From assembly GCA_016860985.1 (NCBI GenBank), contig BOKM01000001.1, positions 92,185 through 156,184 on the forward strand: DNA of 64,000 nucleotides, read 5' to 3'. The position numbers were made by a program, and so were the translations under genes. This DNA is from Patescibacteria group bacterium. GTDB taxonomy: Bacteria > Patescibacteriota > Dojkabacteria > GCA-002793355. Below, in pieces: positions 1 through 64,000 of this stretch. Below the pieces are notes generated by a model. It saw only the letters and a program-made list of their open reading frames with translations. It did not search any database and was not told where the DNA came from. The first letter of the stretch is position 1, and every line of letters begins with the position of its first letter.

Positions 1-327
1 CAAAATGCAGGTTGGCCAAAAGCAATTCAACGTTTAGACAAAGCACTTTTTCCTAAAGTTATACAAGAAAAATATCCTGGAGTCGCCGTCTCGGGCGTAA
101 GACAGTCACTCGTAAAACTACACCAAATGGAACAAGAAATTGCAAAAGCAGACGGAAAACCGCCGCGCGAGATTATTGTGTATGCGTTTACTGAAGAAAA
201 AAATATTGCATCGGAAGCTGTACTTCGTAAAAATGGGTTTACACTCGCAGAACAAACACACGAATATGACGGTGTTCAAAACCATGTATGGCACAAAGTT
301 CTTGGAAAGGACGTTGTTAATCCGTAA
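1..327 (+). CDS. C-terminal fragment of a GNAT-type acetyltransferase-like protein, truncated at the left edge of the window
   Basis: The frame is open from nt 1, so the ORF track's start at 127 is an artifact of the window edge. The C-terminus reads EEKNIASEAVLRKNGFTLAEQ, which resembles the RimJ/RimL-type GNAT motif (N-x-aS-x-vl-K-x-GF). Confidence 0.4.
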   Translation, partial: QNAGWPKAIQRLDKALFPKVIQEKYPGVAVSGVRQSLVKLHQMEQEIAKADGKPPREIIVYAFTEEKNIASEAVLRKNGFTLAEQTHEYDGVQNHVWHKVLGKDVVNP

Positions 328-790
328 TAATTATCACCTCTTTTGGTAAAGCTTCACGAATTTTTGATAAATCGAATTGTGATAGATTTTCGTTTCCAGA
401 AAAGTTGATTTTTCTAATACGTTTTAAATTACCAAGTTCAAGCGGCAAACCTGTTAGTTGGTTATTTGAGTAATCAAGCTCCTCAAGCATTTCCAATTGC
501 CCTATTTCTGCAGGTATCCCGGTCATTTGATTGTCGGATACGTCCAATTTACGCAATTTTTTTAGCTGCCGGATTTCTGCAGGAAGGGCACCTTTCAAAT
601 TATTGTTTGAAAGATCTAACTCTTCAATATCAGAATTCCCGAACACCGTTTTTGGAAATTCAGTAACCCCTGAATTTGCATAGTTTGTCGATTCGCGTGG
701 GGAATACCCAGTGTTATTCAATTGCAGCACAAGAATACCGAAGCCAATTAGCAAAACAGTTACCACTACAAGCATTATGTATTTTTTCAT
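317..790 (-). CDS. Membrane-anchored leucine-rich-repeat (LRR) surface protein
   Basis: There is an N-terminal hydrophobic anchor (MLVVVTVLLIGFGILVL). It is followed by tandem ~23-aa LRR units (LDLSNNNLKGALP, LDVSDNQMTGIP, LDYSNNQLTGLP). Confidence 0.6.
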   Translation of the reverse strand: MKKYIMLVVVTVLLIGFGILVLQLNNTGYSPRESTNYANSGVTEFPKTVFGNSDIEELDLSNNNLKGALPAEIRQLKKLRKLDVSDNQMTGIPAEIGQLEMLEELDYSNNQLTGLPLELGNLKRIRKINFSGNENLSQFDLSKIREALPKEVIIITD

Positions 791-924
791 TGTACTTACA
801 TTATATACGAAAAGGCAGAATTTCTACGAAGCACCAATCAATTAACTTGCGATACTTGCCTATTACCTCTAAAATACACATATAACTAACGCTCGCACAG
901 GTTTTAGAATAACTCAATATTAAT

Positions 925-1881
925 TTGGAGATTGAAATGCTCGACAGACTCTCACTTACATTAAAAGCAGGCAACGGTGGTCGTGGTTCTACTGCACTAT
1001 GGCATGGCAAACGTCCCTACGGAGGAGATGGCGGAGACGGTGGCAATGTCTATATCCAAGGAACAACAAACCTTTTTAGTTTTTCGTCACTTGCAAGCGA
1101 ACGTACATATAAAGCTGAAGATGGGCAAGAAGGTCTCCCACTAAACAAGTTTGGAGGCGATGGTAACGATTTCACATTATTCGTCCCGCTAACAACAGAA
1201 GTATATATCGATGGTGAATTGCGCATAACGATAGAAAAAGACGGGCAAAGAGAACTTCTTTTAAAAGGAGGTAAGGGGTCCGTCGGAAATCTTAGTATAA
1301 AAAAGCATCCACATTGGCGTATGCGAACAGACGAGGAACGTAAAGGCGAATCTGCGCAAGTTGACCTAGTGCTTAAGCTCGCAAGCGATATCATTTTTAT
1401 CGGTTATCCAAACGCCGGAAAATCGAGTCTTCTTAACAAGTTGACCAATGCAAAGGCAAAGGTTGGGGCCTACGAATTTACGACTCTCGAACCACAAACT
1501 GGCAGAATGGATGGAATAATTCTTATGGACCTTCCAGGAATAATTGATAACACTCACAAGGGCAAAGGGTTGGGTACTTCGTTTACACAACACACAGAAA
1601 AAACAAAATTGGTTGCCCACATTATTAGTCTTGAAAATGCATCAACATTCAACACCTACACCAAGATGAGAAAAGAATTATTACTGATAGACCCCACCTT
1701 TGGAAGTAAAAAAGAAGTCGTTGTACTGACAAAATCAGATGAGGTTACTCAGGATAAGTTGGAAAGCGAGCTTCGCATATTTTCCAAAAAGAAAATCGCT
1801 GCAGTTGCTTGTTCCATTCTTGACGACGCTTCAACAGAAAAGGTTAAGCAAATATTCAAAAAAGAGATACTCCCCGATTAA
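925..1881 (+). CDS. obg: GTPase Obg/CgtA; the probable start is the ATG at 937 (MLDRL...)
   Basis: The N-terminus has the Obg glycine-rich fold (GNGGRGSTALW...GGDGGDGGNVY). The Walker A motif GYPNAGKSSLLN and the G3 motif DLPG are present. Confidence 0.9.
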   Translation: MEIEMLDRLSLTLKAGNGGRGSTALWHGKRPYGGDGGDGGNVYIQGTTNLFSFSSLASERTYKAEDGQEGLPLNKFGGDGNDFTLFVPLTTEVYIDGELRITIEKDGQRELLLKGGKGSVGNLSIKKHPHWRMRTDEERKGESAQVDLVLKLASDIIFIGYPNAGKSSLLNKLTNAKAKVGAYEFTTLEPQTGRMDGIILMDLPGIIDNTHKGKGLGTSFTQHTEKTKLVAHIISLENASTFNTYTKMRKELLLIDPTFGSKKEVVVLTKSDEVTQDKLESELRIFSKKKIAAVACSILDDASTEKVKQIFKKEILPD

Positions 1882-1941
1882 ACGGTTTGCATAAACGTGT
1901 AGAAACAGTTAGGATTTCCTAACTAAGTTACACTCACGTGT

Positions 1942-3696
1942 ATGAAAAAAGAGTCACTTGTTATCCTAATTGGTATCCAGTTGCTTCTTGTACTTGCAAT
2001 TGTCTGGTGGTTTCAAGGTAAAACTACCAACAAGAATACAGGTGCAGCCGGTTCTGGAAACATATACTACGTAGCAACCAACGGAAATAACGCCAATCCA
2101 GGAACACAAACTCAACCATGGGCAACCTTTTCATATGCAAACTCGAGATTGCAGCCGGGAGACACGTTATTACTACTAAGTGGAACCTACAATCAGAAAT
2201 TAGTTATCAGTGTTTCCGGAACAGCCCAAAACAAGGTTTCCGTAAAAGCTGCCCCAGGGAATTCGGTAATAATTGACGCGCAATACGCTTTTAATCCAGC
2301 AGTTCACGTGATGGGTTCCTATGTTGATATCAGCGATTTAACCATCAAAAATGGGCAGTATATTTGTGAACTACTAAGCGGCAATTCCATAACCTCTTCG
2401 AATATAACCGTTACTGGGTGTTTTAGCCATGGAACTATGGCAGAAGGTAGCAATATTGTTGTTCAAACTCACACGATATACAACACAAACCTAGAAAATC
2501 AGGATAGAAATTATAGTAGTGGATGGGGGTCAGGTCTAAAAGTGTCAGAAGGAGCCAATGGAGTTTCACTCCGTAACAACACTGTTTATAACAACTACGG
2601 AGAAGGAATAGCAATTACTAAAGGAGCCAACGTTAATGTCAGCAACAATTTTGTCTACGATAATTATGGGGTTAATATCTATGTTGATAATTCTCACGAC
2701 GTGGTTGTCGAAAAAAACCTCTCTACTTGCACAGCAAATACTGCATACCAGAGAGACGGAAAAAGACCAAGTTCTATTTATTTTGGAATGGAAAGCTATT
2801 CAGGATGGGGAGACCAATTTTATAACGTAACAGTTCAAAATAACCTATTTGCTTTCTGTAACCATGGCATACTTTATTGGAACTCCGAGGTCGCAACAGG
2901 GGGGCTTGATCGAGTGAAGATTTATAATAATACAATTATCGGCTCAATTGATACAGCTATAACCATTAATTCCTCAGCAAACCACGCAGACACCTTTATT
3001 GTAAACAATTTAGTGCAGCAAAGTAACAATAAGCTGGCATATATTCCAAGTGCGAGTGGTTTAACTTTCCACCACAATTTTTGGACCGCAGTTCAGCCGA
3101 CAACAAACGCAAGAGGAACAGGTGACGTAATAGGACAACCGCAATTCTTGAGTATTCCTGTATACAACCAAAGAGATAGTTTCCGAATAGCTGCAAGCTC
3201 CCCAACCATAGATAAAGGAGCTGCCATACTAACGGTGGTAGATGATGTTTATGGTTCAACACGCCCATACAATATGTACGATATTGGGGCACAAGAATAT
3301 TCTCCACTAGTTCCCTCGCCAACGCCAACACCGACTCCAGAATATCCAGCTGCATTAAAAAATGTTTACACCACTTTCAGTAAACTTCGCTATAACAAAT
3401 ACGCCTCGCCTAGTCAGCTTTATTCTGGGGACACAATGTACATAAAGAACTACGACACAACAAAAATAAAGTTGATTCAAGTTTTCCTCTATGATTATGC
3501 CAAGAAAGGAAATCAGGGATTTACAAAATCTCGGGTGACAACTACCTCAATGTTTCTACGAACAAACTACTTACTTCCAACAGGAAAACGATACGCCTAT
3601 GTTGCGAAGTTCCAAGATATAAAGACGGGAATTATTGCAACAAAGTACTTTGTTGTATACACGACTACCGCGTGGAATGGGCAAAGTACTCTGTAA
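1942..3696 (+). CDS. Secreted or membrane-anchored right-handed parallel beta-helix repeat protein (pectate-lyase-fold adhesin or glycanase-like)
   Basis: There is an N-terminal TM/signal segment. The body has repeated N-N-x-V-Y-N-N-Y-G / N-N-F-V-Y-D-N-Y-G beta-helix rungs. A PTPTPTP linker precedes a C-terminal beta-rich domain. Confidence 0.55.
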   Translation: MKKESLVILIGIQLLLVLAIVWWFQGKTTNKNTGAAGSGNIYYVATNGNNANPGTQTQPWATFSYANSRLQPGDTLLLLSGTYNQKLVISVSGTAQNKVSVKAAPGNSVIIDAQYAFNPAVHVMGSYVDISDLTIKNGQYICELLSGNSITSSNITVTGCFSHGTMAEGSNIVVQTHTIYNTNLENQDRNYSSGWGSGLKVSEGANGVSLRNNTVYNNYGEGIAITKGANVNVSNNFVYDNYGVNIYVDNSHDVVVEKNLSTCTANTAYQRDGKRPSSIYFGMESYSGWGDQFYNVTVQNNLFAFCNHGILYWNSEVATGGLDRVKIYNNTIIGSIDTAITINSSANHADTFIVNNLVQQSNNKLAYIPSASGLTFHHNFWTAVQPTTNARGTGDVIGQPQFLSIPVYNQRDSFRIAASSPTIDKGAAILTVVDDVYGSTRPYNMYDIGAQEYSPLVPSPTPTPTPEYPAALKNVYTTFSKLRYNKYASPSQLYSGDTMYIKNYDTTKIKLIQVFLYDYAKKGNQGFTKSRVTTTSMFLRTNYLLPTGKRYAYVAKFQDIKTGIIATKYFVVYTTTAWNGQSTL

Positions 3697-3736
3697 TTCG
3701 AAGGCAAAAAGTTAGCAAAACGACATACTTTTGTGT

Positions 3737-3768
3737 GTTGCCTGCAACCCCTTACCGTTGCAAGCAAC
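3737..3768. terminator. Imperfect 12-bp-stem hairpin between convergent genes; possible bidirectional terminator
   Basis: gttgcctgcaac pairs with gttgcaagcaac with one mismatch. No strong U-run follows on either strand. Confidence 0.3.
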
Positions 3769-3783
3769 ACTACATAACCTCTG

Positions 3784-5682
3784 CTACCTCATAAGCATCT
3801 CGGGTTTGCTATCTGGGTAGGTTACTTTTAACGCAGCATCAAGTTTTGCTGCATCTGAAGTAGAGACCGTAGCAAACGGAAGTGCTTTTACTGCATCTGC
3901 CAAGCGTGTTTTGGTACTAAGATTTGATTGGATTACCACAGTAACGTCTTTATAGGTAAACACTACAAATACATCGGTATACATTGGCTCTGCGACTTTA
4001 AGCCTTTCTACTTCGTCTACTGCGACACCAGAATCACCAGGTTCTGAGCTCCCAGGTGCACTGTCGGCAACTGGTGACTGAGTCATCTCAAACAGTTCTG
4101 CAGTAACACTCTCACCATTAAGAGTAATGGTTGTTGAACCTTTACCTGAGAGTGAAGATTTTTCGATTCCCATCTCTGTGATTGCTGCAATTCCTTTCAA
4201 TTGTGAAGGAAGTTCAGAGATTGAAAGCCATGAGAAGGCACCTGTTCCATTATACGAAAGGTGTACTTGAGGATACGTTTTGCCCTCTTCTAGATATGGT
4301 TTGAACATATCCTTCGCATCATTGTACTGTGTTTGCCCATATGCGAGTGGTGAGTAAAAGGCTCGATCAATCATATATTTCTGGGGCTCAGGCACGAGAG
4401 TAACATACGATGAAGATAGTGACTGTAACGTATACTTGCCTGAAAGGTATACAACGTTTGATACATTCTTTGGAAGGTATTCAAGAACTGCCTTTCGGTA
4501 TTCCTCATCATACTTGTAGGCGCTGGCATCGATCGTTCGAATATCGTTTGAGAGATTGAACGTAAAATCACTTTTTACTGCATCGAAGGAAGAAACAGTG
4601 CTTGATTCTTCGACAGTGCTTCTGGAGTAAAGCATATTGCCATTCTTTACTGCATCGAGATAGATGGTTTCTTGATCGATTGAAAAATCTTTGGAATCTG
4701 CAAGTGCAACCACTACGATTTTTTGATCAAAATCCATAGAAGTAACGCTTGTACTCGCGTCTCCTTCGTTCTTTGTTGTGCAGCCGCCCATGTATGACCA
4801 CTGAACTTTGTAGTATTCTTTCCCGTTTTCTGTAACCGTGCCAAGAACTTTTGCATCCTCGCCAAAGTAGTTTTTAATTATCTCCTTTGGATCTGTATCG
4901 GTTGGAACTGGTGTTTTTTCAGGCAACGCAATAAGTGTCTGTTCTGTTCCATCGACTGGTGGTGCTGCGACATCTGCAGCTTCATCTTTTTCTGCAACTC
5001 CAGACATATACGCAAGCGGCATTACTCGTTCAACATTTTTTAATTGAACTGCGTAACTTCCACCCTTGTAGAGCCATTGCGTTGAATCAGCAATCAACAA
5101 GTAATCGTAAATATTACTTCCTGAATACGAAACATTTTTTGTATAAAGTGGAAACATTTCATCTTTTGTTGTGTAGTATTCAGAGTACTCCTCTGCACTA
5201 ACCGCCCCTTGATATGGGACCATCATCGAACATCTATTTAAGGCATCACCGATTGCATAGGTTGTCTTTGTCTTTTTGTAATTATAGGTACGTTCTTCGG
5301 GGTTTCTAATATACAAGGCACTAATCTTTTCATCTGCAGAGAGCATCGTTGCCGTAGCATCTTTTGTTCCCTCCTTTTTTGTCGAAAGATTTGCTTGTGC
5401 AATTTTTGCAAGAATAGCATCTTGCTCTGCCGTTGTGGGTGCTTTATACCAGAACTGGTAAGTAGAGGCAGCAATACCTACTGTTGCGACTACTGCAACC
5501 GCACCAAGCTGAAAAACTTTTGGTGACAGCTTCATAATAAATGATGTGATTAAATTACTGTGAGGTCGATGAGTATCTGCCTCAGAAAGTACCCTTGATT
5601 TAAGGGTATCAACAAACTCTGCCCGAGGAGTCGCGTACTCTTCGAACAATTTTTGCATTTCTTTTTCTGATTCGTTATTCAT
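3784..5682 (-). CDS. Putative anti-sigma factor: short cytoplasmic N-terminus, one TM, very large extracytoplasmic domain
   Basis: It overlaps the upstream ECF sigma gene by 8 nt, so the two are in an operon. A single TM lies at about aa 45-75 (LGAVAVVATVGIAASTY). No catalytic motifs were recognised. Confidence 0.5.
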   Translation of the reverse strand: MNNESEKEMQKLFEEYATPRAEFVDTLKSRVLSEADTHRPHSNLITSFIMKLSPKVFQLGAVAVVATVGIAASTYQFWYKAPTTAEQDAILAKIAQANLSTKKEGTKDATATMLSADEKISALYIRNPEERTYNYKKTKTTYAIGDALNRCSMMVPYQGAVSAEEYSEYYTTKDEMFPLYTKNVSYSGSNIYDYLLIADSTQWLYKGGSYAVQLKNVERVMPLAYMSGVAEKDEAADVAAPPVDGTEQTLIALPEKTPVPTDTDPKEIIKNYFGEDAKVLGTVTENGKEYYKVQWSYMGGCTTKNEGDASTSVTSMDFDQKIVVVALADSKDFSIDQETIYLDAVKNGNMLYSRSTVEESSTVSSFDAVKSDFTFNLSNDIRTIDASAYKYDEEYRKAVLEYLPKNVSNVVYLSGKYTLQSLSSSYVTLVPEPQKYMIDRAFYSPLAYGQTQYNDAKDMFKPYLEEGKTYPQVHLSYNGTGAFSWLSISELPSQLKGIAAITEMGIEKSSLSGKGSTTITLNGESVTAELFEMTQSPVADSAPGSSEPGDSGVAVDEVERLKVAEPMYTDVFVVFTYKDVTVVIQSNLSTKTRLADAVKALPFATVSTSDAAKLDAALKVTYPDSKPEMLMR

Positions 5683-6205
5683 CTTTATTATCCTCTACAA
5701 TATTAGTCGAAGTGTCTGTACATGAAAGTAGAATCCGGATTGAATGAAACGCACGTTTTTGCGTTGTACTCACATAATTCTCATCTTTTCCAAGTTGCTC
5801 GGCTATCTCTTTTATTGTTTTCTTGTGAACAAAACGGAGCTCTAGTATGTTCTTCTGCTTATCTGGTAAACGTGGAAGAAGTCGTATAAGAAGATCGACG
5901 ATATCAATATTTGACTGTGTTTCGCCATCCTCAATTGAGAGAAGTTCTTCATCCGCTTCGGTAATTGGGTACTCAGACCTCTTATACTTCACGCGCAAAT
6001 AATCAAGTAGCACAAACTTAGCAATACCAAAGAGATACTTTTTCGCATCCTTTACTTCCTTCTCACCTATTTCTTTGGCAAACCGTAAAAATGTCTGACT
6101 CGTTAAATCTTCAGCGACCTCGCGACTTAGGACTTTATAAAAAAAGTATCGATAAACCGGGCCAACTGTAGTTTCGTAAAAATATGATAATTCTTCAGAG
6201 GTCAC
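5675..6205 (-). CDS. RNA polymerase sigma-70 factor, ECF subfamily
   Basis: Region 2 is present (VYRYFFYKV...AEDLTSQTFLRFAKEI). Region 4 contains an HTH (KQKNILELRFVHKKTIKEIAEQLG). Confidence 0.85.
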   Translation of the reverse strand: MTSEELSYFYETTVGPVYRYFFYKVLSREVAEDLTSQTFLRFAKEIGEKEVKDAKKYLFGIAKFVLLDYLRVKYKRSEYPITEADEELLSIEDGETQSNIDIVDLLIRLLPRLPDKQKNILELRFVHKKTIKEIAEQLGKDENYVSTTQKRAFHSIRILLSCTDTSTNIVEDNKDE

Positions 6206-6259
6206 ACAAGAGTGTACTAGAAAGCGATAACAATGCCAATGTGAGTTGTACTAATAAAG

Positions 6260-6907
6260 GTGTACAATAAGAATATGAAAATACAATACACAATAATCAC
6301 TGCACTGATAATAGCTGCGATAATAGCAACCGTCTATGTGTATCCGTTGCTCCCAGAACTCGTTCCTAGTCACTGGAATGCACTAGGCGAAGTTGATGCC
6401 TACGCCAAAAAGAATGTACACGTCACGTTTATGCTTGGAATCTGTATTGCACTCCCGATATTTATGAGAATCCTTCCAAAACTCGATCCAAAGTACAAGA
6501 ATATACAATCCTTTGAAGGTGATTTTGCATGGTTTACCGTTGTCTTCACTCTTTTTATGATTGCACTATACGCATACACCACACTTTATGCTCTAGGATA
6601 CCAATACCCTATTCAATCATTTATCATTCCTGCCATGTCAGTACTCTTTTACACAACCGGACTTCTACTTGCAAAAGCAAAACCCAATTACTCAATTGGC
6701 TTTAGACTTCCATGGACTCTAGACAGCGAAGACAATTGGAACAAAACACACAAAATTGCTGCCTTAAGTTTTAGATATGGGGCTTTCGCGTTATTACTTA
6801 CAACACTTCTTGGTAAATACTCCTTTTCGGTGTTTATGATTGCGCTCTCCTTCATGGTTATTATACCGATCATGTACTCGTACCGACTTCATAAAACTTC
6901 ACGTTAG
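6260..6907 (+). CDS. SdpI/YhfL-family (DUF1648) integral membrane protein
   Basis: The N-terminal TM is followed by the motif VPSHWNALGEVD. Four more TM segments follow. Confidence 0.55.
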   Translation: MYNKNMKIQYTIITALIIAAIIATVYVYPLLPELVPSHWNALGEVDAYAKKNVHVTFMLGICIALPIFMRILPKLDPKYKNIQSFEGDFAWFTVVFTLFMIALYAYTTLYALGYQYPIQSFIIPAMSVLFYTTGLLLAKAKPNYSIGFRLPWTLDSEDNWNKTHKIAALSFRYGAFALLLTTLLGKYSFSVFMIALSFMVIIPIMYSYRLHKTSR

Positions 6908-7593
6908 AAAGCACTTCTAATTTGCTGAACTGCCAAAGGTAGGTTACGCCTGCCTTGACCAACTGGATAATAAACTGGGTGCGTTATGTAACACCCTAGA
7001 AATAGTTCACTTTTTCCGTGTAAATATTGACTAACTGATATTTGTTTGCCGAGCACTATTGAGGACACTTGATTACCAAACGTAATAATATGTGCGGGAT
7101 TAGTTAACTCGATTTCCTTTTGAAATAACGGTAGGTATGCCTTAAATACGCTATTAGGTAAGGGACGGGCATCGACTTGAGTACATTTTGCTAAGTTCGT
7201 AATGTACACGGAGTGTTCCGCCAAATTCTCATATACTGATATAGCAAAAGTGTCGCTCCATTCCATTGGTTTTAGCTTTATTATCTTTTGGTAAAGATAG
7301 CTATCAAGTAAGTTTAGTTCATGAAAAAGTGACCATATCTGTTTCGTTCCAATCCAAGGGGCACGTAGCCCTTTCCATTCCCTTGCTGCACTCACGTTTC
7401 TGCCGGTTGGATTCATAAATACAAAACAATACCTGGGATTTTTTATTTGTCCTGCACCATAAATACTTTTTAATTGAGGAGCACCGTGCGTTACCTGCAA
7501 CTCATCTGCATTTTCGCACAGCGACTCACATACAAGTAACGATAAGGCTTCTCTATCGCTTGACACATACATGTGAGAAAGGGTAGCATTCAC
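6904..7593 (-). CDS. Uracil-DNA glycosylase superfamily-like protein (divergent)
   Basis: Its size is UDG-like. The motif CFVFMNPTGRN resembles the MUG/TDG GINPG motif, and ITFGNQV resembles the UDG beta-strand. The call is weak. Confidence 0.3.
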   Translation of the reverse strand: MNATLSHMYVSSDREALSLLVCESLCENADELQVTHGAPQLKSIYGAGQIKNPRYCFVFMNPTGRNVSAAREWKGLRAPWIGTKQIWSLFHELNLLDSYLYQKIIKLKPMEWSDTFAISVYENLAEHSVYITNLAKCTQVDARPLPNSVFKAYLPLFQKEIELTNPAHIITFGNQVSSIVLGKQISVSQYLHGKSELFLGCYITHPVYYPVGQGRRNLPLAVQQIRSAF

Positions 7594-7600
7594 TTCTAAA

Positions 7601-8020
7601 TTGTCAATCTGCCTTATGGTAAAGATACAAAAAACGTACAGGATTTCACTTGAACAACAGATTTCCCCCCTTTCTTCTGAAAAGCATCCTGTCGTTCGTC
7701 ATGCAGTAGTAGAAGCCTCAGGAATTAAGTCTGAATTCATCAATGGTTCAGTTTTGGAAGAAAAAATTAAAGGGTTGGTAAAAGATATGGACTTCCATGC
7801 CGTAAACTACTTTGCCCACCAATTTGAGCCACAAGGTATTTCGTACGTTGTTGTGCTGGAAGAAAGCCATCTCGCGATCCACACGTGGCCAGAGAAAGGA
7901 TATTTTCATGCGGACATTGTCACTTGTACAAAAGAAGATATGGATATTCCAAGGCTAGAAAAAGTTATGAACGCGATCTTCTCACCAGAGAATTTACGAA
8001 TACTTAGACTCTACTACTAA
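7601..8020 (+). CDS. speH: S-adenosylmethionine decarboxylase proenzyme (class 1B, SpeH-type)
   Basis: The signature around the processing site, VVLEESHLAIHTWPEKGYFHADIVTC, is present. Confidence 0.8.
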   Translation: MSICLMVKIQKTYRISLEQQISPLSSEKHPVVRHAVVEASGIKSEFINGSVLEEKIKGLVKDMDFHAVNYFAHQFEPQGISYVVVLEESHLAIHTWPEKGYFHADIVTCTKEDMDIPRLEKVMNAIFSPENLRILRLYY

Positions 8021-8025
8021 ACACA

Positions 8026-8901
8026 ATGACGGGCATTACTTACGGAATCCTTGCCATGTTTGGGTGGGGGGTTGGCGAGTTTACAGCCAAAAAAGCTGTC
8101 GATGAGTATGGCGAGCACAAAGCGTACTTGTATGTGCAAGCGATCGGAGCACTTATAGCAACTTTGATTGCGTACTTTTATGGGCAATTAAGAGCAGAGC
8201 TTTTTACACTCCCACTTCTTGGACTCTCACTACTTATTGGTGCGACCTACTCTATCGCCTATCTTAACGCGTTCAAAGCATATCGTATCGGAAAGCTCGC
8301 AATTGTGTCACCAATTCTCTGCTCCTACGGAATGCTCTCTTCCATACTCGCTGCGATTTTCCTCAACCAAACGTTATCTTTTCTTCAGTTTATCGGAATT
8401 ATAGTAATTATTTCAGGTACGTTCTTACTCTCTCTAGATTTTGAAGAACTGCGTAAATCCTTTAAATTCACTGCATATCCGGGAGTAAAAGAAGCAATCA
8501 TAACCTTTCTTTTTTTCGGAATTAACAGCGTGCTATTAGATTTTACTGTCGTTGAAAGCAATCTACATCTTGTAAACACTTTAAATTCAATTTTTTCCCT
8601 ATTCACAATTTCTGCAATTTTTGTGTATTTTTCGAAATCAGATAAAGCAACTCACCCAGCTTCAATAACCAAAAACGGTATTACTTTCATGATTGCGACT
8701 GCCATCCTTACAGCTCTTGCAAACTTGTGGTTTATAATCGGATACAGCAGGGGTGATTCAATTCTCATCGCTCCAATTGGTGCTTCTTCGGGAGTGATTA
8801 CTTCGATACTTTCTTTCATCTTTTTAAAGGAGAAACTAACCAAGATTCAACTCGTCGGGATGGTTTCGACATTTGTCGGCATTATACTTATCAGCCTGTA
8901 A
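8026..8901 (+). CDS. EamA/DMT-superfamily transporter
   Basis: The protein has ten predicted TM helices and a two-repeat EamA-like organisation. Confidence 0.55.
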   Translation: MTGITYGILAMFGWGVGEFTAKKAVDEYGEHKAYLYVQAIGALIATLIAYFYGQLRAELFTLPLLGLSLLIGATYSIAYLNAFKAYRIGKLAIVSPILCSYGMLSSILAAIFLNQTLSFLQFIGIIVIISGTFLLSLDFEELRKSFKFTAYPGVKEAIITFLFFGINSVLLDFTVVESNLHLVNTLNSIFSLFTISAIFVYFSKSDKATHPASITKNGITFMIATAILTALANLWFIIGYSRGDSILIAPIGASSGVITSILSFIFLKEKLTKIQLVGMVSTFVGIILISL

Positions 8902-8902
8902 T

Positions 8903-8913
8903 GTGATATAATA
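8903..8913 (+). promoter_or_regulatory. Candidate extended -10 promoter element (TGtgaTATAAT) upstream of a ~190-nt leader for the DEAD-box helicase
   Basis: The sequence tgtgatataat gives an exact TGn + TATAAT match. It lies in the 204-bp intergenic region upstream of the helicase start. Confidence 0.3.
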
Positions 8914-9104
8914 CGCTTACAAAGCGATTCATAGGCTGCTCAACATAAATCGTAGCCTCTTTCAGAAATGAAAGTTTTGGACTAAAGCTTCGGTTGTTAA
9001 TAACTCCTGGGGCTTGTGCCTCGGGATACAGATATTCCCACATTACAAGGCATTATCAGAATTGATTGTGTCGTTTTGTGCGAACTTAATTAACAACCAT
9101 TATT

Positions 9105-10352
9105 ATGGCTTTTCGCGGAAATCACGCTCCTAGAGGCAATCATGCCGGAGCAAACAATAACAATAGAAGTCGTTTTAGGAGTGCAGCTCCACAACGAGGT
9201 CGTTCAAGAAACAGAGGAAGAGGAGAAACTTATATTGATGAACGCAAGTTTATCAATAAGGCTCAAGCTCTTGAATTAGAGGCGCCATACAAGCACTCTT
9301 TTACTTATGCAGAACTTCCAATCAATGCAACATTAAAAAATAATATTGCACAGAAAGGGTTTAACGCACCAACACCAATTCAAGATCAAGCTATCCCACA
9401 TATTCTTGCAGGAAAAGATATTCTTGGAATAGCAAATACAGGTACAGGTAAAACTGCCGCCTTTCTTATCCCCTTAATCGAAAAAGTTGCAAAAAATCCA
9501 CTCGAAAAAGTACTAATCATTACTCCAACTCGAGAACTTGCAGAACAAATTGCAGATGAATTGTACTTGCTTACTTGGGATTTACGAATGTCAGGAGCGA
9601 TGTGTATCGGTGGTGCAAATATTTCTAGTCAAATTTCACAATTGAGACGTGGACCACAATTCGTTGTTGGAACACCAGGTCGATTAAAGGATCTTATTGA
9701 TAGAAAAGTACTCAGTCTTTCTTCGTTCGGTTCAATCGTCTTAGACGAAGTTGATCGAATGTTAGATATGGGCTTTATTAATGATATTAAATTCCTTATT
9801 GGCTTCTTACCAAAAGAGAAACAATCACTCTTCTTCTCCGCAACCATGGATCGACGAATTGAAGAAATTATCAACATGATTTTAAAACCTGATCATGTAA
9901 AAGTATCAGTGAAAAAAGGTGAAACAGCTGCCCACATTGATCAAGATGTCATAAGAGTCGGTACAAGAGAAGAAAAGATAGCAAAACTTGAAGAACTGTT
10001 GCGAAAAGATGCCTTTGAGCGAGTGCTCGTTTTCATCAATATGAAATGGCACGTAGAAAAGCTCGAGCAGTATCTTCAGAAAAAAGGGTTTAAAGTTGAC
10101 TCCATTCATGGTGACAAGCGACAAAGTCAAAGAAGCCGTGCAATCGAGAACTTTAAATCAGGCCGAGTAAATGTACTTCTTGCAACTGACGTTGCAGCAC
10201 GAGGGCTTGATATCGATAATATCACTCACGTGATCAATTTTGATGTACCAAATAGTTACGAAGATTACGTTCATAGAATTGGACGAACCGGCCGAGCCAA
10301 CAAAAAAGGAACTGCCTTGACCTTCGTTCCTCATCAAAATCGAGGGTACTAG
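9105..10352 (+). CDS. DEAD-box ATP-dependent RNA helicase with an Arg-rich N-terminal extension
   Basis: The helicase motifs are all present: Q-motif, GKDILGIANTGTGKTAAF, PTRELA, the DEAD-type VLDEVDRM, SAT, and HRIGRTGRA. Confidence 0.9.
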   Translation: MAFRGNHAPRGNHAGANNNNRSRFRSAAPQRGRSRNRGRGETYIDERKFINKAQALELEAPYKHSFTYAELPINATLKNNIAQKGFNAPTPIQDQAIPHILAGKDILGIANTGTGKTAAFLIPLIEKVAKNPLEKVLIITPTRELAEQIADELYLLTWDLRMSGAMCIGGANISSQISQLRRGPQFVVGTPGRLKDLIDRKVLSLSSFGSIVLDEVDRMLDMGFINDIKFLIGFLPKEKQSLFFSATMDRRIEEIINMILKPDHVKVSVKKGETAAHIDQDVIRVGTREEKIAKLEELLRKDAFERVLVFINMKWHVEKLEQYLQKKGFKVDSIHGDKRQSQRSRAIENFKSGRVNVLLATDVAARGLDIDNITHVINFDVPNSYEDYVHRIGRTGRANKKGTALTFVPHQNRGY

Positions 10353-10354
10353 CA

Positions 10355-11224
10355 ATGACCCGGAAACGAGTACTCGTTTTTAATCCCCCGATTAGTTTTC
10401 GGGAGATTAGACGAAAACTTACTCAAAGAGTCAAACTTGTTCGAGGTTACTACCGAGATGTTGAAATTTGCTTTGAGCAAAATGGGATTACCATTAGACT
10501 AAACGGCATAGACCTTCGAGAGTTTGATTTTGTTTGGGTTTCAGGATCTTGGTCCAAACGAGATTTAGCACACGCAATTTCATTGTATTTAGCTCATTAC
10601 AATAGACCCCATACGATAGTCTCAGAAGGCGCAGGTACGAGCAAACTTGTTGATATGGTGCATTATGCGCTGCATAAACTCCCACAGCCAAAATCATATT
10701 TCTGCACAAATACTGAATACCTGCGAAGAGCTGAAGTTATTGGTGATTTTTGCCAATTCCCTCTCATTGCAAAAGATGTAAAAGGTACATTTGGAAGAAA
10801 AAGCTTTCTCGCAAACAATCTAACCGAGTTGAAACAACACCTCTTTTCGATTGACGATACAACTGATTACATTTTTCAGGAATTCATACCGAATCAATAT
10901 GATTGGGGAATAATCGTTGGAAATGGAACAATTCTCTCAGCCGAAAAAAGTTACAGAAACATTGGAAGCACCGCGTTCATGAACCATGCTTCTGCTGGGG
11001 CAAAAGAAGTTTTTGTTCCTATCGAAAAAGTTCCCAAAAAGATTGCAAAGCTAGCATTGAAAGCGAACAACATCCTTTCACTACAATGGGCAAGATCAGA
11101 CATTGTTATTGATCAAGAGACGCAAAAACCCTATATGCTTGAAACAAATCGGTCTCCGAGAATGACTCGGCGGTCAACGGAAGTTGATGCGTTTGCAACG
11201 TTTATCAACTCTTTTGGAGTATAA
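10355..11224 (+). CDS. ATP-grasp domain protein (RimK/glutathione-synthetase-like)
   Basis: ATP-grasp elements are present (PLIAKDVKGTFGRKSF, IFQEFIP, YMLETNRSP). The start overlaps the helicase stop. Confidence 0.5.
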   Translation: MTRKRVLVFNPPISFREIRRKLTQRVKLVRGYYRDVEICFEQNGITIRLNGIDLREFDFVWVSGSWSKRDLAHAISLYLAHYNRPHTIVSEGAGTSKLVDMVHYALHKLPQPKSYFCTNTEYLRRAEVIGDFCQFPLIAKDVKGTFGRKSFLANNLTELKQHLFSIDDTTDYIFQEFIPNQYDWGIIVGNGTILSAEKSYRNIGSTAFMNHASAGAKEVFVPIEKVPKKIAKLALKANNILSLQWARSDIVIDQETQKPYMLETNRSPRMTRRSTEVDAFATFINSFGV

Positions 11225-11231
11225 GCTCTGC

Positions 11232-11807
11232 TTACTTGATTATTGCTTGGTTAAACTTTGCAAACGCACGAAGTAGTGCAGGTTGCGGTTTATCTGCAAC
11301 CGGTAGCATTATCTTGAAATAATGAAGTTGGAGTTCTACTAATGTTTTGTATACAAGAAGCCCAAGTAACCACTGCCACGATACAACATTCCACCCAAGT
11401 GCAAAGGTTTCGGACATAAAATAGAAAAGTGCAATGTATTCGGCCATGTTAGGGAAGAAAACAAAAATTGAATCTTTTGTATCCGCAAGAAAATACCACA
11501 CGGTGCCAATGGTGCGCCACAACAGAAAACCTAAATACCAATAGAAAACAGGAGTGAAATACATTATAGGTAGCAGTACTAGATACTCAACGTAGTCAAC
11601 GACCTTATCGATTCTGTGGTACCACTGTTTTGGCATATTATACTTCTGAAGATAATCCCAATCCCATGCGTCAAAATATATCGCGAGCAGCATTCCCCAA
11701 AACGGAGTGATGTATATCGAAAGATAGCTCAGCAAACGTACAAAAAACATTGTCCGAACGGGCTTAAAGTTCCAATATTCTTTAAACTTTTTCAATAAAA
11801 GTGCCAT
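11232..11807 (-). CDS. Hypothetical polytopic membrane protein, rich in Trp and Tyr
   Basis: The protein has 5-6 hydrophobic helices. No family was recognised. Confidence 0.35.
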   Translation of the reverse strand: MALLLKKFKEYWNFKPVRTMFFVRLLSYLSIYITPFWGMLLAIYFDAWDWDYLQKYNMPKQWYHRIDKVVDYVEYLVLLPIMYFTPVFYWYLGFLLWRTIGTVWYFLADTKDSIFVFFPNMAEYIALFYFMSETFALGWNVVSWQWLLGLLVYKTLVELQLHYFKIMLPVADKPQPALLRAFAKFNQAIIK

Positions 11808-11815
11808 AGTGCATT

Positions 11816-12418
11816 TTAATATGTTGGATGAAGCTCTGCAATTCCTTTTCTATGATTGTATTCTCTTGCCAAGGCAAAAAGAACACTGGATAAGCGGTTC
11901 AAATAAGACAGCAACTCCGCTCGCAAGGGGTAGGTATCTGTTGCTTTAATTGCATACCTTTCAGCTTTGCGTGCAACTGTTCGCGCGATGTCGAGTTGTG
12001 AAGAGATATGCGACGCACCAGGCAGAATAAACTTTGTTAATTTCGGCAACGACTCATCGATAATGTGGATTATTTCTTCGCATTCGGTCACGTGCTGGGT
12101 GGTGATACGTGGAGATAATGTGGTGCTATTTTTATTTTCAAGCCCAAATCCAATTGCCGCAACTTCTGCTTGGGCTATAAACAACATCTCTTGCAGTAAA
12201 AACATTTTTTTACGAAGTGCTCCACCACTTTCATCGTTAAGGGATGAACGAATCAAGCCTAACCAACAGTTACATTCATCAAGTGCCCCTAACAGCATAA
12301 ATATATCGTCGCTCTTTCTAATCTGCTTTCCAGAAATGTGAGAGACTCCTGCATCACCTTTTTTTGTATAAAACATAGTTTTCATACAACATTGTATATC
12401 CGAAGCACAGAATGACAC
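11816..12418 (-). CDS. ATP:cob(I)alamin adenosyltransferase, PduO/MMAB type; the probable start is an internal Met (MFYTKKGD)
   Basis: The N-terminus reads MFYTKKGDAGVSHISGKQIRKSDDIFMLLGALDE, which corresponds to the PduO motif YTKTGDKGETSL.... Confidence 0.75.
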   Translation of the reverse strand: MSFCASDIQCCMKTMFYTKKGDAGVSHISGKQIRKSDDIFMLLGALDECNCWLGLIRSSLNDESGGALRKKMFLLQEMLFIAQAEVAAIGFGLENKNSTTLSPRITTQHVTECEEIIHIIDESLPKLTKFILPGASHISSQLDIARTVARKAERYAIKATDTYPLRAELLSYLNRLSSVLFALAREYNHRKGIAELHPTY

Positions 12419-12445
12419 AAATCACATATTGGCGTAAAATCGACC

Positions 12446-13480
12446 ATGACTCAAATCGAAACAGCAATAAACGAAACAATATCAAAAGCCAATAAAATTG
12501 TCGTTTTCTCTCACATTCGGCCTGACTGGGATGCAATCTCATCAAATTTACTTGCCTCTGAAATTCTTCGACTTCAATTTCCTGAAAAAGTTATAGTTTC
12601 TGCGATAGAAAAATGTGCAATCCCCAACGGAGAGTATCTGCCTGGTTATCAGAATATCCAAACTGGTAACGCTATGGATACTATCGAGAGAGAGAAACCT
12701 GATGTAATCATTATGACCGATTGCCCAGATTTCACTCGTATTTCCTTCGATAAAGAGGCACTCAAGCAATACTTCAGCAATAAACAGATTCCGGTAATTG
12801 GAATTGACCACCACCCAAGAGAACGAGAGCTACTTGCCGATTACATTTCGAACCATGGCTACAATGACGCCGTAGAAGAAGTTCACGTACTTTTTGTGAA
12901 AACCTTTGGATACGCAGAACCAGCAGAAACACCAAAATATATGGCGGCAGGGATTTTGAATGATACAAACAACTTCATGTTCCTTAAAGAAAATCATACA
13001 CAGACGTTGCAATACGTCGATATGATTCTCAATAAAGGTTATTTACTCGACGAGGTAAGCAGGCAAATAACACGTTACACAGGGCAACACCTGCTCGTGT
13101 TGTCGGAATTCTTTACGCACTACAATATTGACAAATATGTCACATATTTTTGGATTTCAGACGAATTCTTTCTTGCTCATCCCGAAATTCCACGCGATGT
13201 GTACAGCATTTCCAAAGATATCATTAATCACTATTTCCTCCGAAACATTTCATTCAATGAAATATTTTTGGTAATTTATCCTGAGAACACAGGGTATAAA
13301 GGCTCCTTCCGCGCACTTATCAATCGTTATGACACTACTGTTTTTGCAAAAGAATTTGGTGGAGGTGGTCAAAAACCCGCTGCAGGCTTTAACATAGAAG
13401 GCGTACCAAGTATTACAACTGCAATACAAAAGGTGCTCGAAGTGGTTGAAAAAAATCTTGAAGCTGCAAAAATGTTTTAG
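12446..13480 (+). CDS. DHH/DHHA1 phosphoesterase (NrnA-like oligoribonuclease / pAp phosphatase)
   Basis: The DHH motif GIDHHP is present. The C-terminal DHHA1 domain has a GGGQ(H)-type motif (FGGGGQKPAAGF). Confidence 0.75.
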   Translation: MTQIETAINETISKANKIVVFSHIRPDWDAISSNLLASEILRLQFPEKVIVSAIEKCAIPNGEYLPGYQNIQTGNAMDTIEREKPDVIIMTDCPDFTRISFDKEALKQYFSNKQIPVIGIDHHPRERELLADYISNHGYNDAVEEVHVLFVKTFGYAEPAETPKYMAAGILNDTNNFMFLKENHTQTLQYVDMILNKGYLLDEVSRQITRYTGQHLLVLSEFFTHYNIDKYVTYFWISDEFFLAHPEIPRDVYSISKDIINHYFLRNISFNEIFLVIYPENTGYKGSFRALINRYDTTVFAKEFGGGGQKPAAGFNIEGVPSITTAIQKVLEVVEKNLEAAKMF

Positions 13481-13547
13481 TATTATCGTCAAGCTTTGTC
13501 CACGGGTGTACACTTATTGTAAAGAATAATTTTTTCAAAAGAAATAT

Positions 13548-13913
13548 ATGAGCAAATACCTACTTTGGTGGGGAATTATTTGGCTACTTATTGGAGGAAT
13601 TGTTTACGCATTTGTGGGTAAGGAAACGCCTGATGTAATCTACGGTATTGCACTAGCAGCCTTTATTAGCCTTGTCTTTTTGTTTAAATCACTCTCAGAA
13701 CAATACGAGGGAGAAATTATTGAAGTAAAAGAAGAATCCAAATATGTTTCAGACGATGATGGCGGTTCAGTAGAAAAAACAATCGTTGCAATAATTCAAT
13801 TATCAAACGGCAAGACCAAAAAATTACAGGCGCTTAAAGGGTACGAAGTTGGGAACTACATCATAAAAAAGAAAGGCGAACCCTCTCCAAAGATATACGA
13901 GAAAAAGCCCTAA
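13548..13913 (+). CDS. Small membrane-anchored hypothetical protein
   Basis: It has two N-terminal TM segments and a Lys-rich tail. Confidence 0.35.
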   Translation: MSKYLLWWGIIWLLIGGIVYAFVGKETPDVIYGIALAAFISLVFLFKSLSEQYEGEIIEVKEESKYVSDDDGGSVEKTIVAIIQLSNGKTKKLQALKGYEVGNYIIKKKGEPSPKIYEKKP

Positions 13914-15511
13914 TTCTTACAGAGTATTTTTACATCCTTTGCATCTTCTGCTACCGTCACTTGTGCGGTTTTTGTGTCCGCAATCGCCGAAACCAAAGAC
14001 GTATAGCATGTTCTAGTGGTGCCAGTTACGTTAGCGATACCCCATCCTAAAAAGGCATCGATTGTAATGGTGGTCTTGCTTGGATCATATCCCAACTTGT
14101 AAGGGTTTGTGGTAATACTTTTTTTGCCGTCGCTCTTTGTCACTAAGAATAGCGGAAGATCACCTGCAACATAATGCCGATGGCTATACCCAATGAGTGT
14201 GTCTGTCGACTTAAAGACTCCTCTTCTGATTCTTCCGTCTGGTTTTGTTATCGCAAGTTGTATTTTCCCAACACTATTTGAATCAACTGAAACCTTTTCT
14301 ACCATCACCTGTTTTGAAAGGATATTTCCATAGTTCTGAATTTCAGCCAAAGTCCCAATAATTAGATAGTAACGAATCATCACTCGTTCTTGCTGTTGGA
14401 GATTCAGTTTATAAACAATAGCCCCTGCTTTTCCACCGTTATCTGGATTTAAGTCACTAGGGATAGCCCCATACACGCCAGCAAGACGTACAATACCTGG
14501 TTTTGTCTCGAGAGGGAGTTGTCTGCTTGGCGAGAATACAATTCCTAGACCAACACTTGAAGGCGAAGTTCCATTAAGTACCGCAATCCAACCGTTTGTT
14601 TCGTTTCTTTTAACAACGGTTTTATCTGAATCAATAAACTGTGTGTCTTTATCGACCCAACGATACGAACCATCAGGCTTGCTGACCACTTGATACGGTA
14701 AAGTGCTCGGTCGCACCGCAAACCAAGGACTTACAAAATGATCCATTGGAACAGTTCCACCCCAGCGAGAGTAAATGTGCGTTACCTCAATAACACCATC
14801 ACCAAGATCTCTTAGTTCTTTCGTGTAGAGCAATTGATTATCCTTCCACGTAAACGGTATATGCGCGTGTTGTGGCCAAGATTCCCAAGAAACTGCTTTG
14901 CCATCATCTGATTTTTGTAATGGCATAGAAAAGTTATAAAGTGAATGGGACAAGAGTTTCTTATTTGGATCAACATCGCTTTTTCTGTACACACCGGCTT
15001 CGTGAATATCCCAATCGACTTTTGTATTCATTTGCTCGATATCAGATGAAGAAATAACCTGTTGCATCACCTCGTCAACCCACTGACCGTGCGTGACTCT
15101 CTGGTATGGCATTGTTTCTCCGTAACCATCTACATAAAGTGAATAAATTTGCCCACCTTGACCAAGCTTTAGCGTCCAGTTCTTATACGACTTCTTTGAA
15201 TCAGATTCTTTATGCACTAGCATTGCTTTGAATACTTTTGATTCGTCAACTCCATTTTGAACCCATTTATGGAGATTATTCGTGCTGGAGATGTTTAGTG
15301 TGTATTTTCCAGGATTAATATACGCACCCGCATTACTTTTTGGAACCTGTAGGTATTGTGTGGAATCTGCTTGATACGCTTCGCTTTGAGTGCTCTCAAA
15401 CAATGTGTCTCGGTTAAGAAGTACTAAGGGGACACCAACAGCGAATATTCCAGAAATGGCAAACAATGTAACTCGAAGAACGATATTAGTCTTCTTTTTG
15501 GGCAATTGCAT
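13910..15511 (-). CDS. Large membrane-anchored extracytoplasmic protein of unknown function
   Basis: An N-terminal TM (LRVTLFAISGIFAVGVPLVLL) is followed by about 500 aa of Trp/Tyr-rich beta-type sequence. No motifs were recognised. Confidence 0.45.
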   Translation of the reverse strand: MQLPKKKTNIVLRVTLFAISGIFAVGVPLVLLNRDTLFESTQSEAYQADSTQYLQVPKSNAGAYINPGKYTLNISSTNNLHKWVQNGVDESKVFKAMLVHKESDSKKSYKNWTLKLGQGGQIYSLYVDGYGETMPYQRVTHGQWVDEVMQQVISSSDIEQMNTKVDWDIHEAGVYRKSDVDPNKKLLSHSLYNFSMPLQKSDDGKAVSWESWPQHAHIPFTWKDNQLLYTKELRDLGDGVIEVTHIYSRWGGTVPMDHFVSPWFAVRPSTLPYQVVSKPDGSYRWVDKDTQFIDSDKTVVKRNETNGWIAVLNGTSPSSVGLGIVFSPSRQLPLETKPGIVRLAGVYGAIPSDLNPDNGGKAGAIVYKLNLQQQERVMIRYYLIIGTLAEIQNYGNILSKQVMVEKVSVDSNSVGKIQLAITKPDGRIRRGVFKSTDTLIGYSHRHYVAGDLPLFLVTKSDGKKSITTNPYKLGYDPSKTTITIDAFLGWGIANVTGTTRTCYTSLVSAIADTKTAQVTVAEDAKDVKILCKN

Positions 15512-15564
15512 TTATAACGATGTAATAAATTACCAGTTAAGGTAACATATTTTTTCATATTGCA

Positions 15565-15594
15565 CAAAAAAAGGGGCAGGTATTACCCTGCCCC
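15565..15594 (-). terminator. Rho-independent terminator for the RRM-protein gene
   Basis: On the minus strand the hairpin ggggcagg / cctgcccc has a 5-nt loop and is followed by a U8 run. Confidence 0.6.
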
Positions 15595-15618
15595 TTCTGT
15601 TGATTTCAACTTTCGACT

Positions 15619-15978
15619 TTATCGTCGTCCGCCAAATCCACCACCGAAGCCTCCTCGGCCTCCGCGATCACCACCAAAGCCACCTCGGCTTGGTCTGCGA
15701 TCACCACCACCGAATCCACCACCAAAGCCACCTCGGCTTGGTCGTTCTTCACGTGGTCGTGCTACGTTGACGACGAGTTCTCGCCCTTCAACTTCCTTTC
15801 CGTTCATTGCTTCTATAGCTGCTTGGACTGCTGATTCATCTTTGAATGTGATGAATGCAAATCCCTTACCCATAGGCTTGTATGAGTCGGTAATCTCACC
15901 ATATTGTGAGAAAATTTCGACTAATGTTTCGATCTTTGTTTCGAACGCAACATTGCCGATAAAAATTTTATTCTCCAT
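15619..15978 (-). CDS. RRM-domain glycine-rich RNA-binding protein
   Basis: RNP-2 (IFIGNV) and RNP-1 (KGFAFITF) motifs are present. The C-terminus is (GGFGG/RGG)n. Confidence 0.85.
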   Translation of the reverse strand: MENKIFIGNVAFETKIETLVEIFSQYGEITDSYKPMGKGFAFITFKDESAVQAAIEAMNGKEVEGRELVVNVARPREERPSRGGFGGGFGGGDRRPSRGGFGGDRGGRGGFGGGFGGRR

Positions 15979-16094
15979 GGAAACCCATGATAGATTAACT
16001 AAGACAGTTGGAAATACCGACGCTGACCGGAATTTGTCTCTCGGGGCGTAACAATACTCTTACCTGACGTACAATTATAGCACAAATCTAGATT

Positions 16095-16484
16095 CTATGA
16101 ATGGTGTTCGGCAGCTTCTGCAGCATCTGCCTCTGCTTTTGTTGCGTGAATTGTGCCTTCTGGATGATTTGGAGGAGCATAAATCGTGTAAAGCTTTACC
16201 ACCTCTGTACCTGTATTAATAATATTGTGCTCTGCACCAGCAGGAACAATAACCACGTCATCATCAACAATAATCTGCTCTTCTCCATTTATGACAACCG
16301 TTGCCAAACCCTCTTCAATTCGGAAGAACTGGTCAACATTTGGGTGAACTTCTACTCCAATTTCTTCCCCCGGTTTTAAGGACATCACTACAAGTTGCAT
16401 ATATGTACCTGTATAAAGGACTTTTCGGAAATTCTTATTTTGTAATGTGTCGTTTACAATATTACTGACAAAACCTGTTTTCAT
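16095..16484 (-). CDS. Cupin-domain protein
   Basis: The cupin motifs G-x5-HPN-x-DQFF-x-EG and VVIVPAGAEHNIIN are present. Confidence 0.6.
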   Translation of the reverse strand: MKTGFVSNIVNDTLQNKNFRKVLYTGTYMQLVVMSLKPGEEIGVEVHPNVDQFFRIEEGLATVVINGEEQIIVDDDVVIVPAGAEHNIINTGTEVVKLYTIYAPPNHPEGTIHATKAEADAAEAAEHHS

Positions 16485-16555
16485 TATAAATAAATATTAG
16501 CTTAACTACTTCAACTATACTCCACCCGCACTTGGTTGTGAAGTATAATTAGAAA

Positions 16556-17836
16556 ATGCAAACACTGAAAAAACGCGTATTCACGTTCAAAGATGCCTCA
16601 CAGCAAACTGCAAATGGGGTGATTGTATATTGGATGTCGAGAGACCAGCGTGTAAATGACAACTGGGCACTTCTCCACGCACAGCAACTGGCAATCTCTT
16701 ATAAAACACACCTTCATGTCGTATTTGTTCAGCAAAATCAGTTCCTACAGGCTCGAGAGAGGGTCTTTGAATGCATGAGAAATGGATTAGCTTTAGTTGG
16801 GCAAGAATTGTTTGACCTCAATATTACCTTCGAGATATTAACCGGTTTACCTCAAAACGAATTACCTAAATATCTGGACAAAGTAAAAGCTGCTACCCTT
16901 ATCACCGACTTTTCACCCTTAAAAATAAAGACTGATTGGCTAAAGAATCTTGCGCCACGAGTGAATTGTTCTATTCACGTCGTAGACGCCCACAACATAG
17001 TCCCACCCTGGATTTCATCGTCAAAACAAGAGTATGCTGCACGAACGTTTCGCCCCAAAATTACATCCTATTTAAACGATTACCTTTCTGAGTTTCCAAA
17101 AGTAGTTCGACATCCTTTCGGACACGCAAAAAGATCCAACTCCTCCAAAACACCCGTTGGGATCGTCCACTCCGATTACCGCCAAGATATTGAGCGAACT
17201 CTCTCAAATTACGATAATCGCAATAATCCAGTAGCACATGCAACTTCAAAACTTTCGCAAGCGATACACTTTGGGCACGTAAGCGCTCAAAGACTCGCGC
17301 TTTTGACTCAATCACTTCCACAAACACCTGCGCGGGATTCATTTTTTGAACAGCTGGTGGTACGCAGAGAGCTTGCAGAAAACTACTGTTACTATAATGA
17401 GAATTACGACAACTTTGAGGGATTTCCTTTATGGGCACAACAGACCCTGCGCGTCCACTCGATAGATAAACGACCATACATCTACACTACCGATCAATTT
17501 GAACAAGCTATTACACATGAACCCTTCTGGAACGCAATACAAAAAGACTTGGTCAAAAACGGATACTTAAATGGGTATCTCCGAATGTACTGGGCAAAGA
17601 AAATTCTAGAATGGACTCCAAACCCCATGATAGCCCAAGAAATAGCTATTTATCTAAACGACAAATATCAATTTGATGGTCGAGACCCCAATGGGTATAC
17701 CGGTATTGCGTGGGCAATCGGAGGTGTACACGATAGGCCGTGGTTTACTCGCGAGATTTTTGGAACAATTAGGTACATGAACGAGTCAGGGGCAAGAAGA
17801 AAGTTCGATGTGGATGAGTATATTAAGCAAATTTGA
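16556..17836 (+). CDS. phr: Deoxyribodipyrimidine (CPD) photolyase, class II
   Basis: The C-terminal class II signature is present: YLRMYWAKKILEWTP...LNDKYQFDGRDPNGYTGIAWAIGGVHDRPW...IRYMN. Confidence 0.85.
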   Translation: MQTLKKRVFTFKDASQQTANGVIVYWMSRDQRVNDNWALLHAQQLAISYKTHLHVVFVQQNQFLQARERVFECMRNGLALVGQELFDLNITFEILTGLPQNELPKYLDKVKAATLITDFSPLKIKTDWLKNLAPRVNCSIHVVDAHNIVPPWISSSKQEYAARTFRPKITSYLNDYLSEFPKVVRHPFGHAKRSNSSKTPVGIVHSDYRQDIERTLSNYDNRNNPVAHATSKLSQAIHFGHVSAQRLALLTQSLPQTPARDSFFEQLVVRRELAENYCYYNENYDNFEGFPLWAQQTLRVHSIDKRPYIYTTDQFEQAITHEPFWNAIQKDLVKNGYLNGYLRMYWAKKILEWTPNPMIAQEIAIYLNDKYQFDGRDPNGYTGIAWAIGGVHDRPWFTREIFGTIRYMNESGARRKFDVDEYIKQI

Positions 17837-18407
17837 GCGCTTTCTTCGCTGCAAAGATTCCGAGAACAACTCCCCCAACAATATCAATTGTGTAGTGTCC
17901 ATGAGTTGTAAGGAGTGCGAATATTTCAGCGACGATTAGAGTTTCAAACAACGTAATCCACTTACGATTTATTCCCCATCCTTCTGCAAGAAATCTGGAA
18001 AGTACTAGACTCGCCGTATGCCCAGAAGGAAACATTCCAACGAGAGGATATCTCTCCAAAAAGCCGTAAATTTCGACGTCTCCTGTAGGATCGCCAATCG
18101 GCGTTACCAAATTAAGTAAGGCACGAATACTTCCCATTACTGCAAAAGCAAACAACACATTTGTTACTCTATTCAGTTTGAATTGAGATAGAAATACAAC
18201 AAGTACAATTCCAAATACAACTATGCCATCAGCCCATTTTGCCAACCAAGGGAGATGCGGAAGTAGTCTAAAGGCAACATCATCAAGAATTGGTCTATTT
18301 GGAAAATATGACTTGATCAGATAATCACTAAGAAGAATAAGCCCTCCCGCAAGGGCAGCAAAAAAAGATGCAATTATTAATTTTTTGATTTGCTCTGCTT
18401 GCGACAT
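17823..18407 (-). CDS. PAP2-family membrane phosphatase (type 2 phosphatidic acid / undecaprenyl-PP phosphatase-like)
   Basis: The PAP2 motifs are present: PSGH, and SR-x5-H-x3-D (SRFLAEGWGINRKW...THGHYTIDIVGG). Confidence 0.65.
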   Translation of the reverse strand: MSQAEQIKKLIIASFFAALAGGLILLSDYLIKSYFPNRPILDDVAFRLLPHLPWLAKWADGIVVFGIVLVVFLSQFKLNRVTNVLFAFAVMGSIRALLNLVTPIGDPTGDVEIYGFLERYPLVGMFPSGHTASLVLSRFLAEGWGINRKWITLFETLIVAEIFALLTTHGHYTIDIVGGVVLGIFAAKKALKFA

Positions 18408-19127
18408 ATTCAGAGAGATGATACGCTAATGAATAATTTCACGCAACACTTCATGCCGCATAAAGTGACACTGTTATCAGTCGGATTTGTGACACATGAT
18501 GTCAAACGATATATCGTTTCTAAACCAGATAATTATACCTTTGAACCAGGGCAAGCGACTGAAGTTTTTATAGACAAACCAGGCCTTCGAGATGACAAAC
18601 GACCTTTTACTTTTACCTCAAGACCAAACGATAGGATTCTTGAATTTACTATCAAGTCATATCATGATCACAATGGAGTCACACATGCGCTGTGGGATTT
18701 AAAACCTGGAGACTCTTTATATGTTGACGAGGCATTCGGTGCGATAAAATATCAAGGCCCGGGGCTTTTTATTGCAGCGGGTGCAGGTATTACCCCATTT
18801 TTATCAATCGTGAGAGACTTGTGGGCGAAGGGCGAACTTCACAAATCACATCTTTTGTACTCCAACAAAACAAAGGCAGATATCATCAGCGAACATGAGC
18901 TTACGCACTACTTTACCCAGCAAGATAACGGCATTTTGATGACACTAACTCGAAAATCGGCAATCGGCTACATTTCTGGAAGAATTACAGAAGCGATACT
19001 CAAGGAATACTGTCCGCACCCAAGTGGTAGAGCTTATATTTGTGGTCCAAAAGGTTTTGTCGCAGCAATGAAAGAAATCACTACAAAAATTGGGTTTGCT
19101 GAAGAATCACTTGTTACTGAGAAATAG
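18390..19127 (+). CDS. FNR-like FAD/NAD(P)-binding oxidoreductase
   Basis: The FAD-binding motif RPFTFTS (R-x-Y-S type) and the NAD-binding motif GAGITPF are present. Confidence 0.6.
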   Translation: MLCLRHIQRDDTLMNNFTQHFMPHKVTLLSVGFVTHDVKRYIVSKPDNYTFEPGQATEVFIDKPGLRDDKRPFTFTSRPNDRILEFTIKSYHDHNGVTHALWDLKPGDSLYVDEAFGAIKYQGPGLFIAAGAGITPFLSIVRDLWAKGELHKSHLLYSNKTKADIISEHELTHYFTQQDNGILMTLTRKSAIGYISGRITEAILKEYCPHPSGRAYICGPKGFVAAMKEITTKIGFAEESLVTEK

Positions 19128-19195
19128 CTTACCTCACGTTCACACTAGTAGAATTTTTTAGCGTTTCATTATTTTCTGCTGACTTTATAAACAAC

Positions 19196-19232
19196 AAAAA
19201 AGGTGACAGAATCACTTCCATCACCTTTTTGT
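19196..19232. terminator. Bidirectional terminator hairpin between convergent genes
   Basis: The stem ggtga...tcacc is flanked by an A-run 5' and a T-run 3'. Confidence 0.45.
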
Positions 19233-19240
19233 TGAAATGC

Positions 19241-19567
19241 CTATTTCTGGAATTTCTTTACGACAACTTCCCATTCGCTCATCAATTTTTCTTTGAGCGC
19301 AAGAAGGTCTTCTTTATCAAAAGTTTTGACTTTCTCATACATCGCAGTTACTTCTTCTACTGCATTCTCGTATGCTTCTTTTGAAACTTTCTTTGCATTT
19401 TTTAACATCTTTTCAACATCTTTACGCATTTGTTTTGCGTATTCTGCAAGATCTTTTCGAAGTTCTTTTCCAGACTTTGGTGCGGTAAGTAAGCCAGTTG
19501 CAACTCCAACGGCTGCTCCAACTACGGCTCCTGTGGCAAGTCCTTTAAGGAATGATTTCATACTCAT
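19241..19567 (-). CDS. YtxH-like protein (DUF948)
   Basis: The YtxH signature GLLTAPKSGKELRKDL is present. A coiled-coil tail follows. Confidence 0.6.
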   Translation of the reverse strand: MSMKSFLKGLATGAVVGAAVGVATGLLTAPKSGKELRKDLAEYAKQMRKDVEKMLKNAKKVSKEAYENAVEEVTAMYEKVKTFDKEDLLALKEKLMSEWEVVVKKFQK

Positions 19568-19602
19568 AATAAATAGGCAGTGATTTTATATATACCACTA
19601 TA

Positions 19603-20097
19603 CTATATGTGCCCTGTTGCTTCAAGCATTCCGATGTATGCGATAGCAACAGCATCGGCAACATCATCAGTTTTGAATTTCTCTTCTATAGAAAAAAGTG
19701 AACTAATGGCTGCTTGCATCTCCTTTTTAGTTGCTTTACCTGTTCCCACAATTTTCTTTTTTAGTTGCATCGGATGCAATTCCCTAATTTCTAGATTTTC
19801 TAATGCAGTAGTAACCTTCAAAACTCCCCTTGCCTCTGCGATAAGCATTGCCGTCTTTGCATTAATTGAAAAAAATAGTTTTTCGATAAAAACAATATCC
19901 GGTGAATGTGTGTGAATAAGTTGCTGCAAATCGATTGCAATCTCGGCAAAGCGCGCCGCAGAATCTCTCGTTTTATCTGTGGTTATTAACCCGTAATGTA
20001 CAAGTTCTATTCCCTCATCGGTTTCTCGAATAATTGCCCACCCGAGGCGATCAATTCCTGGGTCAAGACCTAATACAATCATACTGCAGCATACCAA
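19603..20097 (-). CDS. ruvC: Crossover junction endodeoxyribonuclease RuvC; the probable start is the internal MIVLGLDPG, about nt 20082
   Basis: The catalytic motif MIVLGLDPGIDRLGWAII is present. The RuvC fold carries the acidic catalytic residues. Confidence 0.85.
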   Translation of the reverse strand: MVCCSMIVLGLDPGIDRLGWAIIRETDEGIELVHYGLITTDKTRDSAARFAEIAIDLQQLIHTHSPDIVFIEKLFFSINAKTAMLIAEARGVLKVTTALENLEIRELHPMQLKKKIVGTGKATKKEMQAAISSLFSIEEKFKTDDVADAVAIAYIGMLEATGHI

Positions 20098-20852
20098 ATA
20101 TGTTGAACATCTTGCTGATCGTCGAGGATACTCAAAAAAGATTCAAAACTACCCCATTTTTCATCTGCAAGAGTAATCGGTGTATTTGCTTCAAAGTGTT
20201 GTCCAGATCCAACTATGCTGTAACCGAGCTCGCGTATTCGTGAGGCAACCTGAGCAAGCCTATTCATTGGTACTTTTACCTGTAAAATGCTTTCTTCATC
20301 TGGATCTTCGGTGATATCTTCAATTTCTGGAACATCCATAAGCTCAAACGTAGCAGACTCTTTATCCACAGGAATTTCGGTATCCGATTCTCCAAACTTT
20401 TCTGCTGATTTTGTTTTAACACAACGTACCGTAACACGACCTGATTCAGTAAATTGCCACATTACGGCGCCAATTGAACCGAGTTCCCCTCCGGATTTCG
20501 AAAATATATTACGAATCTCATTAACTGTTCGATTTTTGTTATCAGTAATTGCAGAAACAACTACAGGAATTTTAAAAGGACCATATCCCTCGTACACTAC
20601 CTTTTCGAGTTGTGTAGTTGAGTCTTCGCCAGTTCCCTTTTTGATTGCTCTTTCGATATTGTCTTTTGGCATATTTACAGAGCGTGCATAGTCGACTGCG
20701 ATACGTAAGGTCAAATTGTGATTGGGATCGCCACCTCCATCACGTGCTGCGAGTATGATTTGCTGTGCAGCTTTAGTGAAAACCACTCCGCGTTTTGCGT
20801 CTGCCTTTCCCTTTGCTTGCTGAATGTTGTGCCAATGTGAATGTCCTGCCAT
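20079..20852 (-). CDS. yebC: YebC/PmpR-family transcriptional regulator
   Basis: The N-terminus reads MAGHSHWHNIQ..KGKADAKRG.VFTK. It lies upstream of ruvC, which is the conserved arrangement. Confidence 0.9.
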   Translation of the reverse strand: MAGHSHWHNIQQAKGKADAKRGVVFTKAAQQIILAARDGGGDPNHNLTLRIAVDYARSVNMPKDNIERAIKKGTGEDSTTQLEKVVYEGYGPFKIPVVVSAITDNKNRTVNEIRNIFSKSGGELGSIGAVMWQFTESGRVTVRCVKTKSAEKFGESDTEIPVDKESATFELMDVPEIEDITEDPDEESILQVKVPMNRLAQVASRIRELGYSIVGSGQHFEANTPITLADEKWGSFESFLSILDDQQDVQHIWYAAV

Positions 20853-20937
20853 GAAGAATTATACAACGAACAACAACCTCATTGACCAGTTTTAGTGCAG
20901 TGATACAATCCTATAACATAACTTTAAAAGTCATTCT

Positions 20938-22137
20938 GTGACTATAGAAACACTACTTTCGAGAGTTTCATTTGACCGAGACCCCATATCAGACACTAAA
21001 ATTGGTGAAACTGTTTATTATTCCGAAAACGCACATTTGCAAAAACTTGATATTTCACAAGGTGCTTGGAATCGCCCCAATTTGGAGCATTTCAAAGAGA
21101 CAGTACAAAGTGAACTTCGAAATCCCGCGAGTTCAGCAAATATTCGCCAGATTGCACTAACCCACGCGACACTATGGCACCAAGAATTGCAACTTGTTCA
21201 TGGTAAATCCGAAGAACAGGCACAAGAAATTACTAGAAAAGAGATTGAACGTGTAGCACTTCTTGCACAAGAAGTACCAGAGTTTAAGAACTTTTCTGAT
21301 GTGGTCTACGACTCAATGGAGTTTTATAGACAAAAGGAGGGACTTACCACCATTCCTGGTCTAACAAGCGAAAACGGAATACAAGCGACTAAAGAAGAAT
21401 TTGGTACGGATTTACTTTACGTTCTTCTTGTGGACTTAAGATTTAGAACTGGGAACGGAGATATTATTGGTTTAAATCATGACGCTGTAAAAGCACTAAG
21501 CACAGAAGATATTGAAGAAGCAAAACGTAGGCTTGTATCGATACTAGAACATGCAGACGAGAAAACCCAGGAAGCCTCATTTTCAATGCGACATATTCAC
21601 AAAACCATTCTTTCAACTCCAGACGAAGCAGACAATGCCTATTTAATTATGAGCCGGGCAGCAGCCAAAGCATACCATGGCGGCCCAGACACACTATTGC
21701 AGAATGTTAGGGCGATGTTTTGGTTTATTGCAAGTCACCTTGAAGGCGAGCAGGTACCAGAATTGACTTCTCTTCCGATGAAAGAAGAAAAAATTCCATT
21801 TGCCCCCCCACGAGAAGTTCCAAGATGGATAAAACGAATCACGAAACTAGCGGTACTCGGAAGCGGATACTATTTATGGCAGCAGGCACGAGATCTTAAC
21901 AATCGAATTATGGGCAATAACCACGAAGGGTGCGTGGTTTCAGGTATGGTACGTATAGAAAGAGTTACCTTTAACATCGGCACTTTTCTAACGGCATGGC
22001 ATTATGTAAGTAATGCACTCGCACGGATAGATGCTGCAAAAAACTACGAAGAATTCGCGAAGAGTGCTGCATTTTTCCCTGGCGCTGCACTACTTACTGC
22101 AATCGGAGAAACAATTGCATCAAAGGTCGAAGTTTAG
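20938..22137 (+). CDS. Hypothetical protein, paralog A of a tandem pair
   Basis: The N-terminal ~230 aa align to the N-terminus of the next ORF. No known motifs were found. Confidence 0.45.
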   Translation: MTIETLLSRVSFDRDPISDTKIGETVYYSENAHLQKLDISQGAWNRPNLEHFKETVQSELRNPASSANIRQIALTHATLWHQELQLVHGKSEEQAQEITRKEIERVALLAQEVPEFKNFSDVVYDSMEFYRQKEGLTTIPGLTSENGIQATKEEFGTDLLYVLLVDLRFRTGNGDIIGLNHDAVKALSTEDIEEAKRRLVSILEHADEKTQEASFSMRHIHKTILSTPDEADNAYLIMSRAAAKAYHGGPDTLLQNVRAMFWFIASHLEGEQVPELTSLPMKEEKIPFAPPREVPRWIKRITKLAVLGSGYYLWQQARDLNNRIMGNNHEGCVVSGMVRIERVTFNIGTFLTAWHYVSNALARIDAAKNYEEFAKSAAFFPGAALLTAIGETIASKVEV

Positions 22138-22210
22138 GCATTTTGTTCGCTTGACGAAGACTCTGGATTTTGTCATAATGTCTTGACACTATAGTCTTAC
22201 AAAGAGTATA

Positions 22211-24193
22211 ATGTCCTATAATAAATTTTCTACTGTCAAAATGACAACTAGAGAGCCAGAAGCAAACGAATATGGAATGCAATTAGGTCGAACATATTTT
22301 GCACCTCGACCAAATGAAAAAGGTGCAATCACTTTTCACGCAGAAACTCTAAAAGATGGGGAATTCCTTTCACCTGAAGCAACAAAAGAAGGTCGAGAGG
22401 CAATTCACTCAGCGCTTACAAAAAAAGACAACGTTTCAACTCCAGAACTCGTCGCCTCACTCTACGCTATTCGTGTAAGTGAAATTCATAATCAAACAGG
22501 CGCAAACGAAGCTGAAGCACAAAAAATTGCCGACCGTGAAATTGAAATTGTAAACGAACTTGTAACGAACAACGAAGCGTTTAGAACAGCTACACAAGCA
22601 GCTTATGAAAAAATGCAGGCCGATGCAGCAGAAAAGGTAGCTTCAAAAAAGATTCCAGCATTAACAAAAACAAACGGTGAGGTCGCAAGTCTTGCGGAAT
22701 TTCAAGTCGATGTCGCTTATCTTATGTTGCAAGATCTTTCTCACAACGCATCCCAAGTAAATGCAAGAACCAGATTCACCGCAGTTGCAGCATTACAACC
22801 TGAACAAGATGCAGAAACGAGAGCAGACGCATTCAACGAATTGTTAACAACTGCAGCAGAAGAAGCCTCAAAGGCAACTCCTCTTGAAAAAGCAGACGAC
22901 TACAACCCGAATATTGATCAAGATCACACTACTGCATTCACAGTACTAAGTGCAGCAATGGCACGCGCTTATTCACGCCATGCATTTGCGCACAATGCAG
23001 GTGTCTCTTGGAATATTCTTCTAAAGAAAGAAGTTCTTGATAGGTTCCTAGAGAAAACCCCTGAAGATGATGGCAGTGGCACAAGTGAACCAGCACCGCA
23101 ACCAGGTGGTGAGCCAGGTCCAACTCCAGAACAACCTGCAGCAGACACGCCAGAAGCCGAATCAACCGAGCAAAAGAAACCATTCATGGAAGCATTAATC
23201 GATGGGCTTCGAGCAAATCACAGAGGTATTATCACAGCAGCAGCTATTTTGACTGCAGCCGGTGGTGCCGCATACGAAATTGGACGAAGAAGAGGGCAAA
23301 ATCCCGATAACAATGCAGTAGTCACTCGATTAATGCAAGCAGGAGCTTTTGCAGGTGTAGGACTTGCAGGTGGCTTAATTGCTCGAAATATCGCAAGAAA
23401 CCTTGACAATGCTTCCGACACAACAGAAGCAAACGAAACGAGAAGTACTCTCGCCTATGGATTAGGTGCGGCAGCAGTATTCTATGTTGCACAAGCACTT
23501 TACAGAAATCAAAGACGAGCAGCACGTAACACTGCTAGTGGCGAACCAGCAGCAGGTGAAGGTGAACCAATAAACCCTGATGCTCCAAATACTGTAAATA
23601 CTGGTATTGCTGCGTTAGATAGATTTATCAATGCAATACGTGCAAACGACAGAGCACTTTCTGAAAGAAAGCTTCAAAGAGATTTTAACCTTGAACTTCA
23701 AGGTGCAGAGAACACATCTAAAGCAAGGATTGAAGCTGTATTAAACGTTGTTGCAAAAACAAATGAAGTTGACGAACAAATCAGCATTGTCCGAACATTA
23801 TCAAGCAGTATTAAATCCTTCATGGGTAAAACCCTTAAAATCGAAGGAAAACCACTTGAATTAGTTGGAACAATGATTGACTTGGTACTCAGCGTTGGTC
23901 AAGCCAATGAAAGAATCGAAAACAAGGGTGCGGATATCCTTGGTGTTTTGAAGGTGTTGGACGACATGAGTGTTGCACAAACAGGGGCAGAACGAATTCA
24001 ATCAATTGTGAAAGAAATTGGTAATTGGTTATTCGTTGATCCAAAGAAACAGCTTGAAGAGCAAGCAGCTCATAATGCTCGAATTCAAGAAATGATTAAG
24101 GAATTCGAGGAAGCAAACCTTTATCCTGAACAGCAAGCTATGAACAGAGATGGTAGCGGCACTCCCGCACCAGAACCAGTGGCAGCGACATAG
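22211..24193 (+). CDS. Hypothetical protein, paralog B, with a Pro-rich linker, three Gly/Ala-rich amphipathic or TM segments, and a C-terminal coiled-coil region
   Basis: Its N-terminus is homologous to the preceding ORF (EAEAQKIADREIEIVNEL vs EEQAQEITRKEIERVALL; IPALTKTNGEVASLAEFQVDV vs IPGLTSENGIQATKEEFGTDL). Confidence 0.45.
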   Translation: MSYNKFSTVKMTTREPEANEYGMQLGRTYFAPRPNEKGAITFHAETLKDGEFLSPEATKEGREAIHSALTKKDNVSTPELVASLYAIRVSEIHNQTGANEAEAQKIADREIEIVNELVTNNEAFRTATQAAYEKMQADAAEKVASKKIPALTKTNGEVASLAEFQVDVAYLMLQDLSHNASQVNARTRFTAVAALQPEQDAETRADAFNELLTTAAEEASKATPLEKADDYNPNIDQDHTTAFTVLSAAMARAYSRHAFAHNAGVSWNILLKKEVLDRFLEKTPEDDGSGTSEPAPQPGGEPGPTPEQPAADTPEAESTEQKKPFMEALIDGLRANHRGIITAAAILTAAGGAAYEIGRRRGQNPDNNAVVTRLMQAGAFAGVGLAGGLIARNIARNLDNASDTTEANETRSTLAYGLGAAAVFYVAQALYRNQRRAARNTASGEPAAGEGEPINPDAPNTVNTGIAALDRFINAIRANDRALSERKLQRDFNLELQGAENTSKARIEAVLNVVAKTNEVDEQISIVRTLSSSIKSFMGKTLKIEGKPLELVGTMIDLVLSVGQANERIENKGADILGVLKVLDDMSVAQTGAERIQSIVKEIGNWLFVDPKKQLEEQAAHNARIQEMIKEFEEANLYPEQQAMNRDGSGTPAPEPVAAT

Positions 24194-24237
24194 CAATTAA
24201 CTTTGAGTGGTAACTAAGGAATACCACCTAAAGTATA

Positions 24238-24271
24238 GAAAAGAGGCCAGCTTTCGCTGGCCTCTTTTTTT
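24238..24271. terminator. Strong bidirectional rho-independent terminator
   Basis: A perfect 9-bp stem (gaggccagc / gctggcctc) has a 4-nt loop. It carries a T7 run 3' on the plus strand and an A-run 5', which gives a U-run on the minus strand. Confidence 0.7.
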
Positions 24272-24363
24272 ATACATTTGCGATAGACACAGCTAAACTC
24301 ACTATTTCTGTTACATGAATAATTGCCGAAAACCAAGGTTTGAACTCAAATAATGATTGTTCC

Positions 24364-26790
24364 TTACTCCCCCTTATTTTCTACCCACCTCTGGATCTTT
24401 TCTTCTATCACATCTCGGGGAACAGCATACTTTTCACGTGATTTCTGTTTAATAATGTCTTTGTACCCAAAAGGTTGATACCTAAAGGGCATAGATACTG
24501 CGCTAAATGGCTCTGAAATACGGTCATTAATCGTCATTCGAAGATAAAGGTGGTAATTCGGCAAAGATAGAATATCTTCAGGGGTCACATACGGCGCAAA
24601 TTCTTGCGAAAGTACCATCGCGTCTTTTTGGCTAACGCTAAAGGTAATCATTGTACCAACATTACCAAAAATACCCGCTCGCATTTCAATGGGGAGTTGT
24701 TCGGTAAATTGATGGTTAATTACCAAAGACAAACGATATTTTCGCGCCTCGGAAAGGATATTCACAAACGCATCGGTCGTAAAGCTTTGCACCTCATCTA
24801 TATACAAACTAAAGTCGTTGCGTTCGTCATCGGGCATGTCTACCCTTTCCATTGCTGCGGTGTAAATACGAGCAATGAGCAAACCTCCAAGAAGTGACGT
24901 ATTTTCTTCGCCGATTCGACCTTTCGAGAGATTGGCTATAAAGATCTTTTTGCTGTCAATCATTTCTCGTATATTAAAGGTCGATTTTGTTTGACCAAGA
25001 ATATTTCGTGTAATACGTGGAGAAAGATAACGGCCGATTTTGTTTTGAATTGGCGCTACAGTATCCGAAAGAAGCTTTCTGTTTTCTTCAATCATGCTGA
25101 ATTCTTCTCTCCAAAAGCGAAGAATCATTGGATCTTTTACGTGCGACAAAACTCTTCGCCTATATTCTCCATCCGTTAACATGCGCTGAACAGAAAGGAG
25201 TGTTGTCCCTTGAGAATCGAGTGCAGAAAGAATTGTATTGTAAAGAATATACTCTAAACGTGGCCCCCATGAATCAAAGTACTTTTTAAACACGCCAATA
25301 ATATTGTCTGCAACTAAGTCGCGCTGTGACTTATCTTTAACGTATATTGGGTTAAAACCGACTGGATATTCAACATCTCCAGGGTTAAAGTAAATGACAT
25401 CATCAACACGATGCGCAGGAATGTGATCGAGAATAAACTCAGCTGTTTCTCCGTGTGGATCGATAAGTCCAACACCTTCGCCTGCCATAATATCCGAAAC
25501 AATCATATTTCGCATAAGAACCGTTTTACCAGTACCTGTACGACCAATAATGTATGCATGGCGACGTTTATCATTCTTTTTTATGCCAAACATCTGACTT
25601 TCACCACGGTAATTTGTTTTTGCGATTATCGTGCCTTCGTCGATTGGGAGATCTACAGGTGGTGGTAACTTTCCTGCTGTTGTTACAAACAATGACGTTG
25701 CTCCGCCGGTTGTATTCGGCAGATGGTACAACGATGCGATTTCTTCAATATTAAGAATCTCTGGGTGCTGCAAACTCAAGTAACGCTCCTTCATATGAGT
25801 AAATACTTGCAACGGCGCTTTTGCAAGGTGAAGGGAGAAAGCATTTAAGTGTGCGGTTGCATATTGCCTAAAAGAGGCAGCAATCCCTTCAAATATCTGA
25901 ACTGCTCTAGTTGGTTCACTACTTTTCGCTAATATTCTAATTGAAACCTGAAATCCTTGTTTTTCTGCCTTTGCCTCAACTCGCTTAATTTCTTCTTCTT
26001 GATATGGTTCGAGACGTACAGTAGGTGCTTTTGGCTGTTGCTGAGGTTTTGTTGGATCATAGGTTAATGAATCAAAAAAATATCGAAAGAATCCTGAAAT
26101 AACACCCCAAAACGCCTTCCAAAATCCCCCACTTTTATCAAATATATTACTACCCTCAGCTCTCAGTGCAGAAATATACTTTTGCGAAACCTTTTGCCAC
26201 AGGTTTGGGTACGGTCGAATAGTAAACTGAATCCACGCTTCTTCGTCGCCGTGTAACTCGCTAATTGCACCAGTAATGCCAGAAAGGGGGTCGACATCAA
26301 AATCCTTAAAGGTTTTTAAAGGGAAAATATGTTCTCGTTCAAGAATAATTTCGCCGGCAGAAACCTGAACCGTAGAATCCCACATTGTGGCTGTATCCAT
26401 ATAATCGGGAATAACAGAAATTTCTGCTGCCGGGTACTGTGCGTACACCTGCCCTTTTACAAACGATGCAATTTCTTCGTTCACAATAATAAAAAACTGT
26501 ACTCCTACTTTTGAGTTCGCAGCCAGCTCGAGTGAAAGCATTGGTACTGTGGCTGTTTCCTTGTATAACCCATGTAAAGAGGCAAACAGCTGCTCAGCTG
26601 CAAGTGGCGTTTTATCGTTATTACGTGGAACTGCAATTTTAAGTACTACTTTTTTATTTCCGAGTAATTTTTCTTCTGCACCACTTGGAAAGGCTTCATC
26701 CCCCTTCTTTTTTGTTGCAAAAAGAGCAATCACCAGTACAAACAATATAACAACGAGAAGTATGAGAAGAAGGACTAAACCGAGATTCAT
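24364..26790 (-). CDS. Membrane-anchored P-loop ATPase of the VirB4/TraG-VirD4/FtsK-HerA clade
   Basis: There is an N-terminal TM. Walker A (YIIGRTGTGKTVLM) lies at about aa 420 and Walker B (FSLYIDEVQSF) at about aa 655. The clade-typical ARKYRLSLVINHQ motif follows. Confidence 0.55.
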   Translation of the reverse strand: MNLGLVLLLILLVVILFVLVIALFATKKKGDEAFPSGAEEKLLGNKKVVLKIAVPRNNDKTPLAAEQLFASLHGLYKETATVPMLSLELAANSKVGVQFFIIVNEEIASFVKGQVYAQYPAAEISVIPDYMDTATMWDSTVQVSAGEIILEREHIFPLKTFKDFDVDPLSGITGAISELHGDEEAWIQFTIRPYPNLWQKVSQKYISALRAEGSNIFDKSGGFWKAFWGVISGFFRYFFDSLTYDPTKPQQQPKAPTVRLEPYQEEEIKRVEAKAEKQGFQVSIRILAKSSEPTRAVQIFEGIAASFRQYATAHLNAFSLHLAKAPLQVFTHMKERYLSLQHPEILNIEEIASLYHLPNTTGGATSLFVTTAGKLPPPVDLPIDEGTIIAKTNYRGESQMFGIKKNDKRRHAYIIGRTGTGKTVLMRNMIVSDIMAGEGVGLIDPHGETAEFILDHIPAHRVDDVIYFNPGDVEYPVGFNPIYVKDKSQRDLVADNIIGVFKKYFDSWGPRLEYILYNTILSALDSQGTTLLSVQRMLTDGEYRRRVLSHVKDPMILRFWREEFSMIEENRKLLSDTVAPIQNKIGRYLSPRITRNILGQTKSTFNIREMIDSKKIFIANLSKGRIGEENTSLLGGLLIARIYTAAMERVDMPDDERNDFSLYIDEVQSFTTDAFVNILSEARKYRLSLVINHQFTEQLPIEMRAGIFGNVGTMITFSVSQKDAMVLSQEFAPYVTPEDILSLPNYHLYLRMTINDRISEPFSAVSMPFRYQPFGYKDIIKQKSREKYAVPRDVIEEKIQRWVENKGE

Positions 26791-26801
26791 GCTATGACAT
26801 T

Positions 26802-27818
26802 CTACCTGTTAAGTAAAAATACTACAATATCGCCTGTTGTAACGATTCCGGGAGGTCGGCCGACTCGAATTTCGACTCTTCCTTCTGCAAACGAACTTTT
26901 AATCATTGCGAGTGTTCTGGAATACGATGTTTCGTTTTTTACATAAATAACCGCCATTTTATCTTGCAGAGGTTCATGAGTCGCATTTCCGACCCTTGAA
27001 ATATCAATACCCAACATTGCCCACTTTCTTGAGAAGATGCTTGCATAACCTTCTATCACGGTTGCGTTGTAGACTTCAACAAAAGCTTGTTCCTGAGCAA
27101 TATCAGAAATTTCAAAAAAGGCAGGGAACTGCTCTTTGAACGCATCAAACGTGATAACAGCGACTTCTGAACTATCGTCTAATTCGCGTATCTGAAGTAA
27201 TGCACTATTAAAGCGTTTCTTATCTCCCTTTTCGACGAGTGAAAGAATTTCCTGCGTTTCTGCAACAGTAAGTGAAGAGCTTAGTCCAGCTTCTTTATCT
27301 TCTACAATAACATACTCGATAGGAATACCGCTGGTTAACGCCAATTGCTCAAGTACATAGCAATAGTTTACCTCTCCGGTTTCTAAACGACTTAATCGAA
27401 CAAATTCACCGACTTGAGTCGACGTAAAGTTTTTTGAAAAATAGACTGGTACCCAATCCTTTTCTCTTAACTCAATAGACTTTAGGCCACTTACCCCACT
27501 AGGCGCAGTTAAGAACAGTTCTTGAACCTCTGCTCCAGAAGTTTTAAACACCACTCCGTACATTGGTTTTGCCTTTACAGAAAGAAACGTTGCATCGCAA
27601 GCAGAAAAGAGTTGTGCGTTTGGCTTATAGGATTCTGAAATTAACTTGTAGATGTACTGCCAACCGAGCAAAACTACAGCAACAATAATACTAACAGCGA
27701 ACGCAAGTTGTAAGGCTTTAATGAGAAAAGAATACACAGACGGAGAAATCGAAAGCTTTGGCTTTACCTTGGGCTTTTGCTTCATTACATTGTGACCGGC
27801 GCGACGTGGGGGCATCAC
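26802..27818 (-). CDS. Membrane-anchored extracytoplasmic protein in the dcw neighbourhood; possibly an FtsQ/DivIB-like or LytR-like accessory protein
   Basis: It has a single N-terminal TM and an alpha/beta ectodomain of about 280 aa. It sits between mraY and the ATPase. No motif was recognised. Confidence 0.35.
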   Translation of the reverse strand: MMPPRRAGHNVMKQKPKVKPKLSISPSVYSFLIKALQLAFAVSIIVAVVLLGWQYIYKLISESYKPNAQLFSACDATFLSVKAKPMYGVVFKTSGAEVQELFLTAPSGVSGLKSIELREKDWVPVYFSKNFTSTQVGEFVRLSRLETGEVNYCYVLEQLALTSGIPIEYVIVEDKEAGLSSSLTVAETQEILSLVEKGDKKRFNSALLQIRELDDSSEVAVITFDAFKEQFPAFFEISDIAQEQAFVEVYNATVIEGYASIFSRKWAMLGIDISRVGNATHEPLQDKMAVIYVKNETSYSRTLAMIKSSFAEGRVEIRVGRPPGIVTTGDIVVFLLNR

Positions 27819-27852
27819 GTTATCATACGATATTTTGAGTATCTAGGCAACG

Positions 27853-28956
27853 CTAACCAAAATACACTTGTGCCAAGATTGCTAGAAAAACAATACCGAG
27901 ATTGAATAGCCAGAACCGCATAACGACTTTTGGTCCAGGCCACCCCAAGGCCTCAAAATGATGGTGAACTGGTGCTATTTTGAAAATCTTTCGTTTTAAG
28001 AAGCGGATCGATAGGAGCTGTATTGTGCTTGTTGCTAAGTCAAATAAGTACGGAAGCATTAAGACAATGAGGGCTGGTAAGAGGTTACCGTACAAACCAA
28101 GCAATAGAAATACTGGTCCCATAGGCATCGCCCCTGGGGCACCCATATAAAATCGTGCAGGTGGAATATTAAAATACAAGTACACGATTAATACACCAAG
28201 CAGCACACCTACTACCGCAAGCGCAGTTGTATTTGGAGACGTAAAGAAGTTTGCAGGGTACGCAAGCATCAAAAGGGTAAAACCGAGTAACGTAATTATA
28301 TACATTCCCGAAGAAAGCCCATCAATTCCATCGATAATTTCGGTCGCATATGAAAAGAACGTTGAAACGATTGCCAATCCCACAATACCCAGAACAGAGT
28401 TTAACTGAAGCGAGAGTCCAAGTAAGTCTACTGATTTTATTCCTGCAACATGAACGATAAGCAATGCAACTCCAACATTTACGGCCATCGAAACTAGTAA
28501 TTTTCCGACTCGCCACTCGAATTTATTCTGAAACTCACGAAAAGCAACGTTATTCTTTGTTACTACATCTAAAATAGCATCGACCATTCCATATAATCCA
28601 ACAAGAAGCATGATTAAGGCAGCGGCTTTTATAAGCGGAATGTGCCAGAAGGCAAGCAACAAAACTGCTGGAACCGTAAGCCAAATCAAAATACCACCAT
28701 TGCTTGGTGTCCCCGAATCTTTCGCGTGGATTTTCATCCATTCTTCGTTTGCCTTACTAGGCATTGCAATATGCTTAATTGTGAATTGAAGCTTATAAAG
28801 CATATTTATGAGAGGAACAACCCAAAGTCCGGCCGAAACCGCGCCGATAACAACCCACAGTGCGACTTCTTTGACCATGAAGAATGAGATTGAGGTAAGC
28901 ATATTTTGTGTATTATTTAATTCTTGGTACGCCAAGATCGTCTTTGATTGTATCAA
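27853..28956 (-). CDS. mraY: Phospho-N-acetylmuramoyl-pentapeptide transferase
   Basis: The MraY motifs DGIDGLSSG and KIAPVHHHFEALGWPGPKVVMRFW are present. Confidence 0.9.
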   Translation of the reverse strand: MIQSKTILAYQELNNTQNMLTSISFFMVKEVALWVVIGAVSAGLWVVPLINMLYKLQFTIKHIAMPSKANEEWMKIHAKDSGTPSNGGILIWLTVPAVLLLAFWHIPLIKAAALIMLLVGLYGMVDAILDVVTKNNVAFREFQNKFEWRVGKLLVSMAVNVGVALLIVHVAGIKSVDLLGLSLQLNSVLGIVGLAIVSTFFSYATEIIDGIDGLSSGMYIITLLGFTLLMLAYPANFFTSPNTTALAVVGVLLGVLIVYLYFNIPPARFYMGAPGAMPMGPVFLLLGLYGNLLPALIVLMLPYLFDLATSTIQLLSIRFLKRKIFKIAPVHHHFEALGWPGPKVVMRFWLFNLGIVFLAILAQVYFG

Positions 28957-30649
28957 ATATTTTCATCCATAGGGGAAGTACCGTTAAGTTCGCTAAATCG
29001 CCCTTTCTTGGATTTTCAATTTTTACTAACATAATAAAGCGAGCATCTATGGCCGGAGAAAAACCAACGAAGGTTACATTTACTCTATCCTCGTAATAAC
29101 CGGACGTATCTGCTCGTGCGACCTGGGCTGTACCAGTTTTACCGGCTATACTGTATACACCTTTATATTTTGCCATATCTTTGCGAGTAAATGTTGCATA
29201 TTCCATCATTTTTGCTACTTTATCTGCAGTTTCAGGTGTAAATATTTGGCCCGCACTTGAGGGCTTAATAATGATTTCCTCTTCGTTGTTATATATCTTT
29301 TTTACAAGCATTGGCTGCATTCGTTCCCCATGATTTGCAAGAGCAGAAAGTGCCGATGCCACCTGCAATGGCGTTGCTGAAATTGCTTGACCATACGAAG
29401 TAGTTGCAATATCGATTTTTAACCACTTATCTGGTGTCTTGAGAAAACTGGTTTCCTCTTCGTGAATGCCGATACTAGAAGAAGCACCAATCCCCAATTT
29501 AAGTAGGTAATCGTACATTGAAGCTGCACCAACTGACAACCCATACGTTGCAGCACAAATGTTATCAGAATACTGAAGAGTTTCTTTTGGCGTTATCTTT
29601 CCATACTTAACGAAGTTAAAGTTGTAGATTGTCTTATCATCCATTTTTAACTTTCCAGTATCGTTACAAATATCATCTTCATCTAGTTTTCCATCGTCCA
29701 TTGCCATTGCAATGGTAAGTGGTTTTTGTACTGACCCATATTCATACGGACTCGAAACAACCTTGTTGCGAAAAACCGATACATTCTTAATCTTCCAGAA
29801 CTCATTAGGGTCATAATCAGGATAATTAGCCATTGCGATTATCTCACCCGTTTTTGGTGCAAGAATTATCACACTTCCCGCATCTGCTCGCTGCTCTTGC
29901 ACGCCTTCTTCGAGTAATTTTTCAACCTTTTTCTGAATTCCTGAGTTGACAGTTAGAACAATGTTTTTACCTTCACGGTATTGAACGTTTTTGTATTGCT
30001 TACTGATAATCGCCTTTCCACTTAAATCTTTTTCCTGCTGACTTGCACCTTCTTTCCCTTTTATATCACCCCAAAAAAAGCCTTCAATTCCATAATTACC
30101 TTTTGGCCGCCCGAAACTGTCTGTACCCACATACCCAATAATATGTGAAAACAGCTCACCATTCGGATACAACCTCTTTATTGAGTCCTCGGTATATACT
30201 CCAAGTAGCTTTTTTTCTTCCAAAATTTCTCGTTGCCGCTTATTAATTCCTCGATAGATAACTTGGTAGGTTAACCTATTATCGTTAAATCCCGAAGTTA
30301 ATTCTTCGACCTCTACATCAAGCACGGACGAAATTTCTTGAAAAATTGTAGCTTTTTCCTTTAAAAATTTTGCCTGATCAACTCCATTTGTTAATGAAAT
30401 TATCACATTCCAAGAAGGGCTATCGACCGCAAGCACAACACCATCTTGAGTATAGATGGTACCTCGTTTGGTAAACACGTCCTGTTCTGAGTTTAACTGT
30501 GCAGAGGCAAGCGCACTAAAGCGCTCGTAACTACCTACCTGCCAGCGAAATAACTGAACCACAACAAGGAGAAACAACAAAACGATTGAACCAAAAACAA
30601 AAGTCGGAAAATCAATTCTTTTACTAGTAGGAACTTTTTTATTATTCAT
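28913..30649 (-). CDS. ftsI: Class B penicillin-binding protein (FtsI/PBP2-type transpeptidase)
   Basis: An N-terminal TM is present. The transpeptidase motifs are SVQKP (S-x-x-K), YSDN (S-x-N-like) and KTGTA. Confidence 0.85.
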   Translation of the reverse strand: MNNKKVPTSKRIDFPTFVFGSIVLLFLLVVVQLFRWQVGSYERFSALASAQLNSEQDVFTKRGTIYTQDGVVLAVDSPSWNVIISLTNGVDQAKFLKEKATIFQEISSVLDVEVEELTSGFNDNRLTYQVIYRGINKRQREILEEKKLLGVYTEDSIKRLYPNGELFSHIIGYVGTDSFGRPKGNYGIEGFFWGDIKGKEGASQQEKDLSGKAIISKQYKNVQYREGKNIVLTVNSGIQKKVEKLLEEGVQEQRADAGSVIILAPKTGEIIAMANYPDYDPNEFWKIKNVSVFRNKVVSSPYEYGSVQKPLTIAMAMDDGKLDEDDICNDTGKLKMDDKTIYNFNFVKYGKITPKETLQYSDNICAATYGLSVGAASMYDYLLKLGIGASSSIGIHEEETSFLKTPDKWLKIDIATTSYGQAISATPLQVASALSALANHGERMQPMLVKKIYNNEEEIIIKPSSAGQIFTPETADKVAKMMEYATFTRKDMAKYKGVYSIAGKTGTAQVARADTSGYYEDRVNVTFVGFSPAIDARFIMLVKIENPRKGDLANLTVLPLWMKIFDTIKDDLGVPRIK

Positions 30650-30983
30650 TGCTACTAATTACTTGAGAACCTGGATTCACATACAACACTTTGCTTGGCG
30701 ACGTGACATACCCAGCTGCTCTTTCGGCGACCAAAAACTTACTAGAACGAAGTATAGCATTTTGCTCTTCATAATCTAGATAAGTTGTATTGAGCATTCT
30801 ACTTTGAGAATCCATTACACCTACCATTTGGGCAACAGGTTCATAACGCGCAGCTACTACGAATTGAGTCAACACAAGTGCACATGTGAGAAGAAATGCA
30901 GTTACATTGAAAATGTTTGATGAATTCGTCTTTGAGATATTACTTTGCATGTTTGATTGTGTACAATTTAGCACTTCGCGCAC
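30642..30983 (-). CDS. ftsL: FtsL-like small bitopic division protein
   Basis: The gene sits between rsmH and ftsI. It has a single TM and a short ectodomain. Confidence 0.45.
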   Translation of the reverse strand: MREVLNCTQSNMQSNISKTNSSNIFNVTAFLLTCALVLTQFVVAARYEPVAQMVGVMDSQSRMLNTTYLDYEEQNAILRSSKFLVAERAAGYVTSPSKVLYVNPGSQVISSNE

Positions 30984-31911
30984 GTGGATTTACGCGTATT
31001 TCTTTGGCAGAAGGCAGAATGATCTCTGCTTTTGCTCTTACTGTTTGCAAAAAATGATTAACAACTTGCTCCTCGGCACTGTGGTACGTCATAACCAGAA
31101 GTACACCACCAGGTAACAAGCGAGAAAATGCGACTGGGAGGACTTCCTGCAAGTTCCGTAACTCTGTATTCACTGCGATACGCAGAGCAAGAAACAGCAA
31201 GGTTGCGGGATGAATCCTCCCTTTTGAGTTAGCTCGTATTGGGACTACTTTATAAGCAATATCCGTAAGTCTCTTAATATCATTCGAATTGCCAAAGGCC
31301 TTCTCTGTTCTTGCGTTTAAAATTTCATGTGTCAGCTTTGCCGCCAGAGGACCTGGCATTCCGACAGTGTCCCTAAATAAGGAGGCCATTTTCTTATAGG
31401 TAAGAAGGTTCAATAAATCATAAGCAGCTACAGCATACAAATCTGGGCTCATTCGCATATCTACTTTACCGCTTCCCGTAAAACTAAATCCTCTTTGTTT
31501 TTGTACAAGCTGTCGTGATGAAATACCGAGATCTAACAACATTGCAGCTATTGAATTACCGTAGCCAGTTTTTTTGGAAATTGAATCTAATATCTGCGGT
31601 AGGTGCGCAAAATTGTCTTTCGCAACAATCCACTTTGTGCTTGAATCAGCAGACTCTAATAGTGTTGGTGCGGTTTTTCCTTGAGTTTGGAATGCTTCAA
31701 GTCCAGAAAAGTCCCAATCGATACTCAATAGTCTATTTGCATCAAAAGCATTCACTCGTTTTTCAAATATTGCAGAAGAATGTCCACCGTCACCAAAGGT
31801 TCCATCAACGATCCATCCTTGTTTAGGGGCGACGGCAATTTCATCCAGCGTTTCCTGCAACAAAACTGGCTTGTGATATATTTTTTTGGCTGCAGATACA
31901 GTTGTATTCAT
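30940..31911 (-). CDS. rsmH: 16S rRNA (cytosine1402-N4)-methyltransferase RsmH/MraW
   Basis: The motifs HKPVLLQETLD and VDGTFGDGGHS are present. Confidence 0.9.
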   Translation of the reverse strand: MNTTVSAAKKIYHKPVLLQETLDEIAVAPKQGWIVDGTFGDGGHSSAIFEKRVNAFDANRLLSIDWDFSGLEAFQTQGKTAPTLLESADSSTKWIVAKDNFAHLPQILDSISKKTGYGNSIAAMLLDLGISSRQLVQKQRGFSFTGSGKVDMRMSPDLYAVAAYDLLNLLTYKKMASLFRDTVGMPGPLAAKLTHEILNARTEKAFGNSNDIKRLTDIAYKVVPIRANSKGRIHPATLLFLALRIAVNTELRNLQEVLPVAFSRLLPGGVLLVMTYHSAEEQVVNHFLQTVRAKAEIILPSAKEIRVNPRARSAKLYTIKHAK

Positions 31912-31912
31912 G

Positions 31913-32392
31913 TTACGATGATTCCTTTACTGAAATAAGCTCCTGTGCAATGCCATCGGCATTTTCTTCAAGATATGCAGCGCGTTCGTCCCATCGGTTT
32001 TTCTCCCACACTTCGACCCAATTCACGAGGCCGACAAAGACAACTTCCTTTTCTTTTCTGTCAGAATATACCGTATCAGCATATTTTCTAAGAGTTTCAG
32101 GTACAACAATTCGGCCTTGAGAATCTGACGACATCTCGAATGCGCTACCTACAAGAAAACGTAGTGACTCTCGAGCATTTCTATCCAAGAATGAGCGATT
32201 CTCCATAGGTTCAATAAGTTTTTCCCACGACTGCTCTGGGACAATAAGCAAACAACCTTCATACCCTTTGGTTACGACGAACTTATCACCAAGCTTTTTT
32301 CTTAAATACGAAGGAAGTGCAATTCGATGACCTGCTACAACTTTTCCCGTGTACTCTCCAATGAGTTTTGCAGATTCACCAGTTTTCACCAT
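31913..32392 (-). CDS. mraZ: Transcriptional regulator MraZ
   Basis: The two MraZ half-domains are present (GEYTGKVVAGHRIALP...). It is the first gene of the dcw cluster. Confidence 0.85.
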   Translation of the reverse strand: MVKTGESAKLIGEYTGKVVAGHRIALPSYLRKKLGDKFVVTKGYEGCLLIVPEQSWEKLIEPMENRSFLDRNARESLRFLVGSAFEMSSDSQGRIVVPETLRKYADTVYSDRKEKEVVFVGLVNWVEVWEKNRWDERAAYLEENADGIAQELISVKESS

Positions 32393-32468
32393 ACTTCACC
32401 ATTGTAACTCGATTTTTATTGTTTGTAAAGTACTTATTCGCTCAAAATACAATAAAAAGTGAAGAATT

Positions 32469-32966
32469 TTACGTTAGCCTTTTACGGAGTAATTCATAAA
32501 TCGAAATACTCGTGGCTTCGGCGACATTAAGCGAGTTCTTAGCCCCATTCATGGGCAATTGCACAAGGACAGGTAGCGTCATAAGCAGTTCAGCATCCAA
32601 ACCAGTTACTTCATTCCCGATATAAAGGAAAATCGGCATTTTAGGTGGTTCCCATTCAAATATAGAAATTGCACGTGGTGAAAGTTCTAGACCTACATGA
32701 ACAACGTTTTTAACTGCAAGCAATTGTTCCAATTGCGCTTCACACCAAGGTACTGAGGCTGCTGCTCCCAGTGCTGTTTTATCGACTTTCGGATGAATTG
32801 GAGAGGGCGTATACCCTGCTGTTACGACTGCCGTATTTCCTGCACCATCTGCCGTTCGCAAAATTGCACCGACGTTATACGCTGAACGGATATTACAGGC
32901 AATAACATATAGTTGAATTGAGCTGTTTTGCAAGAGACTCTCTATCGTTTGGCTTCCTTCACTCAT
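32469..32966 (-). CDS. SPOUT-class (SpoU/TrmH/TrmL-family) RNA 2'-O-methyltransferase
   Basis: The SPOUT motifs NVGAILRTADGAG, GNEVTGL and PMNGAKNSLNVAEA are present. Confidence 0.7.
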   Translation of the reverse strand: MSEGSQTIESLLQNSSIQLYVIACNIRSAYNVGAILRTADGAGNTAVVTAGYTPSPIHPKVDKTALGAAASVPWCEAQLEQLLAVKNVVHVGLELSPRAISIFEWEPPKMPIFLYIGNEVTGLDAELLMTLPVLVQLPMNGAKNSLNVAEATSISIYELLRKRLT

Positions 32967-35040
32967 AAACGGATTTTAACTGAAAAAGCTCATTTTGTGA
33001 ACCTTTATGCAGCTTGTAAATTGGATAAAGCTCCATTGCTTCTTCTACTTCTGAAACATTAGTAAGTGAGGCGACCCTAAGTTCAGTGCTTCCTGCTTGC
33101 TGCAATCCAAGTATAGTGCCACTTCCTCTTGACTTAAGGTCATACTCTGCAACATCAATGCCTTTTGAGTGAGTGCAAAAATACTCAAGCCGCTCCATCG
33201 CTGTGTCCGAGGCTTCAGAAGAAAAGAGCAGACAAAAACTCTGTTTATTTGACCTACCTACCCTTCCTCGTAACTGATGAAGCTGCGCAAGTCCAAATAA
33301 ATCCGCACCATGAACTCCGATTACTGTTGCCCCCGGAGCGTCAACTCCTACTTCGATAACCGAGGTAGAAAATAACACTTGAATTTCACCCTGTCGAAAT
33401 TTTTCCATAATCTCATTCTTTTCGTTATCTTTCATTCCTCCATACAACAATGCACTCGTCACACCAGAGAAATACTCTGTTTTTAACTGATCTGCCATTT
33501 CAAGTAACGATTGCTTCTCACCACCCTCTTCGGCGAAAATCCTTGGGAAAACAAGATACGCTTGCTCTCCCTTATCAATTCTAGCGCGCATCCATCGATA
33601 AGTTAGATCTTCTTTACCGTATGGCACTACTTTTGAAACGATTTCTTTTCGCCCAATCGGCTTTTGAGAAAGAATCTCTGTCGAAGAAAAGTTTAAAAAT
33701 GAAAGCGCAAGACTTCGGGGAATAGGCGTAGCGGAAAGTGTAATAAGATATCTGCCACTCGACTGAAGCGACATTCGCTGTTCGACGCCAAAACGATGCT
33801 GCTCATCAATACACACGAACTTTACTTTTGAATTTTTTATTAATTCTTTGGTATGTAAAATTGCCTGAGTTCCAAAAACTACTTGCCCTGCTTGTTCAGA
33901 AAAAGCTTTCCGCTTTCCTGATATAAATGAGATTATAATTTCTGGATCACCAATAAGTTCGAGTAACTTCTGTGCCACTTGCTCATGCTGTTGTGCAAGA
34001 ATGACAGTCGGTGCAACAACGAGAGAAATATGCCCCAGTTTGGCGTAGGCGAAAGCAAAGAGATGAGCGATTATTGTTTTGCCACTTCCGACATCACCGT
34101 AAACCAATGTGTCTAATGTTCCATCTCGCTCAATTACAAGAAGAAGGTTATTCAAAACCTCTTTTTGCGAATCGGTAAGCGTAAAACTAAGCTTAGGAAT
34201 CCACATACCAAAGAGTTTTGCACATGCACGTGCAATGTTCTTCCCTTCACTATTACTTGTACTTGAAATTTCTCTGTGTACTGTTTTCGCTTCGTAACAT
34301 TCTTTTAGTTGATGCAATTCTTGAATGGCAATTCGACGCTTAGCAGGCAAAAGGGCTGATAGTTGCTGCGGCGAGTGTAATGTTACGAGTGCTTCACCAA
34401 GTGATGGTAACCCCTTTTCATTTAAAGTATCTAACGGCAAAGGATCAACCAAAGCAGCGTCAGGTAAAAGTTTTGAGATAAATGAATGAATATAGGTACT
34501 TGTAAGTGTTTTAATCCTTCTGTAGATAGGTGTTATCCTTCCGAGTTTTTTTAGCTCACCTCTCTCTGAATAACTTTCAAATTTAGGGGAATTAAATTGA
34601 AGCGTCGCCCCTTCTTTTTTCACTTTTCCAAACAATACATATTCTAAACCTTGCTGAATCTCGTTCTGAATATACGACTGGTTAAACCACAGTGCCTTTA
34701 TCTTTTTACCATCAGTCTTATCAATAAAAGTTGCAGTAATAAGAGTAATTCCTCGCTTTGTCCTTATAACGGAACACTTTTCAGCGGTACATTTTACGGC
34801 TATCTTTACAACAGTTGACTTCCATTCTGGCTGTTTTTGTACAAAATCATATACCTGACTAATTGTGAGAATCTGAGAAGAATCTTCGTATGTATAGGGG
34901 AGATATATTAACAGCTCACGAACGTGATGGATTCCTGCAGCAGTTAGCAACGATTGCCTTTGAGGCCCAATACCTTTTACAACACTTATCGAGTCTGCAA
35001 GCTGCATGCTAGCTAAACACAATAAGTAAAGGAAGCGCAA
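32959..35040 (-). CDS. recG: ATP-dependent DNA helicase RecG; the probable start is the internal MQLADSI...
   Basis: The Walker A motif GDVGSGKT, the DExH-type motif CIDEQHRFG, the TATPIPR motif and the HQLRGRVGR motif are all present. Confidence 0.85.
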   Translation of the reverse strand: MRFLYLLCLASMQLADSISVVKGIGPQRQSLLTAAGIHHVRELLIYLPYTYEDSSQILTISQVYDFVQKQPEWKSTVVKIAVKCTAEKCSVIRTKRGITLITATFIDKTDGKKIKALWFNQSYIQNEIQQGLEYVLFGKVKKEGATLQFNSPKFESYSERGELKKLGRITPIYRRIKTLTSTYIHSFISKLLPDAALVDPLPLDTLNEKGLPSLGEALVTLHSPQQLSALLPAKRRIAIQELHQLKECYEAKTVHREISSTSNSEGKNIARACAKLFGMWIPKLSFTLTDSQKEVLNNLLLVIERDGTLDTLVYGDVGSGKTIIAHLFAFAYAKLGHISLVVAPTVILAQQHEQVAQKLLELIGDPEIIISFISGKRKAFSEQAGQVVFGTQAILHTKELIKNSKVKFVCIDEQHRFGVEQRMSLQSSGRYLITLSATPIPRSLALSFLNFSSTEILSQKPIGRKEIVSKVVPYGKEDLTYRWMRARIDKGEQAYLVFPRIFAEEGGEKQSLLEMADQLKTEYFSGVTSALLYGGMKDNEKNEIMEKFRQGEIQVLFSTSVIEVGVDAPGATVIGVHGADLFGLAQLHQLRGRVGRSNKQSFCLLFSSEASDTAMERLEYFCTHSKGIDVAEYDLKSRGSGTILGLQQAGSTELRVASLTNVSEVEEAMELYPIYKLHKGSQNELFQLKSVYE

Positions 35041-35266
35041 CCATTGAAAAAATTACTGCAATCGCAAAAAGGAGAAGTAAAAACTGCCGTGTTCTCTTTT
35101 TTATTTCAAGAAACATTGCAGCTTGTTTTTTTGCTTTTTGTTCCTTAAGTAATAACACTTCTCTTTGTGAAAGATGCTTTGTATTGCTGTCGTGTGAATT
35201 ACTTACCCTTTCAAGTTGACTCGTCTGGGGTTGTATTGCAGACAACTTGCTCTTTTTGGATTTCAT
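35009..35266 (-). CDS. Possible small Lys-rich membrane protein with a C-terminal TM
   Basis: This is an ORF-track ORF with a C-terminal hydrophobic helix. There is no family evidence and it may be spurious. Confidence 0.2.
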   Translation of the reverse strand: MKSKKSKLSAIQPQTSQLERVSNSHDSNTKHLSQREVLLLKEQKAKKQAAMFLEIKKRTRQFLLLLFAIAVIFSMVALPLLIVFS

Positions 35267-35320
35267 AGTACCATTATAACATGGTGTTCGGCGCCTTTTT
35301 AGTTAAAAATATGAAATAGA

Positions 35321-37993
35321 ATGAATACAATGTCCCTGCATTCAAAACCAAAGCAACCTAAATCATTCCAATTTGTCGCAGTTAAAGCAGCACAAAAAGG
35401 TGCGCAAAAAAGAAGGAACGCTCAACACACCGGAAAGAAGATTTTCTTTACCCTACTCGGAATATTCTTCGGAATGTTCGTTATCGCAGGTATCGTTGGT
35501 GCGATTCTTGTTACAGGGTATGTCGGAACGATTAATGCCTCACTCCCAGATGCCGGAAAGCTTGCGACTCAAGACCTTGAACAAAGTACAAAGATTTACG
35601 ACAGAAAAGGAAAAATCCTTTATACAGTATATGGAGATATCAACCGAGAATTCGTAACACTCGATAAAATTCCTGAAAAAACTAAATGGGCACTTCTTGC
35701 GGCAGAAGACATAGAGTTCTATGAACATAAAGGCATAGATGTAACAGGAATTATTTCTGCAGGGCTCGACTACCTTCGTTCTGGGACCAGAAGCTCACGT
35801 GGAGCAAGTACCATTACTCAGCAGCTCGCACGAAACGTGGTACTTTATAAGGTACTTGGGTCAGATGCATATGATGTAAATGTAACCCGAAAACTAAAAG
35901 AAATGCTTATTGCATTCCAGCTCGAGAACAAACTTACAAAAGATCAAATTCTTGAGTTATACATGAACGAAGTAGCGCTAGGTGGAACTGTTTACGGCTT
36001 TCAAACTGCTTCACGTGCATACTTTAACAAAGACGTTGGACAGCTCTCACTTGCCGAAAGTGCGCTTCTTTCGGTAGTACCTCGATACCCTACCGGTTAT
36101 AGCAACGACCTCTACAATGGAGATTTTGAAGATGTACGGAAATATCGAGATATTGTTCTAGACCTCATGTTAAAGTACAAAGATAGAACAGGTGTCACAC
36201 AAGAAGAAGTTGACGCTGCAAAAAAGGAAGATATCGTTATTACCCCAGGAAAAGTAAATATTACAGCTCCGCATTTTGTGTTCTATGTCATTCAACAATT
36301 AGAAGCACAGTTTGGTATAGACGCAGTGCGGTCAGGCGGACTTCGTGTTTATACCACTCTTGATTTAGATACCCAAAAAGTAGCAGAAGAAGAACTCAGA
36401 AAGCACATCAACAATGTAAAAAATACTTATAAAGTGTACAACGGTTCTGTTGTGATTAATAATCCAAAAAATGGCGAAGTGCTTGCGATGGTCGGCTCCG
36501 TTGACTACAACAATACGAAAGATAAACGAGTTGACGGCAAGGTCAATGTCGCAGTTATGAATCGCCAAATGGGTTCTTCTGTTAAGCCCTATACGTACCT
36601 CGCTGCTATCCATAAAGGATACAACCCCGGAACCCTTGCTCCCGACATTAAGATGACCTTTGGAGCATATAAACCAGAGAACTGGAACTTTAAGTACGAC
36701 GGACTTTTAACAATGCGTCGAGCATTAAACCAATCACGCAACCTATCTGCGGTTTATACACTTCAAATGATTGGAGGCACAGACGTTTTTCTTGATACTG
36801 CAAAAGAACTCGGTATCACGACACTTACACAAAGAGATCGCTATGGCCTTTCGATTACACTAGGAGCAGGAGAAATGAAACTCATTGAGCATTCGAATGC
36901 ATATGCAGTATTTGCAAACAAAGGAAAGCGAAATGATATTTCTACTATCCAAAAAGTAACAGATGCAAAAGGTAACGAGTTGTATAAAAGCAATCCAGAG
37001 AAAACAGCAAAGAGAGTATATTCCGAAGAAGAAGTATACCTTTTGAACTGGATTATGTGCATGATGCCTCCAGGAGACAAAGATAAACACGTACCACAGT
37101 ACTATTCAGCTGCAGGTCAAACACTTTGCGGAAAAACAGGCACAACAAACGATCAAAAGGACTTGGTTACAATGCTCTACTACCCAAGACTTGTTGTTGG
37201 CGTTTGGACAGGAAACAATAACGGAGACAGAACCTACGGTTGGTCTGAAAATGTTCCAATTGTTATTGCCAATAACATCATGAAAAGACTCGTTCCAAAA
37301 TACGGCAAAGAATTCTATACTCAACCAGCCAACATCGGTTTTACAACAGTTTGTATTGACACAGGACTTACGGCAAGCGGGTCAGTCAACTGTAAGAAGT
37401 TCACTACCCCAATTATTAAAGGCAAAGGCCCAGCTGTCGACAATGCACACAAAACGCTTCCAATCTGTACCAAAACGGGTAAAATCGCGAGCAACGAATC
37501 AGAAGCAAGGGCTGCGGGCTTAGTGAAAGACACCCTTTACCTTGATTTCAAACTACCAAACTCAAGTCAACAAGCAGCTTACGACAAATACGTTACCGAA
37601 AAACTCAAGTATAAGCTTTGGAAAGATAAACCCGAAGAAGCACCTTGTTTGCCTGACGTTACTGTAGTGTTCCAAACTCCAATAGATGGAGCTTCTTATG
37701 AGCCTGGGGATAACATCAACGCTTCTGTACAAGCCTCTTCGCCCAGCGGAATTTATGCGGTTCAGTTTACCATTGGGTCAACAACCTACTCGAGTACTCT
37801 TGTTGGATTCAAATATGTTTGCGATGGATGTAAAGTCCCAAATGGTGCGAGTGCAGGCAACTTACAAATTACAGCAAAAGCAACAGATACAGCTGGTAGC
37901 ACTGGCACCTCAGTAAAAATTGTAACAGTTACTACTCCCACTCCAACTCCTACACCCTCAGGAACAGTAATCCCTACTCTCCCACTGCCATAA
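35321..37993 (+). CDS. Class A penicillin-binding protein (bifunctional glycosyltransferase/transpeptidase, PBP1A-type) with a C-terminal Ig-like/TPTPTP extension
   Basis: The GT51 motifs EDIEFYEHKGID and GASTITQQLARN are present. The transpeptidase motifs are SSVKP, SRN and KTGTT. Confidence 0.85.
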   Translation: MNTMSLHSKPKQPKSFQFVAVKAAQKGAQKRRNAQHTGKKIFFTLLGIFFGMFVIAGIVGAILVTGYVGTINASLPDAGKLATQDLEQSTKIYDRKGKILYTVYGDINREFVTLDKIPEKTKWALLAAEDIEFYEHKGIDVTGIISAGLDYLRSGTRSSRGASTITQQLARNVVLYKVLGSDAYDVNVTRKLKEMLIAFQLENKLTKDQILELYMNEVALGGTVYGFQTASRAYFNKDVGQLSLAESALLSVVPRYPTGYSNDLYNGDFEDVRKYRDIVLDLMLKYKDRTGVTQEEVDAAKKEDIVITPGKVNITAPHFVFYVIQQLEAQFGIDAVRSGGLRVYTTLDLDTQKVAEEELRKHINNVKNTYKVYNGSVVINNPKNGEVLAMVGSVDYNNTKDKRVDGKVNVAVMNRQMGSSVKPYTYLAAIHKGYNPGTLAPDIKMTFGAYKPENWNFKYDGLLTMRRALNQSRNLSAVYTLQMIGGTDVFLDTAKELGITTLTQRDRYGLSITLGAGEMKLIEHSNAYAVFANKGKRNDISTIQKVTDAKGNELYKSNPEKTAKRVYSEEEVYLLNWIMCMMPPGDKDKHVPQYYSAAGQTLCGKTGTTNDQKDLVTMLYYPRLVVGVWTGNNNGDRTYGWSENVPIVIANNIMKRLVPKYGKEFYTQPANIGFTTVCIDTGLTASGSVNCKKFTTPIIKGKGPAVDNAHKTLPICTKTGKIASNESEARAAGLVKDTLYLDFKLPNSSQQAAYDKYVTEKLKYKLWKDKPEEAPCLPDVTVVFQTPIDGASYEPGDNINASVQASSPSGIYAVQFTIGSTTYSSTLVGFKYVCDGCKVPNGASAGNLQITAKATDTAGSTGTSVKIVTVTTPTPTPTPSGTVIPTLPLP

Positions 37994-38062
37994 TAACGCA
38001 GTGCAAAAAACATATTGTGTAGAAGCTATATGCCTTGTCCTTAATAGAGAAATGACTATTAC

Positions 38063-40639
38063 CTATATGATTTTCCCGCCTAGCTTTGCCATTTCGGCAA
38101 TATACTTGGCACGATATAGTCGTAGCTGTGTATCTGCAAGCGAACCGTTTTTAGGGGTAAATATCAAGCGGTGCGTGACCTGTTTGAAACCTTCCCGCTT
38201 TTGGTAAATGTCTATTGGAACTTGTTTTACTGCCGTTTCACCTTGCAACTCTACGTTAACTTTTTGGTATGCCAGCATTACATTTTCATATTGCACTTCG
38301 ATTGGAAACTCAAAACAGTAATCTTCGGTTACAAGCGGGAATTTACTAGGTTCTCTATACTGAGGTTCTAGTGATGCATATTGCGCAATTCTGTTTAATG
38401 AGAATTCTGCGATAGCCACCTGTTTGGTTAATCCAAAGGATTTTCGAACCATCGTTGCGGGCTCGCCAATTACTCCTATAAATACATTCGTTCCTTTTTC
38501 AAGCAACAACGCGCTTCTTCCGCTTCTTAGTGCGACCAATAATTCTTTTGCCCAAGAAGGAATGTTATTACTTATCTTTTTAGGAAGGTCAGAAATATGT
38601 GCCGTACGAATTTCAACATGGAGTTGTTGCATGTACTGCTCAATCAGATGCTTTAGTGTAAAGAAACCTGGTTGTACGGAGTCATCAACAATACCGACGG
38701 CAATATGCTCATCTTCGATTGGAAGTCCTAACTCATCAATACCAAAACGTGCCTCTGGCATATGATAGGTAGATAGATCTTCACCAGAATAATTCAATCC
38801 CTTTCGAGAGATTTTACCAAGTTCAAAGAGTGCAAAGCGATTTGTGTTGTATTGATTCTTGGCAAGTTGTTCAATCAACCCTGGTGCAATTTGTTTTCTC
38901 ATATACTGCACATCTGGTGAGATTGCATTTACAATCGAGCGAGCATCGGTGATTGGCATCTGGCAACGATCATAAAGTGCCTTACTGACAAAACTAAAAT
39001 TCATTGCTTGAACAATTCCAATACTCGAAAGTGTTTCAAAAGAAGCTTGTTTGATTTGCTCGTAGCGAGAGAGTGGAATGCCGAAAATCCCCCGTTTAGG
39101 AAGTTCAGGAACAATCTCCTTATATCCTACGATTCTTGCAATTTCTTCGTACACATCCTCATCGATTGCAATATCTGGACGCCATGACGGAGTATCAATG
39201 CGGTACATGCCGTTCTTTTTGACTACTTCGCACCCTAGCGCTTTTAAGATTGCAACAACACGGACGGGAGATAGAGCAATACCGATAAACTGCTCCATTT
39301 TTTCGTGAGAGACTACAAGCGATGAGCCCAATTTTTGTGGGAGATATTCGTCGGCAATACTAGACACGACTTCAGCACCACAAAGTTCTTGAAGTAGATG
39401 TACTGCACGAAGCAATGCTCTCGCAGTTTTTTCTGGATCCTGTTTTCGAGAAAACACAACTGAGGCATCGGTTGTGATGCCCAAGCTCATACTTGTGTTT
39501 CTGATTGCATATTTGTTAAAAACTGCTGCTTCAAGAATAATTCTTGTTGAGTTTTCTGTAATTCCTGAGTCTTTACCACCAATAATACCTGCAATGCCAA
39601 GTGGCTTTTCCGAGTCTGTAATAAGTGGTGCGATTGCTGGCAGAACTTTTTCTTTGTTATCAAGAGTAACAATTTTCTCACCTGCCTTTGCATACCGTAC
39701 ATCAATAGTATATTCAATTCTATCTTCGCGTTTTTTGTGCACAAGAGTTGATGCATCAAACGCATGCATTGGCTGCCCATATTCGAGCATCACGTAATTT
39801 GTAATATCGACAACGTTATTAACCGAACTAACACCAAGTTTTGAGAGGTAATGTTGCAACCACTGTGGCGATTTCCGAACCTGTACCCCATCTAGAACAA
39901 TTGCCGAATAACGCTCCACCGCTTGAGTTGCTGAAATAACAATTTTTAACGCACAGGGCATTACTTTATCAAATTCAGGCCCAAGTAAGTTTGGGATAGA
40001 AAGAGATGCTTTTTGCCACTCTGGTATGATCAACTCGAAGCCATAAAGAGCTGCAATTTCTCTTGAGATACCTACTATTGAAAAACAATCTCCACGATGA
40101 GTTAATGATTTGTTTTCAATTTCGAAAATAACGTCATCAAGTTCAAGTGCGACGGAAAGCGATTCTCCAGCAACAAGTTCGTGCTTTAATTCTTCTGGCA
40201 GCAAAATCATTATTCCTTCGTGATTATCGCTTAGACCTAGTTCTTTTTCACTTGCAAGCATACCGACTGACGGAATTCCTGCCATCGTTCTAATACCAAT
40301 TTCGATAGGTTCTCCGCTTTCAGATTTGATAGAGGGGACAATCCCACCGACAGGGATATATGGTACAAAGTCACCCTTACTAATATTGTGTGCTGCAGTA
40401 ACAACTGTTACTGGTTCGGTTTTTCCAATATCAACATTTGCTATGATAAGTTTCTCTGATTTTGGATGATCTTCGACCGAAAGGATTTTGCCGACAACAA
40501 TTCCCTCAAACTTTTTTGATAAGTCCTCAACTGATTCTACCTCGGCAACAGATGTCCATATTCGAGAAATAAGCTCAGGAACAGGGATACTACTAACCTC
40601 AGGCACATACTTCTTAATCTGGTTTAATGAGTATTTCAT
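38063..40639 (-). CDS. pheT: Phenylalanine--tRNA ligase beta subunit
   Basis: The N-terminus reads MKYSLNQIKKYVP. B3/4 and B5 domains are present. It overlaps pheS by 4 nt. Confidence 0.9.
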   Translation of the reverse strand: MKYSLNQIKKYVPEVSSIPVPELISRIWTSVAEVESVEDLSKKFEGIVVGKILSVEDHPKSEKLIIANVDIGKTEPVTVVTAAHNISKGDFVPYIPVGGIVPSIKSESGEPIEIGIRTMAGIPSVGMLASEKELGLSDNHEGIMILLPEELKHELVAGESLSVALELDDVIFEIENKSLTHRGDCFSIVGISREIAALYGFELIIPEWQKASLSIPNLLGPEFDKVMPCALKIVISATQAVERYSAIVLDGVQVRKSPQWLQHYLSKLGVSSVNNVVDITNYVMLEYGQPMHAFDASTLVHKKREDRIEYTIDVRYAKAGEKIVTLDNKEKVLPAIAPLITDSEKPLGIAGIIGGKDSGITENSTRIILEAAVFNKYAIRNTSMSLGITTDASVVFSRKQDPEKTARALLRAVHLLQELCGAEVVSSIADEYLPQKLGSSLVVSHEKMEQFIGIALSPVRVVAILKALGCEVVKKNGMYRIDTPSWRPDIAIDEDVYEEIARIVGYKEIVPELPKRGIFGIPLSRYEQIKQASFETLSSIGIVQAMNFSFVSKALYDRCQMPITDARSIVNAISPDVQYMRKQIAPGLIEQLAKNQYNTNRFALFELGKISRKGLNYSGEDLSTYHMPEARFGIDELGLPIEDEHIAVGIVDDSVQPGFFTLKHLIEQYMQQLHVEIRTAHISDLPKKISNNIPSWAKELLVALRSGRSALLLEKGTNVFIGVIGEPATMVRKSFGLTKQVAIAEFSLNRIAQYASLEPQYREPSKFPLVTEDYCFEFPIEVQYENVMLAYQKVNVELQGETAVKQVPIDIYQKREGFKQVTHRLIFTPKNGSLADTQLRLYRAKYIAEMAKLGGKII

Positions 40640-41700
40640 ATTGTTGACTGAAGAAATCTTATATCACTTGCGAAGAGAGAACGAATATCTTGAATTCCAT
40701 TTCGTTGCATGACCATTCGATCAAGCCCAAGACCCCATGCAAAACCGCTATACTCTTTTGGATCAAAACCGCCTTCTCGTAAAACGTTAGGATGAATCAT
40801 GCCGGCGCCTACTAGTTCTAACCAGCCCGTATGTTTACAAGAAACGCAGCCAACACCGTCACAAAACGGGCATTGCCCCATGTATTCGATTCCCGGTTCG
40901 ACAAATGGAAAATAACCAGGCTGAATTTTTCCAACGACTTTTCTTCCGAAAAATGCTTCAACAAAGGCATTAATGGTGGCAATCATATTACTCACACTCA
41001 CGCCTTTATCGATATACAACCCTTCTATTTGATAAAAAGTATGACCATGCACTGCGTCTGCAGCTTCGTTTCGGGCGACCCTTCCGTAGATAACTGCTCT
41101 TAACGGCGCAGTCTTAAGATGGCGCATGATTCTAACCTGCATATTTGAGGTATGTGGTGTTGGAATGAGATTATCTTCTGTTCTGAAAGTATCCCAATTT
41201 TGGCGGGCAGGATGCTCTTTTGGCATATTCAACGAGTCGAAAACGTAGTAATCAGTATCTAATTCGCGACCTTCAAAGGGGATAAATCCCATCGAAGTAA
41301 AAATATCGAGCATTCTGTTGATTTCATACTGTAATGGATGTGGCGTACCAATGGAATCAAACGGAGCGACATGTGGATTGCTTACGTGAAAAGGAGCAGT
41401 GACATCAATATCACGCTGTTCATCTTTTTCTATCGATTCCTTGTTTGCAAGAAATAAGAGTGCTCTTTCAATATCCGACTCAATGGATTTTTTGGCTTCA
41501 TTAACCTTTGCGCCTACAAGAGGACGGTCTTCAGGTGATAGCTCTTTAAGCGATTGCAACAACTGTTGCAAAACACTCCCTTTTCCAGAAAATTCATTAC
41601 GAACGGCATATACCTCTTCAAGCGTATTTGCCTTTGAAAGTCGTGCAGTTACCTGCTTAAGAATACTACCCAACTCACTCTCGATTGTTTTTTTTGACAT
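40636..41700 (-). CDS. pheS: Phenylalanine--tRNA ligase alpha subunit
   Basis: The class II motif 3 (GFAWGLGLDRMVM) is present. Confidence 0.9.
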   Translation of the reverse strand: MSKKTIESELGSILKQVTARLSKANTLEEVYAVRNEFSGKGSVLQQLLQSLKELSPEDRPLVGAKVNEAKKSIESDIERALLFLANKESIEKDEQRDIDVTAPFHVSNPHVAPFDSIGTPHPLQYEINRMLDIFTSMGFIPFEGRELDTDYYVFDSLNMPKEHPARQNWDTFRTEDNLIPTPHTSNMQVRIMRHLKTAPLRAVIYGRVARNEAADAVHGHTFYQIEGLYIDKGVSVSNMIATINAFVEAFFGRKVVGKIQPGYFPFVEPGIEYMGQCPFCDGVGCVSCKHTGWLELVGAGMIHPNVLREGGFDPKEYSGFAWGLGLDRMVMQRNGIQDIRSLFASDIRFLQSTI

Positions 41701-41711
41701 GTGGCATATGA

Positions 41712-42050
41712 CTAACCTAATTTCGCGATCTTTGCAAAGATCTCAGGTTGTTTAACAGCTAATTCTGCGAGCATTTTTCTGTTAAGTACAACCTTCGCGG
41801 TTTTTAGGTTTGCCATAAACTTTGAGTAGCTTATTCCAAAGCTCTCTAAAGCAATGCCAATTCGCTGAATCCAAAGTTTTTTGAATTGTCCAGCTCTTTT
41901 CTTACGATCTACGTAAGAATATTGTTTTGCATGCAAAAGTGTTTCGATTGCCTTTCGGACATGTGTACTGTGAGACAATCTATAACCCTTTGCTCTGTCT
42001 AAAATCTTTTTATGTCGTCGTGCGGTGACTATACCACTCTTTACTCTCAT
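41712..42050 (-). CDS. rplT: 50S ribosomal protein L20
   Basis: The sequence MRVKSGIVTARRHKKIL..AKGY is present. Confidence 0.95.
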   Translation of the reverse strand: MRVKSGIVTARRHKKILDRAKGYRLSHSTHVRKAIETLLHAKQYSYVDRKKRAGQFKKLWIQRIGIALESFGISYSKFMANLKTAKVVLNRKMLAELAVKQPEIFAKIAKLG

Positions 42051-42052
42051 GC

Positions 42053-42244
42053 TTAACCTTGCAATAGCTTATTCCATGGATATTTTCGAACAGAGTCAAC
42101 TTTCTTTGCACCTGTTCGAGCACGTGCAGAAGACGATTTTTTACTTCGTAAATGTGCCGAAAAAGCTCGCTTACGGACCAATTTGCCGTTTGGAGTTCTC
42201 TTTACTCGGGCCATTAATGTTTTGTTTGTTTTGAGCTTTGGCAT
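42053..42244 (-). CDS. rpmI: 50S ribosomal protein L35
   Basis: The sequence MPKLKTNK...AHLRSKK is present. Confidence 0.9.
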   Translation of the reverse strand: MPKLKTNKTLMARVKRTPNGKLVRKRAFSAHLRSKKSSSARARTGAKKVDSVRKYPWNKLLQG

Positions 42245-42248
42245 CTAA

Positions 42249-42881
42249 TTATTTTTTCGATTTAACCAAGACAAAGATGTTTTTACCCTTTTCCTGAATG
42301 CTGATGATAGTACAGGATTCTTCAATTTTTGTCAACAAGACATCTTTGAATTTTCTTGCGACTTCTTCGGTGATTGGCCACCGTCTCATGATTGTAATTT
42401 TGACCTGATCTCCTTTACCAACAATCTCGAGAATCTTCTCTACTTTTCGATCCAAGTCTCCACCTGCTATCTTAGGGCTAATTTTTACTTCCTTTACTTG
42501 AATCGTTTTTTGATGTTTTCGAATCTCCTTTTCCTTCTTTTTGTGCTGATATTTGAATGATTCCCATGTGATAATTTTGCAGACGGGAGGTTTCGCCTGT
42601 GGTGCAATCATCACTAAATCCATTTCCTCTGCTTCGGCTCTTTGTATTGCGTCGCGCGTATCCATAACACCAAGATTTTCACCCTGTGAATCTACAACAC
42701 GGACTTCTGGCGCAGTAATTGCTTGATTTCGTGGAAATTCTTTTTCTAACGGATCAAAAATCTGCATTCGTGGTCGAGGAGTGTATCCTCCTGATGAGTA
42801 TCCACCTGGCCTTCCGCCACCAAAACGATTAAAAGAACCACCTTGGCGTGGCTTGAATGTTGAGAACCGATTATCTCGCAT
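42249..42881 (-). CDS. infC: Translation initiation factor IF-3
   Basis: The conserved core APEVRVVDSQGENLGVM...DLVMIAP is present. The true start may be internal, near nt 42767, or a non-ATG codon. The ORF-track version carries a Gly/Arg-rich N-terminal extension. Confidence 0.85.
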   Translation of the reverse strand: MRDNRFSTFKPRQGGSFNRFGGGRPGGYSSGGYTPRPRMQIFDPLEKEFPRNQAITAPEVRVVDSQGENLGVMDTRDAIQRAEAEEMDLVMIAPQAKPPVCKIITWESFKYQHKKKEKEIRKHQKTIQVKEVKISPKIAGGDLDRKVEKILEIVGKGDQVKITIMRRWPITEEVARKFKDVLLTKIEESCTIISIQEKGKNIFVLVKSKK

Positions 42882-44674
42882 TATACTAATTGTGACTTAA
42901 TTGATTTAGTTACCACTTCGTTCTGTAAATCTTTAATGAATGATTCGATATCAAGTAATCCGATATCACCCTTGCCTTGGATTCGAACCGAAATTGCATT
43001 TGTGTTTTGCTCTTTTTCTCCAACAATAAGCATGTAAGGAATTTTTTCTTCTTCTGCCTGCTTAATTTTACCTTCTAGAGGTTCGGGGTCAAGATCTGTT
43101 GTTGCGTGTATACCCCTTTCGTTAAGATATTTTGCCACTTTTTCGGCATATAACTCTTGTTTGCTAGTAACAGGAATTACCCGTGCGTGTTCGTATGTCA
43201 TCCATAACGGAAGTAACCCTGCGTAATGCTCGATAAGTGTTGCAATTACTCGTTCGAGCGAACCACTTAAGGTAGTTCGCATCACTAATGGAACATGCGA
43301 TTCTCCATCGCTACCCATATACGAAATTTGCTGCTCAACAGGGAGCGTGTAGAATATTTGAATTTTTGAAAGCCTTCGCTTTTGTTTTAACGAATCCTTA
43401 ACTGTCAAAATAATTTCGGGCTCTGTAAGTTTGTGTTCAGGAATTTCTTCTGAGATTGAAATCGTATGCTTCTTAGAAATACTCCTTAACAACAGCACCA
43501 GTTGTGCAAATTCATTCTTTTGCGCTGCTGTAACCTGAGGTGGCAATCTATACTGGACTTCAAAATCGAAAAAACCGAGTTCTCTGGCAAAACGAACAAT
43601 TTCGACAAGCTGACTCTCTATCTCTTTCTCTAAATGCTCACGGGCGCAAACGGTCGTAATAGTATCTTGAGTAAACTCTCTCGCTCTGTGTAAGCCTTCT
43701 AATTCGCTAATTTTTTCGTAACGTAGTAGCTTTCCAATTTCTCCGACTTTCCATGGCAAATCTCGATAGCTATGTTCTTTCCAGGAAAACATACGCAAAT
43801 GCGCACCAATAAACTGTTGCCTTACAGCGTACCATTTTTCAGCATCGTCTGAGACATTTTTTGCAAGCAACTTTTCGGATTGAGGTTGAGTCTCAAGATA
43901 TTCTTGTTCTGCTTGGGCGAGTAGCGGTGTTTCTACAAATTCGGCACCAAGTTGACGTATTTTCAGCTTAATTAACCCTGCTACCGCATCACGGACAAAT
44001 CGCCCACGAGGGTTCCAAAATATCAGTCCAGTACCAACTTCTGGGTCTACAGAGAAAAATCCAAGTTTCTTACCCATCACGCGATGGTCTCTTCGTAAAA
44101 GTTCTGCTTGAAATTCTTGAAAATCTAAAAGTTCTTGTGCAGAAGGAAAACAGACTCCAGAAATCCGGGTAAGCATTGATCGTTTATCGTCCCCTTTCCA
44201 GTATGCGCCTGAAACATCGAGTAGCGCTGCGTTTTCTAATACTGCTGTTGACATTATCGGCAATGGAAACTTCGTTGTATCTTTAAACGCATCTTCTCCG
44301 ATAACCAATACATCAACCTTCTTTGTTGTAATCTCGTCTAAGATTTCTCGTTTGTATGGTTGTTCCTTCTCTGTAAAGTACTGTAGAGCGTCGTCTCGTA
44401 CAACGGTTTTTACCGCCATCTTAAGATTTGCCCTAGCAAGTTCTAGCATTTTTGATTGAATTGCTGGAAGTTCGTCAAGACTAATAGGGGTATCGAACTC
44501 AACATCATAATAGAAACCGTTTTCAGAAAGTCCGTTTTCGCCGAGCTTTGCGTCTTTATGCAATTCGGAAACAGCCATAGCAAGTAGGTGTGCTGCTGCG
44601 TGGCGTAATGTAGAAATGTCTATAGTACTCATATCGAGATACAGTATTATACCTTTACGAGAGGACCTTATCAA
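42881..44674 (-). CDS. thrS: Threonine--tRNA ligase, lacking a TGS domain; the probable start is the internal MSTIDIS, about nt 44632
   Basis: The N2/editing motif RHAAAHLLAMAV is present. The class II core and the anticodon-binding domain are present. Confidence 0.9.
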   Translation of the reverse strand: MIRSSRKGIILYLDMSTIDISTLRHAAAHLLAMAVSELHKDAKLGENGLSENGFYYDVEFDTPISLDELPAIQSKMLELARANLKMAVKTVVRDDALQYFTEKEQPYKREILDEITTKKVDVLVIGEDAFKDTTKFPLPIMSTAVLENAALLDVSGAYWKGDDKRSMLTRISGVCFPSAQELLDFQEFQAELLRRDHRVMGKKLGFFSVDPEVGTGLIFWNPRGRFVRDAVAGLIKLKIRQLGAEFVETPLLAQAEQEYLETQPQSEKLLAKNVSDDAEKWYAVRQQFIGAHLRMFSWKEHSYRDLPWKVGEIGKLLRYEKISELEGLHRAREFTQDTITTVCAREHLEKEIESQLVEIVRFARELGFFDFEVQYRLPPQVTAAQKNEFAQLVLLLRSISKKHTISISEEIPEHKLTEPEIILTVKDSLKQKRRLSKIQIFYTLPVEQQISYMGSDGESHVPLVMRTTLSGSLERVIATLIEHYAGLLPLWMTYEHARVIPVTSKQELYAEKVAKYLNERGIHATTDLDPEPLEGKIKQAEEEKIPYMLIVGEKEQNTNAISVRIQGKGDIGLLDIESFIKDLQNEVVTKSIKSQLV

Positions 44675-45257
44675 CTAAGCCGTATTTCACTGCTTCGTCT
44701 GCCGACATCCAATTATCAAGTTCTGTATCTTGCGTCACCTTTTTCACATCTTTTCCGGTATGTTTCGCGAGAATTTCGTTGAGAAGCATTTTGTTCTTTT
44801 GCATTTCGGCATTTTCGATCATCAATTCTGTTGCAGTCATTCGTGGCAAGCCTGTTAACCTAACCTGATGAATCATTACTCTTGAATGTGGGAGCATAAA
44901 ACGCTTTCCAGGTGTGCCTGCTGACAAAAGAATCGAAGCCATTGAAGCGACCATCCCCATTCCTATCGTCACAATATTTGGCTTTAGGTACTGCATTGCG
45001 TCGTAAATTGCTAACCCAGCAGCCACTGAGCCCCCTGGGCTTTGAATATACATTTGGATATCTTCTTTTGCATTTTCTTTTTCAAGGAACACCATTTCAG
45101 CAATAATAATATTTGCCATTTGATCGTTAACTGGACCATTAACAAATATGATTCGGTCTTTTAGCAATCGTGAAAATATATCGTAATACGATCTGTTTCC
45201 TCTTCGGTCTTCTTCAAATACCGTAGGTACAATTAAGTTTGCTGTCTTGTCAGTCAT
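44655..45257 (-). CDS. clpP: ATP-dependent Clp protease proteolytic subunit
   Basis: The ClpP catalytic region (GMVASMASILL, the Ser-His-Asp context) is present. It lies downstream of tig. Confidence 0.9.
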   Translation of the reverse strand: MTDKTANLIVPTVFEEDRRGNRSYYDIFSRLLKDRIIFVNGPVNDQMANIIIAEMVFLEKENAKEDIQMYIQSPGGSVAAGLAIYDAMQYLKPNIVTIGMGMVASMASILLSAGTPGKRFMLPHSRVMIHQVRLTGLPRMTATELMIENAEMQKNKMLLNEILAKHTGKDVKKVTQDTELDNWMSADEAVKYGLVDKVLS

Positions 45258-45298
45258 AAAGAATTATAGCAGTCTCACATGGAAATTGCCAAAACCCA

Positions 45299-45856
45299 CT
45301 AAAGAAGCCTTCTTGGTTTTAAAAGTACCCCAAAAAAGGAGATTAGCGCGAGTGTACCCATAACATAGAACAAACTCGTAAACCCGAACTTGGTTGCCAG
45401 GTAGCCACCAAGAATTGCTCCCGCGGCGACCAATACATTGCTTAAGACCTTCCAAAGTGAGTATTCTTTGACGTGTTTGTTTTTATCAATATGCTCTGCC
45501 ACCATTACCTCAAAAGCAGGAGTTCCTACTGCTTCTCCGAGACCAAGGACCACCTGAACAACGAGTAGTGAATAAAAATTACCAGCAATTAGGAACATGA
45601 ACCACCCAAAAGCTCGTAATAGATAGCCAGCAAGGAGTAAATATTCTTTCTCCTTAATCGTATCTCCGAAAGAAGCAACGATCAGGGACCCTATTGTTGC
45701 GACGAACATATATGTTGCCCACAAAATCGACACCGTAGCAACGCTTTGAGTAATTCCTTCAGCATAAAGCGAATAGAGTGGACCAAGAATACTCCCTCCA
45801 AACACAAAAATACCATTGTATAAAAACAAGACCTTGAGCGCTTTATTATTTTTCAC
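45299..45856 (-). CDS. Half-size (6-TM) MFS-like membrane protein; possibly a truncated transporter
   Basis: It has six TM helices and an MFS motif-A-like loop (GDTIKEKEY). No second MFS half lies downstream. Confidence 0.35.
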   Translation of the reverse strand: MKNNKALKVLFLYNGIFVFGGSILGPLYSLYAEGITQSVATVSILWATYMFVATIGSLIVASFGDTIKEKEYLLLAGYLLRAFGWFMFLIAGNFYSLLVVQVVLGLGEAVGTPAFEVMVAEHIDKNKHVKEYSLWKVLSNVLVAAGAILGGYLATKFGFTSLFYVMGTLALISFFGVLLKPRRLL

Positions 45857-45926
45857 TTGCTAGGTTACCAGATAAATTTCACGAGTACAAAGATGAGCAT
45901 TCACATTCAGCTAAATATTGCCAAAC

Positions 45927-45999
45927 TGCCCCAGGCGAGAGTCGAACTCACAACCTTTCCCTTAGGACGGGACTGCTCTATCCATTGAGCTACTGGGAC
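45927..45999 (-). tRNA. tRNA-Arg (anticodon CCU); no CCA is encoded
   Basis: The cloverleaf has a 7-bp acceptor stem with one G-U pair (GUCCCAG/CUGGGGC). The D-arm is GCUC/GAGC. The anticodon loop is GUCCUAA and the T-loop is UUCGACU. Confidence 0.8.
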
Positions 46000-46012
46000 C
46001 GCTCACGTACCG

Positions 46013-47131
46013 TTACGCCTGAACTTGGTCGTTTACTTCAATCCCTGGTTCTTCGTGTGGAATCAAGCCAATTTCTACCCGGAACAACTGCACTGCTTTG
46101 TACATTGCAGCGGTTTGAATAATAACGTCAACTTGTCGCTGTGAAAGTTTGTCTTCTGGTTTTACTCGGAGTGAAGAAGCAGCATAGTTCACGAATACAA
46201 CATCTTTTGGATCTTGTGTATCGATCTTAATCTTTCGCTCTCTAATGAATAAAGTCCAGAATACATCTTCTCTGAAGCGCTTTTCAGCTGCATCCGATAC
46301 TTCTTTGTTATATTCTTCTTCGGTTTTATTGTAGTGCTTCAAGTAATCAGCAAAGGTAATTCCGTATTGTTTGAATTGCTCTTCTTGCGCTTCTCTATTA
46401 CTTTTTACACTCTTTTCTACTGCTGAAGCAGGTACTTCAATCTTCATGGACTCAACCGCCTTTGAAAGTGCTTCGTTTACTAATTTGTCTTCTTCTTGGT
46501 GAAGTTTTGCATGCTCCAATTCCTCTACCAATAACTTTTCAAGCTCTGCAACTGTTTTTATATTTGGGATCTTCATCTGCGACTCAACCCAAGCATCCGA
46601 CATTTCTGGGTATGTGGTCTTTTCTTCATCTTTTGCTTTCTTTAGCCACTCTTCCCACAAATTCTTTTTTGCAGTCTCTACATCTTCTGGTTTGACCTCA
46701 GTATTTGGAGGAGTAACCTTTAGCTTCGAAGTATCTGGAAGCTTGTAGTCAGGAAGTCTTTCGATTTTAATTGTGTAACTTAAAGGACTCTCTACCATCG
46801 TAAAATTGACCTTTTCGACCTCTGGTGAGGTAGTTGCAATAATTCCTTCGTCGGTCAATAACTCTTCGACAGAATAATTAACCATAAGGTTTGTAAGGTC
46901 TTTCACTAAGTCTGAGTAAATTTGCTGTTCTACCTGCTCGCGTGGGGCTGCACCTTTGCGAAATCCTTTGATTTCGACCTCTTTGCTTCTTGCGGCAAAA
47001 AGCTTTTCGTAAGCATCTTTTTGAACTGCTCCGTTTACGGTAATTTCGTAAGTATAAACGTTACCTTCTTGTGAAAGTACTTTTTTAGATCCAATTAATT
47101 TTTGGGCTCCTGGTTCTAATAATTGTGCCAT
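46013..47131 (-). CDS. tig: Trigger factor (short form)
   Basis: The N-terminal ribosome-binding signature GFRKGAAP is present. It lies immediately upstream of clpP. Confidence 0.8.
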   Translation of the reverse strand: MAQLLEPGAQKLIGSKKVLSQEGNVYTYEITVNGAVQKDAYEKLFAARSKEVEIKGFRKGAAPREQVEQQIYSDLVKDLTNLMVNYSVEELLTDEGIIATTSPEVEKVNFTMVESPLSYTIKIERLPDYKLPDTSKLKVTPPNTEVKPEDVETAKKNLWEEWLKKAKDEEKTTYPEMSDAWVESQMKIPNIKTVAELEKLLVEELEHAKLHQEEDKLVNEALSKAVESMKIEVPASAVEKSVKSNREAQEEQFKQYGITFADYLKHYNKTEEEYNKEVSDAAEKRFREDVFWTLFIRERKIKIDTQDPKDVVFVNYAASSLRVKPEDKLSQRQVDVIIQTAAMYKAVQLFRVEIGLIPHEEPGIEVNDQVQA

Positions 47132-47146
47132 GGTAATAACGATAAA

Positions 47147-48265
47147 TTAACTTTGGGATTGTAGCATAGAATTGAGTATTTCGACACTATCGTTATATCT
47201 TTGCAGTCGTTTTACTCGACTGGTATAGGATGGAATTGACTCGATTGTCATACCTACCAAGTTTGGAATTTTTGCAAGTGATTGAATATTACGCTTGTAG
47301 TCTACATACTCTTCTTCAGTCATATGCGTTAAATCTGAATGAGAGTCAAAATTCTTTGCGTAAAATATCGGCTTTGCATCAAGTAAGTGCGCTTCATTAA
47401 AATTCAAGTGCGCATAATACAATTTATTTTTTAAGCGCCGAATAAAGTAATCTTGGTATTTAAAGTGCTGGAGGGATTCTGGCGTAAATTGGTGTTCCGT
47501 ATGCTTTATCCCGTGAGCGTACATAAATCGAGCATACGAATTCGCATGTCCCCAATCAAATAGTACTCCATAATAAGAATCATCAAGTTCATTCATCAAA
47601 CGCTCAAAGAATTGGGCATCACCTAGAAAAGGAGAATAACGTTCATGCCGTCGCTTTAGCCACGGCATATTCTCAATGACAAGCCGTACATTCTGTTCAC
47701 GGAGCAACGGAAGTAATTTCTTTGCAACTTTGGTTATTGACTTAATAATCTCCTTTTCTGACTTATTTGGGTCAGAGGGCAACGGATGTGCAATAAGTAC
47801 TTTGTCTTGCTCTTGTGGGGCAATTGCTTCAAACAAATGCAAATGAGAATACAAGCAAAGTAACGTGGTTGATGAATACTCTGTAATGTCCAGCACGTTT
47901 TCAAGATACGACTTGCGTGCTGTTTGGAAGACTTTTCCATCGTCAATATATGGGGCATGCATCGAACGCACAGACAAGCCCATTTCTACAAATCGTTTCA
48001 CCACAAAATCATTCAACATCCAATGTTTTGAAAACATACCAAGAAACGAGGGAACAATTTCTACATATAAATCCTTACTCTGACCTTTTGCATAAACCGA
48101 ATTATCAATACCTGGAAGGAATCGAAAAATACTTTTCAGAAATTGAATTCCAAGTAAACCAAAAATATATCGCAATGCTGAGTTACGGCTTCGCTTTTCA
48201 ATACCTTGATAATTATAAGTTATCGAGGATGATGTCTGGTTATTATTCTTCATATTGCTCCACAA
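47147..48265 (-). CDS. Xylose-isomerase-like TIM-barrel / AP-endonuclease-family-2-like protein
   Basis: The motifs HAPY, LVIENMP and DWGHAN resemble the metal-ligand pattern of TIM-barrel sugar-phosphate isomerases and endonuclease IV. Confidence 0.4.
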   Translation of the reverse strand: MWSNMKNNNQTSSSITYNYQGIEKRSRNSALRYIFGLLGIQFLKSIFRFLPGIDNSVYAKGQSKDLYVEIVPSFLGMFSKHWMLNDFVVKRFVEMGLSVRSMHAPYIDDGKVFQTARKSYLENVLDITEYSSTTLLCLYSHLHLFEAIAPQEQDKVLIAHPLPSDPNKSEKEIIKSITKVAKKLLPLLREQNVRLVIENMPWLKRRHERYSPFLGDAQFFERLMNELDDSYYGVLFDWGHANSYARFMYAHGIKHTEHQFTPESLQHFKYQDYFIRRLKNKLYYAHLNFNEAHLLDAKPIFYAKNFDSHSDLTHMTEEEYVDYKRNIQSLAKIPNLVGMTIESIPSYTSRVKRLQRYNDSVEILNSMLQSQS

Positions 48266-48902
48266 CTTTATCTGCGATTATAACGAGGCGTTCATCGCTC
48301 GTCCACAGTGGATGGCACGTCACTAAGGTCAATTGCGAATTAAGTGTCTGTTGTAATACATACGAATCACTCACATTCACTATCTGTTTCGTACGAACTC
48401 GATAGTGAATCGTACCTTCTTCGGTTTGGATGGTAATTTCATCTCCTTCTTTCACCCAATCCAGATGATAAAATGTGTCCTTATGAGGTGGTAACTTCAA
48501 AAAACGGTGCCCAATAACTACCACATTTCCGTTAGGAGCGAATGGAGATGCAGAAGGATAATGCCAAAAGCCACGATTCAAAGTGTCTTCGTCCTTTCCT
48601 TCCAGAATTCGACCTTCGATGCCAATTCTCGGTATTTTTAATACTGCTTGCACTTCCGATAAAGACGGGTATTGTAATGACGTTTCTAATTCTTCAGGGA
48701 TAAACTCGATTTCTCCACCAGTGCTACGAAATACTTCTACCTGCGTATTTGCCGTACTCAGTCCAGATTCAACTGCAAGTTGATTGCCAATAATTACAAT
48801 ATCCGTTTGAAATAAAAAAACGATCAAACCAAGAAGCAGTACAAGCGTCGCTGCAATAAATCTTTTTTTCAGTTTTTGTAACTCTCCGTCAGTTCTTGTC
48901 AT
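48243..48902 (-). CDS. Sortase (class A/E-like transpeptidase)
   Basis: An N-terminal TM is present. The catalytic His lies in VVVIGHRF. The active-site Cys motif TLVTCHP is present, as is a downstream Arg. Confidence 0.8.
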   Translation of the reverse strand: MTRTDGELQKLKKRFIAATLVLLLGLIVFLFQTDIVIIGNQLAVESGLSTANTQVEVFRSTGGEIEFIPEELETSLQYPSLSEVQAVLKIPRIGIEGRILEGKDEDTLNRGFWHYPSASPFAPNGNVVVIGHRFLKLPPHKDTFYHLDWVKEGDEITIQTEEGTIHYRVRTKQIVNVSDSYVLQQTLNSQLTLVTCHPLWTSDERLVIIADKVVEQYEE

Positions 48903-49876
48903 GTGTCCTTTTTTATTATACTATCAACCATATAGTAAGTTTTTACAAACAAATTCTTATGGCACCAGAACAGGCACCTCAAAAAGCAAACTCACAGAGC
49001 AACGAACCTGTCATCCCACCAACTCCGCAGCCTGTTTACTCAACGACACAAGCACCAAAGAAAGATACTGCGCTCGCTGGAATCCTCTTTTTAGTTTCAG
49101 TGCTTCTGTTGTGTGGACTTATTGTAACGTTTATCTACAAAACAGCAAAGACATACAAGCTTGCCACACCGATTCTTGCCTCGCTTCCTGCAACTAACAA
49201 AACCGGAGCACTATTACTTGAAGGCTCCGCGCCAAAGAACTCAACCGTTGAACTCTCCACGCTTTCACAAAGTTATACAGTTAAAGCTGGAAAAGACGGA
49301 TCTTTTAGCCTACCTATTACGGTTGAGAACGATGGAAAGGTTAGTATCTCGGCAGTCGCACGAAAGAAAATACTGTTTCTCACTTTTACGAGCGAGAGAA
49401 GCTCAGAAGTGTCAACAATCGTTGACAGAGTTGCGCCAACACTTAAGATTGTTTCTCTACCAAAAACGGTGACGACCTCTACGTTTAATCTAAAAGGCAC
49501 GAGCTCCGAAGAAGCAACTGTTATCATTAAGCTCAATAATCAAGAAGTAAAAATCGCAGCAAAACCAAACGAGCAATTCTCGCAAAAGCTAACGTTTAAA
49601 CCTGGAAAAAATGAAATTGCAATAAAAGCCATCGATATTGCGAATAACGAGTCTGCAGAAGCGACAGTAAGCACAACGTACGCCACAGGGAGCGTCTATA
49701 TTCCTGGTGGTAAAAACACTGGCAATCTTCCTGATTCATCAGGTGAATTACAAATGGCGCTTTCCTCAGTTTTCGGTCGTTGGATCGCATTTGCCGCAGT
49801 CGTAATTGGCGGATTGGGATTTATTGCATCACAAGGCGTTGTCACGATTATAAAACTCATTAGAAAAGAAGTCTGA
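48896..49876 (+). CDS. Surface protein with Ig-like repeats and a C-terminal sortase-type sorting signal (LPDSSG + TM + KLIRKEV); the probable start is at MAPEQ, about nt 48959
   Basis: It has an N-terminal signal/TM. The C-terminus reads NLPDSSGELQ, then a 24-residue hydrophobic stretch, then a basic tail. The gene is divergent from the sortase gene. Confidence 0.5.
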   Translation: MSCVLFYYTINHIVSFYKQILMAPEQAPQKANSQSNEPVIPPTPQPVYSTTQAPKKDTALAGILFLVSVLLLCGLIVTFIYKTAKTYKLATPILASLPATNKTGALLLEGSAPKNSTVELSTLSQSYTVKAGKDGSFSLPITVENDGKVSISAVARKKILFLTFTSERSSEVSTIVDRVAPTLKIVSLPKTVTTSTFNLKGTSSEEATVIIKLNNQEVKIAAKPNEQFSQKLTFKPGKNEIAIKAIDIANNESAEATVSTTYATGSVYIPGGKNTGNLPDSSGELQMALSSVFGRWIAFAAVVIGGLGFIASQGVVTIIKLIRKEV

Positions 49877-49916
49877 CCGTACCTGTTTTTGGTAGAAAAT
49901 GCTATGATGAAGCAGT

Positions 49917-50543
49917 ATGTCACTGCTGACCAGAACGCACAAAATTATTCTTTGGCTCATTATACTGATTTCGGTACTTTCGCTCGGAATACTTCTCTAC
50001 CTTGATTATCGTAAAGGTGAAGTACTCTCAGTTACAGATTCAAAAACGGTTACCGTGACCGGTGATATCCCGCATATTATTGCTATTCAGATAAAGCCTG
50101 AAAGCCGAATACCACCTGCCGGCAACGATGAACTACCTCTTGAAATTGAAATTCGCCCGCCAGGATCACTTATTCCTGTCACAGCAATATCAGCAACTGC
50201 TACTTCTACTGGCGATGCCTCACTAGGGACCATCTCATCAGTATTGCTTCCACCTGGAACTTACGACATCGCAGTAAAAGGACTCTCCCACCTCAGAAAG
50301 GTTTTTCCAAACCAAAACTTTGACGGTCCTGTTGTTAGAACATATACACTCACTCTTCCTCAACTGCCAGCTGGAGATGCAAACCCCACAGCAGATAATT
50401 ATGTGAATTCGCTCGATATTTCATATCTTACGTTAAAGCTCTATGGAAATGACCTCCGTGCTGATTTGACTCATGATGGAACTGTAAATTCGCTCGACTA
50501 CGCTGCGTTGCTACGTAACCTGTCAACTTCCGGGGATAACTAA
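49917..50543 (+). CDS. Membrane-anchored protein with a C-terminal dockerin-like tandem repeat
   Basis: The two repeats are DANPTADNYVNSLDISYLTLKLYG and DLTHDGTVNSLDYAALLRNL. They match the dockerin Ca-binding loop-helix repeats (D-x-N/D-x-DG-x-VNSLD...LL). Confidence 0.55.
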   Translation: MSLLTRTHKIILWLIILISVLSLGILLYLDYRKGEVLSVTDSKTVTVTGDIPHIIAIQIKPESRIPPAGNDELPLEIEIRPPGSLIPVTAISATATSTGDASLGTISSVLLPPGTYDIAVKGLSHLRKVFPNQNFDGPVVRTYTLTLPQLPAGDANPTADNYVNSLDISYLTLKLYGNDLRADLTHDGTVNSLDYAALLRNLSTSGDN

Positions 50544-52171
50544 TGAATAGAAAACTATTTTTTTTAATAGCTTTTGTAGCCTTCTTTTTCGTTCCAGAAA
50601 AAGTTTTTGCAGCTAGCGCTGAGTTTTCAATTTCTCCTGCCAGCGCAACACTCATTCGAGGCTGCACTCAACAAGCCAGAGTAATGATTCAAGTAGATGC
50701 TGCCACCACTAATGCTGCCGATATCATCATAAATTACGACACGAGTAAGATAGAGATTATCGACGCGATGCCGTCAATTCCTGGAATACAAATTTTGTCT
50801 GGTGACGCGTTTGAGAGCTATGCTGGAAATATCGTAAACACAAGTACAGGAGAAATTAAACTCGTTGGATACTCTTCGAGTGGGACCACCACAGGTTCCG
50901 CGACTTTCGCGACCATACTTTTTAAATCACTTCCACTAGCGACAAATGGAGGGTTCACATTTCTGTTTACTGGAGCAAACCCCTATAACTCACTTGATTC
51001 GAATATTGCAGATGCAACTACTTCCTTTGATTTACTCTCAGGTGTGTCTAATTCGAATTACAGCTTTGTAAATGGCAGTTGTGCTTCTGATACCACGGCA
51101 CCGACGATTACATATGTTTCCCCGAAGCCATTAACGAATAATATTCTTCCTAACGCACCTTTAGTGATTAAACTTGAAGATGCAGGGTCCGGTATTCTGC
51201 TACCGACTCTTAAAATCGTTGTAAATGGAATTTTATACACTTCTACAAGTCCTGAAGTATCGATCTCAGGTACACCTAACTCGTCTACTGTTACCTTACT
51301 ACCTGCAACGCCATTTCCTACTAATGCGGTGAGTGTAGTTACCGTTATGGTACAAGATGCTGCAGGAAATCAAAAGACACTCAGTACAAGTTACAACAGT
51401 GCATATACATGCCCAAGCACGATAATCACTAATAACAACTGCCCTCCTACAACTACTCCATCAACCGATAAAGAAGGAACAAGTCCTAAAATTACTGTAC
51501 AAGCAGATACATTGATAAATTTAAAGAATCCTTGGAAAATTAAGATTGTATTAGAAGATTCCGACGGAATTTCCTTGGACTCATTCTCAGTAACCCATGG
51601 ACTAAACATCTATTCATTTGCCGGTACACCAAACCAATTGACACAAACCGGCACAAAGACTAACTACAATGTGTTTCTCACTCTTAATCCAGAAGATATT
51701 ATTGTTACTGCAGACGGGAGTATTGTTCTTGTAATTAGGGTTACAGACTTAAAAGGTAACTCACGCATAGAAACAGTGACAATCCGTACTAACCTGCCAC
51801 AAAGTGTAAAGCCAATTGCAACAACTGTAGCTGTTAAAAATGATTTGCTCTCTGAGATTTATACATACGCAATAACACCCGCAATTATTGGTTTCTTTGT
51901 TGGATACCTTATCTTACTTACCATGCAACCTGTTATTGCACACGTTCAGACACCAACCGGAAAACCAGTAAGGTTTGCACGAGGGTATTATGTATTTAAA
52001 AATGGAAAATCTCAGAAACTTTTTGGATCGTACAATGGAACAATACATGGAAGAATTCCAAGAGAAACGGTCATGCTCATTATCCAAAAATATGGATACA
52101 AACCGCAAAGCTTACCTATTTCACCGTCAATAAAACACAATCCACCCAAAATCAGCTTGTCTGAGATTTAG
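50543..52171 (+). CDS. Secreted, C-terminally membrane-anchored protein with an N-terminal cohesin-like domain and Ig-like domains
   Basis: A signal peptide is present. The block ...ARVMIQVDAATTNAADIIINYDTSKIEIID...GEIKLVGYS...ATFATILFK resembles the cohesin beta-sandwich. Its start overlaps the stop of the dockerin gene (TAATG). Confidence 0.45.
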   Translation: MNRKLFFLIAFVAFFFVPEKVFAASAEFSISPASATLIRGCTQQARVMIQVDAATTNAADIIINYDTSKIEIIDAMPSIPGIQILSGDAFESYAGNIVNTSTGEIKLVGYSSSGTTTGSATFATILFKSLPLATNGGFTFLFTGANPYNSLDSNIADATTSFDLLSGVSNSNYSFVNGSCASDTTAPTITYVSPKPLTNNILPNAPLVIKLEDAGSGILLPTLKIVVNGILYTSTSPEVSISGTPNSSTVTLLPATPFPTNAVSVVTVMVQDAAGNQKTLSTSYNSAYTCPSTIITNNNCPPTTTPSTDKEGTSPKITVQADTLINLKNPWKIKIVLEDSDGISLDSFSVTHGLNIYSFAGTPNQLTQTGTKTNYNVFLTLNPEDIIVTADGSIVLVIRVTDLKGNSRIETVTIRTNLPQSVKPIATTVAVKNDLLSEIYTYAITPAIIGFFVGYLILLTMQPVIAHVQTPTGKPVRFARGYYVFKNGKSQKLFGSYNGTIHGRIPRETVMLIIQKYGYKPQSLPISPSIKHNPPKISLSEI

Positions 52172-53229
52172 ATTGATAACGGAAACGGTATTCCAAACAG
52201 CACCGCAATACCACTCAGGATATTAAGAAGAGCAAAGAGCAGAATCAAGAATCCAGAGGTATAACCAAATAACCCTTTGCCAAAGCGGGCAACATTGTTT
52301 GCGGCACCAAGCGTTATTAGTAAGAGTACTGGCAAAGTGCCAAGTGCAAAGGCACCCATTACCAACGCTCCCTGTGTAAATGAGGCAGTAGAAACAGCAT
52401 AAAGCTGCATAGACTGTGTAAATGCGCACGGAAGAAAGAACGTAGTAACACCAACAATAACTGCCTGTGTTGTGCCCGCTTTATCGTCAAATACGCCAAA
52501 CAATTTTGAGAGTGACTTTGGTAGCACAAGTTTTGGAAGTCGAATACCGACCAAATCAGCAGCAATTGGAATCATGACGACTGCTATTACGACTTTTAAG
52601 ATTGCGCTCCCAACCGCATTAATATGAATAATACGTCCGAGTAAGCCAATAATACCACCCAGTATAACGAACCCTACAATACGAGCAAGGTGAAAAGACC
52701 ATATCGCAGTTGACTTCTGTTCAGCAGCAAACTTTGAAGATAGAGTTAGCGCAACTCCACCAACAACGGCCATACAGGTAGACAACGACGCAATAATTCC
52801 GAGTAAAAATATTGCTGGAAGCGTAATACTTTCTGGGTTAAAAAATGTTGCGATTTGTAAATTTTGCAACAAAAGAAAGATACTCATAAGGGAAGTAGCA
52901 AGCAAAAAGGATAGCGCAACTGTTTTTTTTGAGCGTTGCGTTGTCGCACTTACATTCACAATCCTATACCCGTGCTTCTCTATTTGGTCTGATATTTTTC
53001 TTTCTAGCTCTGTTTGGTTAATATCCATTCCAAGAGTTATCTCAACTTTTTGTTTTTTTGAATCGGCTGAAACCTTAACCACTCCCTGCTGTTTCCGAAT
53101 CGTTTCTTCCATAAATAACTCGCAGGAATCGCAATGCATTCCGTCAATTGTCAATTCACATTTTTTGAGAGTATTCATACTACTGGAACCGAAGAGTAAA
53201 GTTATACATTCCCATAGAACATCCTGCAA
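52168..53229 (-). CDS. HMA (heavy-metal-associated) domain fused to a polytopic permease (DsbD/CcdA- or TauE-like); the probable start is MNTLKK, about nt 53178
   Basis: The N-terminal HMA domain has the CxxC motif in TIDGMHCDSCEL. It is followed by about 7 TM helices. Confidence 0.5.
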   Translation of the reverse strand: MQDVLWECITLLFGSSSMNTLKKCELTIDGMHCDSCELFMEETIRKQQGVVKVSADSKKQKVEITLGMDINQTELERKISDQIEKHGYRIVNVSATTQRSKKTVALSFLLATSLMSIFLLLQNLQIATFFNPESITLPAIFLLGIIASLSTCMAVVGGVALTLSSKFAAEQKSTAIWSFHLARIVGFVILGGIIGLLGRIIHINAVGSAILKVVIAVVMIPIAADLVGIRLPKLVLPKSLSKLFGVFDDKAGTTQAVIVGVTTFFLPCAFTQSMQLYAVSTASFTQGALVMGAFALGTLPVLLLITLGAANNVARFGKGLFGYTSGFLILLFALLNILSGIAVLFGIPFPLSI

Positions 53230-53569
53230 TTATCGTTTTTCCCTGTTTTTGCGGAGGAATGCGAAGGTCAGTACTTCCAGTTGGTGGAAGAAATTTTTCG
53301 ATTTGAAGTTCTGAAATAAGAAGTGAGGCGCTACAATCATATGTGTTATTTGTAACAAATCGCAAGGTGACCTCTTTGTTTGCCGGCAAGACTAATTCCT
53401 TAGGGAAATAACCACCTTTAACGGTAACAACTCCATCAGCCTGGGATTCAGTTGGCAGGATTGTTTGTTGAGGTTGCGGCGGCTTGCCAAAAAATAAAAT
53501 TGCAAGAAAAATTACCAAAAAGGATACTCCGAGCACAATCCATTTTTTGGGAATCACGACACTACTCAT
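53180..53569 (-). CDS. Membrane-anchored cupredoxin-like domain protein
   Basis: An N-terminal TM is present. Candidate metal ligands are ...CSASLL...GCSMGMY. This protein type is commonly paired with metal transporters. Confidence 0.4.
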   Translation of the reverse strand: MSSVVIPKKWIVLGVSFLVIFLAILFFGKPPQPQQTILPTESQADGVVTVKGGYFPKELVLPANKEVTLRFVTNNTYDCSASLLISELQIEKFLPPTGSTDLRIPPQKQGKTIIAGCSMGMYNFTLRFQ

Positions 53570-54114
53570 TCCTGCCTTCCTTCTACCGCAGCAAGTAATA
53601 CCGCACAGGCGAATGCAACTCGCTTATCGATCAATGCTTCATTAACCTCAATATCCATCACATACCTAAAAGGATTGAACTGTTGCTGAAAACCACCTGC
53701 ATCTTGGGTTCCCACTCTCATATCAAACCGTTGAGGTACTAAGTTAGTAAGCAATCTACGTACCAAAGCCAAGGCACCTGATTCTTCTTGAACTATCGCA
53801 AGCTCGTTATCGCCTGGTGAATAAATATGCCATTCGTCACGGAGCATCGAGCGAAATCCCATTCTACGTATAGCGCCTAAATTCTGACCGCTTTCTGCAT
53901 CGACAACATCGTATATTGCATTGAAGTCAATGATATTCCTTGCTTTGATAGAAACAAGGGGCTTTGTCATTGCCTGGTCAACAAAAATCGTTAATTCTTC
54001 TCGTAACTTAAATGCTTTTTGCTTAGCATATCCAACCAAAGATCCGTCTTCACTAGTAATCGAGAACTCTTTACCTAAAAGCACAAAGAACTTTCTTCGT
54101 AATGTGTATTTCAT
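53566..54114 (-). CDS. LURP-one-related (DUF567, tubby-like fold) protein
   Basis: The N-terminus reads MKYTLRRKFFVLLGKEFSITSEDGS, which is the typical LOR-family start. Confidence 0.5.
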   Translation of the reverse strand: MKYTLRRKFFVLLGKEFSITSEDGSLVGYAKQKAFKLREELTIFVDQAMTKPLVSIKARNIIDFNAIYDVVDAESGQNLGAIRRMGFRSMLRDEWHIYSPGDNELAIVQEESGALALVRRLLTNLVPQRFDMRVGTQDAGGFQQQFNPFRYVMDIEVNEALIDKRVAFACAVLLAAVEGRQE

Positions 54115-54120
54115 GAGTCA

Positions 54121-54753
54121 TTATACCCCATACTGCTCACAGATTGGGAGAACTTCTAGTAAATTTGAAATAGTTGGGACGGTGCTGAGTGTGTCTGAAG
54201 TTTTGCGGTTACACCAAATAGGCCTAAATCGTGGCATATGTCGAGCCAATTTTTCGATAACATTTCTATCATCATCAACAATTATGACATCATCTGGTAA
54301 TTTTTCTAACGCGTCTATGCCAGTTTTTTTAGGGTCTATTATCACTAATTCTTTTTCAACATATTCAAGAATTCCTGTCGCTTCTATCCGTAGTCTTTGA
54401 TATCCTGGTACTGCTGCAGAAAAAATACCGATTTTCCACCCTCGTTTTACGAATTCTGTAAGTGTTTGTTTTACTTCAGGAAACACAAACTGAGCGATAT
54501 AACTCGGGGTTGTGAGATAGATTTTGATGATATCACTTGGCACAACCGAAAATAGTTCTGCCATAAACTGAGCATAGCCTTCTGGTGTGAATTCAAGATG
54601 GTCAACGCTACTGACATAGGCGCGCATTCCTTCCTCGACTTGGGCAGCTGTCAATTGAGTAATAGTTGCAACGCGATTTGCTTGCTCAAGCTTAAGCGAA
54701 TCGGTATCAAGTAGCGTTCTATCGAAATCAAAATATATAACGCTACTCTTCAT
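54121..54753 (-). CDS. HAD-superfamily hydrolase
   Basis: Motif I is FDFDRTLLDT (DxDxT). The C-terminal motif IIVDD is present. Confidence 0.6.
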   Translation of the reverse strand: MKSSVIYFDFDRTLLDTDSLKLEQANRVATITQLTAAQVEEGMRAYVSSVDHLEFTPEGYAQFMAELFSVVPSDIIKIYLTTPSYIAQFVFPEVKQTLTEFVKRGWKIGIFSAAVPGYQRLRIEATGILEYVEKELVIIDPKKTGIDALEKLPDDVIIVDDDRNVIEKLARHMPRFRPIWCNRKTSDTLSTVPTISNLLEVLPICEQYGV

Positions 54754-54806
54754 GCCGCATTTTACCCTAGTATTATTAACTTGTCAGCCATAAGGTACAA
54801 TACTTT

Positions 54807-55496
54807 ATGATTCCAATTGGTGATAGCCATAAAACAGGTAAGTTGCCCGTAGTCACAATACTCATACTGTTCATCAATATCGCAGTGTTTTTTGTAGAAC
54901 TAACTGCGCCAGATATTGAGGCTTTCTTTTTGCAGTATGCATTTATTCCGGCAAATTTTATTCCGACACAACTCTCGACCTGGGCACCGATTATCTCTGC
55001 TGCTTTTTTACACGGTGGGATTTCTCATATTCTCTTTAACATGCTGTTTCTTTGGGTATTTGGTGACAATGTAGAAGAGTCGTTAGGGACTATTCGTTTC
55101 ATTTTGTTTTATCTTGGGGCAAGCATTGCAGCTGCGCTCTTGCAATATATTATTGAGCCGAGTTCTGCAATACCCATGATTGGAGCCAGTGGTGCAATTG
55201 CAGGAATACTCGGATACTATCTCGTTGTATTTCCAAGACATACAATACAAACACTACTTTTTTTTGCGGGAGGAATATTTGTGAGAGATCTACCTGCGCA
55301 AATATTTTTGGCATATTGGGCGATTACACAGTTTTTTAGTGGATTTGGTTCATTGGTTACTGCACAAGATGGTGGAACCGCTTGGTTTGCGCATATCGGT
55401 GGGCTACTGTTTGGCGTTATTATCGGCTTACTGATGAAACAGTGGCAAACTTCTAGAAATTACTCGTACGTTTCGCCTCCGTTGTCTTATCAGTAA
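54807..55496 (+). CDS. Rhomboid-family intramembrane serine protease
   Basis: The catalytic Ser lies in GASGAIAG and the catalytic His in AHIGG. The motif HGGISHILFNMLFLWVFG is present. Confidence 0.85.
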   Translation: MIPIGDSHKTGKLPVVTILILFINIAVFFVELTAPDIEAFFLQYAFIPANFIPTQLSTWAPIISAAFLHGGISHILFNMLFLWVFGDNVEESLGTIRFILFYLGASIAAALLQYIIEPSSAIPMIGASGAIAGILGYYLVVFPRHTIQTLLFFAGGIFVRDLPAQIFLAYWAITQFFSGFGSLVTAQDGGTAWFAHIGGLLFGVIIGLLMKQWQTSRNYSYVSPPLSYQ

Positions 55497-55962
55497 ATAA
55501 TATCCCATTAAGATGATCATTTTCGTGTTGAATAACACGAGCGACAAAACCATCACATTTTACCGTTCTCACATTACCGTTTTCATCAGTGTACGTTAGT
55601 CGAATTCGTTTATGACGCGAGACCTTTCCCGTTACATGAGGAATGCTTAGACAACTCTCGTCTCTCATGTCTGTTGCCTCTCCCAAAAATTCTAGTTGAG
55701 GATTGATAAAAATTTGAAAGGAATTTTGCTGTGACACTCGTACTACAAAGAGGCGAAGAGGCGCACCAATTTGTATTGCAGCAAGCCCTGCACTTCGCCA
55801 ACCCTCTGTCGTGACAGTTGATTCAGCAATCTCAACCAAACGACTACAAAGCAGCTTTATTTCTTGGGATTTTATTCTGTCTTTCTCGATTGGGTCAGAT
55901 TCTTGCCGTAAAAAACTTTCGTGTGTCGCAGTTGTGAGAAGCGCAAACTCCATTATTTGCAT
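55453..55962 (-). CDS. def: Peptide deformylase
   Basis: The motifs GLAAIQIG, ESCLS and HENDHLNG are present. Confidence 0.85.
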   Translation of the reverse strand: MQIMEFALLTTATHESFLRQESDPIEKDRIKSQEIKLLCSRLVEIAESTVTTEGWRSAGLAAIQIGAPLRLFVVRVSQQNSFQIFINPQLEFLGEATDMRDESCLSIPHVTGKVSRHKRIRLTYTDENGNVRTVKCDGFVARVIQHENDHLNGILFTDKTTEAKRTSNF

Positions 55963-56333
55963 TCGCCTCTAAAAAATGACCATTCTTCACAAACCTTTCC
56001 ACTTTTAAGCGTACACAATCCAACTTGTCCGAGTTCTTGGTCAACAATCTCCAGTGTGCCACCGTTCTCTTTACAAAAAACAGAGGCTGGATTTGCCATT
56101 CCAACCGTGTTTGTTGGTATAGGTGTAGCAGTATCGATGAATACTCTTCCATCAGGAGTGGTACAACGTGCTGGGTACTGAAGTGTTATGGCAGGATACA
56201 AAGCTATACAATGTTCGAACGTTTGAATTTCGGAAGATTTTTGTGCTGGAATACCAATCCACACGTACCACATCGCGATAAACGCGAGAGCAGTTGCAAG
56301 CCCTATTGCCCAATAAATGTTATTGTTTTTCAT
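55953..56333 (-). CDS. Membrane-anchored DUF333-domain protein
   Basis: An N-terminal TM is present. The Cys-rich block MANPASVFCKENGG...CEEWSFFRGEC matches DUF333. Confidence 0.5.
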   Translation of the reverse strand: MKNNNIYWAIGLATALAFIAMWYVWIGIPAQKSSEIQTFEHCIALYPAITLQYPARCTTPDGRVFIDTATPIPTNTVGMANPASVFCKENGGTLEIVDQELGQVGLCTLKSGKVCEEWSFFRGECK

Positions 56334-56368
56334 TAATTGAAGAGCAAATTAAGTAACCCATTATGGCA

Positions 56369-56653
56369 CTAAGCACGTGAGGCTTCAATATGGGCTGCAA
56401 TAAATTGAAGTTTTTCTTCTCGCGTCATTTGCTTAATTTCATACTCTCGTTTTGCTGCGCTTTTTCTATTGGGAAAGCGTTCACTAATTAGTAAGCTCAC
56501 CGGTCTACGCGCTGCAGTGTATTTCGCTCCACTATCAAGATTATTGTGCTCATATATTCTCCGCGCGACATCTGTGGTTATACCGGTATAGAGCGTTTTA
56601 TCTGCACACTTAACGATATACACAAAATATTCCATGCTACATTTTTTGAACAA
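56369..56653 (-). CDS. GIY-YIG nuclease-domain protein (UPF0213/YhbQ-like); the probable start is the internal MEYFVYIV
   Basis: The GIY-YIG core is present: FVYIVKC...LYTGIT...R...EH, with a conserved Arg and Glu. Confidence 0.7.
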   Translation of the reverse strand: MFKKCSMEYFVYIVKCADKTLYTGITTDVARRIYEHNNLDSGAKYTAARRPVSLLISERFPNRKSAAKREYEIKQMTREEKLQFIAAHIEASRA

Positions 56654-57038
56654 ATTGCTTCATTGGCTCAACTATTTCTGAAATTTCAGTGTATTCTATA
56701 AATAGGTCAGCAACTCCTCGTATTGTGTCTCGTACTGTTGTCCCCTTTTTGGTCGCGATGATTATTTTCTTTTTTAGTGCGTAGGCCATTCCAAGCTCAA
56801 CAATTCTCCCCGTTCCTGGACCATCAAAATCAATAAAGAGTGCGTCACACTGCTCGAGTTCTTCTAATGCACTTTTCATAAGTAAACGAGAATCGAAAAA
56901 CATTTTTTCGTAGTGTTCAACATCCCGTATAAAGCAGAAGTCTTGATAACCTGCTTCTTTAATTAAGGAGCATAGCTTTTCGATTTCTGCTTTGTTATCT
57001 GCTCCAGCGAAATGGGCGGTGATGTAGATTTTATTCAT
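56637..57038 (-). CDS. Nucleoside 2-deoxyribosyltransferase-like protein
   Basis: The Rossmann-like pattern KIYITAHFAG...ELGMAYALKKKII resembles the NDT catalytic-Glu region. Confidence 0.45.
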   Translation of the reverse strand: MNKIYITAHFAGADNKAEIEKLCSLIKEAGYQDFCFIRDVEHYEKMFFDSRLLMKSALEELEQCDALFIDFDGPGTGRIVELGMAYALKKKIIIATKKGTTVRDTIRGVADLFIEYTEISEIVEPMKQFVQKM

Positions 57039-57684
57039 TAATTTTTATCAATAATTTTATGCGATTAATCTCTTGTGTAAGTTTTTCTACATAACCCAAT
57101 TCGACATATTTCTGCGCGAGAGGCATAAAGACATCAATCGTTTCCCTGACATACCGCTTATATTTAGGTAAATTGTTGCCAACGGTTGTCGGAACTATAC
57201 ACGAGAGATTTGAAAGCCGATCTTCGATTTTTATGATTGAAGCGAGTCTATTTTCACTAAGGCGAATAACATAATTTTTATTTATTTCATATTTTTCGAT
57301 TTCCGTCAGTGATTCACTATTTTCTCTATCATCCTTTGTCAAAAAACGTATTGCAGCAGCAATCTCTTCGCCAAATTGTGCTTTAACTTGCTCAATTGAC
57401 ACATCTTTTGAATCTTCTACTGAATCATGCAGTAAACCACAGATGAGTAGCTCCTTGAAATGAGAATTCCCTAGGTATTTTTCAATGATTTTCACTCCCA
57501 TACTCCAGATGTGCTCTTCAAGATATGGTGTACCGCTATCTCTTTTCTGATCTTGATGTGCAAGGATTGCAAATTCGATTGCTTTTTCAATCTGATGGTA
57601 ATCCGCAGGCCGAAAACTGGCTTTTTTGAGCCGATTAAGAAAAGTACTTTTTGTGGTAAATGGTAGTGAATCCGAATTCATCAT
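57031..57684 (-). CDS. Stand-alone RelA/SpoT-type HD-domain protein (small alarmone hydrolase, (p)ppGpp pyrophosphohydrolase-like)
   Basis: The motifs AIEFAILAHQDQKRDSGTPYLEH, CGLLHDSVEDS (the HD-ED motif) and FGEEIAAAIRFLTK are present. Confidence 0.65.
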   Translation of the reverse strand: MMNSDSLPFTTKSTFLNRLKKASFRPADYHQIEKAIEFAILAHQDQKRDSGTPYLEEHIWSMGVKIIEKYLGNSHFKELLICGLLHDSVEDSKDVSIEQVKAQFGEEIAAAIRFLTKDDRENSESLTEIEKYEINKNYVIRLSENRLASIIKIEDRLSNLSCIVPTTVGNNLPKYKRYVRETIDVFMPLAQKYVELGYVEKLTQEINRIKLLIKINE

Positions 57685-57728
57685 GTCAGATTATAGCGGA
57701 TAACAGTGTTTTGAAAGAGATACACAAA

Positions 57729-57842
57729 GGGATTCGGTCACCACGCGGAAGTTTTGTTCTCTTTGCTCCAAAACATCACGCTCCCTGGTTCTTTTGACAA
57801 CAAATTGTTGTTGACTCACTCCCGTTTCGAATCCCTCTGTTG
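57729..57842. repeat. Copy A of a ~115-bp tRNA-trailer-associated element; inverted relative to copy B
   Basis: The reverse complement aligns to 59529-59647. The 5' 55 nt are about 93% identical and the overall identity is about 80%. It contains an internal hairpin (caacaa...ttgttg). Confidence 0.6.
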
Positions 57843-57961
57843 AATCTTCCTTTTTATTAAAATTCTCTCTTTCATTCCGTTTTTAGAAAAATTCGGTTCA
57901 TGACCGTAACTAAAAAGAACTGGTTTCTTTTTAGTAGGGAATGAGAGAATTTTAATGAAAA

Positions 57962-58048
57962 CGGAGAGGGAGGGATTCGAACCCTCGATACGGAAAACCG
58001 TATGCTACTTTTCGAGAGTAGTGCCATCAACCACTCAGCCACCTCTCC
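57962..58048 (-). tRNA. tRNA-Ser (anticodon CGA) with a long variable arm; no CCA is encoded
   Basis: The acceptor stem is GGAGAGG/CCUCUCC. The D-stem has 3 bp. The anticodon loop is CUCGAAA. The 18-nt variable arm forms a hairpin. The T-arm is GAGGG-UUCGAAU-CCCUC. Confidence 0.85.
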
Positions 58049-58131
58049 GTATTTCTCCCGTATTATAGTATGCCTACAGATATCCGTCTATCACTCGTTG
58101 CACGATTAAAAACTTCAGAGTACAGTATTTT

Positions 58132-58764
58132 ATGAACAATGTTAGAACACTTCTTCCACCTCTTTTTCAAGATTTTGGACCATCTTCGTCACTAGAAACC
58201 GCGATTGCCGAAAATAGATGGATTGCGACTGTAAACTTATGGATTTTGCAGACAGAGCCTGTCCCTTCGATTCTCTATCAACAACGAAGCATGAATAAAA
58301 GTTGGGCTCCAGGCAAACTTGATGTCGTAGCAGGCGGAAAAGTAGACGAGGGGGAGTCACTCATTGAAACATTATTACGGGAAACCAAAGAAGAGATCGG
58401 GCTCGATGTTCCGCCTTCGGCGTGTACATACATTGGAAAACGGCTTCATGTTGGCGAAACGCAGTATGGATTTCAAAATACCGTATTAAACCTTTACTTC
58501 ACAGTATACAACCAACCCCTTTCTGAATATGTTCTACAGAAAGAAGAAGTCGCTGGAATTTATAACCTTGATATTGATCTGCTTCTTAAACTACATCGTG
58601 GAGAGCTGGAGAGTTTTTGGGCAACAGGCCTGGATGATAGTGGTAGTGAATCTAAAATCAACATTACACCAGCATTGTTCCCTGAAAATTGGGATAACTA
58701 CCACCAAAAGATTGCAGAACTAGCCAAAAAGTATTTTGAAGGTGTAGCAGATATAGTGTATTAG
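58132..58764 (+). CDS. NUDIX hydrolase
   Basis: The Nudix box is GGKVDEGESLIETLLRETKEEIGLDV. Confidence 0.8.
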   Translation: MNNVRTLLPPLFQDFGPSSSLETAIAENRWIATVNLWILQTEPVPSILYQQRSMNKSWAPGKLDVVAGGKVDEGESLIETLLRETKEEIGLDVPPSACTYIGKRLHVGETQYGFQNTVLNLYFTVYNQPLSEYVLQKEEVAGIYNLDIDLLLKLHRGELESFWATGLDDSGSESKINITPALFPENWDNYHQKIAELAKKYFEGVADIVY

Positions 58765-58797
58765 TACCCTTTTACACACACTTATTTGCGAGTATAA

Positions 58798-59394
58798 TTG
58801 TTCATGAATAGAAATGATTTTATCGTTGCACTTCAGCAACAACTTGAACCAAATATAGTTCGCCATTCTTTCGCAGTAGAAGCGTGTATGGAGGGTATAT
58901 ATGACTATCTTCAGTCACAAGGTCGTATCACAGCCTCAGAACCAGATAAAGCTGATTGGCTACTCGCAGGGCTCATCCATGATTGCGACTTCGGTGGAGA
59001 ATTCAAAGCAGAACACCCAGCACACACACGTGATATGTTAAAAAAATACAATCTCGAAATTTCTGATACTGTTCTCAATATCGTCAAAGCACATGCACCT
59101 GAACTTACTGGTTATGCACCCCAAAATCTTGCCGAATGGTCAATCTTTTGTGTTGACAGCTTAACTGGTTTAATAACTGCAGTAGCGTATGTTTACCCCT
59201 CAAGAAAGATTGCAGACGTAAAAGTATCATCTGTGCTAAAACGATTCTTAAAAGAACCAAAATTTGCTGCAGGAACACGAAGAAACGAAGTGGCAATGTG
59301 TGAAAAAGCAGACGGGCTTAACATTCCTCTTGAAAAGTTCATAGAAATCTCGCTAACATCGATGCAAAGAATAGCTCCAGCTCTAGAGTTATAA
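58798..59394 (+). CDS. HD-domain phosphohydrolase
   Basis: The H...HD metal motif is present (HSFAVEAC...GLIHDCDFGG). Confidence 0.55.
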   Translation: MFMNRNDFIVALQQQLEPNIVRHSFAVEACMEGIYDYLQSQGRITASEPDKADWLLAGLIHDCDFGGEFKAEHPAHTRDMLKKYNLEISDTVLNIVKAHAPELTGYAPQNLAEWSIFCVDSLTGLITAVAYVYPSRKIADVKVSSVLKRFLKEPKFAAGTRRNEVAMCEKADGLNIPLEKFIEISLTSMQRIAPALEL

Positions 59395-59408
59395 GCAAGC
59401 TCACAAAA

Positions 59409-59481
59409 AGCTCTCGTAGTCTAATCGGATAAAACACTAGCTTCCGGAGCTGGATTTGTGGGTTCGAGTCCCGCCGAGAGC
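59409..59481 (+). tRNA. tRNA-Arg (anticodon CCG); no CCA is encoded
   Basis: The acceptor stem is GCUCUCG/CGAGAGC. The anticodon stem-loop is CUAGC-UUCCGGA-GCUGG. The T-arm is GUGGG-UUCGAGU-CCCGC. There is one non-canonical pair in the D-stem. Confidence 0.7.
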
Positions 59482-59528
59482 ATATTGTATCTGGTATATG
59501 ATTTAGACAGACAGATACGATATGCATA

Positions 59529-59647
59529 CAACGAGGGATTCGAAACGTGAGTGAGACAACAACAATTTGTTGTCGAAAGAACCGGGGGTCGAGGAGCGAG
59601 CGTTTTCAGAGCAAAGGAATGAAAATGCCGCGAGGTGACCGAGTCCC
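59529..59647. repeat. Copy B of the ~115-bp tRNA-trailer-associated element
   Basis: It aligns to the reverse complement of 57729-57842. It contains a perfect 8-bp hairpin (gacaacaa-caat-ttgttgtc). Confidence 0.6.
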
Positions 59648-59660
59648 GCCGAGAGCATAT
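59640..59660 (+). repeat. 21-bp perfect direct duplicate of the tRNA-Arg(CCG) 3' end (cgagtcccgccgagagcatat); att-like
   Basis: It is identical to 59464-59484, which runs from the tRNA T-loop to 3 nt past the 3' end. Confidence 0.6.
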
Positions 59661-59672
59661 ATAACAAAATCC

Positions 59673-60740
59673 TTAAACCAAGAACATATTAATCAATTTC
59701 TGAAAGAGATTGTTGTTGTTCATATACTGATCAAAGATAATGTGTTCAATTCCAGCATTTTGGGCAAATTGTGAATCGACTTCACTATCACCGAAATAGA
59801 TGAATTCTTTTGGAGGAATTCCTATTCTGTTGATTAAGTCGGACAAACAATAGGGATTCGGTTTTTTGTACCCTGCGTCAGCACAAGAAATTATCTCGTC
59901 AAAATAGGCGGAGATTCCATTGTACTCAAGTACTTTATTGAGTAATACTTTTGAACGATTGGTACAAATATACAATTTACGACCACGCTGCTTGAGCAGC
60001 TGTAACATTTCGATAACACCATCAAAAAGCTTCATTCTCTGAATATTCTCCTGCTGAATGACCTTATCGTAGGCAAGCAATTTTTTGATATCTGCCTTAA
60101 TTCCAAGATCCTTTAAAATAGTCACATATAAATCTTCAATCGCCATACCTCTTACGGAGTCATGTATCTGACAGATTAAATCAAAGTCGGCTGCAGGTAC
60201 TTGCGAGGTTATGGAGCGTGCAATTGTTTCTCCGCAGAATTTCCTTCCATCGACCAACGTATCATCTAAATCGAAGACAAAGGCACGCTTTGGAGCACTA
60301 CGTTCCTGGTCATTTTGGGCGTTTGAGGCGTTAGCTTCATCGCCATCAGTAAAAAAATATCCTAGTGGTTTTCCAACAATAACTGCGATTTGCTCCAATC
60401 GCTCAACCGAAAGTGGTACAGCACCAAGTTCATAACGACTAACCATTACTTCGGTGCATTTTAAGCGATCAGATAACTGTTTTTGCGTGAGTCCGACCTC
60501 TTGCCTTGCTAATTTTACTTTTTCTCCAATTGACAACTTCATCGATGAATTATACATCCCATTACTAGTACTGCCAATATGTGCACTGTCGTGTATGGCT
60601 AGGATATGATACGATTCTGATATGGAACTCCCAATTTCGCATAAAATAGTTTCGCAGCTCACACGTGTTGAGTACTTACTTGCAACACTCCCCAGAGGTA
60701 TTGATTTTGACTCATTTCTAAAAAAGCAGTCTAAAGACAA
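59673..60740 (-). CDS. Fusion protein: XRE-family HTH DNA-binding domain plus a HAD-superfamily phosphatase domain; the probable start is the internal MKLSIGEK, about nt 60542
   Basis: The HTH is KVKLARQEVGLTQKQLSDRLKCTEVMVSRYELG. HAD motif I is FVFDLDDTLVDG. HAD motif IV is GDSEVDSQFAQNAG. Confidence 0.6.
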   Translation of the reverse strand: MSLDCFFRNESKSIPLGSVASKYSTRVSCETILCEIGSSISESYHILAIHDSAHIGSTSNGMYNSSMKLSIGEKVKLARQEVGLTQKQLSDRLKCTEVMVSRYELGAVPLSVERLEQIAVIVGKPLGYFFTDGDEANASNAQNDQERSAPKRAFVFDLDDTLVDGRKFCGETIARSITSQVPAADFDLICQIHDSVRGMAIEDLYVTILKDLGIKADIKKLLAYDKVIQQENIQRMKLFDGVIEMLQLLKQRGRKLYICTNRSKVLLNKVLEYNGISAYFDEIISCADAGYKKPNPYCLSDLINRIGIPPKEFIYFGDSEVDSQFAQNAGIEHIIFDQYMNNNNLFQKLINMFLV

Positions 60741-61683
60741 TCAAACGACTGATGTACTCACACTTGCTGCCACAACAGATTACACGATAGACGAGGAAAC
60801 TGCACGCATGTTACTGGAATCAAAAACTGGTTTTCCCACACAACAGAATTTCAGGTTTCTCTTCAACTGCATTACAGTCCTTCATTCTGCGCGAAACCTT
60901 CGAGAGAACGCTTTTAACTCTGCCCTTTTGCAACAATACAACAAACTCATTTCAGATGGATTTACTGACTTTTGGGAAGAAGGTAAAGTTCGAGCTGCAC
61001 ATGAGACCCCTGCCACAACATACGACAGTTTACGGAATAAGCCTCCACATTTTGAGTATCAAATGTGGATTGATGTGCGACAGACGCTCAGTTACTCGGA
61101 ATCAATTATTCATCCACTTCTCTCTGCCGCTTCAACACTTTACCATCTTATTTACAGCTACCCATTTTTGCAGTTTAATCTTCAAACAGCACTTCTGAGT
61201 ACAAATGCTAACGTTCGCCCTTCTCGCTACTATGCATCAGGAACGGTCTCAACAATAAAAGCTGCATGGAATACCCTTCATCGTACTGATTTTACATTCT
61301 CACCTGCCCCACACCACTTCACCCAATTCAGTGAGAGATTTATAGATGAATACTTGTCACAACTTGAAAGCATCCACGACACACTTACACACAGGACCTC
61401 ACTCCCAAGTCACATCAGAACATCGCTAAACGACAGGCAATTAAAAATTCTCTCTTATTTCAAACAATACAAAAAGATTACACGAAAGAAGTACGCGAAA
61501 ACGATGAAGGTTGCGATTGCTACCGCATTCAGAGATCTTAATGACTTAGCCTCAAAAGGGCTTATTGCGACCGTTGGAAAAGGAAGAGCAACAAGCTATA
61601 TTCTCCCAAACCAAACAGAAGCAGAACTCCGCCAAGAAACTATGCCACAAAGAGAAGTTATCGCTACTGTAATCGACGACTAG
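60622..61683 (+). CDS. Fic/DOC-like protein with a degenerate active-site motif and a C-terminal winged HTH
   Basis: The position equivalent to HPFx(D/E)GNGR reads IHPLLSAASTLYHLI. The C-terminus (LNDRQLKILSYF...RDLNDLASKGLIATVGKGRATSYIL) matches the Fic-associated wHTH. Confidence 0.45.
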   Translation: MELPISHKIVSQLTRVEYLLATLPRGIDFDSFLKKQSKDNQTTDVLTLAATTDYTIDEETARMLLESKTGFPTQQNFRFLFNCITVLHSARNLRENAFNSALLQQYNKLISDGFTDFWEEGKVRAAHETPATTYDSLRNKPPHFEYQMWIDVRQTLSYSESIIHPLLSAASTLYHLIYSYPFLQFNLQTALLSTNANVRPSRYYASGTVSTIKAAWNTLHRTDFTFSPAPHHFTQFSERFIDEYLSQLESIHDTLTHRTSLPSHIRTSLNDRQLKILSYFKQYKKITRKKYAKTMKVAIATAFRDLNDLASKGLIATVGKGRATSYILPNQTEAELRQETMPQREVIATVIDD

Positions 61684-63230
61684 TTGCTACCAGAGGTTAA
61701 GCGGGCCAAGATCAGCTTGTCTACTTGCTGTGGATTGGCCTTTCCTTGCAATTCTTTCATAGCCTGACCAATCAGGAACTTATACGCATTAGGGTTCTTC
61801 TGCATATCTGCAACTACTTTGGGGTTTGAAGCTACTACTTTTTCAACAACTGCTTGAATTGCCGATTCATCGTTTACCATTTCCAAACCATTCTCACGGA
61901 TATATGTTTCAGGATCAATTCCAGATTCAAACATTGCGACAACCACCTGCTTTGCGCTCGGAGCGGAGATCTTCGAACTTTTGAGCAATTGGACAAGCGC
62001 AACGAGCTGTTTTGGCTGTATTTTCAACTGAGAGAGTTTAGATTTTGACGCTTTCATTAGCGCAACAACTTCTCCTACAAACCATTTTCCAACTGCGACG
62101 ATTACTTCTTTGTCTTCAACTCCCTCAATTGCTTTTTCAAACCACTCAGCTTTTGCTTTGGTTGCGGTCAGCGTTTCTGCAAGGGCTGCATCCACACCAT
62201 AATCATTTATATAGCGTGCTTTTTTCTCTGACGGCAGTTCACCAAGTGTCTGCCGAAGCTCCTGAATCTCTTTTTCTGTATAAATAATTGGCGGAATATC
62301 AGGCTCAGGAAAGTAGCGATAATCATTTGCTTCTTCTTTTACACGCTGAGAATACGTTACTCCTGACAAATCACGCAAGCCACGAGTTTCCTGTACAGGG
62401 ATCTCTCCCTTTTCGAGTATCTCTTGCTGCCTGTTGTATTCATAGGTAATAACTTTTTCTAAAACAGAAATTGAGCCGATGTTTTTGACCTCAACCTTAT
62501 ATTTCGGAAGTGACGTTTCGCCAGTTTTACGTAAAGACATGTTCAGCTCAAAGCGCATTTGCCCCTTCTCCATATCCGCATCACTTACGCCGATATATTT
62601 CACAATTTGCTTTAAGCGCTTTGCGAACGATAGCACTTCTTTAACATCAGAAAAATCGGGTTCTGTAACAACTTCGACAAGAGGGACCCCTGACTTATTA
62701 AAGTCCAGCAAGGTTTTTGTCTCAGAATGAATTGATTTTCCAGTATCTTCTTCCATATGTACCCTGGTAATTCGGATTTGTTTCTCACGAGAACCGGACA
62801 AATCTATATTCACATTTCCTTCGTATCCAAACGGCAAATCGTACTGAGAAATCTGATAGGCCTTTGGGAGGTCTGGATAAAAATAGTTCTTTCTATCAAA
62901 CTTTGAAAACATATTGATATTGCAGCCGAGTGCCAAAGAGAGTCTAATGCATTGCTCAATTGCTTTCTTGTTTGGAACTGGCAGCGCACCTGGCAACCCT
63001 AAACAAACCGGACACACGTGACTATTCGGGGCTGCGTTAAAATACTTTGCATCACATCTACAAAACATTTTTGACTTCGTTTTTGCCTGAATGTGAATCT
63101 CAAGCCCAATGACTATTTCGTATTTCATATTATTTTGCAATTCTCGTTTGATATATATATGCAGTATCGAGTACCAACTGCTCTGCGAACTGTGGACCAA
63201 AAATCTGCATTCCAATTGGTAGGTTTTCAT
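61680..63230 (-). CDS. gatB: Asp/Glu-tRNA amidotransferase subunit B; the probable start is the internal MKYEIVIGLEIH, about nt 63128
   Basis: The motif YEIVIGLEIHIQ is present. The Cys cluster reads FCRCD...CPVCLGLPG. A C-terminal YqeY-like tail is present. Confidence 0.9.
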   Translation of the reverse strand: MKTYQLECRFLVHSSQSSWYSILHIYIKRELQNNMKYEIVIGLEIHIQAKTKSKMFCRCDAKYFNAAPNSHVCPVCLGLPGALPVPNKKAIEQCIRLSLALGCNINMFSKFDRKNYFYPDLPKAYQISQYDLPFGYEGNVNIDLSGSREKQIRITRVHMEEDTGKSIHSETKTLLDFNKSGVPLVEVVTEPDFSDVKEVLSFAKRLKQIVKYIGVSDADMEKGQMRFELNMSLRKTGETSLPKYKVEVKNIGSISVLEKVITYEYNRQQEILEKGEIPVQETRGLRDLSGVTYSQRVKEEANDYRYFPEPDIPPIIYTEKEIQELRQTLGELPSEKKARYINDYGVDAALAETLTATKAKAEWFEKAIEGVEDKEVIVAVGKWFVGEVVALMKASKSKLSQLKIQPKQLVALVQLLKSSKISAPSAKQVVVAMFESGIDPETYIRENGLEMVNDESAIQAVVEKVVASNPKVVADMQKNPNAYKFLIGQAMKELQGKANPQQVDKLILARLTSGSN

Positions 63231-64000
63231 TGTTTACACCAACCGGGACTGAAATGCAGGGTAGTCCTGCAAGGGCGCTAGATTCGGTCAACATATCAGC
63301 GAGCTCTCCGAATAGTGGGTTATTTTTAGTTACACCCTGCTCAGGAGCAACGGTAGGCATTGTTGGTCCAATAATTACATCTACTTGCTTAAAGGCGTTA
63401 GCGAAATCTTGGATAATTAGCGTTCTAACTTTTTGTGCTTTCTTGTAATATGCATCGTAGTATCCTGCGGAAAGTGCGTAAGCTCCTGTCATACTTCGCT
63501 GCTTCGCTTCGTTTCCAAAACCTTCTCCTCTATTGTATGCAATTTGATCGAGTACCGATTCTGCTTTCTTTTCTGATACATGTCCATATCGAATTCCGTC
63601 AATTCTGGCCAAATTCGAAGATACCTCACTTCTACATACGATGGTATACACCGCAACTGCATATTTTGGATCAAGTAAATCAATATCGACAAGTGTTGCA
63701 CCAAGTTTTTCATATTCTGCCAGCATTTCACGCACACGCGCACTCACCTGAGGGTCAATCCGTTCATCCAAAAACTGCTTCGGAATCCCTATCTTCAAGC
63801 CCGTGTGGTCGGCAGAAAGAGCCTTTCTATACTCCACTTTTTCAACTGGAATTGTTGTTGCATCGTGTGAATCCTTTCCGGCAATAATATCGGTTACCAG
63901 CGCACAATCTTCGACACAATTTGCGAGAACCCCTGGTCGGTCAAGCGAGGATCCCATTGCAACGACTCCATAACGGCTGTTACGCCCATACGTAGGTGCA
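63130..64000 (-). CDS. gatA: Asp/Glu-tRNA amidotransferase subunit A, C-terminal part; the gene continues beyond the right edge of the window
   Basis: The frame stays open upstream of the ORF-track Met (…PTYGRNSRYGVVAMGSSLDRPG), which matches the amidase-signature region. The stop abuts the gatB start. Confidence 0.85.
   Translation of the reverse strand, partial: APTYGRNSRYGVVAMGSSLDRPGVLANCVEDCALVTDIIAGKDSHDATTIPVEKVEYRKALSADHTGLKIGIPKQFLDERIDPQVSARVREMLAEYEKLGATLVDIDLLDPKYAVAVYTIVCRSEVSSNLARIDGIRYGHVSEKKAESVLDQIAYNRGEGFGNEAKQRSMTGAYALSAGYYDAYYKKAQKVRTLIIQDFANAFKQVDVIIGPTMPTVAPEQGVTKNNPLFGELADMLTESSALAGLPCISVPVGVNNENLPIGMQIFGPQFAEQLVLDTAYIYQTRIAK

Follow-up and report, generated by a model that had tools for sequence, protein, structure and literature searches.

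Comparative analysis indicates that a tandem pair of paralogous genes, ORF1 and ORF2, lying at a fixed chromosomal position in Candidatus Dojkabacteria, exists as deeply divergent alleles that pass between strains as whole genes, the breakpoints falling at the gene borders. The pair was found in the window, by which we mean the whole 64,000-nucleotide stretch of Candidatus Dojkabacteria chromosome that was analyzed. From two pairwise contrasts, drawn from about a dozen loci that are mostly metagenome contigs, we infer balancing selection on the locus. We propose, tentatively and with a confidence that falls somewhat short of even, that the pair is associated with the envelope and serves conflict or recognition in a strain-specific manner, not housekeeping.

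The gene pair and its chromosomal slot

The coordinates and lengths given in the original prediction were exact for both ORFs (Table 1), and the two are true, diverging paralogues. BLASTP aligned them with an E value of 3e-9 (33% identity across 95 residues), and hhalign, used to compare the ORF1 and ORF2 families, gave a probability of 98.2% and an E value of 3e-14 over 222 columns (ORF1 residues 20 to 249, ORF2 residues 23 to 257). At a significance threshold of E < 0.01, these alignments bear out the proposed paralogy through an N-terminal domain of about 230 residues. Both motif blocks cited for this domain were also found (AQEITRKEIERV / AQKIADREIEIV and IPGLTSENGIQATKEEF / IPALTKTNGEVASLAEF), with the claimed spacing one residue off in places. 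Residues 21 to 391 of ORF1 align with the long form P0011 (tblastn, E = 5e-17), and its C-terminal 100 residues align as homologous to the hydrophobic region of the long forms. Because homology runs past the N-terminal domain into the three weakly hydrophobic helices, ORF1 corresponds to ORF2 without the C-terminal tail. The short forms make up a clade of their own (82% bootstrap) and ORF1 and ORF2 have no similarity at the DNA level, and the duplication is therefore ancient, not recent.

Each gene has its own promoter-like site. The site at positions 22183 to 22212 matches the consensus at 12 of 12 positions and overlaps the ORF2 ATG at 22211, which leaves the start of ORF2 ambiguous; judged by this overlap, translation may begin instead at the ATG at 22241. 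Transcription of ORF2 would end at the strong bidirectional terminator predicted between it and the convergent ATPase gene, which proved real. The GC content of the pair resembles that of its flanks, so that nothing points to a foreign island, and neither mobile-element genes nor repeats were found flanking the locus.

Table 1. Features of the ORF1-ORF2 locus (positions counted from the first nucleotide of the window).
Feature	Positions	Strand	Remarks
yebC (TACO1/YebC family)	20079..20852	-	Conserved left border of the slot
Putative sigma-70-like promoter 5' of ORF1	20882..20909	+	TTGACC-16-TACAAT with TG extension; 10/12 consensus matches
ORF1, short-form paralogue	20938..22137	+	399 aa, GTG start; N-domain, short linker, three weakly hydrophobic helices, no tail
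ORF1 N-terminal family domain	20938..21741	+	aa 1-268; hhalign match to ORF2 family; dN/dS 0.08-0.10 vs L023
ORF1 variable Pro/Glu-containing linker	21742..21825	+	aa 269-296; 64% identity and dN/dS 0.26 vs L023; 25% identity vs L022
ORF1 three weakly hydrophobic helices	21826..22134	+	aa 297-399; homologous to long-form central region; dN/dS 0.05
Recently exchanged recombination tract with ORF2 allele	22100..24500		~100% nucleotide identity to L023, flanks 75-92%
Two putative promoter-like sites 5' of ORF2	22151..22212	+	TTGACG-17-CATAAT; perfect TTGACA-18-TATAAT overlapping ATG 22211
ORF2, long-form paralogue	22211..24193	+	660 aa, or 650 aa from ATG 22241
ORF2 N-terminal family domain	22241..23050	+	Small beta-hairpin and ~10 helices; conserved K-I-P-G-L-T-x-x-N-G loop; dN/dS 0.03-0.05
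ORF2 Pro/Glu-rich disordered linker	23051..23185	+	pLDDT ~33; dN/dS 0.2-0.46; length differs between alleles
ORF2 three Gly/Ala-rich, marginally hydrophobic helices	23186..23536	+	Hessa sum +4.4/+4.5; dN/dS 0.05 vs L022
ORF2 C-terminal helical tail	23606..24190	+	~195 aa; five long predicted helices; most allele-specific module; dN/dS 0.04-0.12 within allele
Bidirectional intrinsic terminator serving both ORF2 and the convergent ATPase gene	24239..24268		13-bp stem, 7 G-C pairs, flanking A-run and T-run
Membrane-anchored TrwB/VirD4-like (HerA-FtsK superfamily) ATPase	24364..26790	-	DUF8128 N-region; last gene of dcw-like array

A HMMER scan of 1.84 billion representative proteins recovered only 10 clusters of the family, and GTDB species representatives, JGI metagenome contigs, and viral contigs yielded no family matches with the patterns used. 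By these searches, the family is restricted to one clade of Candidatus Dojkabacteria. No family match was found in Pfam, NCBIfam, PADLOC, PHROGs, or the PDB sequences; in Pfam, none of 13 members had a match at E values up to 0.1, including to LXG or WXG100. The N-terminal domain of ORF2 was modeled by AlphaFold2 with a pLDDT of 87.7 and a pTM of 0.89, and a Foldseek search with this model returned no structural match in the PDB or BFVD. The earlier statement that neither protein matches a recognizable family held.

Every family locus with context (the window, L001, L002, L015, and L017 to L023) places the family in the same slot, between yebC and the ATPase gene that ends the dcw-like array. 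ORF1 orthologues, at 24 to 98% identity, occupy it in L023, L022, L021, and L019/L020 and are missing from L001 and L018. Slot content varies: L002 carries a split member, L005 an unrelated 648-aa gene, and L004 nothing. Of 11 distinct slot states sampled, 9 retain the family; its absence from L004 and L005 shows that related genomes can dispense with it. Metagenome contigs often end at the locus (L003, L009, and L015 to L017).

Allele divergence and exchange

Long-gene alleles differ sharply between otherwise similar chromosomes. Between the window and L021, the ATPase (97% identity), the penicillin-binding protein PBP (97%), and MraY (95%) are nearly the same, whereas ORF1 is 59% and ORF2 25% identical; between the window and L015, the ATPase is 91% and ORF2 36% identical. 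The borders are clearest between L021 and L022, whose DNA is 98.1% identical as far as nucleotide 18 of the long gene, and again 96.6% identical from within ~12 nt of its stop codon. Between these points the long genes, P0016 and P0002, cannot be aligned as DNA, and their N-terminal domains are 27% identical. The short gene of L022, P0009, is 94% identical to the L021 copy, so that the same short allele is paired with P0002 in one strain and with P0016 in the other, from which it follows that short and long alleles reassort.

The window and L023 present the converse case. Their ORF2 genes differ by a dS of 0.097, and most flanking genes by 0.6 to 1.2 (0.37 for the short YtxH gene); the ORF2 value is sevenfold below that of its neighbors. 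These values, with the tract of near-complete identity listed in Table 1, indicate lateral transfer of the ORF2 allele between the two lineages. The two signs of an allele cassette were both found: divergent alleles in near-identical backgrounds (L021/L022) and a shared allele in divergent ones (window/L023). Within alleles, dN/dS is 0.04 to 0.13 for the folded modules, which are under purifying selection, and 0.2 to 0.8 for the linkers.

In these respects the locus resembles specificity loci under balanced polymorphism, such as the pherotype loci comQXP of Bacillus and agr of Staphylococcus, the Proteus identity determinants IdsD/IdsE, and pilin or phage-receptor allele cassettes. Shared features are a fixed chromosomal position, deeply divergent alleles with sharp breakpoints at gene borders, alleles shared across divergent backgrounds and differing between near-identical ones, and purifying selection within alleles. 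Unlike those systems, with which it has no relationship of sequence or fold, the pair consists of paralogues and not of a ligand and its receptor.

Module architecture and proposed role

The modular architecture claimed for the diverging pair was supported in outline, including the Pro/Glu-rich linker of ORF2 (residues ~281 to 325), and two of its modules need qualification. Three Gly/Ala-rich segments are present in ORF2 as predicted (residues 339 to 357, 369 to 395, and 412 to 430; Kyte-Doolittle 19-mer means of 1.2 to 1.4), but they are not classical transmembrane helices, since their summed Hessa energies (+4.4 kcal/mol or higher) lie above those of membrane segments from the same genome (the ATPase N-terminal anchor, MraY, and YtxH, which range from -8.5 to +2.2). 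Across the family, the position-independent Hessa scale gives the best 19-mers +4.2 to +4.5 kcal/mol; in several members, and in the helix region of ORF1, no 19-mer falls below +5 kcal/mol. By inspection, the helices also break the positive-inside rule. A glycine-zipper-like motif, GAFAGV[GA]LA, occurs in the hydrophobic helices of the ORF2, P0002, and P0003 alleles only and in no short form. The ORF2 tail, for its part, is predicted to be helical (helices of 16 to 40 residues), but the proposed coiled coil of about 200 residues is marginal: pLDDT is below 50, and a 3.5-residue periodicity as strong as that observed was reached by ~4% of shuffles. Tails of different allele classes cannot be aligned.

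No signal peptide was found in ORF1 or ORF2, whose N termini are hydrophilic; surface proteins normally carry signal peptides. Both proteins could be entirely cytoplasmic. In the scheme that we favor, they would be made in the cytoplasm without a signal peptide, and the three marginally hydrophobic, small-residue-rich helices would attach them to the membrane or envelope without Sec-type insertion. An external, co-evolving partner (a host cell, a phage, or perhaps a competing strain) would be engaged mainly by the highly allele-specific C-terminal tail and less so by the N-terminal domain. This partner would exert frequency-dependent selection that preserves a large set of old alleles, which would move between genomes by homologous recombination within the conserved flanks. 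The tail-less ORF1 is not an allele-matched partner of the long form; using the N-terminal domain and helices that both have, it probably assembles with the long form or modulates it.

Patescibacteria depend on other cells, and to our knowledge next to nothing has been learned about which proteins determine their specificity at strain level or act in their conflicts with hosts and phages. For a role of this kind the locus makes a clean candidate, joining a family without detectable relatives, a confidently modeled N-terminal domain with no match among solved folds or viral predicted ones, a single address, old and very different alleles that strains exchange, and strong constraint on each allele.

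Alternative explanations and the neighboring ATPase

A different explanation for a variable slot between conserved core genes is that the pair is an anti-phage module of the abortive-infection type, or another defense module in a hotspot, in which a cytoplasmic sensor is joined to membrane-perturbing helices and an arms race with phages drives turnover. The changing content of the slot, the wholesale replacement of alleles between near-identical strains and their lateral transfer, and the frequent breakage of contigs at the locus would all fit, as would weakly hydrophobic helices acting as a membrane effector in a protein without a signal peptide. Rapid turnover among close strains is likewise shared with defense-island and hotspot cargo. 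Such cargo is not usually one family recurring in the slot of most genomes without flanking mobile-element signatures, however, and the family was found to contain neither a nuclease nor an NTPase domain, nor any other sensor or effector domain that is known. PHROGs had no match for any member, and PADLOC none for ORF1, ORF2, P0013, or the slot proteins of L002 and L005, with one chance-level match for P0016. We regard a defense module as unlikely, though the strongest of the alternatives.

The original prediction suggested secretion-system substrates or structural subunits, and we consider it in the form of a secretion or translocation machine driven by the neighboring ATPase, with the pair as its substrates or accessory subunits. 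The ATPase would recognize the conserved N-terminal domain and export or insert the proteins, the variable tail then acting on a host or competitor cell. Convergence of the pair with a membrane ATPase of the conjugation/HerA-FtsK clade was supported. The description of this ATPase as VirB4/TraG-like stood in its coupling-protein, HerA-like part: it passes the Pfam gathering thresholds for TrwB_AAD_bind (31.9 bits; threshold, 20.5) and DUF87 (27.0 bits; threshold, 23.2) and has an N-terminal membrane anchor (Hessa sum, -8.5). Assignment to VirB4 was rejected (TIGR00929, 12.1 bits against a cutoff of 643; NF045975, 22.8 against 590). Every family member with context adjoins the ATPase gene and is convergent with it, and all-helical proteins with marginal helices and no signal peptide would suit substrates that stay soluble before membrane insertion. 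Moreover, most VirD4-like genes of Patescibacteria are orphans, amounting to thousands of ATPases without an assigned function (10.1101/2025.01.22.634366).

The setting of the ATPase argues against this explanation. It belongs to no secretion gene cluster; its gene terminates the tight array mraZ-mraW-ftsL-ftsI-mraY-p338 and is the most conserved of the region (dN/dS, 0.003). The neighbors of the pair are yebC, ruvC, ytxH, mraY, ftsI, mraW, and mraZ, housekeeping genes account for the larger ORFs of the window, and Pfam scans of the neighbors and large ORFs found no VirB4, VirB6, or VirB8 gene. The convergent genes are not cotranscribed. Other Dojkabacteria (L004 and L005) and distant Patescibacteria have the ATPase but lack the family, and the yebC flank is equally conserved, so that with synteny kept on both sides the adjacency may be only historical. 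Nor does the ATPase covary with ORF2, since it is nearly invariant while ORF2 alleles swap. By inspection, the family has no shared C-terminal translocation signal: ORF2 is acidic and Pro-rich at its C terminus, P0011, P0012, and P0014 are Lys-rich, and the others are neither. Substrates of type IV coupling proteins (VirD4/TrwB) resemble the pair in their Sec independence and in lying beside an anchored TrwB_AAD_bind/DUF87 ATPase, and differ in the channel genes, the signal, and the ATPase conservation just described. Dependence of the pair on its neighboring ATPase is possible, but we consider an ATPase-powered secretion system doubtful. Of the original prediction as a whole, the paralogy, the architecture, the lack of a known family, and the convergent ATPase survive; its secretion reading is weakened by the setting of the ATPase outside a secretion cluster, the low hydrophobicity of the supposed membrane segments, the lack of covariation with the ATPase, and the age of the duplication. 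What was observed speaks more directly for a strain-specificity locus that is polymorphic and recombines than for secretion substrates.

The two ideas can be combined in a speculation that we hold to be improbable, in which the orphan DUF8128/TrwB-like ATPase delivers the Sec-independent pair to the surface or to a host membrane and the swappable tail sets the range of hosts or host defenses, making the proteins a new class of determinants of strain identity or host range in Patescibacteria. If so, the locus would be a genetic marker of host specificity, and handling of the pair by the ATPase would assign a first function to the orphan coupling-protein homologues that abound, in the thousands, in candidate-phyla bacteria. 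If the ATPase does not handle the pair, the locus still illustrates, within clear limits, balancing selection in a lineage that has not been cultivated.

Polymorphic membrane-depolarizing toxins of the LXG type, exported by type VII secretion systems (TelE, EsxX, TspA), have a conserved N-terminal trafficking domain and a variable C-terminal toxin; were the pair of this kind, ORF1 would be the immunity protein or chaperone. With these effectors and the strain-variable modules downstream of essC, the pair shares an all-helical N-terminal module more conserved than the unalignable C-terminal part, small-residue-rich helices, lack of a signal peptide, a neighboring membrane ATPase of the FtsK/HerA superfamily, and strain-to-strain cassette variation by recombination. 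The Gly/Ala-rich helix of ORF2 also carries a GxxxGxxxA motif, and glycine-zipper LXG toxins are documented (PMC10434224, PMC12744356). That motif is lacking, however, in most alleles and all short forms, no homology to LXG or WXG100 and no type VII secretion genes were found among the ORFs scanned, and the neighboring ATPase is a single-domain, TrwB-like member of the dcw operon. No immunity gene lies 3' of ORF2, where the terminator follows directly. ORF1 does not covary with the long form, as its pairing with both P0002 and P0016 illustrates, and cannot be the cognate immunity protein, because it is missing in L001 and L018. An LXG-type toxin is very improbable.

We give hardly any weight to the idea that the family is a poorly constrained component, structural or regulatory, of the envelope or of the division machinery in this one lineage. 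Its place directly downstream of the dcw-like array would then reflect function, and its divergence would be neutral drift; the succession of cytoplasmic domain, linker, membrane-proximal helices, and helical tail recalls Gram-positive division scaffolds. Drift, however, cannot yield unalignable alleles between 98% identical flanks or a sevenfold lower dS in ORF2 than in its neighbors, the modules are strongly constrained within alleles, and the family is lacking in the related L004 and L005. As a strain-specificity locus or otherwise, the pair offers a practical marker: it breaks metagenome assemblies and separates strains that are ~98% identical across the compared flanks.

Paralogy, modules, and breadth of the family

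Sequence comparisons bear out the original prediction that the short-form ORF1 and the adjacent long-form ORF2 share a homologous N-terminal domain (N-domain). BLASTP aligned the two proteins at an E value of 3e-9 across 95 residues, and when a profile of the ORF1 family (7 sequences) was aligned to one of the ORF2 family (4 sequences), the probability was 98.2% and the E value 3e-14 over 222 columns, spanning ORF1 residues 20 to 249 and ORF2 residues 23 to 257. A 13-member alignment carried the homology past the linker into three weakly hydrophobic helices, and since it extends this far, ORF1 is a long form minus its C-terminal tail; by tblastn, ORF1 residues 21 to 391 also matched the long form P0011 (E value of 5e-17). 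No DNA similarity was found between ORF1 and ORF2, and the short forms (ORF1, P0007, P0009, and P0017) formed their own clade in 246 of 300 bootstraps of a neighbor-joining tree of the N-domain. Together these observations ruled out recent tandem duplication or gene conversion, and the duplication is old.

Features of the ORF1/ORF2 locus, its neighborhood, and related loci
Feature	Sequence	Position	Strand	Description
ORF1	Window	20938-22137	+	399 aa, GTG start
ORF2	Window	22211-24193	+	660 aa
Promoter match	Window	22183-22212	+	Perfect 12/12, TTGACA-18-TATAAT
Terminator hairpin	Window	24239-24268	.	Between ORF2 and ATPase gene
ATPase	Window	24364-26790	-	TrwB/DUF87/DUF8128, convergent with ORF2
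Rest of dcw-like array	Window	26802-32392		mraZ, mraW, ftsL-like, ftsI, mraY, 338-aa unknown; upstream of ATPase
338-aa protein	Window	26802-27818	-	Between mraY and ATPase
YtxH-like protein	Window	19241-19567	-	108 aa
Large ORF	Window	13910-15511	-	533 aa
Large ORF	Window	3784-5682	-	632 aa
N-domain	ORF2 (650-aa numbering)	aa about 1-270		β-hairpin and about ten helices, predicted
Linker	ORF2 (650-aa numbering)	aa 271-315		Pro/Glu rich, disordered; sequence and low pLDDT
Three helices	ORF2 (650-aa numbering)	aa 316-432		Gly/Ala rich; Kyte-Doolittle and Hessa scales
Second linker	ORF2 (650-aa numbering)	aa 433-455		Short
Tail	ORF2 (650-aa numbering)	aa 456-650		Helical, predicted at pLDDT below 50 only
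Split family member	L002 (CAZGEO010000002)	8493-10294	-	128 and 471 aa
Unrelated slot protein	L005 (Dojkabacteria cMAG.26)	8420-10366	-	648 aa, no family match
Empty slot	L004 (cMAG.19)	8466-8484		ATPase 64% identical
Tandem DUF8128 ATPases	L010, L012, L013	about 3570-9087		about 800 and about 950-1030 aa

The coordinates of both genes are exactly as predicted, and each is preceded by its own match to the sigma-70 consensus. Because the perfect promoter match ahead of ORF2 overlaps the annotated ATG at 22211, translation may in fact begin at the ATG at 22241 and yield 650 aa; gene callers began P0001, which is 97% identical to ORF2, at the equivalent position. The first 18 nt of ORF2 (encoding MSYNKF) may be promoter or leader rather than coding sequence, because they are kept where the remaining gene is replaced between the related loci L021 and L022. 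The predicted terminator between the convergent ORF2 and ATPase genes was recovered as a G+C-rich hairpin of 13 bp that sits between an A-run and a T-run.

Modeled alone, the N-domain reached a pLDDT of 87.7 and a pTM of 0.89; beyond it the full-length AlphaFold model fell below a pLDDT of 50, and fold searches used the N-domain model alone. The three Gly/Ala-rich helices of ORF2 had been described as membrane spanning. Their Kyte-Doolittle 19-mer means were 1.2 to 1.4 and their summed Hessa insertion energies were at least +4.2 kcal/mol, compared with −8.5 to +2.2 for controls from the same genome (the N-terminal anchor of the ATPase, MraY, and YtxH), and in several family members no 19-mer fell below +5. 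Energies this poor relative to the controls leave that description unsupported; membrane association of these marginal helices is possible. Heptad periodicity of the tail was marginal, being reached by about 4% of shuffles. A glycine-zipper-like motif (GAFAGVGLA) was limited to the ORF2, P0002, and P0003 alleles and, not being conserved across members, was dropped as a family hallmark.

Consistent with the claim that neither protein falls in a recognizable family, searches of Pfam, NCBIfam, PADLOC, and PHROGs with ORF1, ORF2, and further members returned nothing above chance, and PDB sequences gave no match to single-sequence queries or to the 13-member profile. Foldseek found no match to the N-domain model in the PDB (best E value of 0.54, TM of 0.16) or BFVD. 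Of the described families and folds that were testable here, none includes the pair. The family is also very narrow. Among 5.8 billion proteins, word-indexed searching returned three relatives of ORF2 and seven of ORF1; only 10 family clusters emerged when a profile covering both paralogues was run with HMMER against the full set of 1.84 billion representatives; and the 13-member profile, used in a third word-indexed search of proteins, added no members. Family patterns, which the most diverse alignment could not supply because of its variability, found no further members in GTDB genomes, JGI metagenome contigs, or IMG/VR. One 406-aa protein on a 1,338-nt JGI contig (P0010) joins the N-terminal half of a rhomboid protease (PF01694) to ORF1 residues about 190 to 399 at 98% identity; a chimera created in metagenome assembly is the most likely origin, not a true fusion.

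Allele exchange in the slot between yebC and the ATPase gene

All family members with genomic context lie between yebC (divergent) and the ATPase gene (convergent). This slot holds a short and a long gene in the window, L023, L022, L021, and L019/L020 (the partial contigs L016/L017 carry the same alleles as L019/L020) and a long gene only in L001 and L018; in L015 a long gene adjoins the ATPase gene, and the contig begins 40 nt upstream of it. In L002 the family member is split, and its 471-aa part matched the family profile (97.9%, E value of 5e-13). L005, whose ATPase is 84% identical to that of the window, carries an unrelated slot protein, which was rejected as a divergent family member at an hhalign probability of 1.8%. 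The slot of L004 is empty. In distant Patescibacteria, ATPase homologues (38 to 45% identical) occupy other contexts, with no ORF1/ORF2-type neighbor. The metagenome contigs L003, L009, L015, L016, and L017 end in or beside the slot (inside the ATPase gene, or at the short or the long one), as is expected if coexisting strains with different alleles break assembly.

Alleles were compared across a small set of loci, mostly metagenome assemblies. Between the window and L021, the ATPase, PBP, and MraY are 97%, 97%, and 95% identical, respectively, while identity falls to 59% for ORF1 and, across under half its length, to 25% for ORF2; between the window and L015, the ATPase is 91% and ORF2 36% identical. 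The DNA of L021 and L022 is 98.1% identical over a stretch that takes in the left flank, the short gene, and the first 18 nucleotides of the long gene, and 96.6% identity resumes within about a dozen nucleotides of the long-gene stop codon. Between these points, the long genes P0016 (L021) and P0002 (L022) cannot be aligned as DNA, and their N-domains are 27% identical. Their neighboring short genes are 94% identical, so short and long alleles reassort independently, and on this ground ORF1 was rejected as an immunity protein or partner cognate to the ORF2 allele.

Between the window and L023, dS was 0.097 for ORF2, 0.6 to 1.2 for most flanking genes, and 0.37 for the short YtxH gene. In a 100-nt sliding comparison, identity stood at about 100% between positions of roughly 22100 and 24500 and at 75 to 92% in the flanks, with two lower-identity patches at and just past both linkers. 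The ORF2 allele has been transferred between strains. Individual alleles are constrained, with dN/dS of 0.03 to 0.13 in the N-domain, helices, and tail where substitutions suffice for an estimate and 0.2 to 0.8 in the linkers. The locus has no meaningful direct or inverted repeats, no integrase nearby, and a GC content similar to that of its flanks, and a mobile element or site-specific cassette was rejected accordingly. On the simplest reading, the exchange presumably proceeds through homologous recombination in the conserved flanks.

The ATPase and possible roles of the pair

The window is ordinary chromosome, with tRNA genes, aminoacyl-tRNA synthetases, PBPs, and gatB. The ATPase, originally called VirB4/TraG-like, exceeds the Pfam gathering scores of TrwB_AAD_bind and DUF87 but falls far under VirB4 thresholds, and no VirB4-, VirB6-, or VirB8-type genes turned up when neighboring and large ORFs of the window were scanned with Pfam. 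The protein carries an N-terminal anchor plus a DUF8128 region; its gene ends the tight co-directional array mraZ-mraW-(ftsL)-ftsI-mraY-p338-ATPase and is the region's most conserved (99.8% amino acid identity at dS 0.70, dN/dS 0.003). The ATPase is 82 to 86% identical to copies in several related MAGs, among them the complete Candidatus Dojkabacteria genome CP129470.1 (84%). According to a preprint, among 5,713 VirD4-like genes in 2,918 Patescibacteria genomes only 148 are near virB4, and these VirD4-like genes may have been exapted for other functions (10.1101/2025.01.22.634366). The role of this ATPase may be cell-cycle or DNA related rather than conjugative. HerA models also match the ATPase, as does the PADLOC model mad8 (E value of 1e-14).

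With function read from evolution and composition alone, we tentatively favor ORF1 and ORF2 as a strain-specific conflict or recognition locus. Old, very different, constrained alleles at a fixed address that move between genomes are a signature of frequency-dependent selection, here presumably imposed by a coevolving partner, and in its evolution the locus behaves as a known kind, an allele-cassette specificity locus. The proteins would be Sec independent and associated with the membrane or envelope through their marginal helices, and the tail would be the main specificity module. Turnover of the slot and the lack of a signal peptide would also suit an anti-phage module in a variable slot, which we consider unlikely and which has no PADLOC support. 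The original proposal of secretion-system substrates, more doubtful still, had adjacency to the ATPase as its sole basis. Every member with context does adjoin that gene, but the ATPase belongs to a dcw-like operon, is invariant across ORF2 alleles, and occurs without the family in L004, L005, and distant Patescibacteria. An LXG-like toxin-immunity pair is very improbable, since LXG homology fails, the glycine zipper is not conserved, and there is no allele-matched partner. The least credible explanation, that a division or envelope protein is drifting neutrally, accounts for neither the cassette replacement between L021 and L022 nor the ORF2 allele transfer between the window and L023.

Other genes of the neighborhood

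In the distant Patescibacteria loci L010, L012, and L013, the DUF8128 ATPase is a tandem paralogue pair, convergent with ORFs whose N-terminal sequences resemble secDF and with no ORF2-like neighbor. The 338-aa protein gave a weak LytR_C hit and no family match, and it outpaces its neighbors in evolution (50 to 60% identity versus 77 to 85% for the ATPase). The YtxH-like protein (PF12732, E value of 1.6e-18) is 100% identical at the amino acid level in L021, L022, and L023 despite dS of 0.37 to 0.66, which for a small membrane protein is unusually strong constraint. Two more large ORFs lack a Pfam match, one of 632 aa and one of 533 aa, and the close relative L023 shares the 533-aa gene.

Follow-up and report, generated by a model that had tools for sequence, protein, structure and literature searches.

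[quoted passage not shown] It belongs to a near-universal, already catalogued core family of the CPR/Patescibacteria and descends from coupling proteins of Gram-positive DNA-transfer machines. As for its present role, we put at about even the chances that it is an accessory motor at the membrane, a former coupling protein of the T4SS superfamily of P-loop ATPases that acts together with the chromosomal T4SS of the CPR.

Domain architecture of the ATPase

The ORF list agrees with the earlier note in placing the 808-aa frame behind mraY and a gene for a 338-aa bitopic protein. The exact sequence is present on 4–5 contigs from several samples; it encodes a genuine protein that is under strong selection. 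The identical protein P0001 bears PF26449 (DUF8128), PF10412 and PF01935, and the AF2 model of the full-length chain has a mean pLDDT of 79.9. One strong transmembrane (TM) helix lies at the N-terminus (aa 3–25, LGLVLLLILLVVILFVLVIALFA; 26716..26784, minus strand), is modelled as a helix over the same residues and is followed by TKKK, which under the positive-inside rule would leave the N-terminus outside and most of the chain on the cytoplasmic side.

The N-terminal domain (NTD), previously described as unknown, corresponds to DUF8128 (aa ~45–385; 25636..26658, minus strand) according to Pfam (PF26449), and its predicted fold is like that of the VirB4/TrwK NTD. Modelled alone with AF2 (pLDDT 80.8, pTM 0.77), it folds into two alpha/beta subdomains of ferredoxin-like type, with an amphipathic insertion at aa ~218–254 that is poorly ordered. 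Foldseek searches of the PDB matched it to TrwK/VirB4 only (E 1.2e-6 to 4e-5, TMq 0.41–0.45), the next matches being unrelated (E ≥ 6e-3). The domain occurs in 1,763 cluster representatives, always in N-terminal position, and stands as its own ORF in 15 loci, where the natural split falls at aa ~385; this splitting of the ATPase gene at the domain boundary is seen in Parcubacteria-type loci.

The nucleotide-binding domain of T4CP type that follows (aa ~395–770; 24481..25608, minus strand) is supported by Pfam, PADLOC and Foldseek, and the three motifs noticed earlier could all be located in it on the minus strand. In the Walker A motif GRTGTGKT (aa 416–423; 25522..25545), G416, G419, G421 and K422 are invariant (alignment A1), as are D665 and E666 in the Walker B motif LYIDEVQSF (aa 662–670; 24781..24807), which aligns with the Walker B motif of TrwB, and R683, K684 and Q694 in ARKYRLSLVINHQ (aa 682–694; 24709..24747). 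The last of these pairs in the alignment with TrwB GRKAGLRVVAGLQ and, judging by this pairing, would act as the Arg/Gln sensor-type motif of T4SS ATPases. An all-alpha insertion (aa ~487–598; 24997..25332, minus strand) with seven helices in the model (H487–598) separates Walker A from Walker B. It corresponds to the all-alpha domain of TrwB, and the Pfam TrwB_AAD_bind match runs across it. The chain ends in a two-helix tail (aa 775–808; 24367..24468, minus strand), recognized from the alignment and the model, with a conserved SRxKY..PR..IE.KI.RW pattern, and this tail is a candidate for binding a partner.

The suggested placement in the VirB4/VirD4/FtsK-HerA clade was right and can be sharpened to a T4CP-like motor. 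Among the Pfam models searched, TrwB_AAD_bind (31.9 bits against a gathering threshold of 20.5, 8.4e-8, aa 403–723) and DUF87 (5.9e-6) pass their thresholds, while FtsK_SpoIIIE (19 bits against 24, P-loop only) and AAA_10 (18.7 bits against 27.5) fail and CagE_TrbE_VirB does not match the protein at all. The NCBIfam VirD4/TraD models remain far under their own cut-offs. Foldseek aligns the motor with TrwB (1e9r/1gl6) at TMt 0.55–0.61 and an rmsd of ~5 Å, and the nucleotide-binding domain, all-alpha insert, Walker A/B and RK..Q motifs are co-linear with those of TrwB/VirD4 (PDB 1E9R, 1GKI; PF10412, PF02534). Canonical T4CPs, however, have a short N-terminus with two TM helices and lack the ~340-aa VirB4-NTD-like domain, in place of which the ATPase carries one TM helix and DUF8128. 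Its two-domain layout of NTD and ATPase is shared with VirB4/TrwK (R388; PDB 7O41–7O43, 8RTB, 8RTD), the best, co-linear Foldseek match of the full-length model (E 3e-11), and the TM helix ahead of the N-domain recalls the VirB3–VirB4 fusions known from the literature. By sequence, on the other hand, the protein is not a member of VirB4 (AAA_10 as above; TIGR00929, 12 bits against a cut-off of 643), and its motor is nearer to the T4CPs.

Relatives on mobile elements and ancestry

The same combination of a DUF8128-like N-domain and an ATPase occurs in proteins of Bacillus and Embleya plasmids and of the phages SPO1 and G ("DUF87 / T4SS DNA-transfer family"), which share 23–28% identity with the CPR ATPase across 82–91% of the length. 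An HMM built on CPR N-domains only detects these plasmid and phage relatives by their N-termini (7e-36 to 4e-11) and matches neither VirB4s nor PcfC. The plasmid relatives adjoin Replic_Relax (PF13814, the MOB_C relaxase class), TcpE/PrgI and VirB4-like genes, as well as NlpC/P60 in Embleya, and fill the coupling-protein slot of conjugation operons. The SPO1 relative (gp27.4) overlaps a Replic_Relax gene of MOB_C type, and that of phage G (gp156) comes after TrbL/VirB6-like and VirB4-like genes. The mobile-element proteins occur together with a separate VirB4, evolve fast and are embedded in gene sets that are conjugation-type or T4SS-like, whereas the CPR genes have no such partners nearby; most of them also lack the N-terminal TM anchor of the CPR ATPase.

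A phylogeny, proposed as a check in the earlier note, was computed as an NJ tree. It recovers the CPR clade (75/100) and joins it with the mobile-element two-domain family (79/100), so that the 808-aa protein groups with T4CP-like plasmid proteins, FtsK being the outgroup; a grouping with PcfC of pCF10 is found in 12/100 only. The distant relatives are coupling proteins from monoderm modules for conjugation with MOB_C (Replic_Relax) relaxases. In the CPR ancestor the relaxase was probably lost and the gene settled on the chromosome, where it is inherited vertically and belongs to the strongly conserved core; CPR genomes have about two T4CP-like genes each, of which it is one.

These relationships also bear on whether the gene encodes a HerA/mad8-like anti-phage defence ATPase or is integrated mobile-element cargo. 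PADLOC mad8 (1e-14) and HerA models match the ATPase domain, PHROG phrog_5156 matches the protein over its full length (9e-79), and relatives exist in phages and on plasmids. Yet the defence models cover the generic ATPase core alone, inheritance across the CPR is vertical with phylum-congruent clades and short branches, and base composition is flat. The flanks are housekeeping genes, without nuclease, methylase or relaxase partners, and the only integrase is encoded by the gene of a chromosomal Xer-type recombinase, which Dojkabacteria have ~4 kb downstream. We consider defence or cargo very unlikely.

Gene order in the window and across the CPR

In the window, the ATPase gene closes a truncated dcw block (27853..32392, minus strand; ORFs and Pfam) that comprises, all on the minus strand, mraZ (31913–32392), rsmH (30940–31911), a 113-aa ORF in ftsL position without a Pfam match (30642–30983), ftsI (28913–30649) and an mraY-like gene (27853–28956). 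The absence of murD, ftsW, murG and ftsQ behind mraY had been remarked on before, and the scanned window ORFs included none of the four. After a gap of 34 nt the mraY-like gene is followed by that of the 338-aa protein (26802..27818, minus strand; ORF list), which ends 11 nt upstream of the ATPase gene. From a promoter-like site (10/12) at 32429–32401 down to the ATPase only weak terminator-like matches occur, and the dcw block and the 338-aa/ATPase pair probably form one transcription unit. A strong, bidirectional intrinsic-terminator-like hairpin (24239..24268; 13-bp stem, 7 GC pairs) lies ~100 nt past the ATPase stop codon, between convergent genes.

The 338-aa protein has a basic cytoplasmic N-terminus, one TM helix (aa 27–45) and an extracytoplasmic body whose C-terminal part matches LytR_C weakly (E 0.02); homologs from other Dojkabacteria reach 2.8e-8. 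The protein shows no relationship to those in the FtsQ position. A member of its family lies directly upstream of the ATPase in 14 loci, and Dojkabacteria conserve this LytR_C-type protein as the partner in front of the ATPase. The family evolves fast, with 28 homologs and 50–58% identity where the ATPase holds 76–84%.

The host belongs to the Dojkabacteria (WS6) within the CPR, and the closest named relatives of the 808-aa protein are likewise Candidatus Dojkabacteria and not Saccharibacteria. There are >2,134 homologs and at least 597 species-level genome matches, and full-length orthologs span the CPR phyla at 35–48% identity. The ATPase scores 0.66 bits per residue where FtsI, MraY and RsmH have 0.24–0.33, roughly double the conservation of FtsI or MraY. 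In published surveys, 2,918 of 3,035 Patescibacteria genomes have T4CP homologs and 2,417 have VirB4, with just 148 of the 5,713 T4CP homologs near virB4, and orphan T4CP homologs in Patescibacteria have been listed by Wang et al. 2023 (PMC10633639) and Quinonero-Coronel et al. 2025 (PMC12102498).

The position at the distal end of the dcw cluster, correctly described for the window, is not general. The order in other Dojkabacteria is rluD, LytR_C protein, ATPase, yebC and ruvCAB, so that adjacency to mraY is not conserved even within this group; it is a lineage-specific, local rearrangement that moved the LytR_C/ATPase pair behind mraY. The ATPase, yebC, ruvC, ruvA, ruvB and the Xer-type recombinase gene form a tight block in Dojkabacteria, with gaps of 37–68 nt to yebC in five loci. 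In the window, these conserved downstream neighbours (yebC 20079–20852 and ruvC 19603–20097, together 19603..20852, minus strand) have been pushed away by two inserted plus-strand genes. Two neighbouring genes without known function (399 and 660 aa) were found in the closest relatives of the window alone and are therefore not conserved candidate substrates. Saccharibacteria loci have the order dprA, topA, HTH protein and ATPase, convergent with the genes of the ftsQ position, murG, ftsW, mraY and ftsI; in Doudnabacteria the ATPase lies upstream of mraY, with the dcw genes downstream. Proximity to dcw genes is absent in Gracilibacteria, Peregrinibacteria, most Parcubacteria and most of the Dojkabacteria sampled.

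The place at the end of a division operon had prompted the proposal of an unusual FtsK, i.e. a divergent FtsK/SpoIIIE that joined the division cluster as the organism's division DNA translocase. FtsK/SpoIIIE are likewise membrane-anchored motors of the ASCE (FtsK-HerA) superfamily, and probes with the E. coli FtsK motor found no FtsK in the window. Against this, FtsK_SpoIIIE matches below threshold and on the P-loop only, Pfam detects no 4TM, alpha or gamma domain, no FtsK structure is among the top 50 Foldseek matches, FtsK falls outside in the tree, and adjacency to dcw genes is not kept within Dojkabacteria. Southlakia epibionticum ML1, a saccharibacterium, moreover has both a canonical essential FtsK (PF13491, PF17854, PF01580, PF09397) and an ATPase ortholog. 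The FtsK identity is thus largely refuted, and we regard it as the least probable reading.

Candidate roles and the ML1 ortholog

The ML1 ortholog, assigned by architecture and synteny rather than by sequence alignment, is the orphan T4CP SEML1_0293, marked in the literature as a core, Patescibacteria-enriched family. Its PF10412 match starts at aa ~402 (403 in the 808-aa protein), and it is likewise chromosomal, far from virB4 and without a relaxase. It differs in length (921 against 808 aa in Dojkabacteria), in its upstream partner (a Sigma70_r4 and HARE-HTH protein instead of a LytR_C bitopic protein) and in its setting, behind dprA and topA as in the other Saccharibacteria loci. In published Tn-seq data it scored non-essential (NE) at all passages, with normalised reads dropping ~4-fold over the passages, while the T4SS genes of the VirB4 region (SEML1_0005–0019) scored essential (ES) and a second T4CP-like protein, SEML1_0142, is essential, so that any T4SS role of SEML1_0293 would not lie in the essential function.

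A T4SS energiser engaged in host interaction, as the earlier note envisaged, is plausible by ancestry. The scanned window ORFs and the stretches within ~8 kb of 86 related loci, however, contained no VirB4, VirB6, relaxase or other T4SS partner gene, and the rarity of T4CP homologs near virB4 points the same way. VirD4-type proteins serve in many systems to recruit protein effectors, and the ATPase could be a true coupling protein that delivers host-interaction effectors and is required for epibiotic parasitism. The T4CP-type motor with its VirB4-like N-domain and the widespread CPR T4SS, essential in ML1, would fit such a role. The missing genomic linkage, the Tn-seq contrast with SEML1_0005–0019 and SEML1_0142, and the restriction of the 399- and 660-aa neighbours to the closest relatives make it rather improbable.

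Somewhat more credible, though still doubtful, is a T4SS-independent housekeeping motor, an exapted coupling protein handling chromosomal or incoming DNA at the membrane, for example in accessory DNA clearance or segregation at division, as with the soluble SftA that works beside SpoIIIE in Bacillus, in assisting dimer or Holliday-junction resolution, or as the cytoplasmic motor that ComEC-dependent uptake of DNA lacks. Consistent with such a role are the three arrangements near dcw genes, the block with yebC, ruvCAB and the recombinase gene, dprA and topA upstream in Saccharibacteria, the occurrence of T4CP homologs in more genomes than VirB4, and conservation above FtsI or MraY. ML1 carries ComEC, ComFC and DprA with ComFA not annotated, its comEC lies directly upstream of yebC, and the NE scores of SEML1_0293 and comEC would suit an accessory DNA role. 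But the case is one of guilt by association throughout, the blocks dprA-topA and yebC-ruvCAB are each conserved on their own account, dcw nearness is missing in most lineages sampled, and ML1 already has its FtsK. The phenotypes also differ, comEC mutant reads staying flat while those of SEML1_0293 fall.

Under the preferred reading, an accessory motor alongside the chromosomal T4SS, the ATPase would be a membrane-tethered P-loop motor of the VirB4/VirD4 superfamily, probably hexameric, with the single TM helix holding DUF8128 at the inner membrane face and the coupling-protein-type motor, its catalytic motifs intact, behind it. ATP would drive the engagement and feeding of a macromolecular substrate at the membrane, with DNA as the leading candidate because of the neighbouring ruvCAB and Xer-type recombinase genes in Dojkabacteria and dprA-topA in Saccharibacteria. 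The ATPase, dispensable in the laboratory, would probably work with a T4SS encoded elsewhere on the chromosome, and is apparently co-transcribed here with the LytR_C-type protein at the tail of the truncated mraZ–mraY operon.

Gene pair and probable transcription unit

Both open reading frames (ORFs) that the earlier note had placed behind mraY were recovered by the ORF calls, namely an 808-aa membrane-anchored ATPase (24364-26790, minus strand) and a 338-aa bitopic LytR_C-like protein (26802-27818, minus strand), and the motifs GRTGTGKT (aa 416-423), LYIDEVQSF (aa 662-670), and ARKYRLSLVINHQ (aa 682-694) were confirmed in the ATPase. The two ORFs are 11 nt apart, and the 338-aa ORF lies 34 nt downstream of the mraY-like gene of a truncated dcw cluster (27853-32392, minus strand) in which ORF calls and Pfam identified only mraZ, rsmH, a 113-aa ORF, ftsI, and this mraY-like gene. 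The 113-aa ORF occupies the ftsL position and has no Pfam match; since the mraY-like protein matches Glycos_transf_4 only (4e-12), its identity as MraY follows mainly from its position. The genes that the earlier note would expect here in a standard dcw cluster, murD, ftsW, murG, and ftsQ, were not detected in the ORFs scanned across the 64-kb window, and neither were a component of a type IV secretion system (T4SS) or FtsK. Housekeeping genes (e.g., pheST, gatB, trigger factor, obg, and a class II aminoacyl-tRNA synthetase) surround the pair, and the base composition of the window is flat.

The ATPase has a single strong N-terminal transmembrane (TM) helix (aa 3-25) followed by TKKK, so that, by the positive-inside rule, the remainder of the protein is predicted to be cytoplasmic. 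The basic N-terminus and single TM helix (aa 27-45) of the 338-aa partner would place the bulk of that protein outside the cytoplasm. About 100 nt past the stop codon of the ATPase gene, a near-perfect 13-bp GC-rich stem with A and T runs on both sides (24239-24268) separates it from a convergent gene for a 660-aa protein, and from its sequence this hairpin looks like a bidirectional terminator common to both genes. Because of this hairpin and a best promoter-like site (10/12) located upstream of mraZ, the ATPase and its partner are probably encoded at the tail of the mraZ-mraY transcription unit.

Two plus-strand genes converge on the ATPase gene, one for a 399-aa protein (20938-22137) and one for the 660-aa protein (22211-24193), which has a Pro/Glu-rich linker. 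Neither product has a Pfam match, both contain hydrophobic stretches as judged by eye, and they are paralogous over an N-terminal region of ~95 aa (33% identity, E 3e-9). Within the set of loci examined, these genes are restricted to the closest relatives of the window (L001 and L002), where they break an otherwise conserved order of ATPase, yebC, and ruvC.

A coupling-protein-type motor joined to DUF8128

Of the broad VirB4/VirD4/FtsK affinity that the earlier note had read from the motifs, Pfam bore out the coupling-protein side: the C-terminal half passed the thresholds of TrwB_AAD_bind (31.9 bits against 20.5, aa 403-723) and DUF87, CagE_TrbE_VirB gave no match above threshold, and FtsK_SpoIIIE, AAA_10, P-loop_TraG, and TraG-D_C stayed below theirs, the FtsK_SpoIIIE and AAA_10 matches spanning little beyond the P-loop region. 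The NCBIfam models for VirD4, TraD, and VirB4 were likewise far under their cut-offs. In alignment, the motor is co-linear with TrwB, a type IV coupling protein (T4CP), from Walker B through the RK..Q motif. A full-length AF2 model of the monomer, built from 22 homologs (mean pLDDT 79.9), has a RecA-like core interrupted by an insertion of seven helices (aa 487-598), the counterpart of the TrwB all-alpha domain. The top Foldseek match of this model in the PDB is TrwK/VirB4 (E 3e-11), co-linear over >900 alignment columns, followed by TrwB (TMt 0.55-0.61, rmsd ~5 Å) and then by HerA, DotL, and Cag-beta.

The alternative that the ATPase is an unusual FtsK-like translocase, raised in the earlier note, did not survive this comparison. 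The match to the FtsK_SpoIIIE motor model (PF01580) reached 19.0 bits against a threshold of 24 and covered aa 395-433 only, the models PF17854, PF09397, and PF13491 were unmatched, and one TM helix is present instead of a multi-TM N-terminus. No FtsK chain appeared among the top 50 PDB matches of the full-length model. In addition, a canonical FtsK with four TM helices and alpha, motor, and gamma domains (SEML1_0096, scored GD at P0 and then essential by Tn-seq; Wang et al. 2023, PMC10633639, Table S1) coexists with the ortholog of the ATPase in the saccharibacterium Southlakia epibionticum ML1. The ATPase is thus not FtsK. A probe made from the Escherichia coli FtsK motor, used to look for a separate FtsK, had no match in the 64-kb window or in any of the loci compared. 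Assignment to HerA, as in HerA-NurA or defence systems, was also rejected: DUF87 passes, but HerA_C scored 13 bits against a threshold of 22, a partner nuclease gene was not found nearby, and HerA structures are weaker fold matches than TrwB or VirB4.

The N-terminal region that had been left unassigned, ~340 aa in length, corresponds to Pfam PF26449 (DUF8128) in the precomputed annotation of an identical database protein (P0001), which also carries PF10412 and PF01935, both of them above threshold in our own Pfam scan as well. With an N-terminal DUF8128 and a T4CP/DUF87-type ATPase, the protein has the layout of a DUF8128-T4CP-like family (PF26449 + PF10412/PF01935). It shares with T4CPs the nucleotide-binding domain, Walker A and B, and the inserted all-alpha domain, but T4CPs have a short N-terminus with typically two TM helices, whereas here one TM helix precedes a globular DUF8128. 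It differs from VirB4 in lacking sequence membership (AAA_10, 18.7 bits against 27.5; TIGR00929, 12.1 against 643). We regard it as settled, from sequence features, that the ATPase belongs to a distinct two-domain family of the T4SS superfamily, in which DUF8128 is joined to a T4CP-type motor predicted to be catalytically intact.

When modeled separately (pLDDT 80.8, pTM 0.77), the N-terminal domain forms two alpha/beta units of ferredoxin-like type, with an amphipathic insertion that is disordered. Its leading Foldseek matches are VirB4/TrwK chains only (E 1.2e-6 to 4e-5, probability 1.0, TMq 0.41-0.45), and the next ones are unrelated ferredoxin-like or FAD-oxidase folds (E ≥ 6e-3). As no RecA-like ATPases are among these matches, the match must be to the N-terminal domain (NTD) of VirB4. 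At the sequence level, a profile of 23 N-terminal domains found nothing among PDB sequences; Pfam at E ≤ 10 on the same 23 domains returned chance matches or spill-over from the ATPase only, without CagE_TrbE_VirB; and when family profiles were compared by hhalign with the individual PrgJ and PcfC sequences of pCF10, no more than a short segment near Walker B was aligned, an uninformative result. Since the likeness is thus one of modeled structure, we consider it probable, and not proven, that DUF8128 is VirB4-NTD-like.

The N-terminal domain, searched against 1.8 billion cluster representatives, returned 1,763 proteins, all with the domain at the N-terminus, in two size classes of ~800-1,100 aa and ~410-500 aa. 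In 15 Parcubacteria-type loci (L036, L041, L045, L048, L063, L070, L073, L075, and L080-L086), the gene is split cleanly at query position ~385, at the same domain boundary in all, into an ORF for the TM helix and DUF8128 (317-493 aa, one cut at a contig end) and an ATPase ORF (500-756 aa), spaced by at most ~55 nt and mostly ≤30 nt. The N-terminal domain is an independent module.

Conservation in CPR bacteria and relatives on plasmids and phages

The exact ATPase sequence is present on several metagenomic contigs, and its best named relatives belong to Candidatus Dojkabacteria (WS6) rather than to Saccharibacteria. When one genome was scanned for each species, at least 597 confirmed matches were obtained, the best 80 of which are full-length orthologs (35-48% identity over ~95% of the length) from Dojkabacteria, Saccharibacteria, Gracilibacteria, Peregrinibacteria, Peribacteria, Nomurabacteria, Buchananbacteria, Magasanikbacteria, Uhrbacteria, Falkowbacteria, Doudnabacteria, and Liptonbacteria. 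Between the window and 17 Saccharibacteria loci, the ATPase scored 0.66 bits per residue compared with 0.33 for FtsI, 0.25 for MraY, and 0.24 for RsmH, which places it among the better conserved proteins of these genomes. By full-length orthology and synteny, the protein belongs to a DUF8128-T4CP-like orthologous group of the CPR, and its gene is a vertically inherited CPR core gene.

De novo clustering of all ORFs of 86 loci showed that the adjacency to mraY is not conserved among orthologs, since other Dojkabacteria, Saccharibacteria, and Parcubacteria types are ordered differently. The Dojkabacteria block consists of rluD, the LytR_C bitopic gene, the ATPase, yebC, ruvC, ruvA, ruvB, a gene of unknown function, and a Xer-type recombinase gene. 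In the sub-lineage of the window (L001-L003), the LytR_C-like and ATPase pair stands behind mraY instead of at its usual Dojkabacteria place, and the plus-strand genes for the 399-aa and 660-aa proteins were acquired between the ATPase and yebC-ruvC; the position after mraY is a local rearrangement. Saccharibacteria have the order der, pth, dprA, topA, a gene for a Sigma70_r4 + HARE-HTH protein, and the ATPase, the last convergent with the ftsQ-position, murG, ftsW, mraY, ftsI, and rsmH genes. Parcubacteria types have secD, secF, sometimes the HTH protein, and then DUF8128 and ATPase, and in Doudnabacteria mraY and ftsW lie downstream of the ATPase. The dcw genes thus recur close to the ATPase gene in three arrangements that differ from one another, a suggestive pattern though not a compelling one. 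The neighborhoods formed by ruvCAB and the Xer-type recombinase gene, by dprA-topA, and by dcw genes, together with the near-universality of the family, suggest that the ATPase could be a T4SS-independent DNA motor involved in uptake, segregation, or recombination.

The HTH protein is encoded directly upstream in 40 of the 83 gene copies with upstream sequence, and the LytR_C family in 14 of the 83, all of the Dojkabacteria type. The former (cluster c2, 40 loci, e.g., L029:3008-4069) is a protein of ~350 aa with Sigma70 region 4, HARE-HTH, and winged-helix repeats that is annotated "RpoS"; it is the conserved upstream neighbor outside Dojkabacteria, and no member of its family was found in the window. 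The 338-aa partner evolves fast (50-58% identity where the ATPase retains 76-84%). Its reading as a divergent FtsQ was rejected, as hhalign against the FtsQ-position families showed no relation.

Outside the CPR, the PHROG family phrog_5156 matches the ATPase end to end (9e-79), and tblastn detected full-length phage relatives, namely gp156 of Bacillus phage G, with 25% identity over 91% (E 1e-54), and gp27.4 of SPO1-like phages. Relatives were also detected on 350 plasmid records from Streptomyces/Embleya, Bacillus, Staphylococcus, haloarchaea, and others, 17 of which have a single match covering ≥80% of the query. An HMM built from CPR N-terminal domains only matched the N-termini of five plasmid or phage proteins (7e-36 to 4e-11) and matched neither VirB4s nor PcfC of pCF10. 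On two Bacillus subtilis plasmids and one Embleya plasmid, the relative adjoins a gene for Replic_Relax (PF13814, the MOB_C relaxase class), and the same three plasmids carry TcpE/PrgI (VirB3-like) and VirB4-like ATPase genes, with further genes annotated for conjugal transfer on the two from Bacillus and a gene for an NlpC/P60 hydrolase on the one from Embleya. On these three plasmids, the relative occupies the coupling-protein slot of a monoderm conjugation operon. Classification of the Bacillus plasmids as pLS20-like was rejected, as pLS20 encodes a canonical two-TM VirD4 as its T4CP and a relaxase from another family. In SPO1 (L088, gp27.9-gp27.3), an Alp7A-type actin gene is followed, a few genes later, by the gene of the relative, which overlaps a Replic_Relax gene, and in phage G (L089, gp153-gp156), TrbL/VirB6-like and VirB4-like genes precede the DUF8128-ATPase gene; these lytic Bacillus phages thus carry T4SS-like modules.

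In a rough tree of the motor domain (bootstrapped neighbor joining, Kimura distances, 374 columns), the CPR proteins form a short-branched clade (75/100), which joins the two-domain proteins of plasmids and phages (79/100); PcfC, the VirB4s, and the FtsK outgroup lie outside this grouping. The CPR loci differ from T4CP loci in that linkage to relaxase and mating-pair-formation genes is confined to the distant relatives on plasmids and phages: genes for Replic_Relax, VirB4, VirB6, and VirB3 were detected neither in the window ORFs scanned nor within ~8 kb of the gene in the 86 loci. The DUF8128-ATPase family probably descended from coupling proteins of MOB_C-type monoderm conjugation modules.

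Four genomes (L012, L015, L016, and L068) have tandem paralogs of the two-domain ATPase within ~4 kb, and in the tree the upstream copies branch early within the CPR as a subclade of their own; they may represent a second T4CP-like type per genome, similar to SEML1_0142 of ML1, a T4CP-like protein essential by Tn-seq (PMC10633639). A typical CPR copy was also found in two bins with other labels, L058 ("Chlamydiae bacterium") and L069 ("Bulleidia sp."), the latter with the Saccharibacteria-type synteny of pth, dprA, topA, HTH protein, and ATPase; both probably reflect contamination or mislabeling.

Possible functions and significance

At the membrane, the ATPase probably still acts as a motor that uses ATP for coupling or translocation. 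We slightly prefer the reading that it feeds a CPR T4SS over that of a T4SS-independent motor. Among 3,035 Patescibacteria genomes, VirB4 was reported in 2,417 and a total of 5,713 VirD4-type T4CP homologs in 2,918, with 148 of the 5,713 near virB4; relaxases were rare, MOB_C being the commonest, and the authors noted that the t4cp of ML1 is non-essential and that exaptation "cannot be ruled out" (Quinonero-Coronel et al. 2025, PMC12102498).

The ortholog in ML1, assigned by architecture and synteny, is SEML1_0293 (921 aa, PF10412 at 402-719), a member of a Patescibacteria-enriched core family that was scored NE at all three passages (PMC10633639), and its context (dprA, topA, HTH protein) matches the Saccharibacteria loci analyzed here. 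The upstream HTH protein, SEML1_0294, is essential by Tn-seq, unlike the adjoining ATPase (PMC10633639). The ML1 data make an essential role in host interaction, towards which the earlier note had pointed, unlikely for this paralog. SEML1_0293 mutants of this one tractable species are viable, yet the normalized reads for the gene fell ~4-fold over the passages (5817, 2940, and 1372), with flat counts for neighboring non-essential genes (PMC10633639).

A more specific scenario, which we regard as rather doubtful, is that a conjugative coupling ATPase was domesticated in the CPR common ancestor and became a universal, vertically inherited housekeeping DNA motor without conjugation. In ML1, ComEC, ComFC, and DprA are present, and ComFA and ComEA are not annotated (PMC10633639); under such domestication, the ATPase might import scavenged DNA together with ComEC in place of the missing ComFA or, alternatively, might work beside FtsK on chromosomal DNA at the site of division. 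The VirB4-like N-terminal domain, a separate protein in Parcubacteria, would then serve as a membrane or partner docking module.

The CPR/Patescibacteria, most of them uncultured, form a very large radiation of bacteria with tiny genomes, and a gene kept by almost all of them and more conserved than FtsI or MraY likely matters to their biology. It probably derives from DNA-transfer machinery and now occurs without a relaxase and apart from T4SS genes, and knowing its cargo (DNA in, DNA out, or proteins) would bear on how these obligate epibionts acquire nucleotides and genes and interact with their hosts. The family is already in Pfam, has been flagged as a CPR core family, and has been discussed as an orphan T4CP. 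No papers on "DUF8128" turned up in a literature search, and we found no published description of the VirB4-NTD-like nature of the domain, the way the gene is naturally split in Parcubacteria, the link to phage homologs and to coupling proteins associated with MOB_C, or the conserved partners (the HTH protein or, in Dojkabacteria, the LytR_C protein). These points make a known open question easier to test and reveal no new kind of system; they give DUF8128 a structural interpretation and avert two annotation errors, i.e., naming the ATPase FtsK and taking it as evidence for a local T4SS.

As a separate observation, comEC of ML1 lies directly upstream of yebC (SEML1_0776/0777; PMC10633639), the place that the ATPase gene holds in Dojkabacteria.

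Follow-up and report, generated by a model that had tools for sequence, protein, structure and literature searches.

Firmicute WxL (WxL/Csc) loci also contain an LPXTG protein, and sortases dedicated to a single substrate are known as SrtB with IsdC (NPQTN), as class D sortases with LPNTA(T) and as class E sortases with LAXTG; the class GN 'marine' sortase likewise has one target (NCBIfam TIGR03784). In CPR bacteria, the Pam pilus operon encodes PamC and PamD, which have been described as chaperones of two domains ending in a TM helix (bioRxiv 10.64898/2026.03.03.709456). Among cohesin–dockerin pairs, those of type II that serve for anchoring in Clostridium thermocellum have the X-dockerin of CipA bound to SdbA, OlpB or Orf2p (PDB 2b59, 5k39, 5m0y). 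Non-cellulosomal cohesins and dockerins have been documented in many bacteria and archaea, ANME archaea among them (Peer et al. 2009, as cited in PMC9012536), and named structures include those of Archaeoglobus fulgidus (2xdh) and of Clostridium perfringens toxin complexes (2jh2, 2w1n, 2vo8).

The window, by which we mean the whole 64-kb stretch of DNA analysed, comes from an uncultured ultra-small bacterium of the Patescibacteria (Dojkabacteria-like) and carries a sortase gene next to genes for three further envelope proteins, here called G2, DOC and COH. All four open reading frames of a sequence-only reading were found where it had placed them, and they are genuine genes rather than chance frames, because each has numerous homologs (E-values down to 0, the weakest 4e-23 among the matches listed) and their synteny is conserved. 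They do not make up one obligate unit but fall into two separable surface modules, sortase/G2 and DOC/COH, and are not one cellulosome-like machine. The features of the first pair are as follows.

48243-48902, - strand: sortase, 219 aa (Pfam Sortase match)
Within the sortase, about residues 11-44: N-terminal TM anchor, then extracytoplasmic catalytic domain
Within the sortase: catalytic residues His132, Cys196 (in TLVTCHP; codon 48315-48317) and Arg205
48959-49876, + strand: G2, putative dedicated substrate, 305 aa (Pfam Ig-like matches, conserved motif)
49070-49138, + strand: N-terminal TM segment of G2
49727-49744, + strand: LPDSSG motif of G2
49781-49852, + strand: C-terminal hydrophobic segment of G2, W275-I298
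49853-49873, + strand: basic tail of G2, KLIRKEV

The assignment of a sortase with a TLVTCHP active site was borne out by Pfam Sortase (PF04203, peptidase C60), which matched residues 88-212 (E=5.8e-26; 91.1 bits, cut-off 26.6); TIGR01076 scored 73.3 bits (cut-off 39.35). The best PDB matches were 8t28_A, a class C sortase (E=6.4e-12), and 4d70. His132 (GHR), Cys196 (TLVTC) and Arg205 align with 8t28_A, and the catalytic His, Cys (TLxTC) and Arg, shared with the known dedicated sortases, are kept in five full-length orthologs. No curated class (A-F, GN) could be assigned, as the protein scored far under every NCBIfam class cut-off; the best class score was for class E (85.7 bits, cut-off 160), followed by SrtD (81, cut-off 140), class D (72.7, cut-off 165), class C (66.1, cut-off 160), GN (58.3, cut-off 158) and class F (28.2, cut-off 166). 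In this respect it differs from the sortases of the dedicated pairs.

Alternative starts are available to the G2 frame at 48896 and 48959. The ATG at 48959, giving 305 aa, is most likely used, because homologs are 305-311 aa long and begin MP..; upstream of it lies a promoter-like site at 48896-48924. Two Ig-like domains were matched in Pfam (Glucodextran_B, E=1.6e-8; Big_6, E=2.3e-6). By inspection and hydropathy, the N-terminus consists of a conserved Pro-rich tail of about 37 residues and then a TM segment of 23 residues, in which an A-x-A cleavage site is not obvious. Apparently having no classical signal peptide, G2 is probably not the signal-peptide protein that it had been taken for, and its N-terminus looks, from its sequence, like an uncleaved membrane anchor. 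The TM segment that G2 thus seems to retain is atypical of sortase substrates, distinguishes it from the dedicated pairs and counts against the explanation that we prefer.

At the C-terminus, the proposal of a non-canonical sorting-signal-like architecture held up, with LPDSSG, the hydrophobic stretch and KLIRKEV all in place and the motif conserved across 19 orthologs as [LI]P[DNE][SA][SA]G. L257, P258, S260 and G262 do not vary among the 10 closest orthologs, of which the least similar has 41% identity, and more distant ones change the motif only to LP[DNE][SA][SA]G or IPEAAG. LPDSSG is retained in locus L001, from a complete Dojkabacteria genome, where the next 15-20 residues are divergent; the hydrophobic segment and positive tail at the extreme C-terminus are conserved among the orthologs. 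To our knowledge, this motif fits no described sortase class. The LPXTG pentapeptide is absent from it, and Gram_pos_anchor, TIGR01167 and other sorting-signal models gave no match to G2 at E<=1. When a profile of the signal was compared with 1.84 billion representative proteins, only nine matches were returned, all of them G2-type (305-320 aa, or fragments) and each at the extreme C-terminus. Further C-terminal sorting-like signals could be detected neither in the 64-kb window nor in 594 ORFs of related loci. The signal is thus confined to the G2 family, which suggests that the sortase has a dedicated, if putative, substrate. The two genes are divergently adjacent in the window and in L001, L006, L007, L024 and L025, and G2 has the sortase as its divergent neighbour wherever a locus includes the upstream flank. 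As in the known dedicated pairs, therefore, the sortase adjoins the only protein bearing the variant signal, and the signal has the tripartite layout.

It may be, instead, that LPDSSG is not a sortase site, that G2 is held by its N- and C-terminal TM segments and that the sortase acts on proteins encoded elsewhere. We consider this a possible but rather doubtful account. It fits the conserved tail and TM segment without a signal-peptidase site, the silence of the LPXTG-anchor models and a motif of six residues without Thr, which speaks against reading G2 as a sortase substrate; the inspected part of the genome, moreover, amounts to about 64 kb. It sits poorly with a motif better conserved than the sequence flanking it in a classical tripartite layout, and with a strict divergent sortase–G2 adjacency that survives change of the neighbouring genes, and an alternative substrate was not seen in any related locus examined. 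The second pair comprises the following features.

49917-50543, + strand: DOC, 208 aa (Dockerin_1, homologs, PDB profile match)
49944-50003, + strand: N-terminal TM anchor of DOC
about 50064-50354, + strand: beta-sandwich of DOC
50358-50540, + strand: C-terminal dockerin of DOC
50543-52171, + strand: COH, 542 aa (homologs, profiles, fold comparison)
50543-50611, + strand: signal peptide of COH, ...VFA|AS
50612-51079, + strand: cohesin domain of COH
51089-51394, + strand: Big_5 Ig-like domain of COH
51410-51490, + strand: Cys/Pro/Thr linker of COH, then a further Ig-like region
51869-51925, + strand: TM segment of COH, residues 443-461
51926-52168, + strand: C-terminal domain of COH, about 81 aa; in longer homologs the aligned domain is CarboxypepD_reg-like

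Both query proteins are weak against Pfam; their domains are identified through homologs, profiles and comparison of folds. DOC ends in two repeats, ...DNYVNSLDISYL... and ...DLTHDGTVNSLDYAALL..., with conserved F-hand-type loops at N156-D167 and D183-D194. The second (D183-L-T-H-D-G-T-V-N-S-L-D194) is a canonical 12-residue loop, and the first (N156-P-T-A-D-N-Y-V-N-S-L-D167) is preceded by an invariant AGD. The segment is a duplicated one in which a helix comes after each of the two F-hand Ca2+-binding loops; AF2 placed helices at 159-176 and 194-205, with low confidence. Against Pfam Dockerin_1 (PF00404), DOC itself stayed below threshold (E=4e-4, 20.9 bits, cut-off 22.9), but all 23 of 23 homologs matched (best 9.1e-6). 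With a dockerin-only profile, six PDB dockerin entries were retrieved at E=1e-5 to 1e-3, the best being 5k39_B, an X-dockerin of type II (E=1e-5); the CelS dockerin came at 2.4e-5. These homolog and PDB profile matches support the dockerin that had been proposed at the end of this N-terminally anchored protein. AF2 modelled the TM helix and the sandwich well but gave the dockerin a low pLDDT of 39-55. Foldseek searches with the whole model returned X-dockerin chains and transthyretin-like folds among the top matches, the former (2b59_B, 5g5d_B, 4wi0_B) at E=6e-4 to 4e-3, with 2b59_B and 5g5d_B at about 6e-4 to 1e-3, and with TM scores of only 0.3-0.4 and low dockerin pLDDT.

COH gave no match to Pfam Cohesin (PF00963) at E<=1, but 8 of 21 homologs did (best 6.2e-8), the ortholog in L015 scoring above the gathering score. 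The family profile matched the cohesin 4ums in the PDB (E=0.022), the domain is a nine-stranded jelly-roll beta-sandwich of cohesin type, and the fold search returned the non-cellulosomal cohesins of A. fulgidus and C. perfringens. Homologs and fold comparison thus agree with the earlier identification of the N-terminal domain as a cohesin. The same fold matches, with what PMC9012536 reports from Peer et al. 2009, contradict the accompanying statement that such an assembly does not appear to be characterised outside cellulolytic Firmicutes.

DOC and COH are joined in the window by a TAATG start/stop overlap, so the translational coupling suggested for them is real at the sequence level. Across Dojkabacteria, Shapirobacteria, Buchananbacteria and other Patescibacteria, COH follows DOC in 18 of the 18 distinct loci with room for it, directly in 17 and with one gene between in L005, and starts and stops often overlap. 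The dockerin is always C-terminal and the cohesin always the first mature domain, and the window contains exactly one of each. DOC and COH could nevertheless bind different partners (other dockerin or cohesin proteins, or a host ligand), their pairing reflecting co-expression only. The two lie in the same membrane at different heights, and in L015 and L021 the DOC orthologs have a further dockerin of canonical type (E=1e-12 to 1e-15), a sign that some lineages have more partners. We hold separate partners to be improbable, given the co-occurrence and order in 18 of 18 loci, the overlapping codons, the presence of one of each in the window, and cohesin–dockerin recognition being the defining activity of these modules (PMC9012536).

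In the window, L001, L006 and L007, the genes G2, DOC and COH point the same way and either overlap or are separated by short gaps; G2 and DOC are 40 bp apart in the window, and the L001 run has overlaps of 4 bp and 1 bp. One lineage, represented by L024 and L026, has kept the sortase and G2 with DOC and COH deleted, and the COH remnant found there shows that the four-gene order was ancestral in this clade. Contiguity, tight co-oriented spacing and this remnant would all suit a single cellulosome-like scaffold, in which the sortase fixes its substrate to the wall and cohesin and dockerin assemble there for host attachment. We think such an integrated scaffold unlikely. Neither sortase nor G2 occurs within 8-10 kb in 14 of the 18 DOC–COH loci, sortase and G2 outlast the loss of DOC–COH in L024 and L026, and nothing physically ties G2 to DOC or COH.

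The suggested analogy to cellulosome anchoring also fails on content, since a locus with a single cohesin, a single dockerin and no domain of an enzyme is not a cellulosome. Neither a multi-cohesin scaffoldin in the window nor a catalytic or carbohydrate-binding domain in any family member checked could be found; the domains that occur in the family are Ig-like, FN3, CarboxypepD_reg and MG-like ones only. Some features are shared with the C. thermocellum anchoring pairs. In DOC a beta-sandwich directly precedes the dockerin, the extended first loop (AGD....DN.(V/I)N..D) is shared with 5k39_B, the best PDB sequence match, X-dockerin chains lead the Foldseek list and the partner cohesin sits on a cell-bound protein. 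The fold match is weak, however, and DOC and COH have TM helices as anchors where SLH domains or a sortase would be expected in those pairs, with no scaffoldin or enzyme cargo. Unlike known non-cellulosomal modules, they are two separate membrane-anchored proteins, encoded by a gene pair strictly conserved across Patescibacteria and translationally coupled in the window, and neither has an enzyme or toxin domain.

In seven other Patescibacteria loci, DOC and COH close an operon of two further genes, F2 and F1. F2 is secreted and resembles pilins or WxL proteins; F1 begins with a signal peptide, has two beta-sandwiches and ends in a TM segment. F1 weakly matched WxLIP (Pfam PF06030, E=1.4e-4; PDB EfmWxLIP1, E=0.0035), and its layout resembles the one described for PamC and PamD. 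These operons look like WxL or Pam-pilus loci; the Pam paper mentions neither cohesin nor dockerin (bioRxiv 10.64898/2026.03.03.709456). F1 and F2 homologs were found only in the DOC–COH operons of other lineages and are absent from the 64-kb window, which itself does not have the make-up of a Pam pilus operon or WxL locus.

The explanation that we favour, by a modest degree, is of two separately conserved two-gene envelope modules brought together in the Dojkabacteria-like lineage, where G2, DOC and COH would be co-transcribed in that order. The first would be a membrane-anchored sortase of no curated class with G2 as its single dedicated substrate. G2 would be inserted by its N-terminal TM segment, display its two Ig-like domains and be held by its C-terminal tripartite signal, [LI]P[DNE][SA][SA]G with hydrophobic segment and basic tail. 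The sortase would then cleave within or after the motif and join the C-terminal end of G2 to an amine, that of a peptidoglycan precursor or some other, leaving G2 stapled between membrane and wall.

The second module would be a 1:1 pair. DOC, a short membrane protein of type-II topology made up of TM segment, beta-sandwich and dockerin, and COH, a long type-I membrane protein presenting a distal N-terminal cohesin on an Ig-like stalk, are predicted to form a Ca2+-dependent cohesin–dockerin heterodimer at the cell surface, serving as a structural or adhesive stalk rather than an enzyme scaffold. As both lie in the same membrane and the cohesin is distal on a long stalk, binding in cis needs the stalk to be flexible. 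The COH domain past the TM segment would lie in the cytoplasm, an unusual place for a beta-sandwich. Both points count against this explanation, as do the low AF2 confidence for the dockerin and the Pfam results of the query proteins, below threshold for the dockerin and without a match for the cohesin.

A candidate role for the locus in host attachment is plausible. More speculatively, and at long odds in our estimation, DOC–COH may serve, in Patescibacteria specifically, as the membrane base or adaptor for an apparatus of surface filament or adhesin type. Most lineages would have it at the end of WxL- or Pam-pilus-like operons, and in this Dojkabacteria clade it would instead be coupled to a wall-stapled Ig protein processed by a sortase with a new six-residue motif, the whole being part of what keeps these epibionts attached to host cells.

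The sequence-only reading had joined a sortase, an LPDSSG-bearing substrate, a dockerin protein and a cohesin protein into a cellulosome-like surface scaffold. All four open reading frames were found in the window as described; that observation is confirmed, and its interpretation is only partly supported. The genes of the region are as follows.

47147-48265, minus strand: AP_endonuc_2 protein (xylose-isomerase-like TIM barrel), 372 aa, sharing 23 bp with the 3' end of the sortase gene
48243-48902, minus strand: sortase, 219 aa
48959-49876, plus strand: G2, the putative sortase substrate, 305 aa from the ATG at 48959, divergent from the sortase
49917-50543, plus strand: DOC, the dockerin protein, 208 aa
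50543-52171, plus strand: COH, the cohesin protein, 542 aa, its ATG sharing one base with the TAA of DOC (TAATG)
within 52168-55496, minus-strand genes: heavy-metal-associated and DsbD_2 membrane protein, cupredoxin-like, LOR-family and HAD hydrolase
54807-55496, plus strand: rhomboid protease, 5 kb away

All four surface proteins have many homologues in Patescibacteria metagenome assemblies, the nearest being 99% identical, and on the complete Candidatus Dojkabacteria chromosome CP129470.1 (locus L001) all four recur in unchanged order in a syntenic neighbourhood, which places the window in a Dojkabacteria-like member of the CPR. Domain names for the genes at 52168-55496 were taken from this syntenic locus, and synteny apart, no tie between these genes and the surface genes was found. 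Synteny of the AP_endonuc_2 gene extends to L001 and L007; in its place L024, a related metagenome locus, has two genes that by eye are phospholipase-D-like and glycerophosphodiester-phosphodiesterase-like. Because the AP_endonuc_2 and rhomboid genes are syntenic in close relatives only, and because the former is replaced in L024, neither was counted in the system.

To establish which of the four genes travel together, the DOC alignment was scanned over one genome per species, COH homologues were looked up as well, and all four families were mapped on the resulting loci with HMMs built from our alignments. COH follows DOC in 18 of 18 distinct loci with downstream room and is directly adjacent in 17, one unrelated gene lying between the two in L005. 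In every mapped locus the dockerin sits at the C-terminal end of DOC, and mature COH begins with the cohesin. These loci come from Dojkabacteria, Shapirobacteria, Buchananbacteria and unclassified Patescibacteria, and the literature on cohesin, dockerin or sortase in CPR yielded no description of such a conserved gene pair in Patescibacteria. The sortase and G2 stand beside DOC–COH only in close relatives of the window (L001/L002/L008, L006, L007 and, in part, L025); in 14 DOC–COH loci, three of them labelled Dojkabacteria, neither was present within 8–10 kb. The converse was seen in L024 and L026, which came up when metagenomes were scanned with the G2 alignment: their surroundings are syntenic with the window, the sortase and G2 are intact, and DOC and COH residues 1-483 are gone. 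Just after G2 in both loci (L024 8010-8186; L026 739-915) lies a remnant matching COH residues 484-542 at 52% identity, which marks a clean deletion of DOC and most of COH. The claim of one integrated four-gene system is thus not upheld: the four-gene order is ancestral in the window's clade, and the two gene pairs are separable modules.

Several of the loci (L006, L009, L013 and L015) are among MAG records titled "uncultured Gammaproteobacteria" or "Candidatus Saccharibacteria" despite their typically Patescibacteria pair, the DOC of L006 being 73% identical to that of the window. Such titles probably reflect third-party assemblies that were mislabelled or mis-binned.

For the sortase, the Pfam Sortase model was matched with E = 5.8e-26, and a TM segment is present at the N-terminus. 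In alignments to solved sortases of classes C and D, His132, Cys196 (in TLVTCHP) and Arg205 fall on the catalytic residues, and all three are kept in the orthologues. The closest solved structure is 8t28_A (E = 6.4e-12), and none of the NCBIfam class models came near its cut-off. Wherever the flank is present (the window, L001, L006, L007, L024 and L025), the sortase divergently adjoins G2.

G2 opens with a conserved Pro-rich tail, followed by a 23-residue TM segment, two Ig-like domains (Pfam Glucodextran_B, E = 1.6e-8; Big_6, E = 2.3e-6), LPDSSG, a hydrophobic stretch (W275-I298) and the tail KLIRKEV; the start at ATG 48959 is favoured on the basis of homologue lengths, homologue N-termini and a promoter-like site. 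It had been taken for a signal-peptide protein, a reading that the N-terminal TM segment, where no signal-peptidase site is evident, does not support. Within the motif, L, P, S and G are invariant in the 10 closest orthologues (identity down to 41%), and over 19 orthologues it reads [LI]P[DNE][SA][SA]G; in CP129470.1 the motif is kept and the residues beyond it have diverged. From sequence, the sortase and G2 can be read as a dedicated sortase–substrate pair with a variant motif. Apart from the G2 signal, neither the 64-kb window nor the 594 ORFs of related loci contained canonical LPXTG-type or other C-terminal signals, G2 matched no LPXTG, PEP-CTERM or similar model, and no description of an LP[DNE][SA][SA]G sorting motif was found in the literature on cohesin, dockerin or sortase in CPR. 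That G2 is instead a plain two-TM membrane protein is kept alive as an alternative to the dedicated pair, since its N-terminal anchor is apparently retained, which is atypical.

A profile of the last 51 positions of G2 was also searched against 1.84 billion representative proteins, a database size at which so short a profile has limited reach. Nine matches were returned, all G2-type and all at the extreme C-terminus of the protein. A widespread new signal class, for which diverse carriers would be expected, was rejected because only the G2 family was recovered.

DOC scores 20.9 bits against Pfam Dockerin_1, just short of the threshold of 22.9, and the model matches 23 of 23 aligned homologues; the dockerin assignment stands on homologues and profiles. 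When its last 62 residues were made into a profile, solved dockerins were matched, best among them 5k39_B, a type II X-dockerin (E = 1e-5), and the dockerin of CelS (E = 2.4e-5). Of the two loops, the later one (D183-D194) has the canonical F-hand form with 12 residues; the earlier one (N156-D167), with an invariant AGD just before it, is similar to the extended loop 1 of 5k39_B. AF2 applied to the whole protein gave confident predictions for the TM helix and for a beta-sandwich but a pLDDT of 39–55 for the dockerin segment, and Foldseek matches over that segment are therefore not meaningful; for the whole model, X-module–dockerin chains and transthyretin-like folds came out on top with modest scores. 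Larger orthologues in L015 (4004-5356) and L021 (3202-4824) carry an extra mid-protein dockerin besides the C-terminal one (Pfam E = 1.3e-12 and 1.3e-15, respectively), and other orthologues, in L013, L017 and L020, have FN3 domains added; some lineages may therefore build assemblies of greater complexity.

As with DOC, the cohesin assignment of COH comes from beyond the query sequence, which gave no direct match to Pfam Cohesin and only noise when searched against the PDB. Among its homologues 8 of 21 match Cohesin (best E = 6.2e-8), one orthologue above the gathering score, and an AF2 model of residues 23-179 (pLDDT 79) retrieved an almost pure list of cohesins from the PDB by Foldseek (E = 1.8e-7). 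Beyond the cohesin lie a Big_5 Ig-like domain, a Cys/Pro/Thr linker, more Ig-like sequence, the sole TM segment (443-461) and a conserved tail of about 81 residues (462-542; 51926-52168), which aligns with a CarboxypepD_reg-like beta-sandwich of longer homologues. By predicted topology this tail would be cytoplasmic, unusual for such a fold.

Within the cohesin domain, conservation is highest at NPYN(S/T)LDSNIAD (COH 151-157 and flanks; 50993-51013 in the window), with L-D-S-N-I-x-D invariant. It falls in the only segment that AF2 left unplaced (model residues 124-137, COH about 146-159, pLDDT <50) and may be a binding or metal site needing the partner. On either side of the domain lie the nearly invariant C41 and C180, which could be linked by a disulfide.

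The likeness to a cellulosome does not extend beyond the two modules. Exactly one cohesin and one dockerin are present in the window, and larger orthologues add only FN3, Ig-like, CarboxypepD_reg or MG-like domains or a second dockerin. Nor does it hold that such assemblies are uncharacterised outside cellulolytic Firmicutes: cohesins and dockerins that are not cellulosomal have been well documented (PMC9012536, citing Peer et al. 2009). The locus combines parts of known kinds in an arrangement that is new, and its motif variant is new as well.

A different context was seen in seven other Patescibacteria loci, where DOC and COH come last in an operon F2-F1(-F2-F1)-DOC-COH, F1 and F2 being upstream protein families with no gene in the window.

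L003 2925-9938
L004 4875-10121
L009 4623-12148
L015 2351-8731
L019 8202-12596
L021 1626-8028
L018 17-4034

F1 has a signal peptide, two beta-sandwiches, FWVIPW, a C-terminal TM segment and a charged tail, and its matches to WxL-interacting proteins are weak (Pfam PF06030, E = 1.4e-4; PDB EfmWxLIP1, E = 0.0035). F2 is secreted and ends in ...AGNY...YTATA.F; because its profile found nothing informative in Pfam or the PDB, its members are not called WxL proteins or Pam pilins. The architecture agrees with what has been described of the CPR-specific Pam pilus, reported only recently (bioRxiv 10.64898/2026.03.03.709456), with its pilins and its PapD-like chaperones anchored in the membrane; the gene layout likewise agrees with the published accounts of the Pam operon and of Firmicute WxL loci.

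Beside the identities, topologies, conservation and gene order documented here, a mechanism can be proposed in which the sortase would cut G2 at the variant motif and join its C-terminus to the wall, G2 thereby being fixed at both ends. Based on their strict pairing and translational coupling, DOC and COH would form a Ca2+-dependent 1:1 surface complex, whose partners could meet in cis, given a stalk that is flexible, or in trans from cell to cell. In the window's clade G2, DOC and COH, all on the plus strand, are probably co-expressed; G2 and DOC are separated by 40 bp and DOC and COH overlap by 1 bp in the window, and the corresponding overlaps in CP129470.1 are 4 bp and 1 bp.

To our knowledge, little is known of how Patescibacteria build their envelopes and hold on to hosts. 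CPR genomes are enriched in sortases whose substrates are uncharacterised (PMC6744442), and a dockerin-domain envelope protein is essential in Southlakia, a cultivated Saccharibacterium (PMC10633639). The locus offers two handles: a sortase whose one putative substrate lies next to it and bears a defined variant motif, suited to a peptide assay, and a 1:1 cohesin–dockerin pair conserved over several CPR lineages and testable as small recombinant modules. Its interest would grow if the pair belongs to a CPR host-attachment or pilus apparatus. Should the pair anchor surface filaments or adhesins, cohesin–dockerin biology would reach beyond enzyme scaffolding into envelope architecture, and would do so in a major bacterial radiation.
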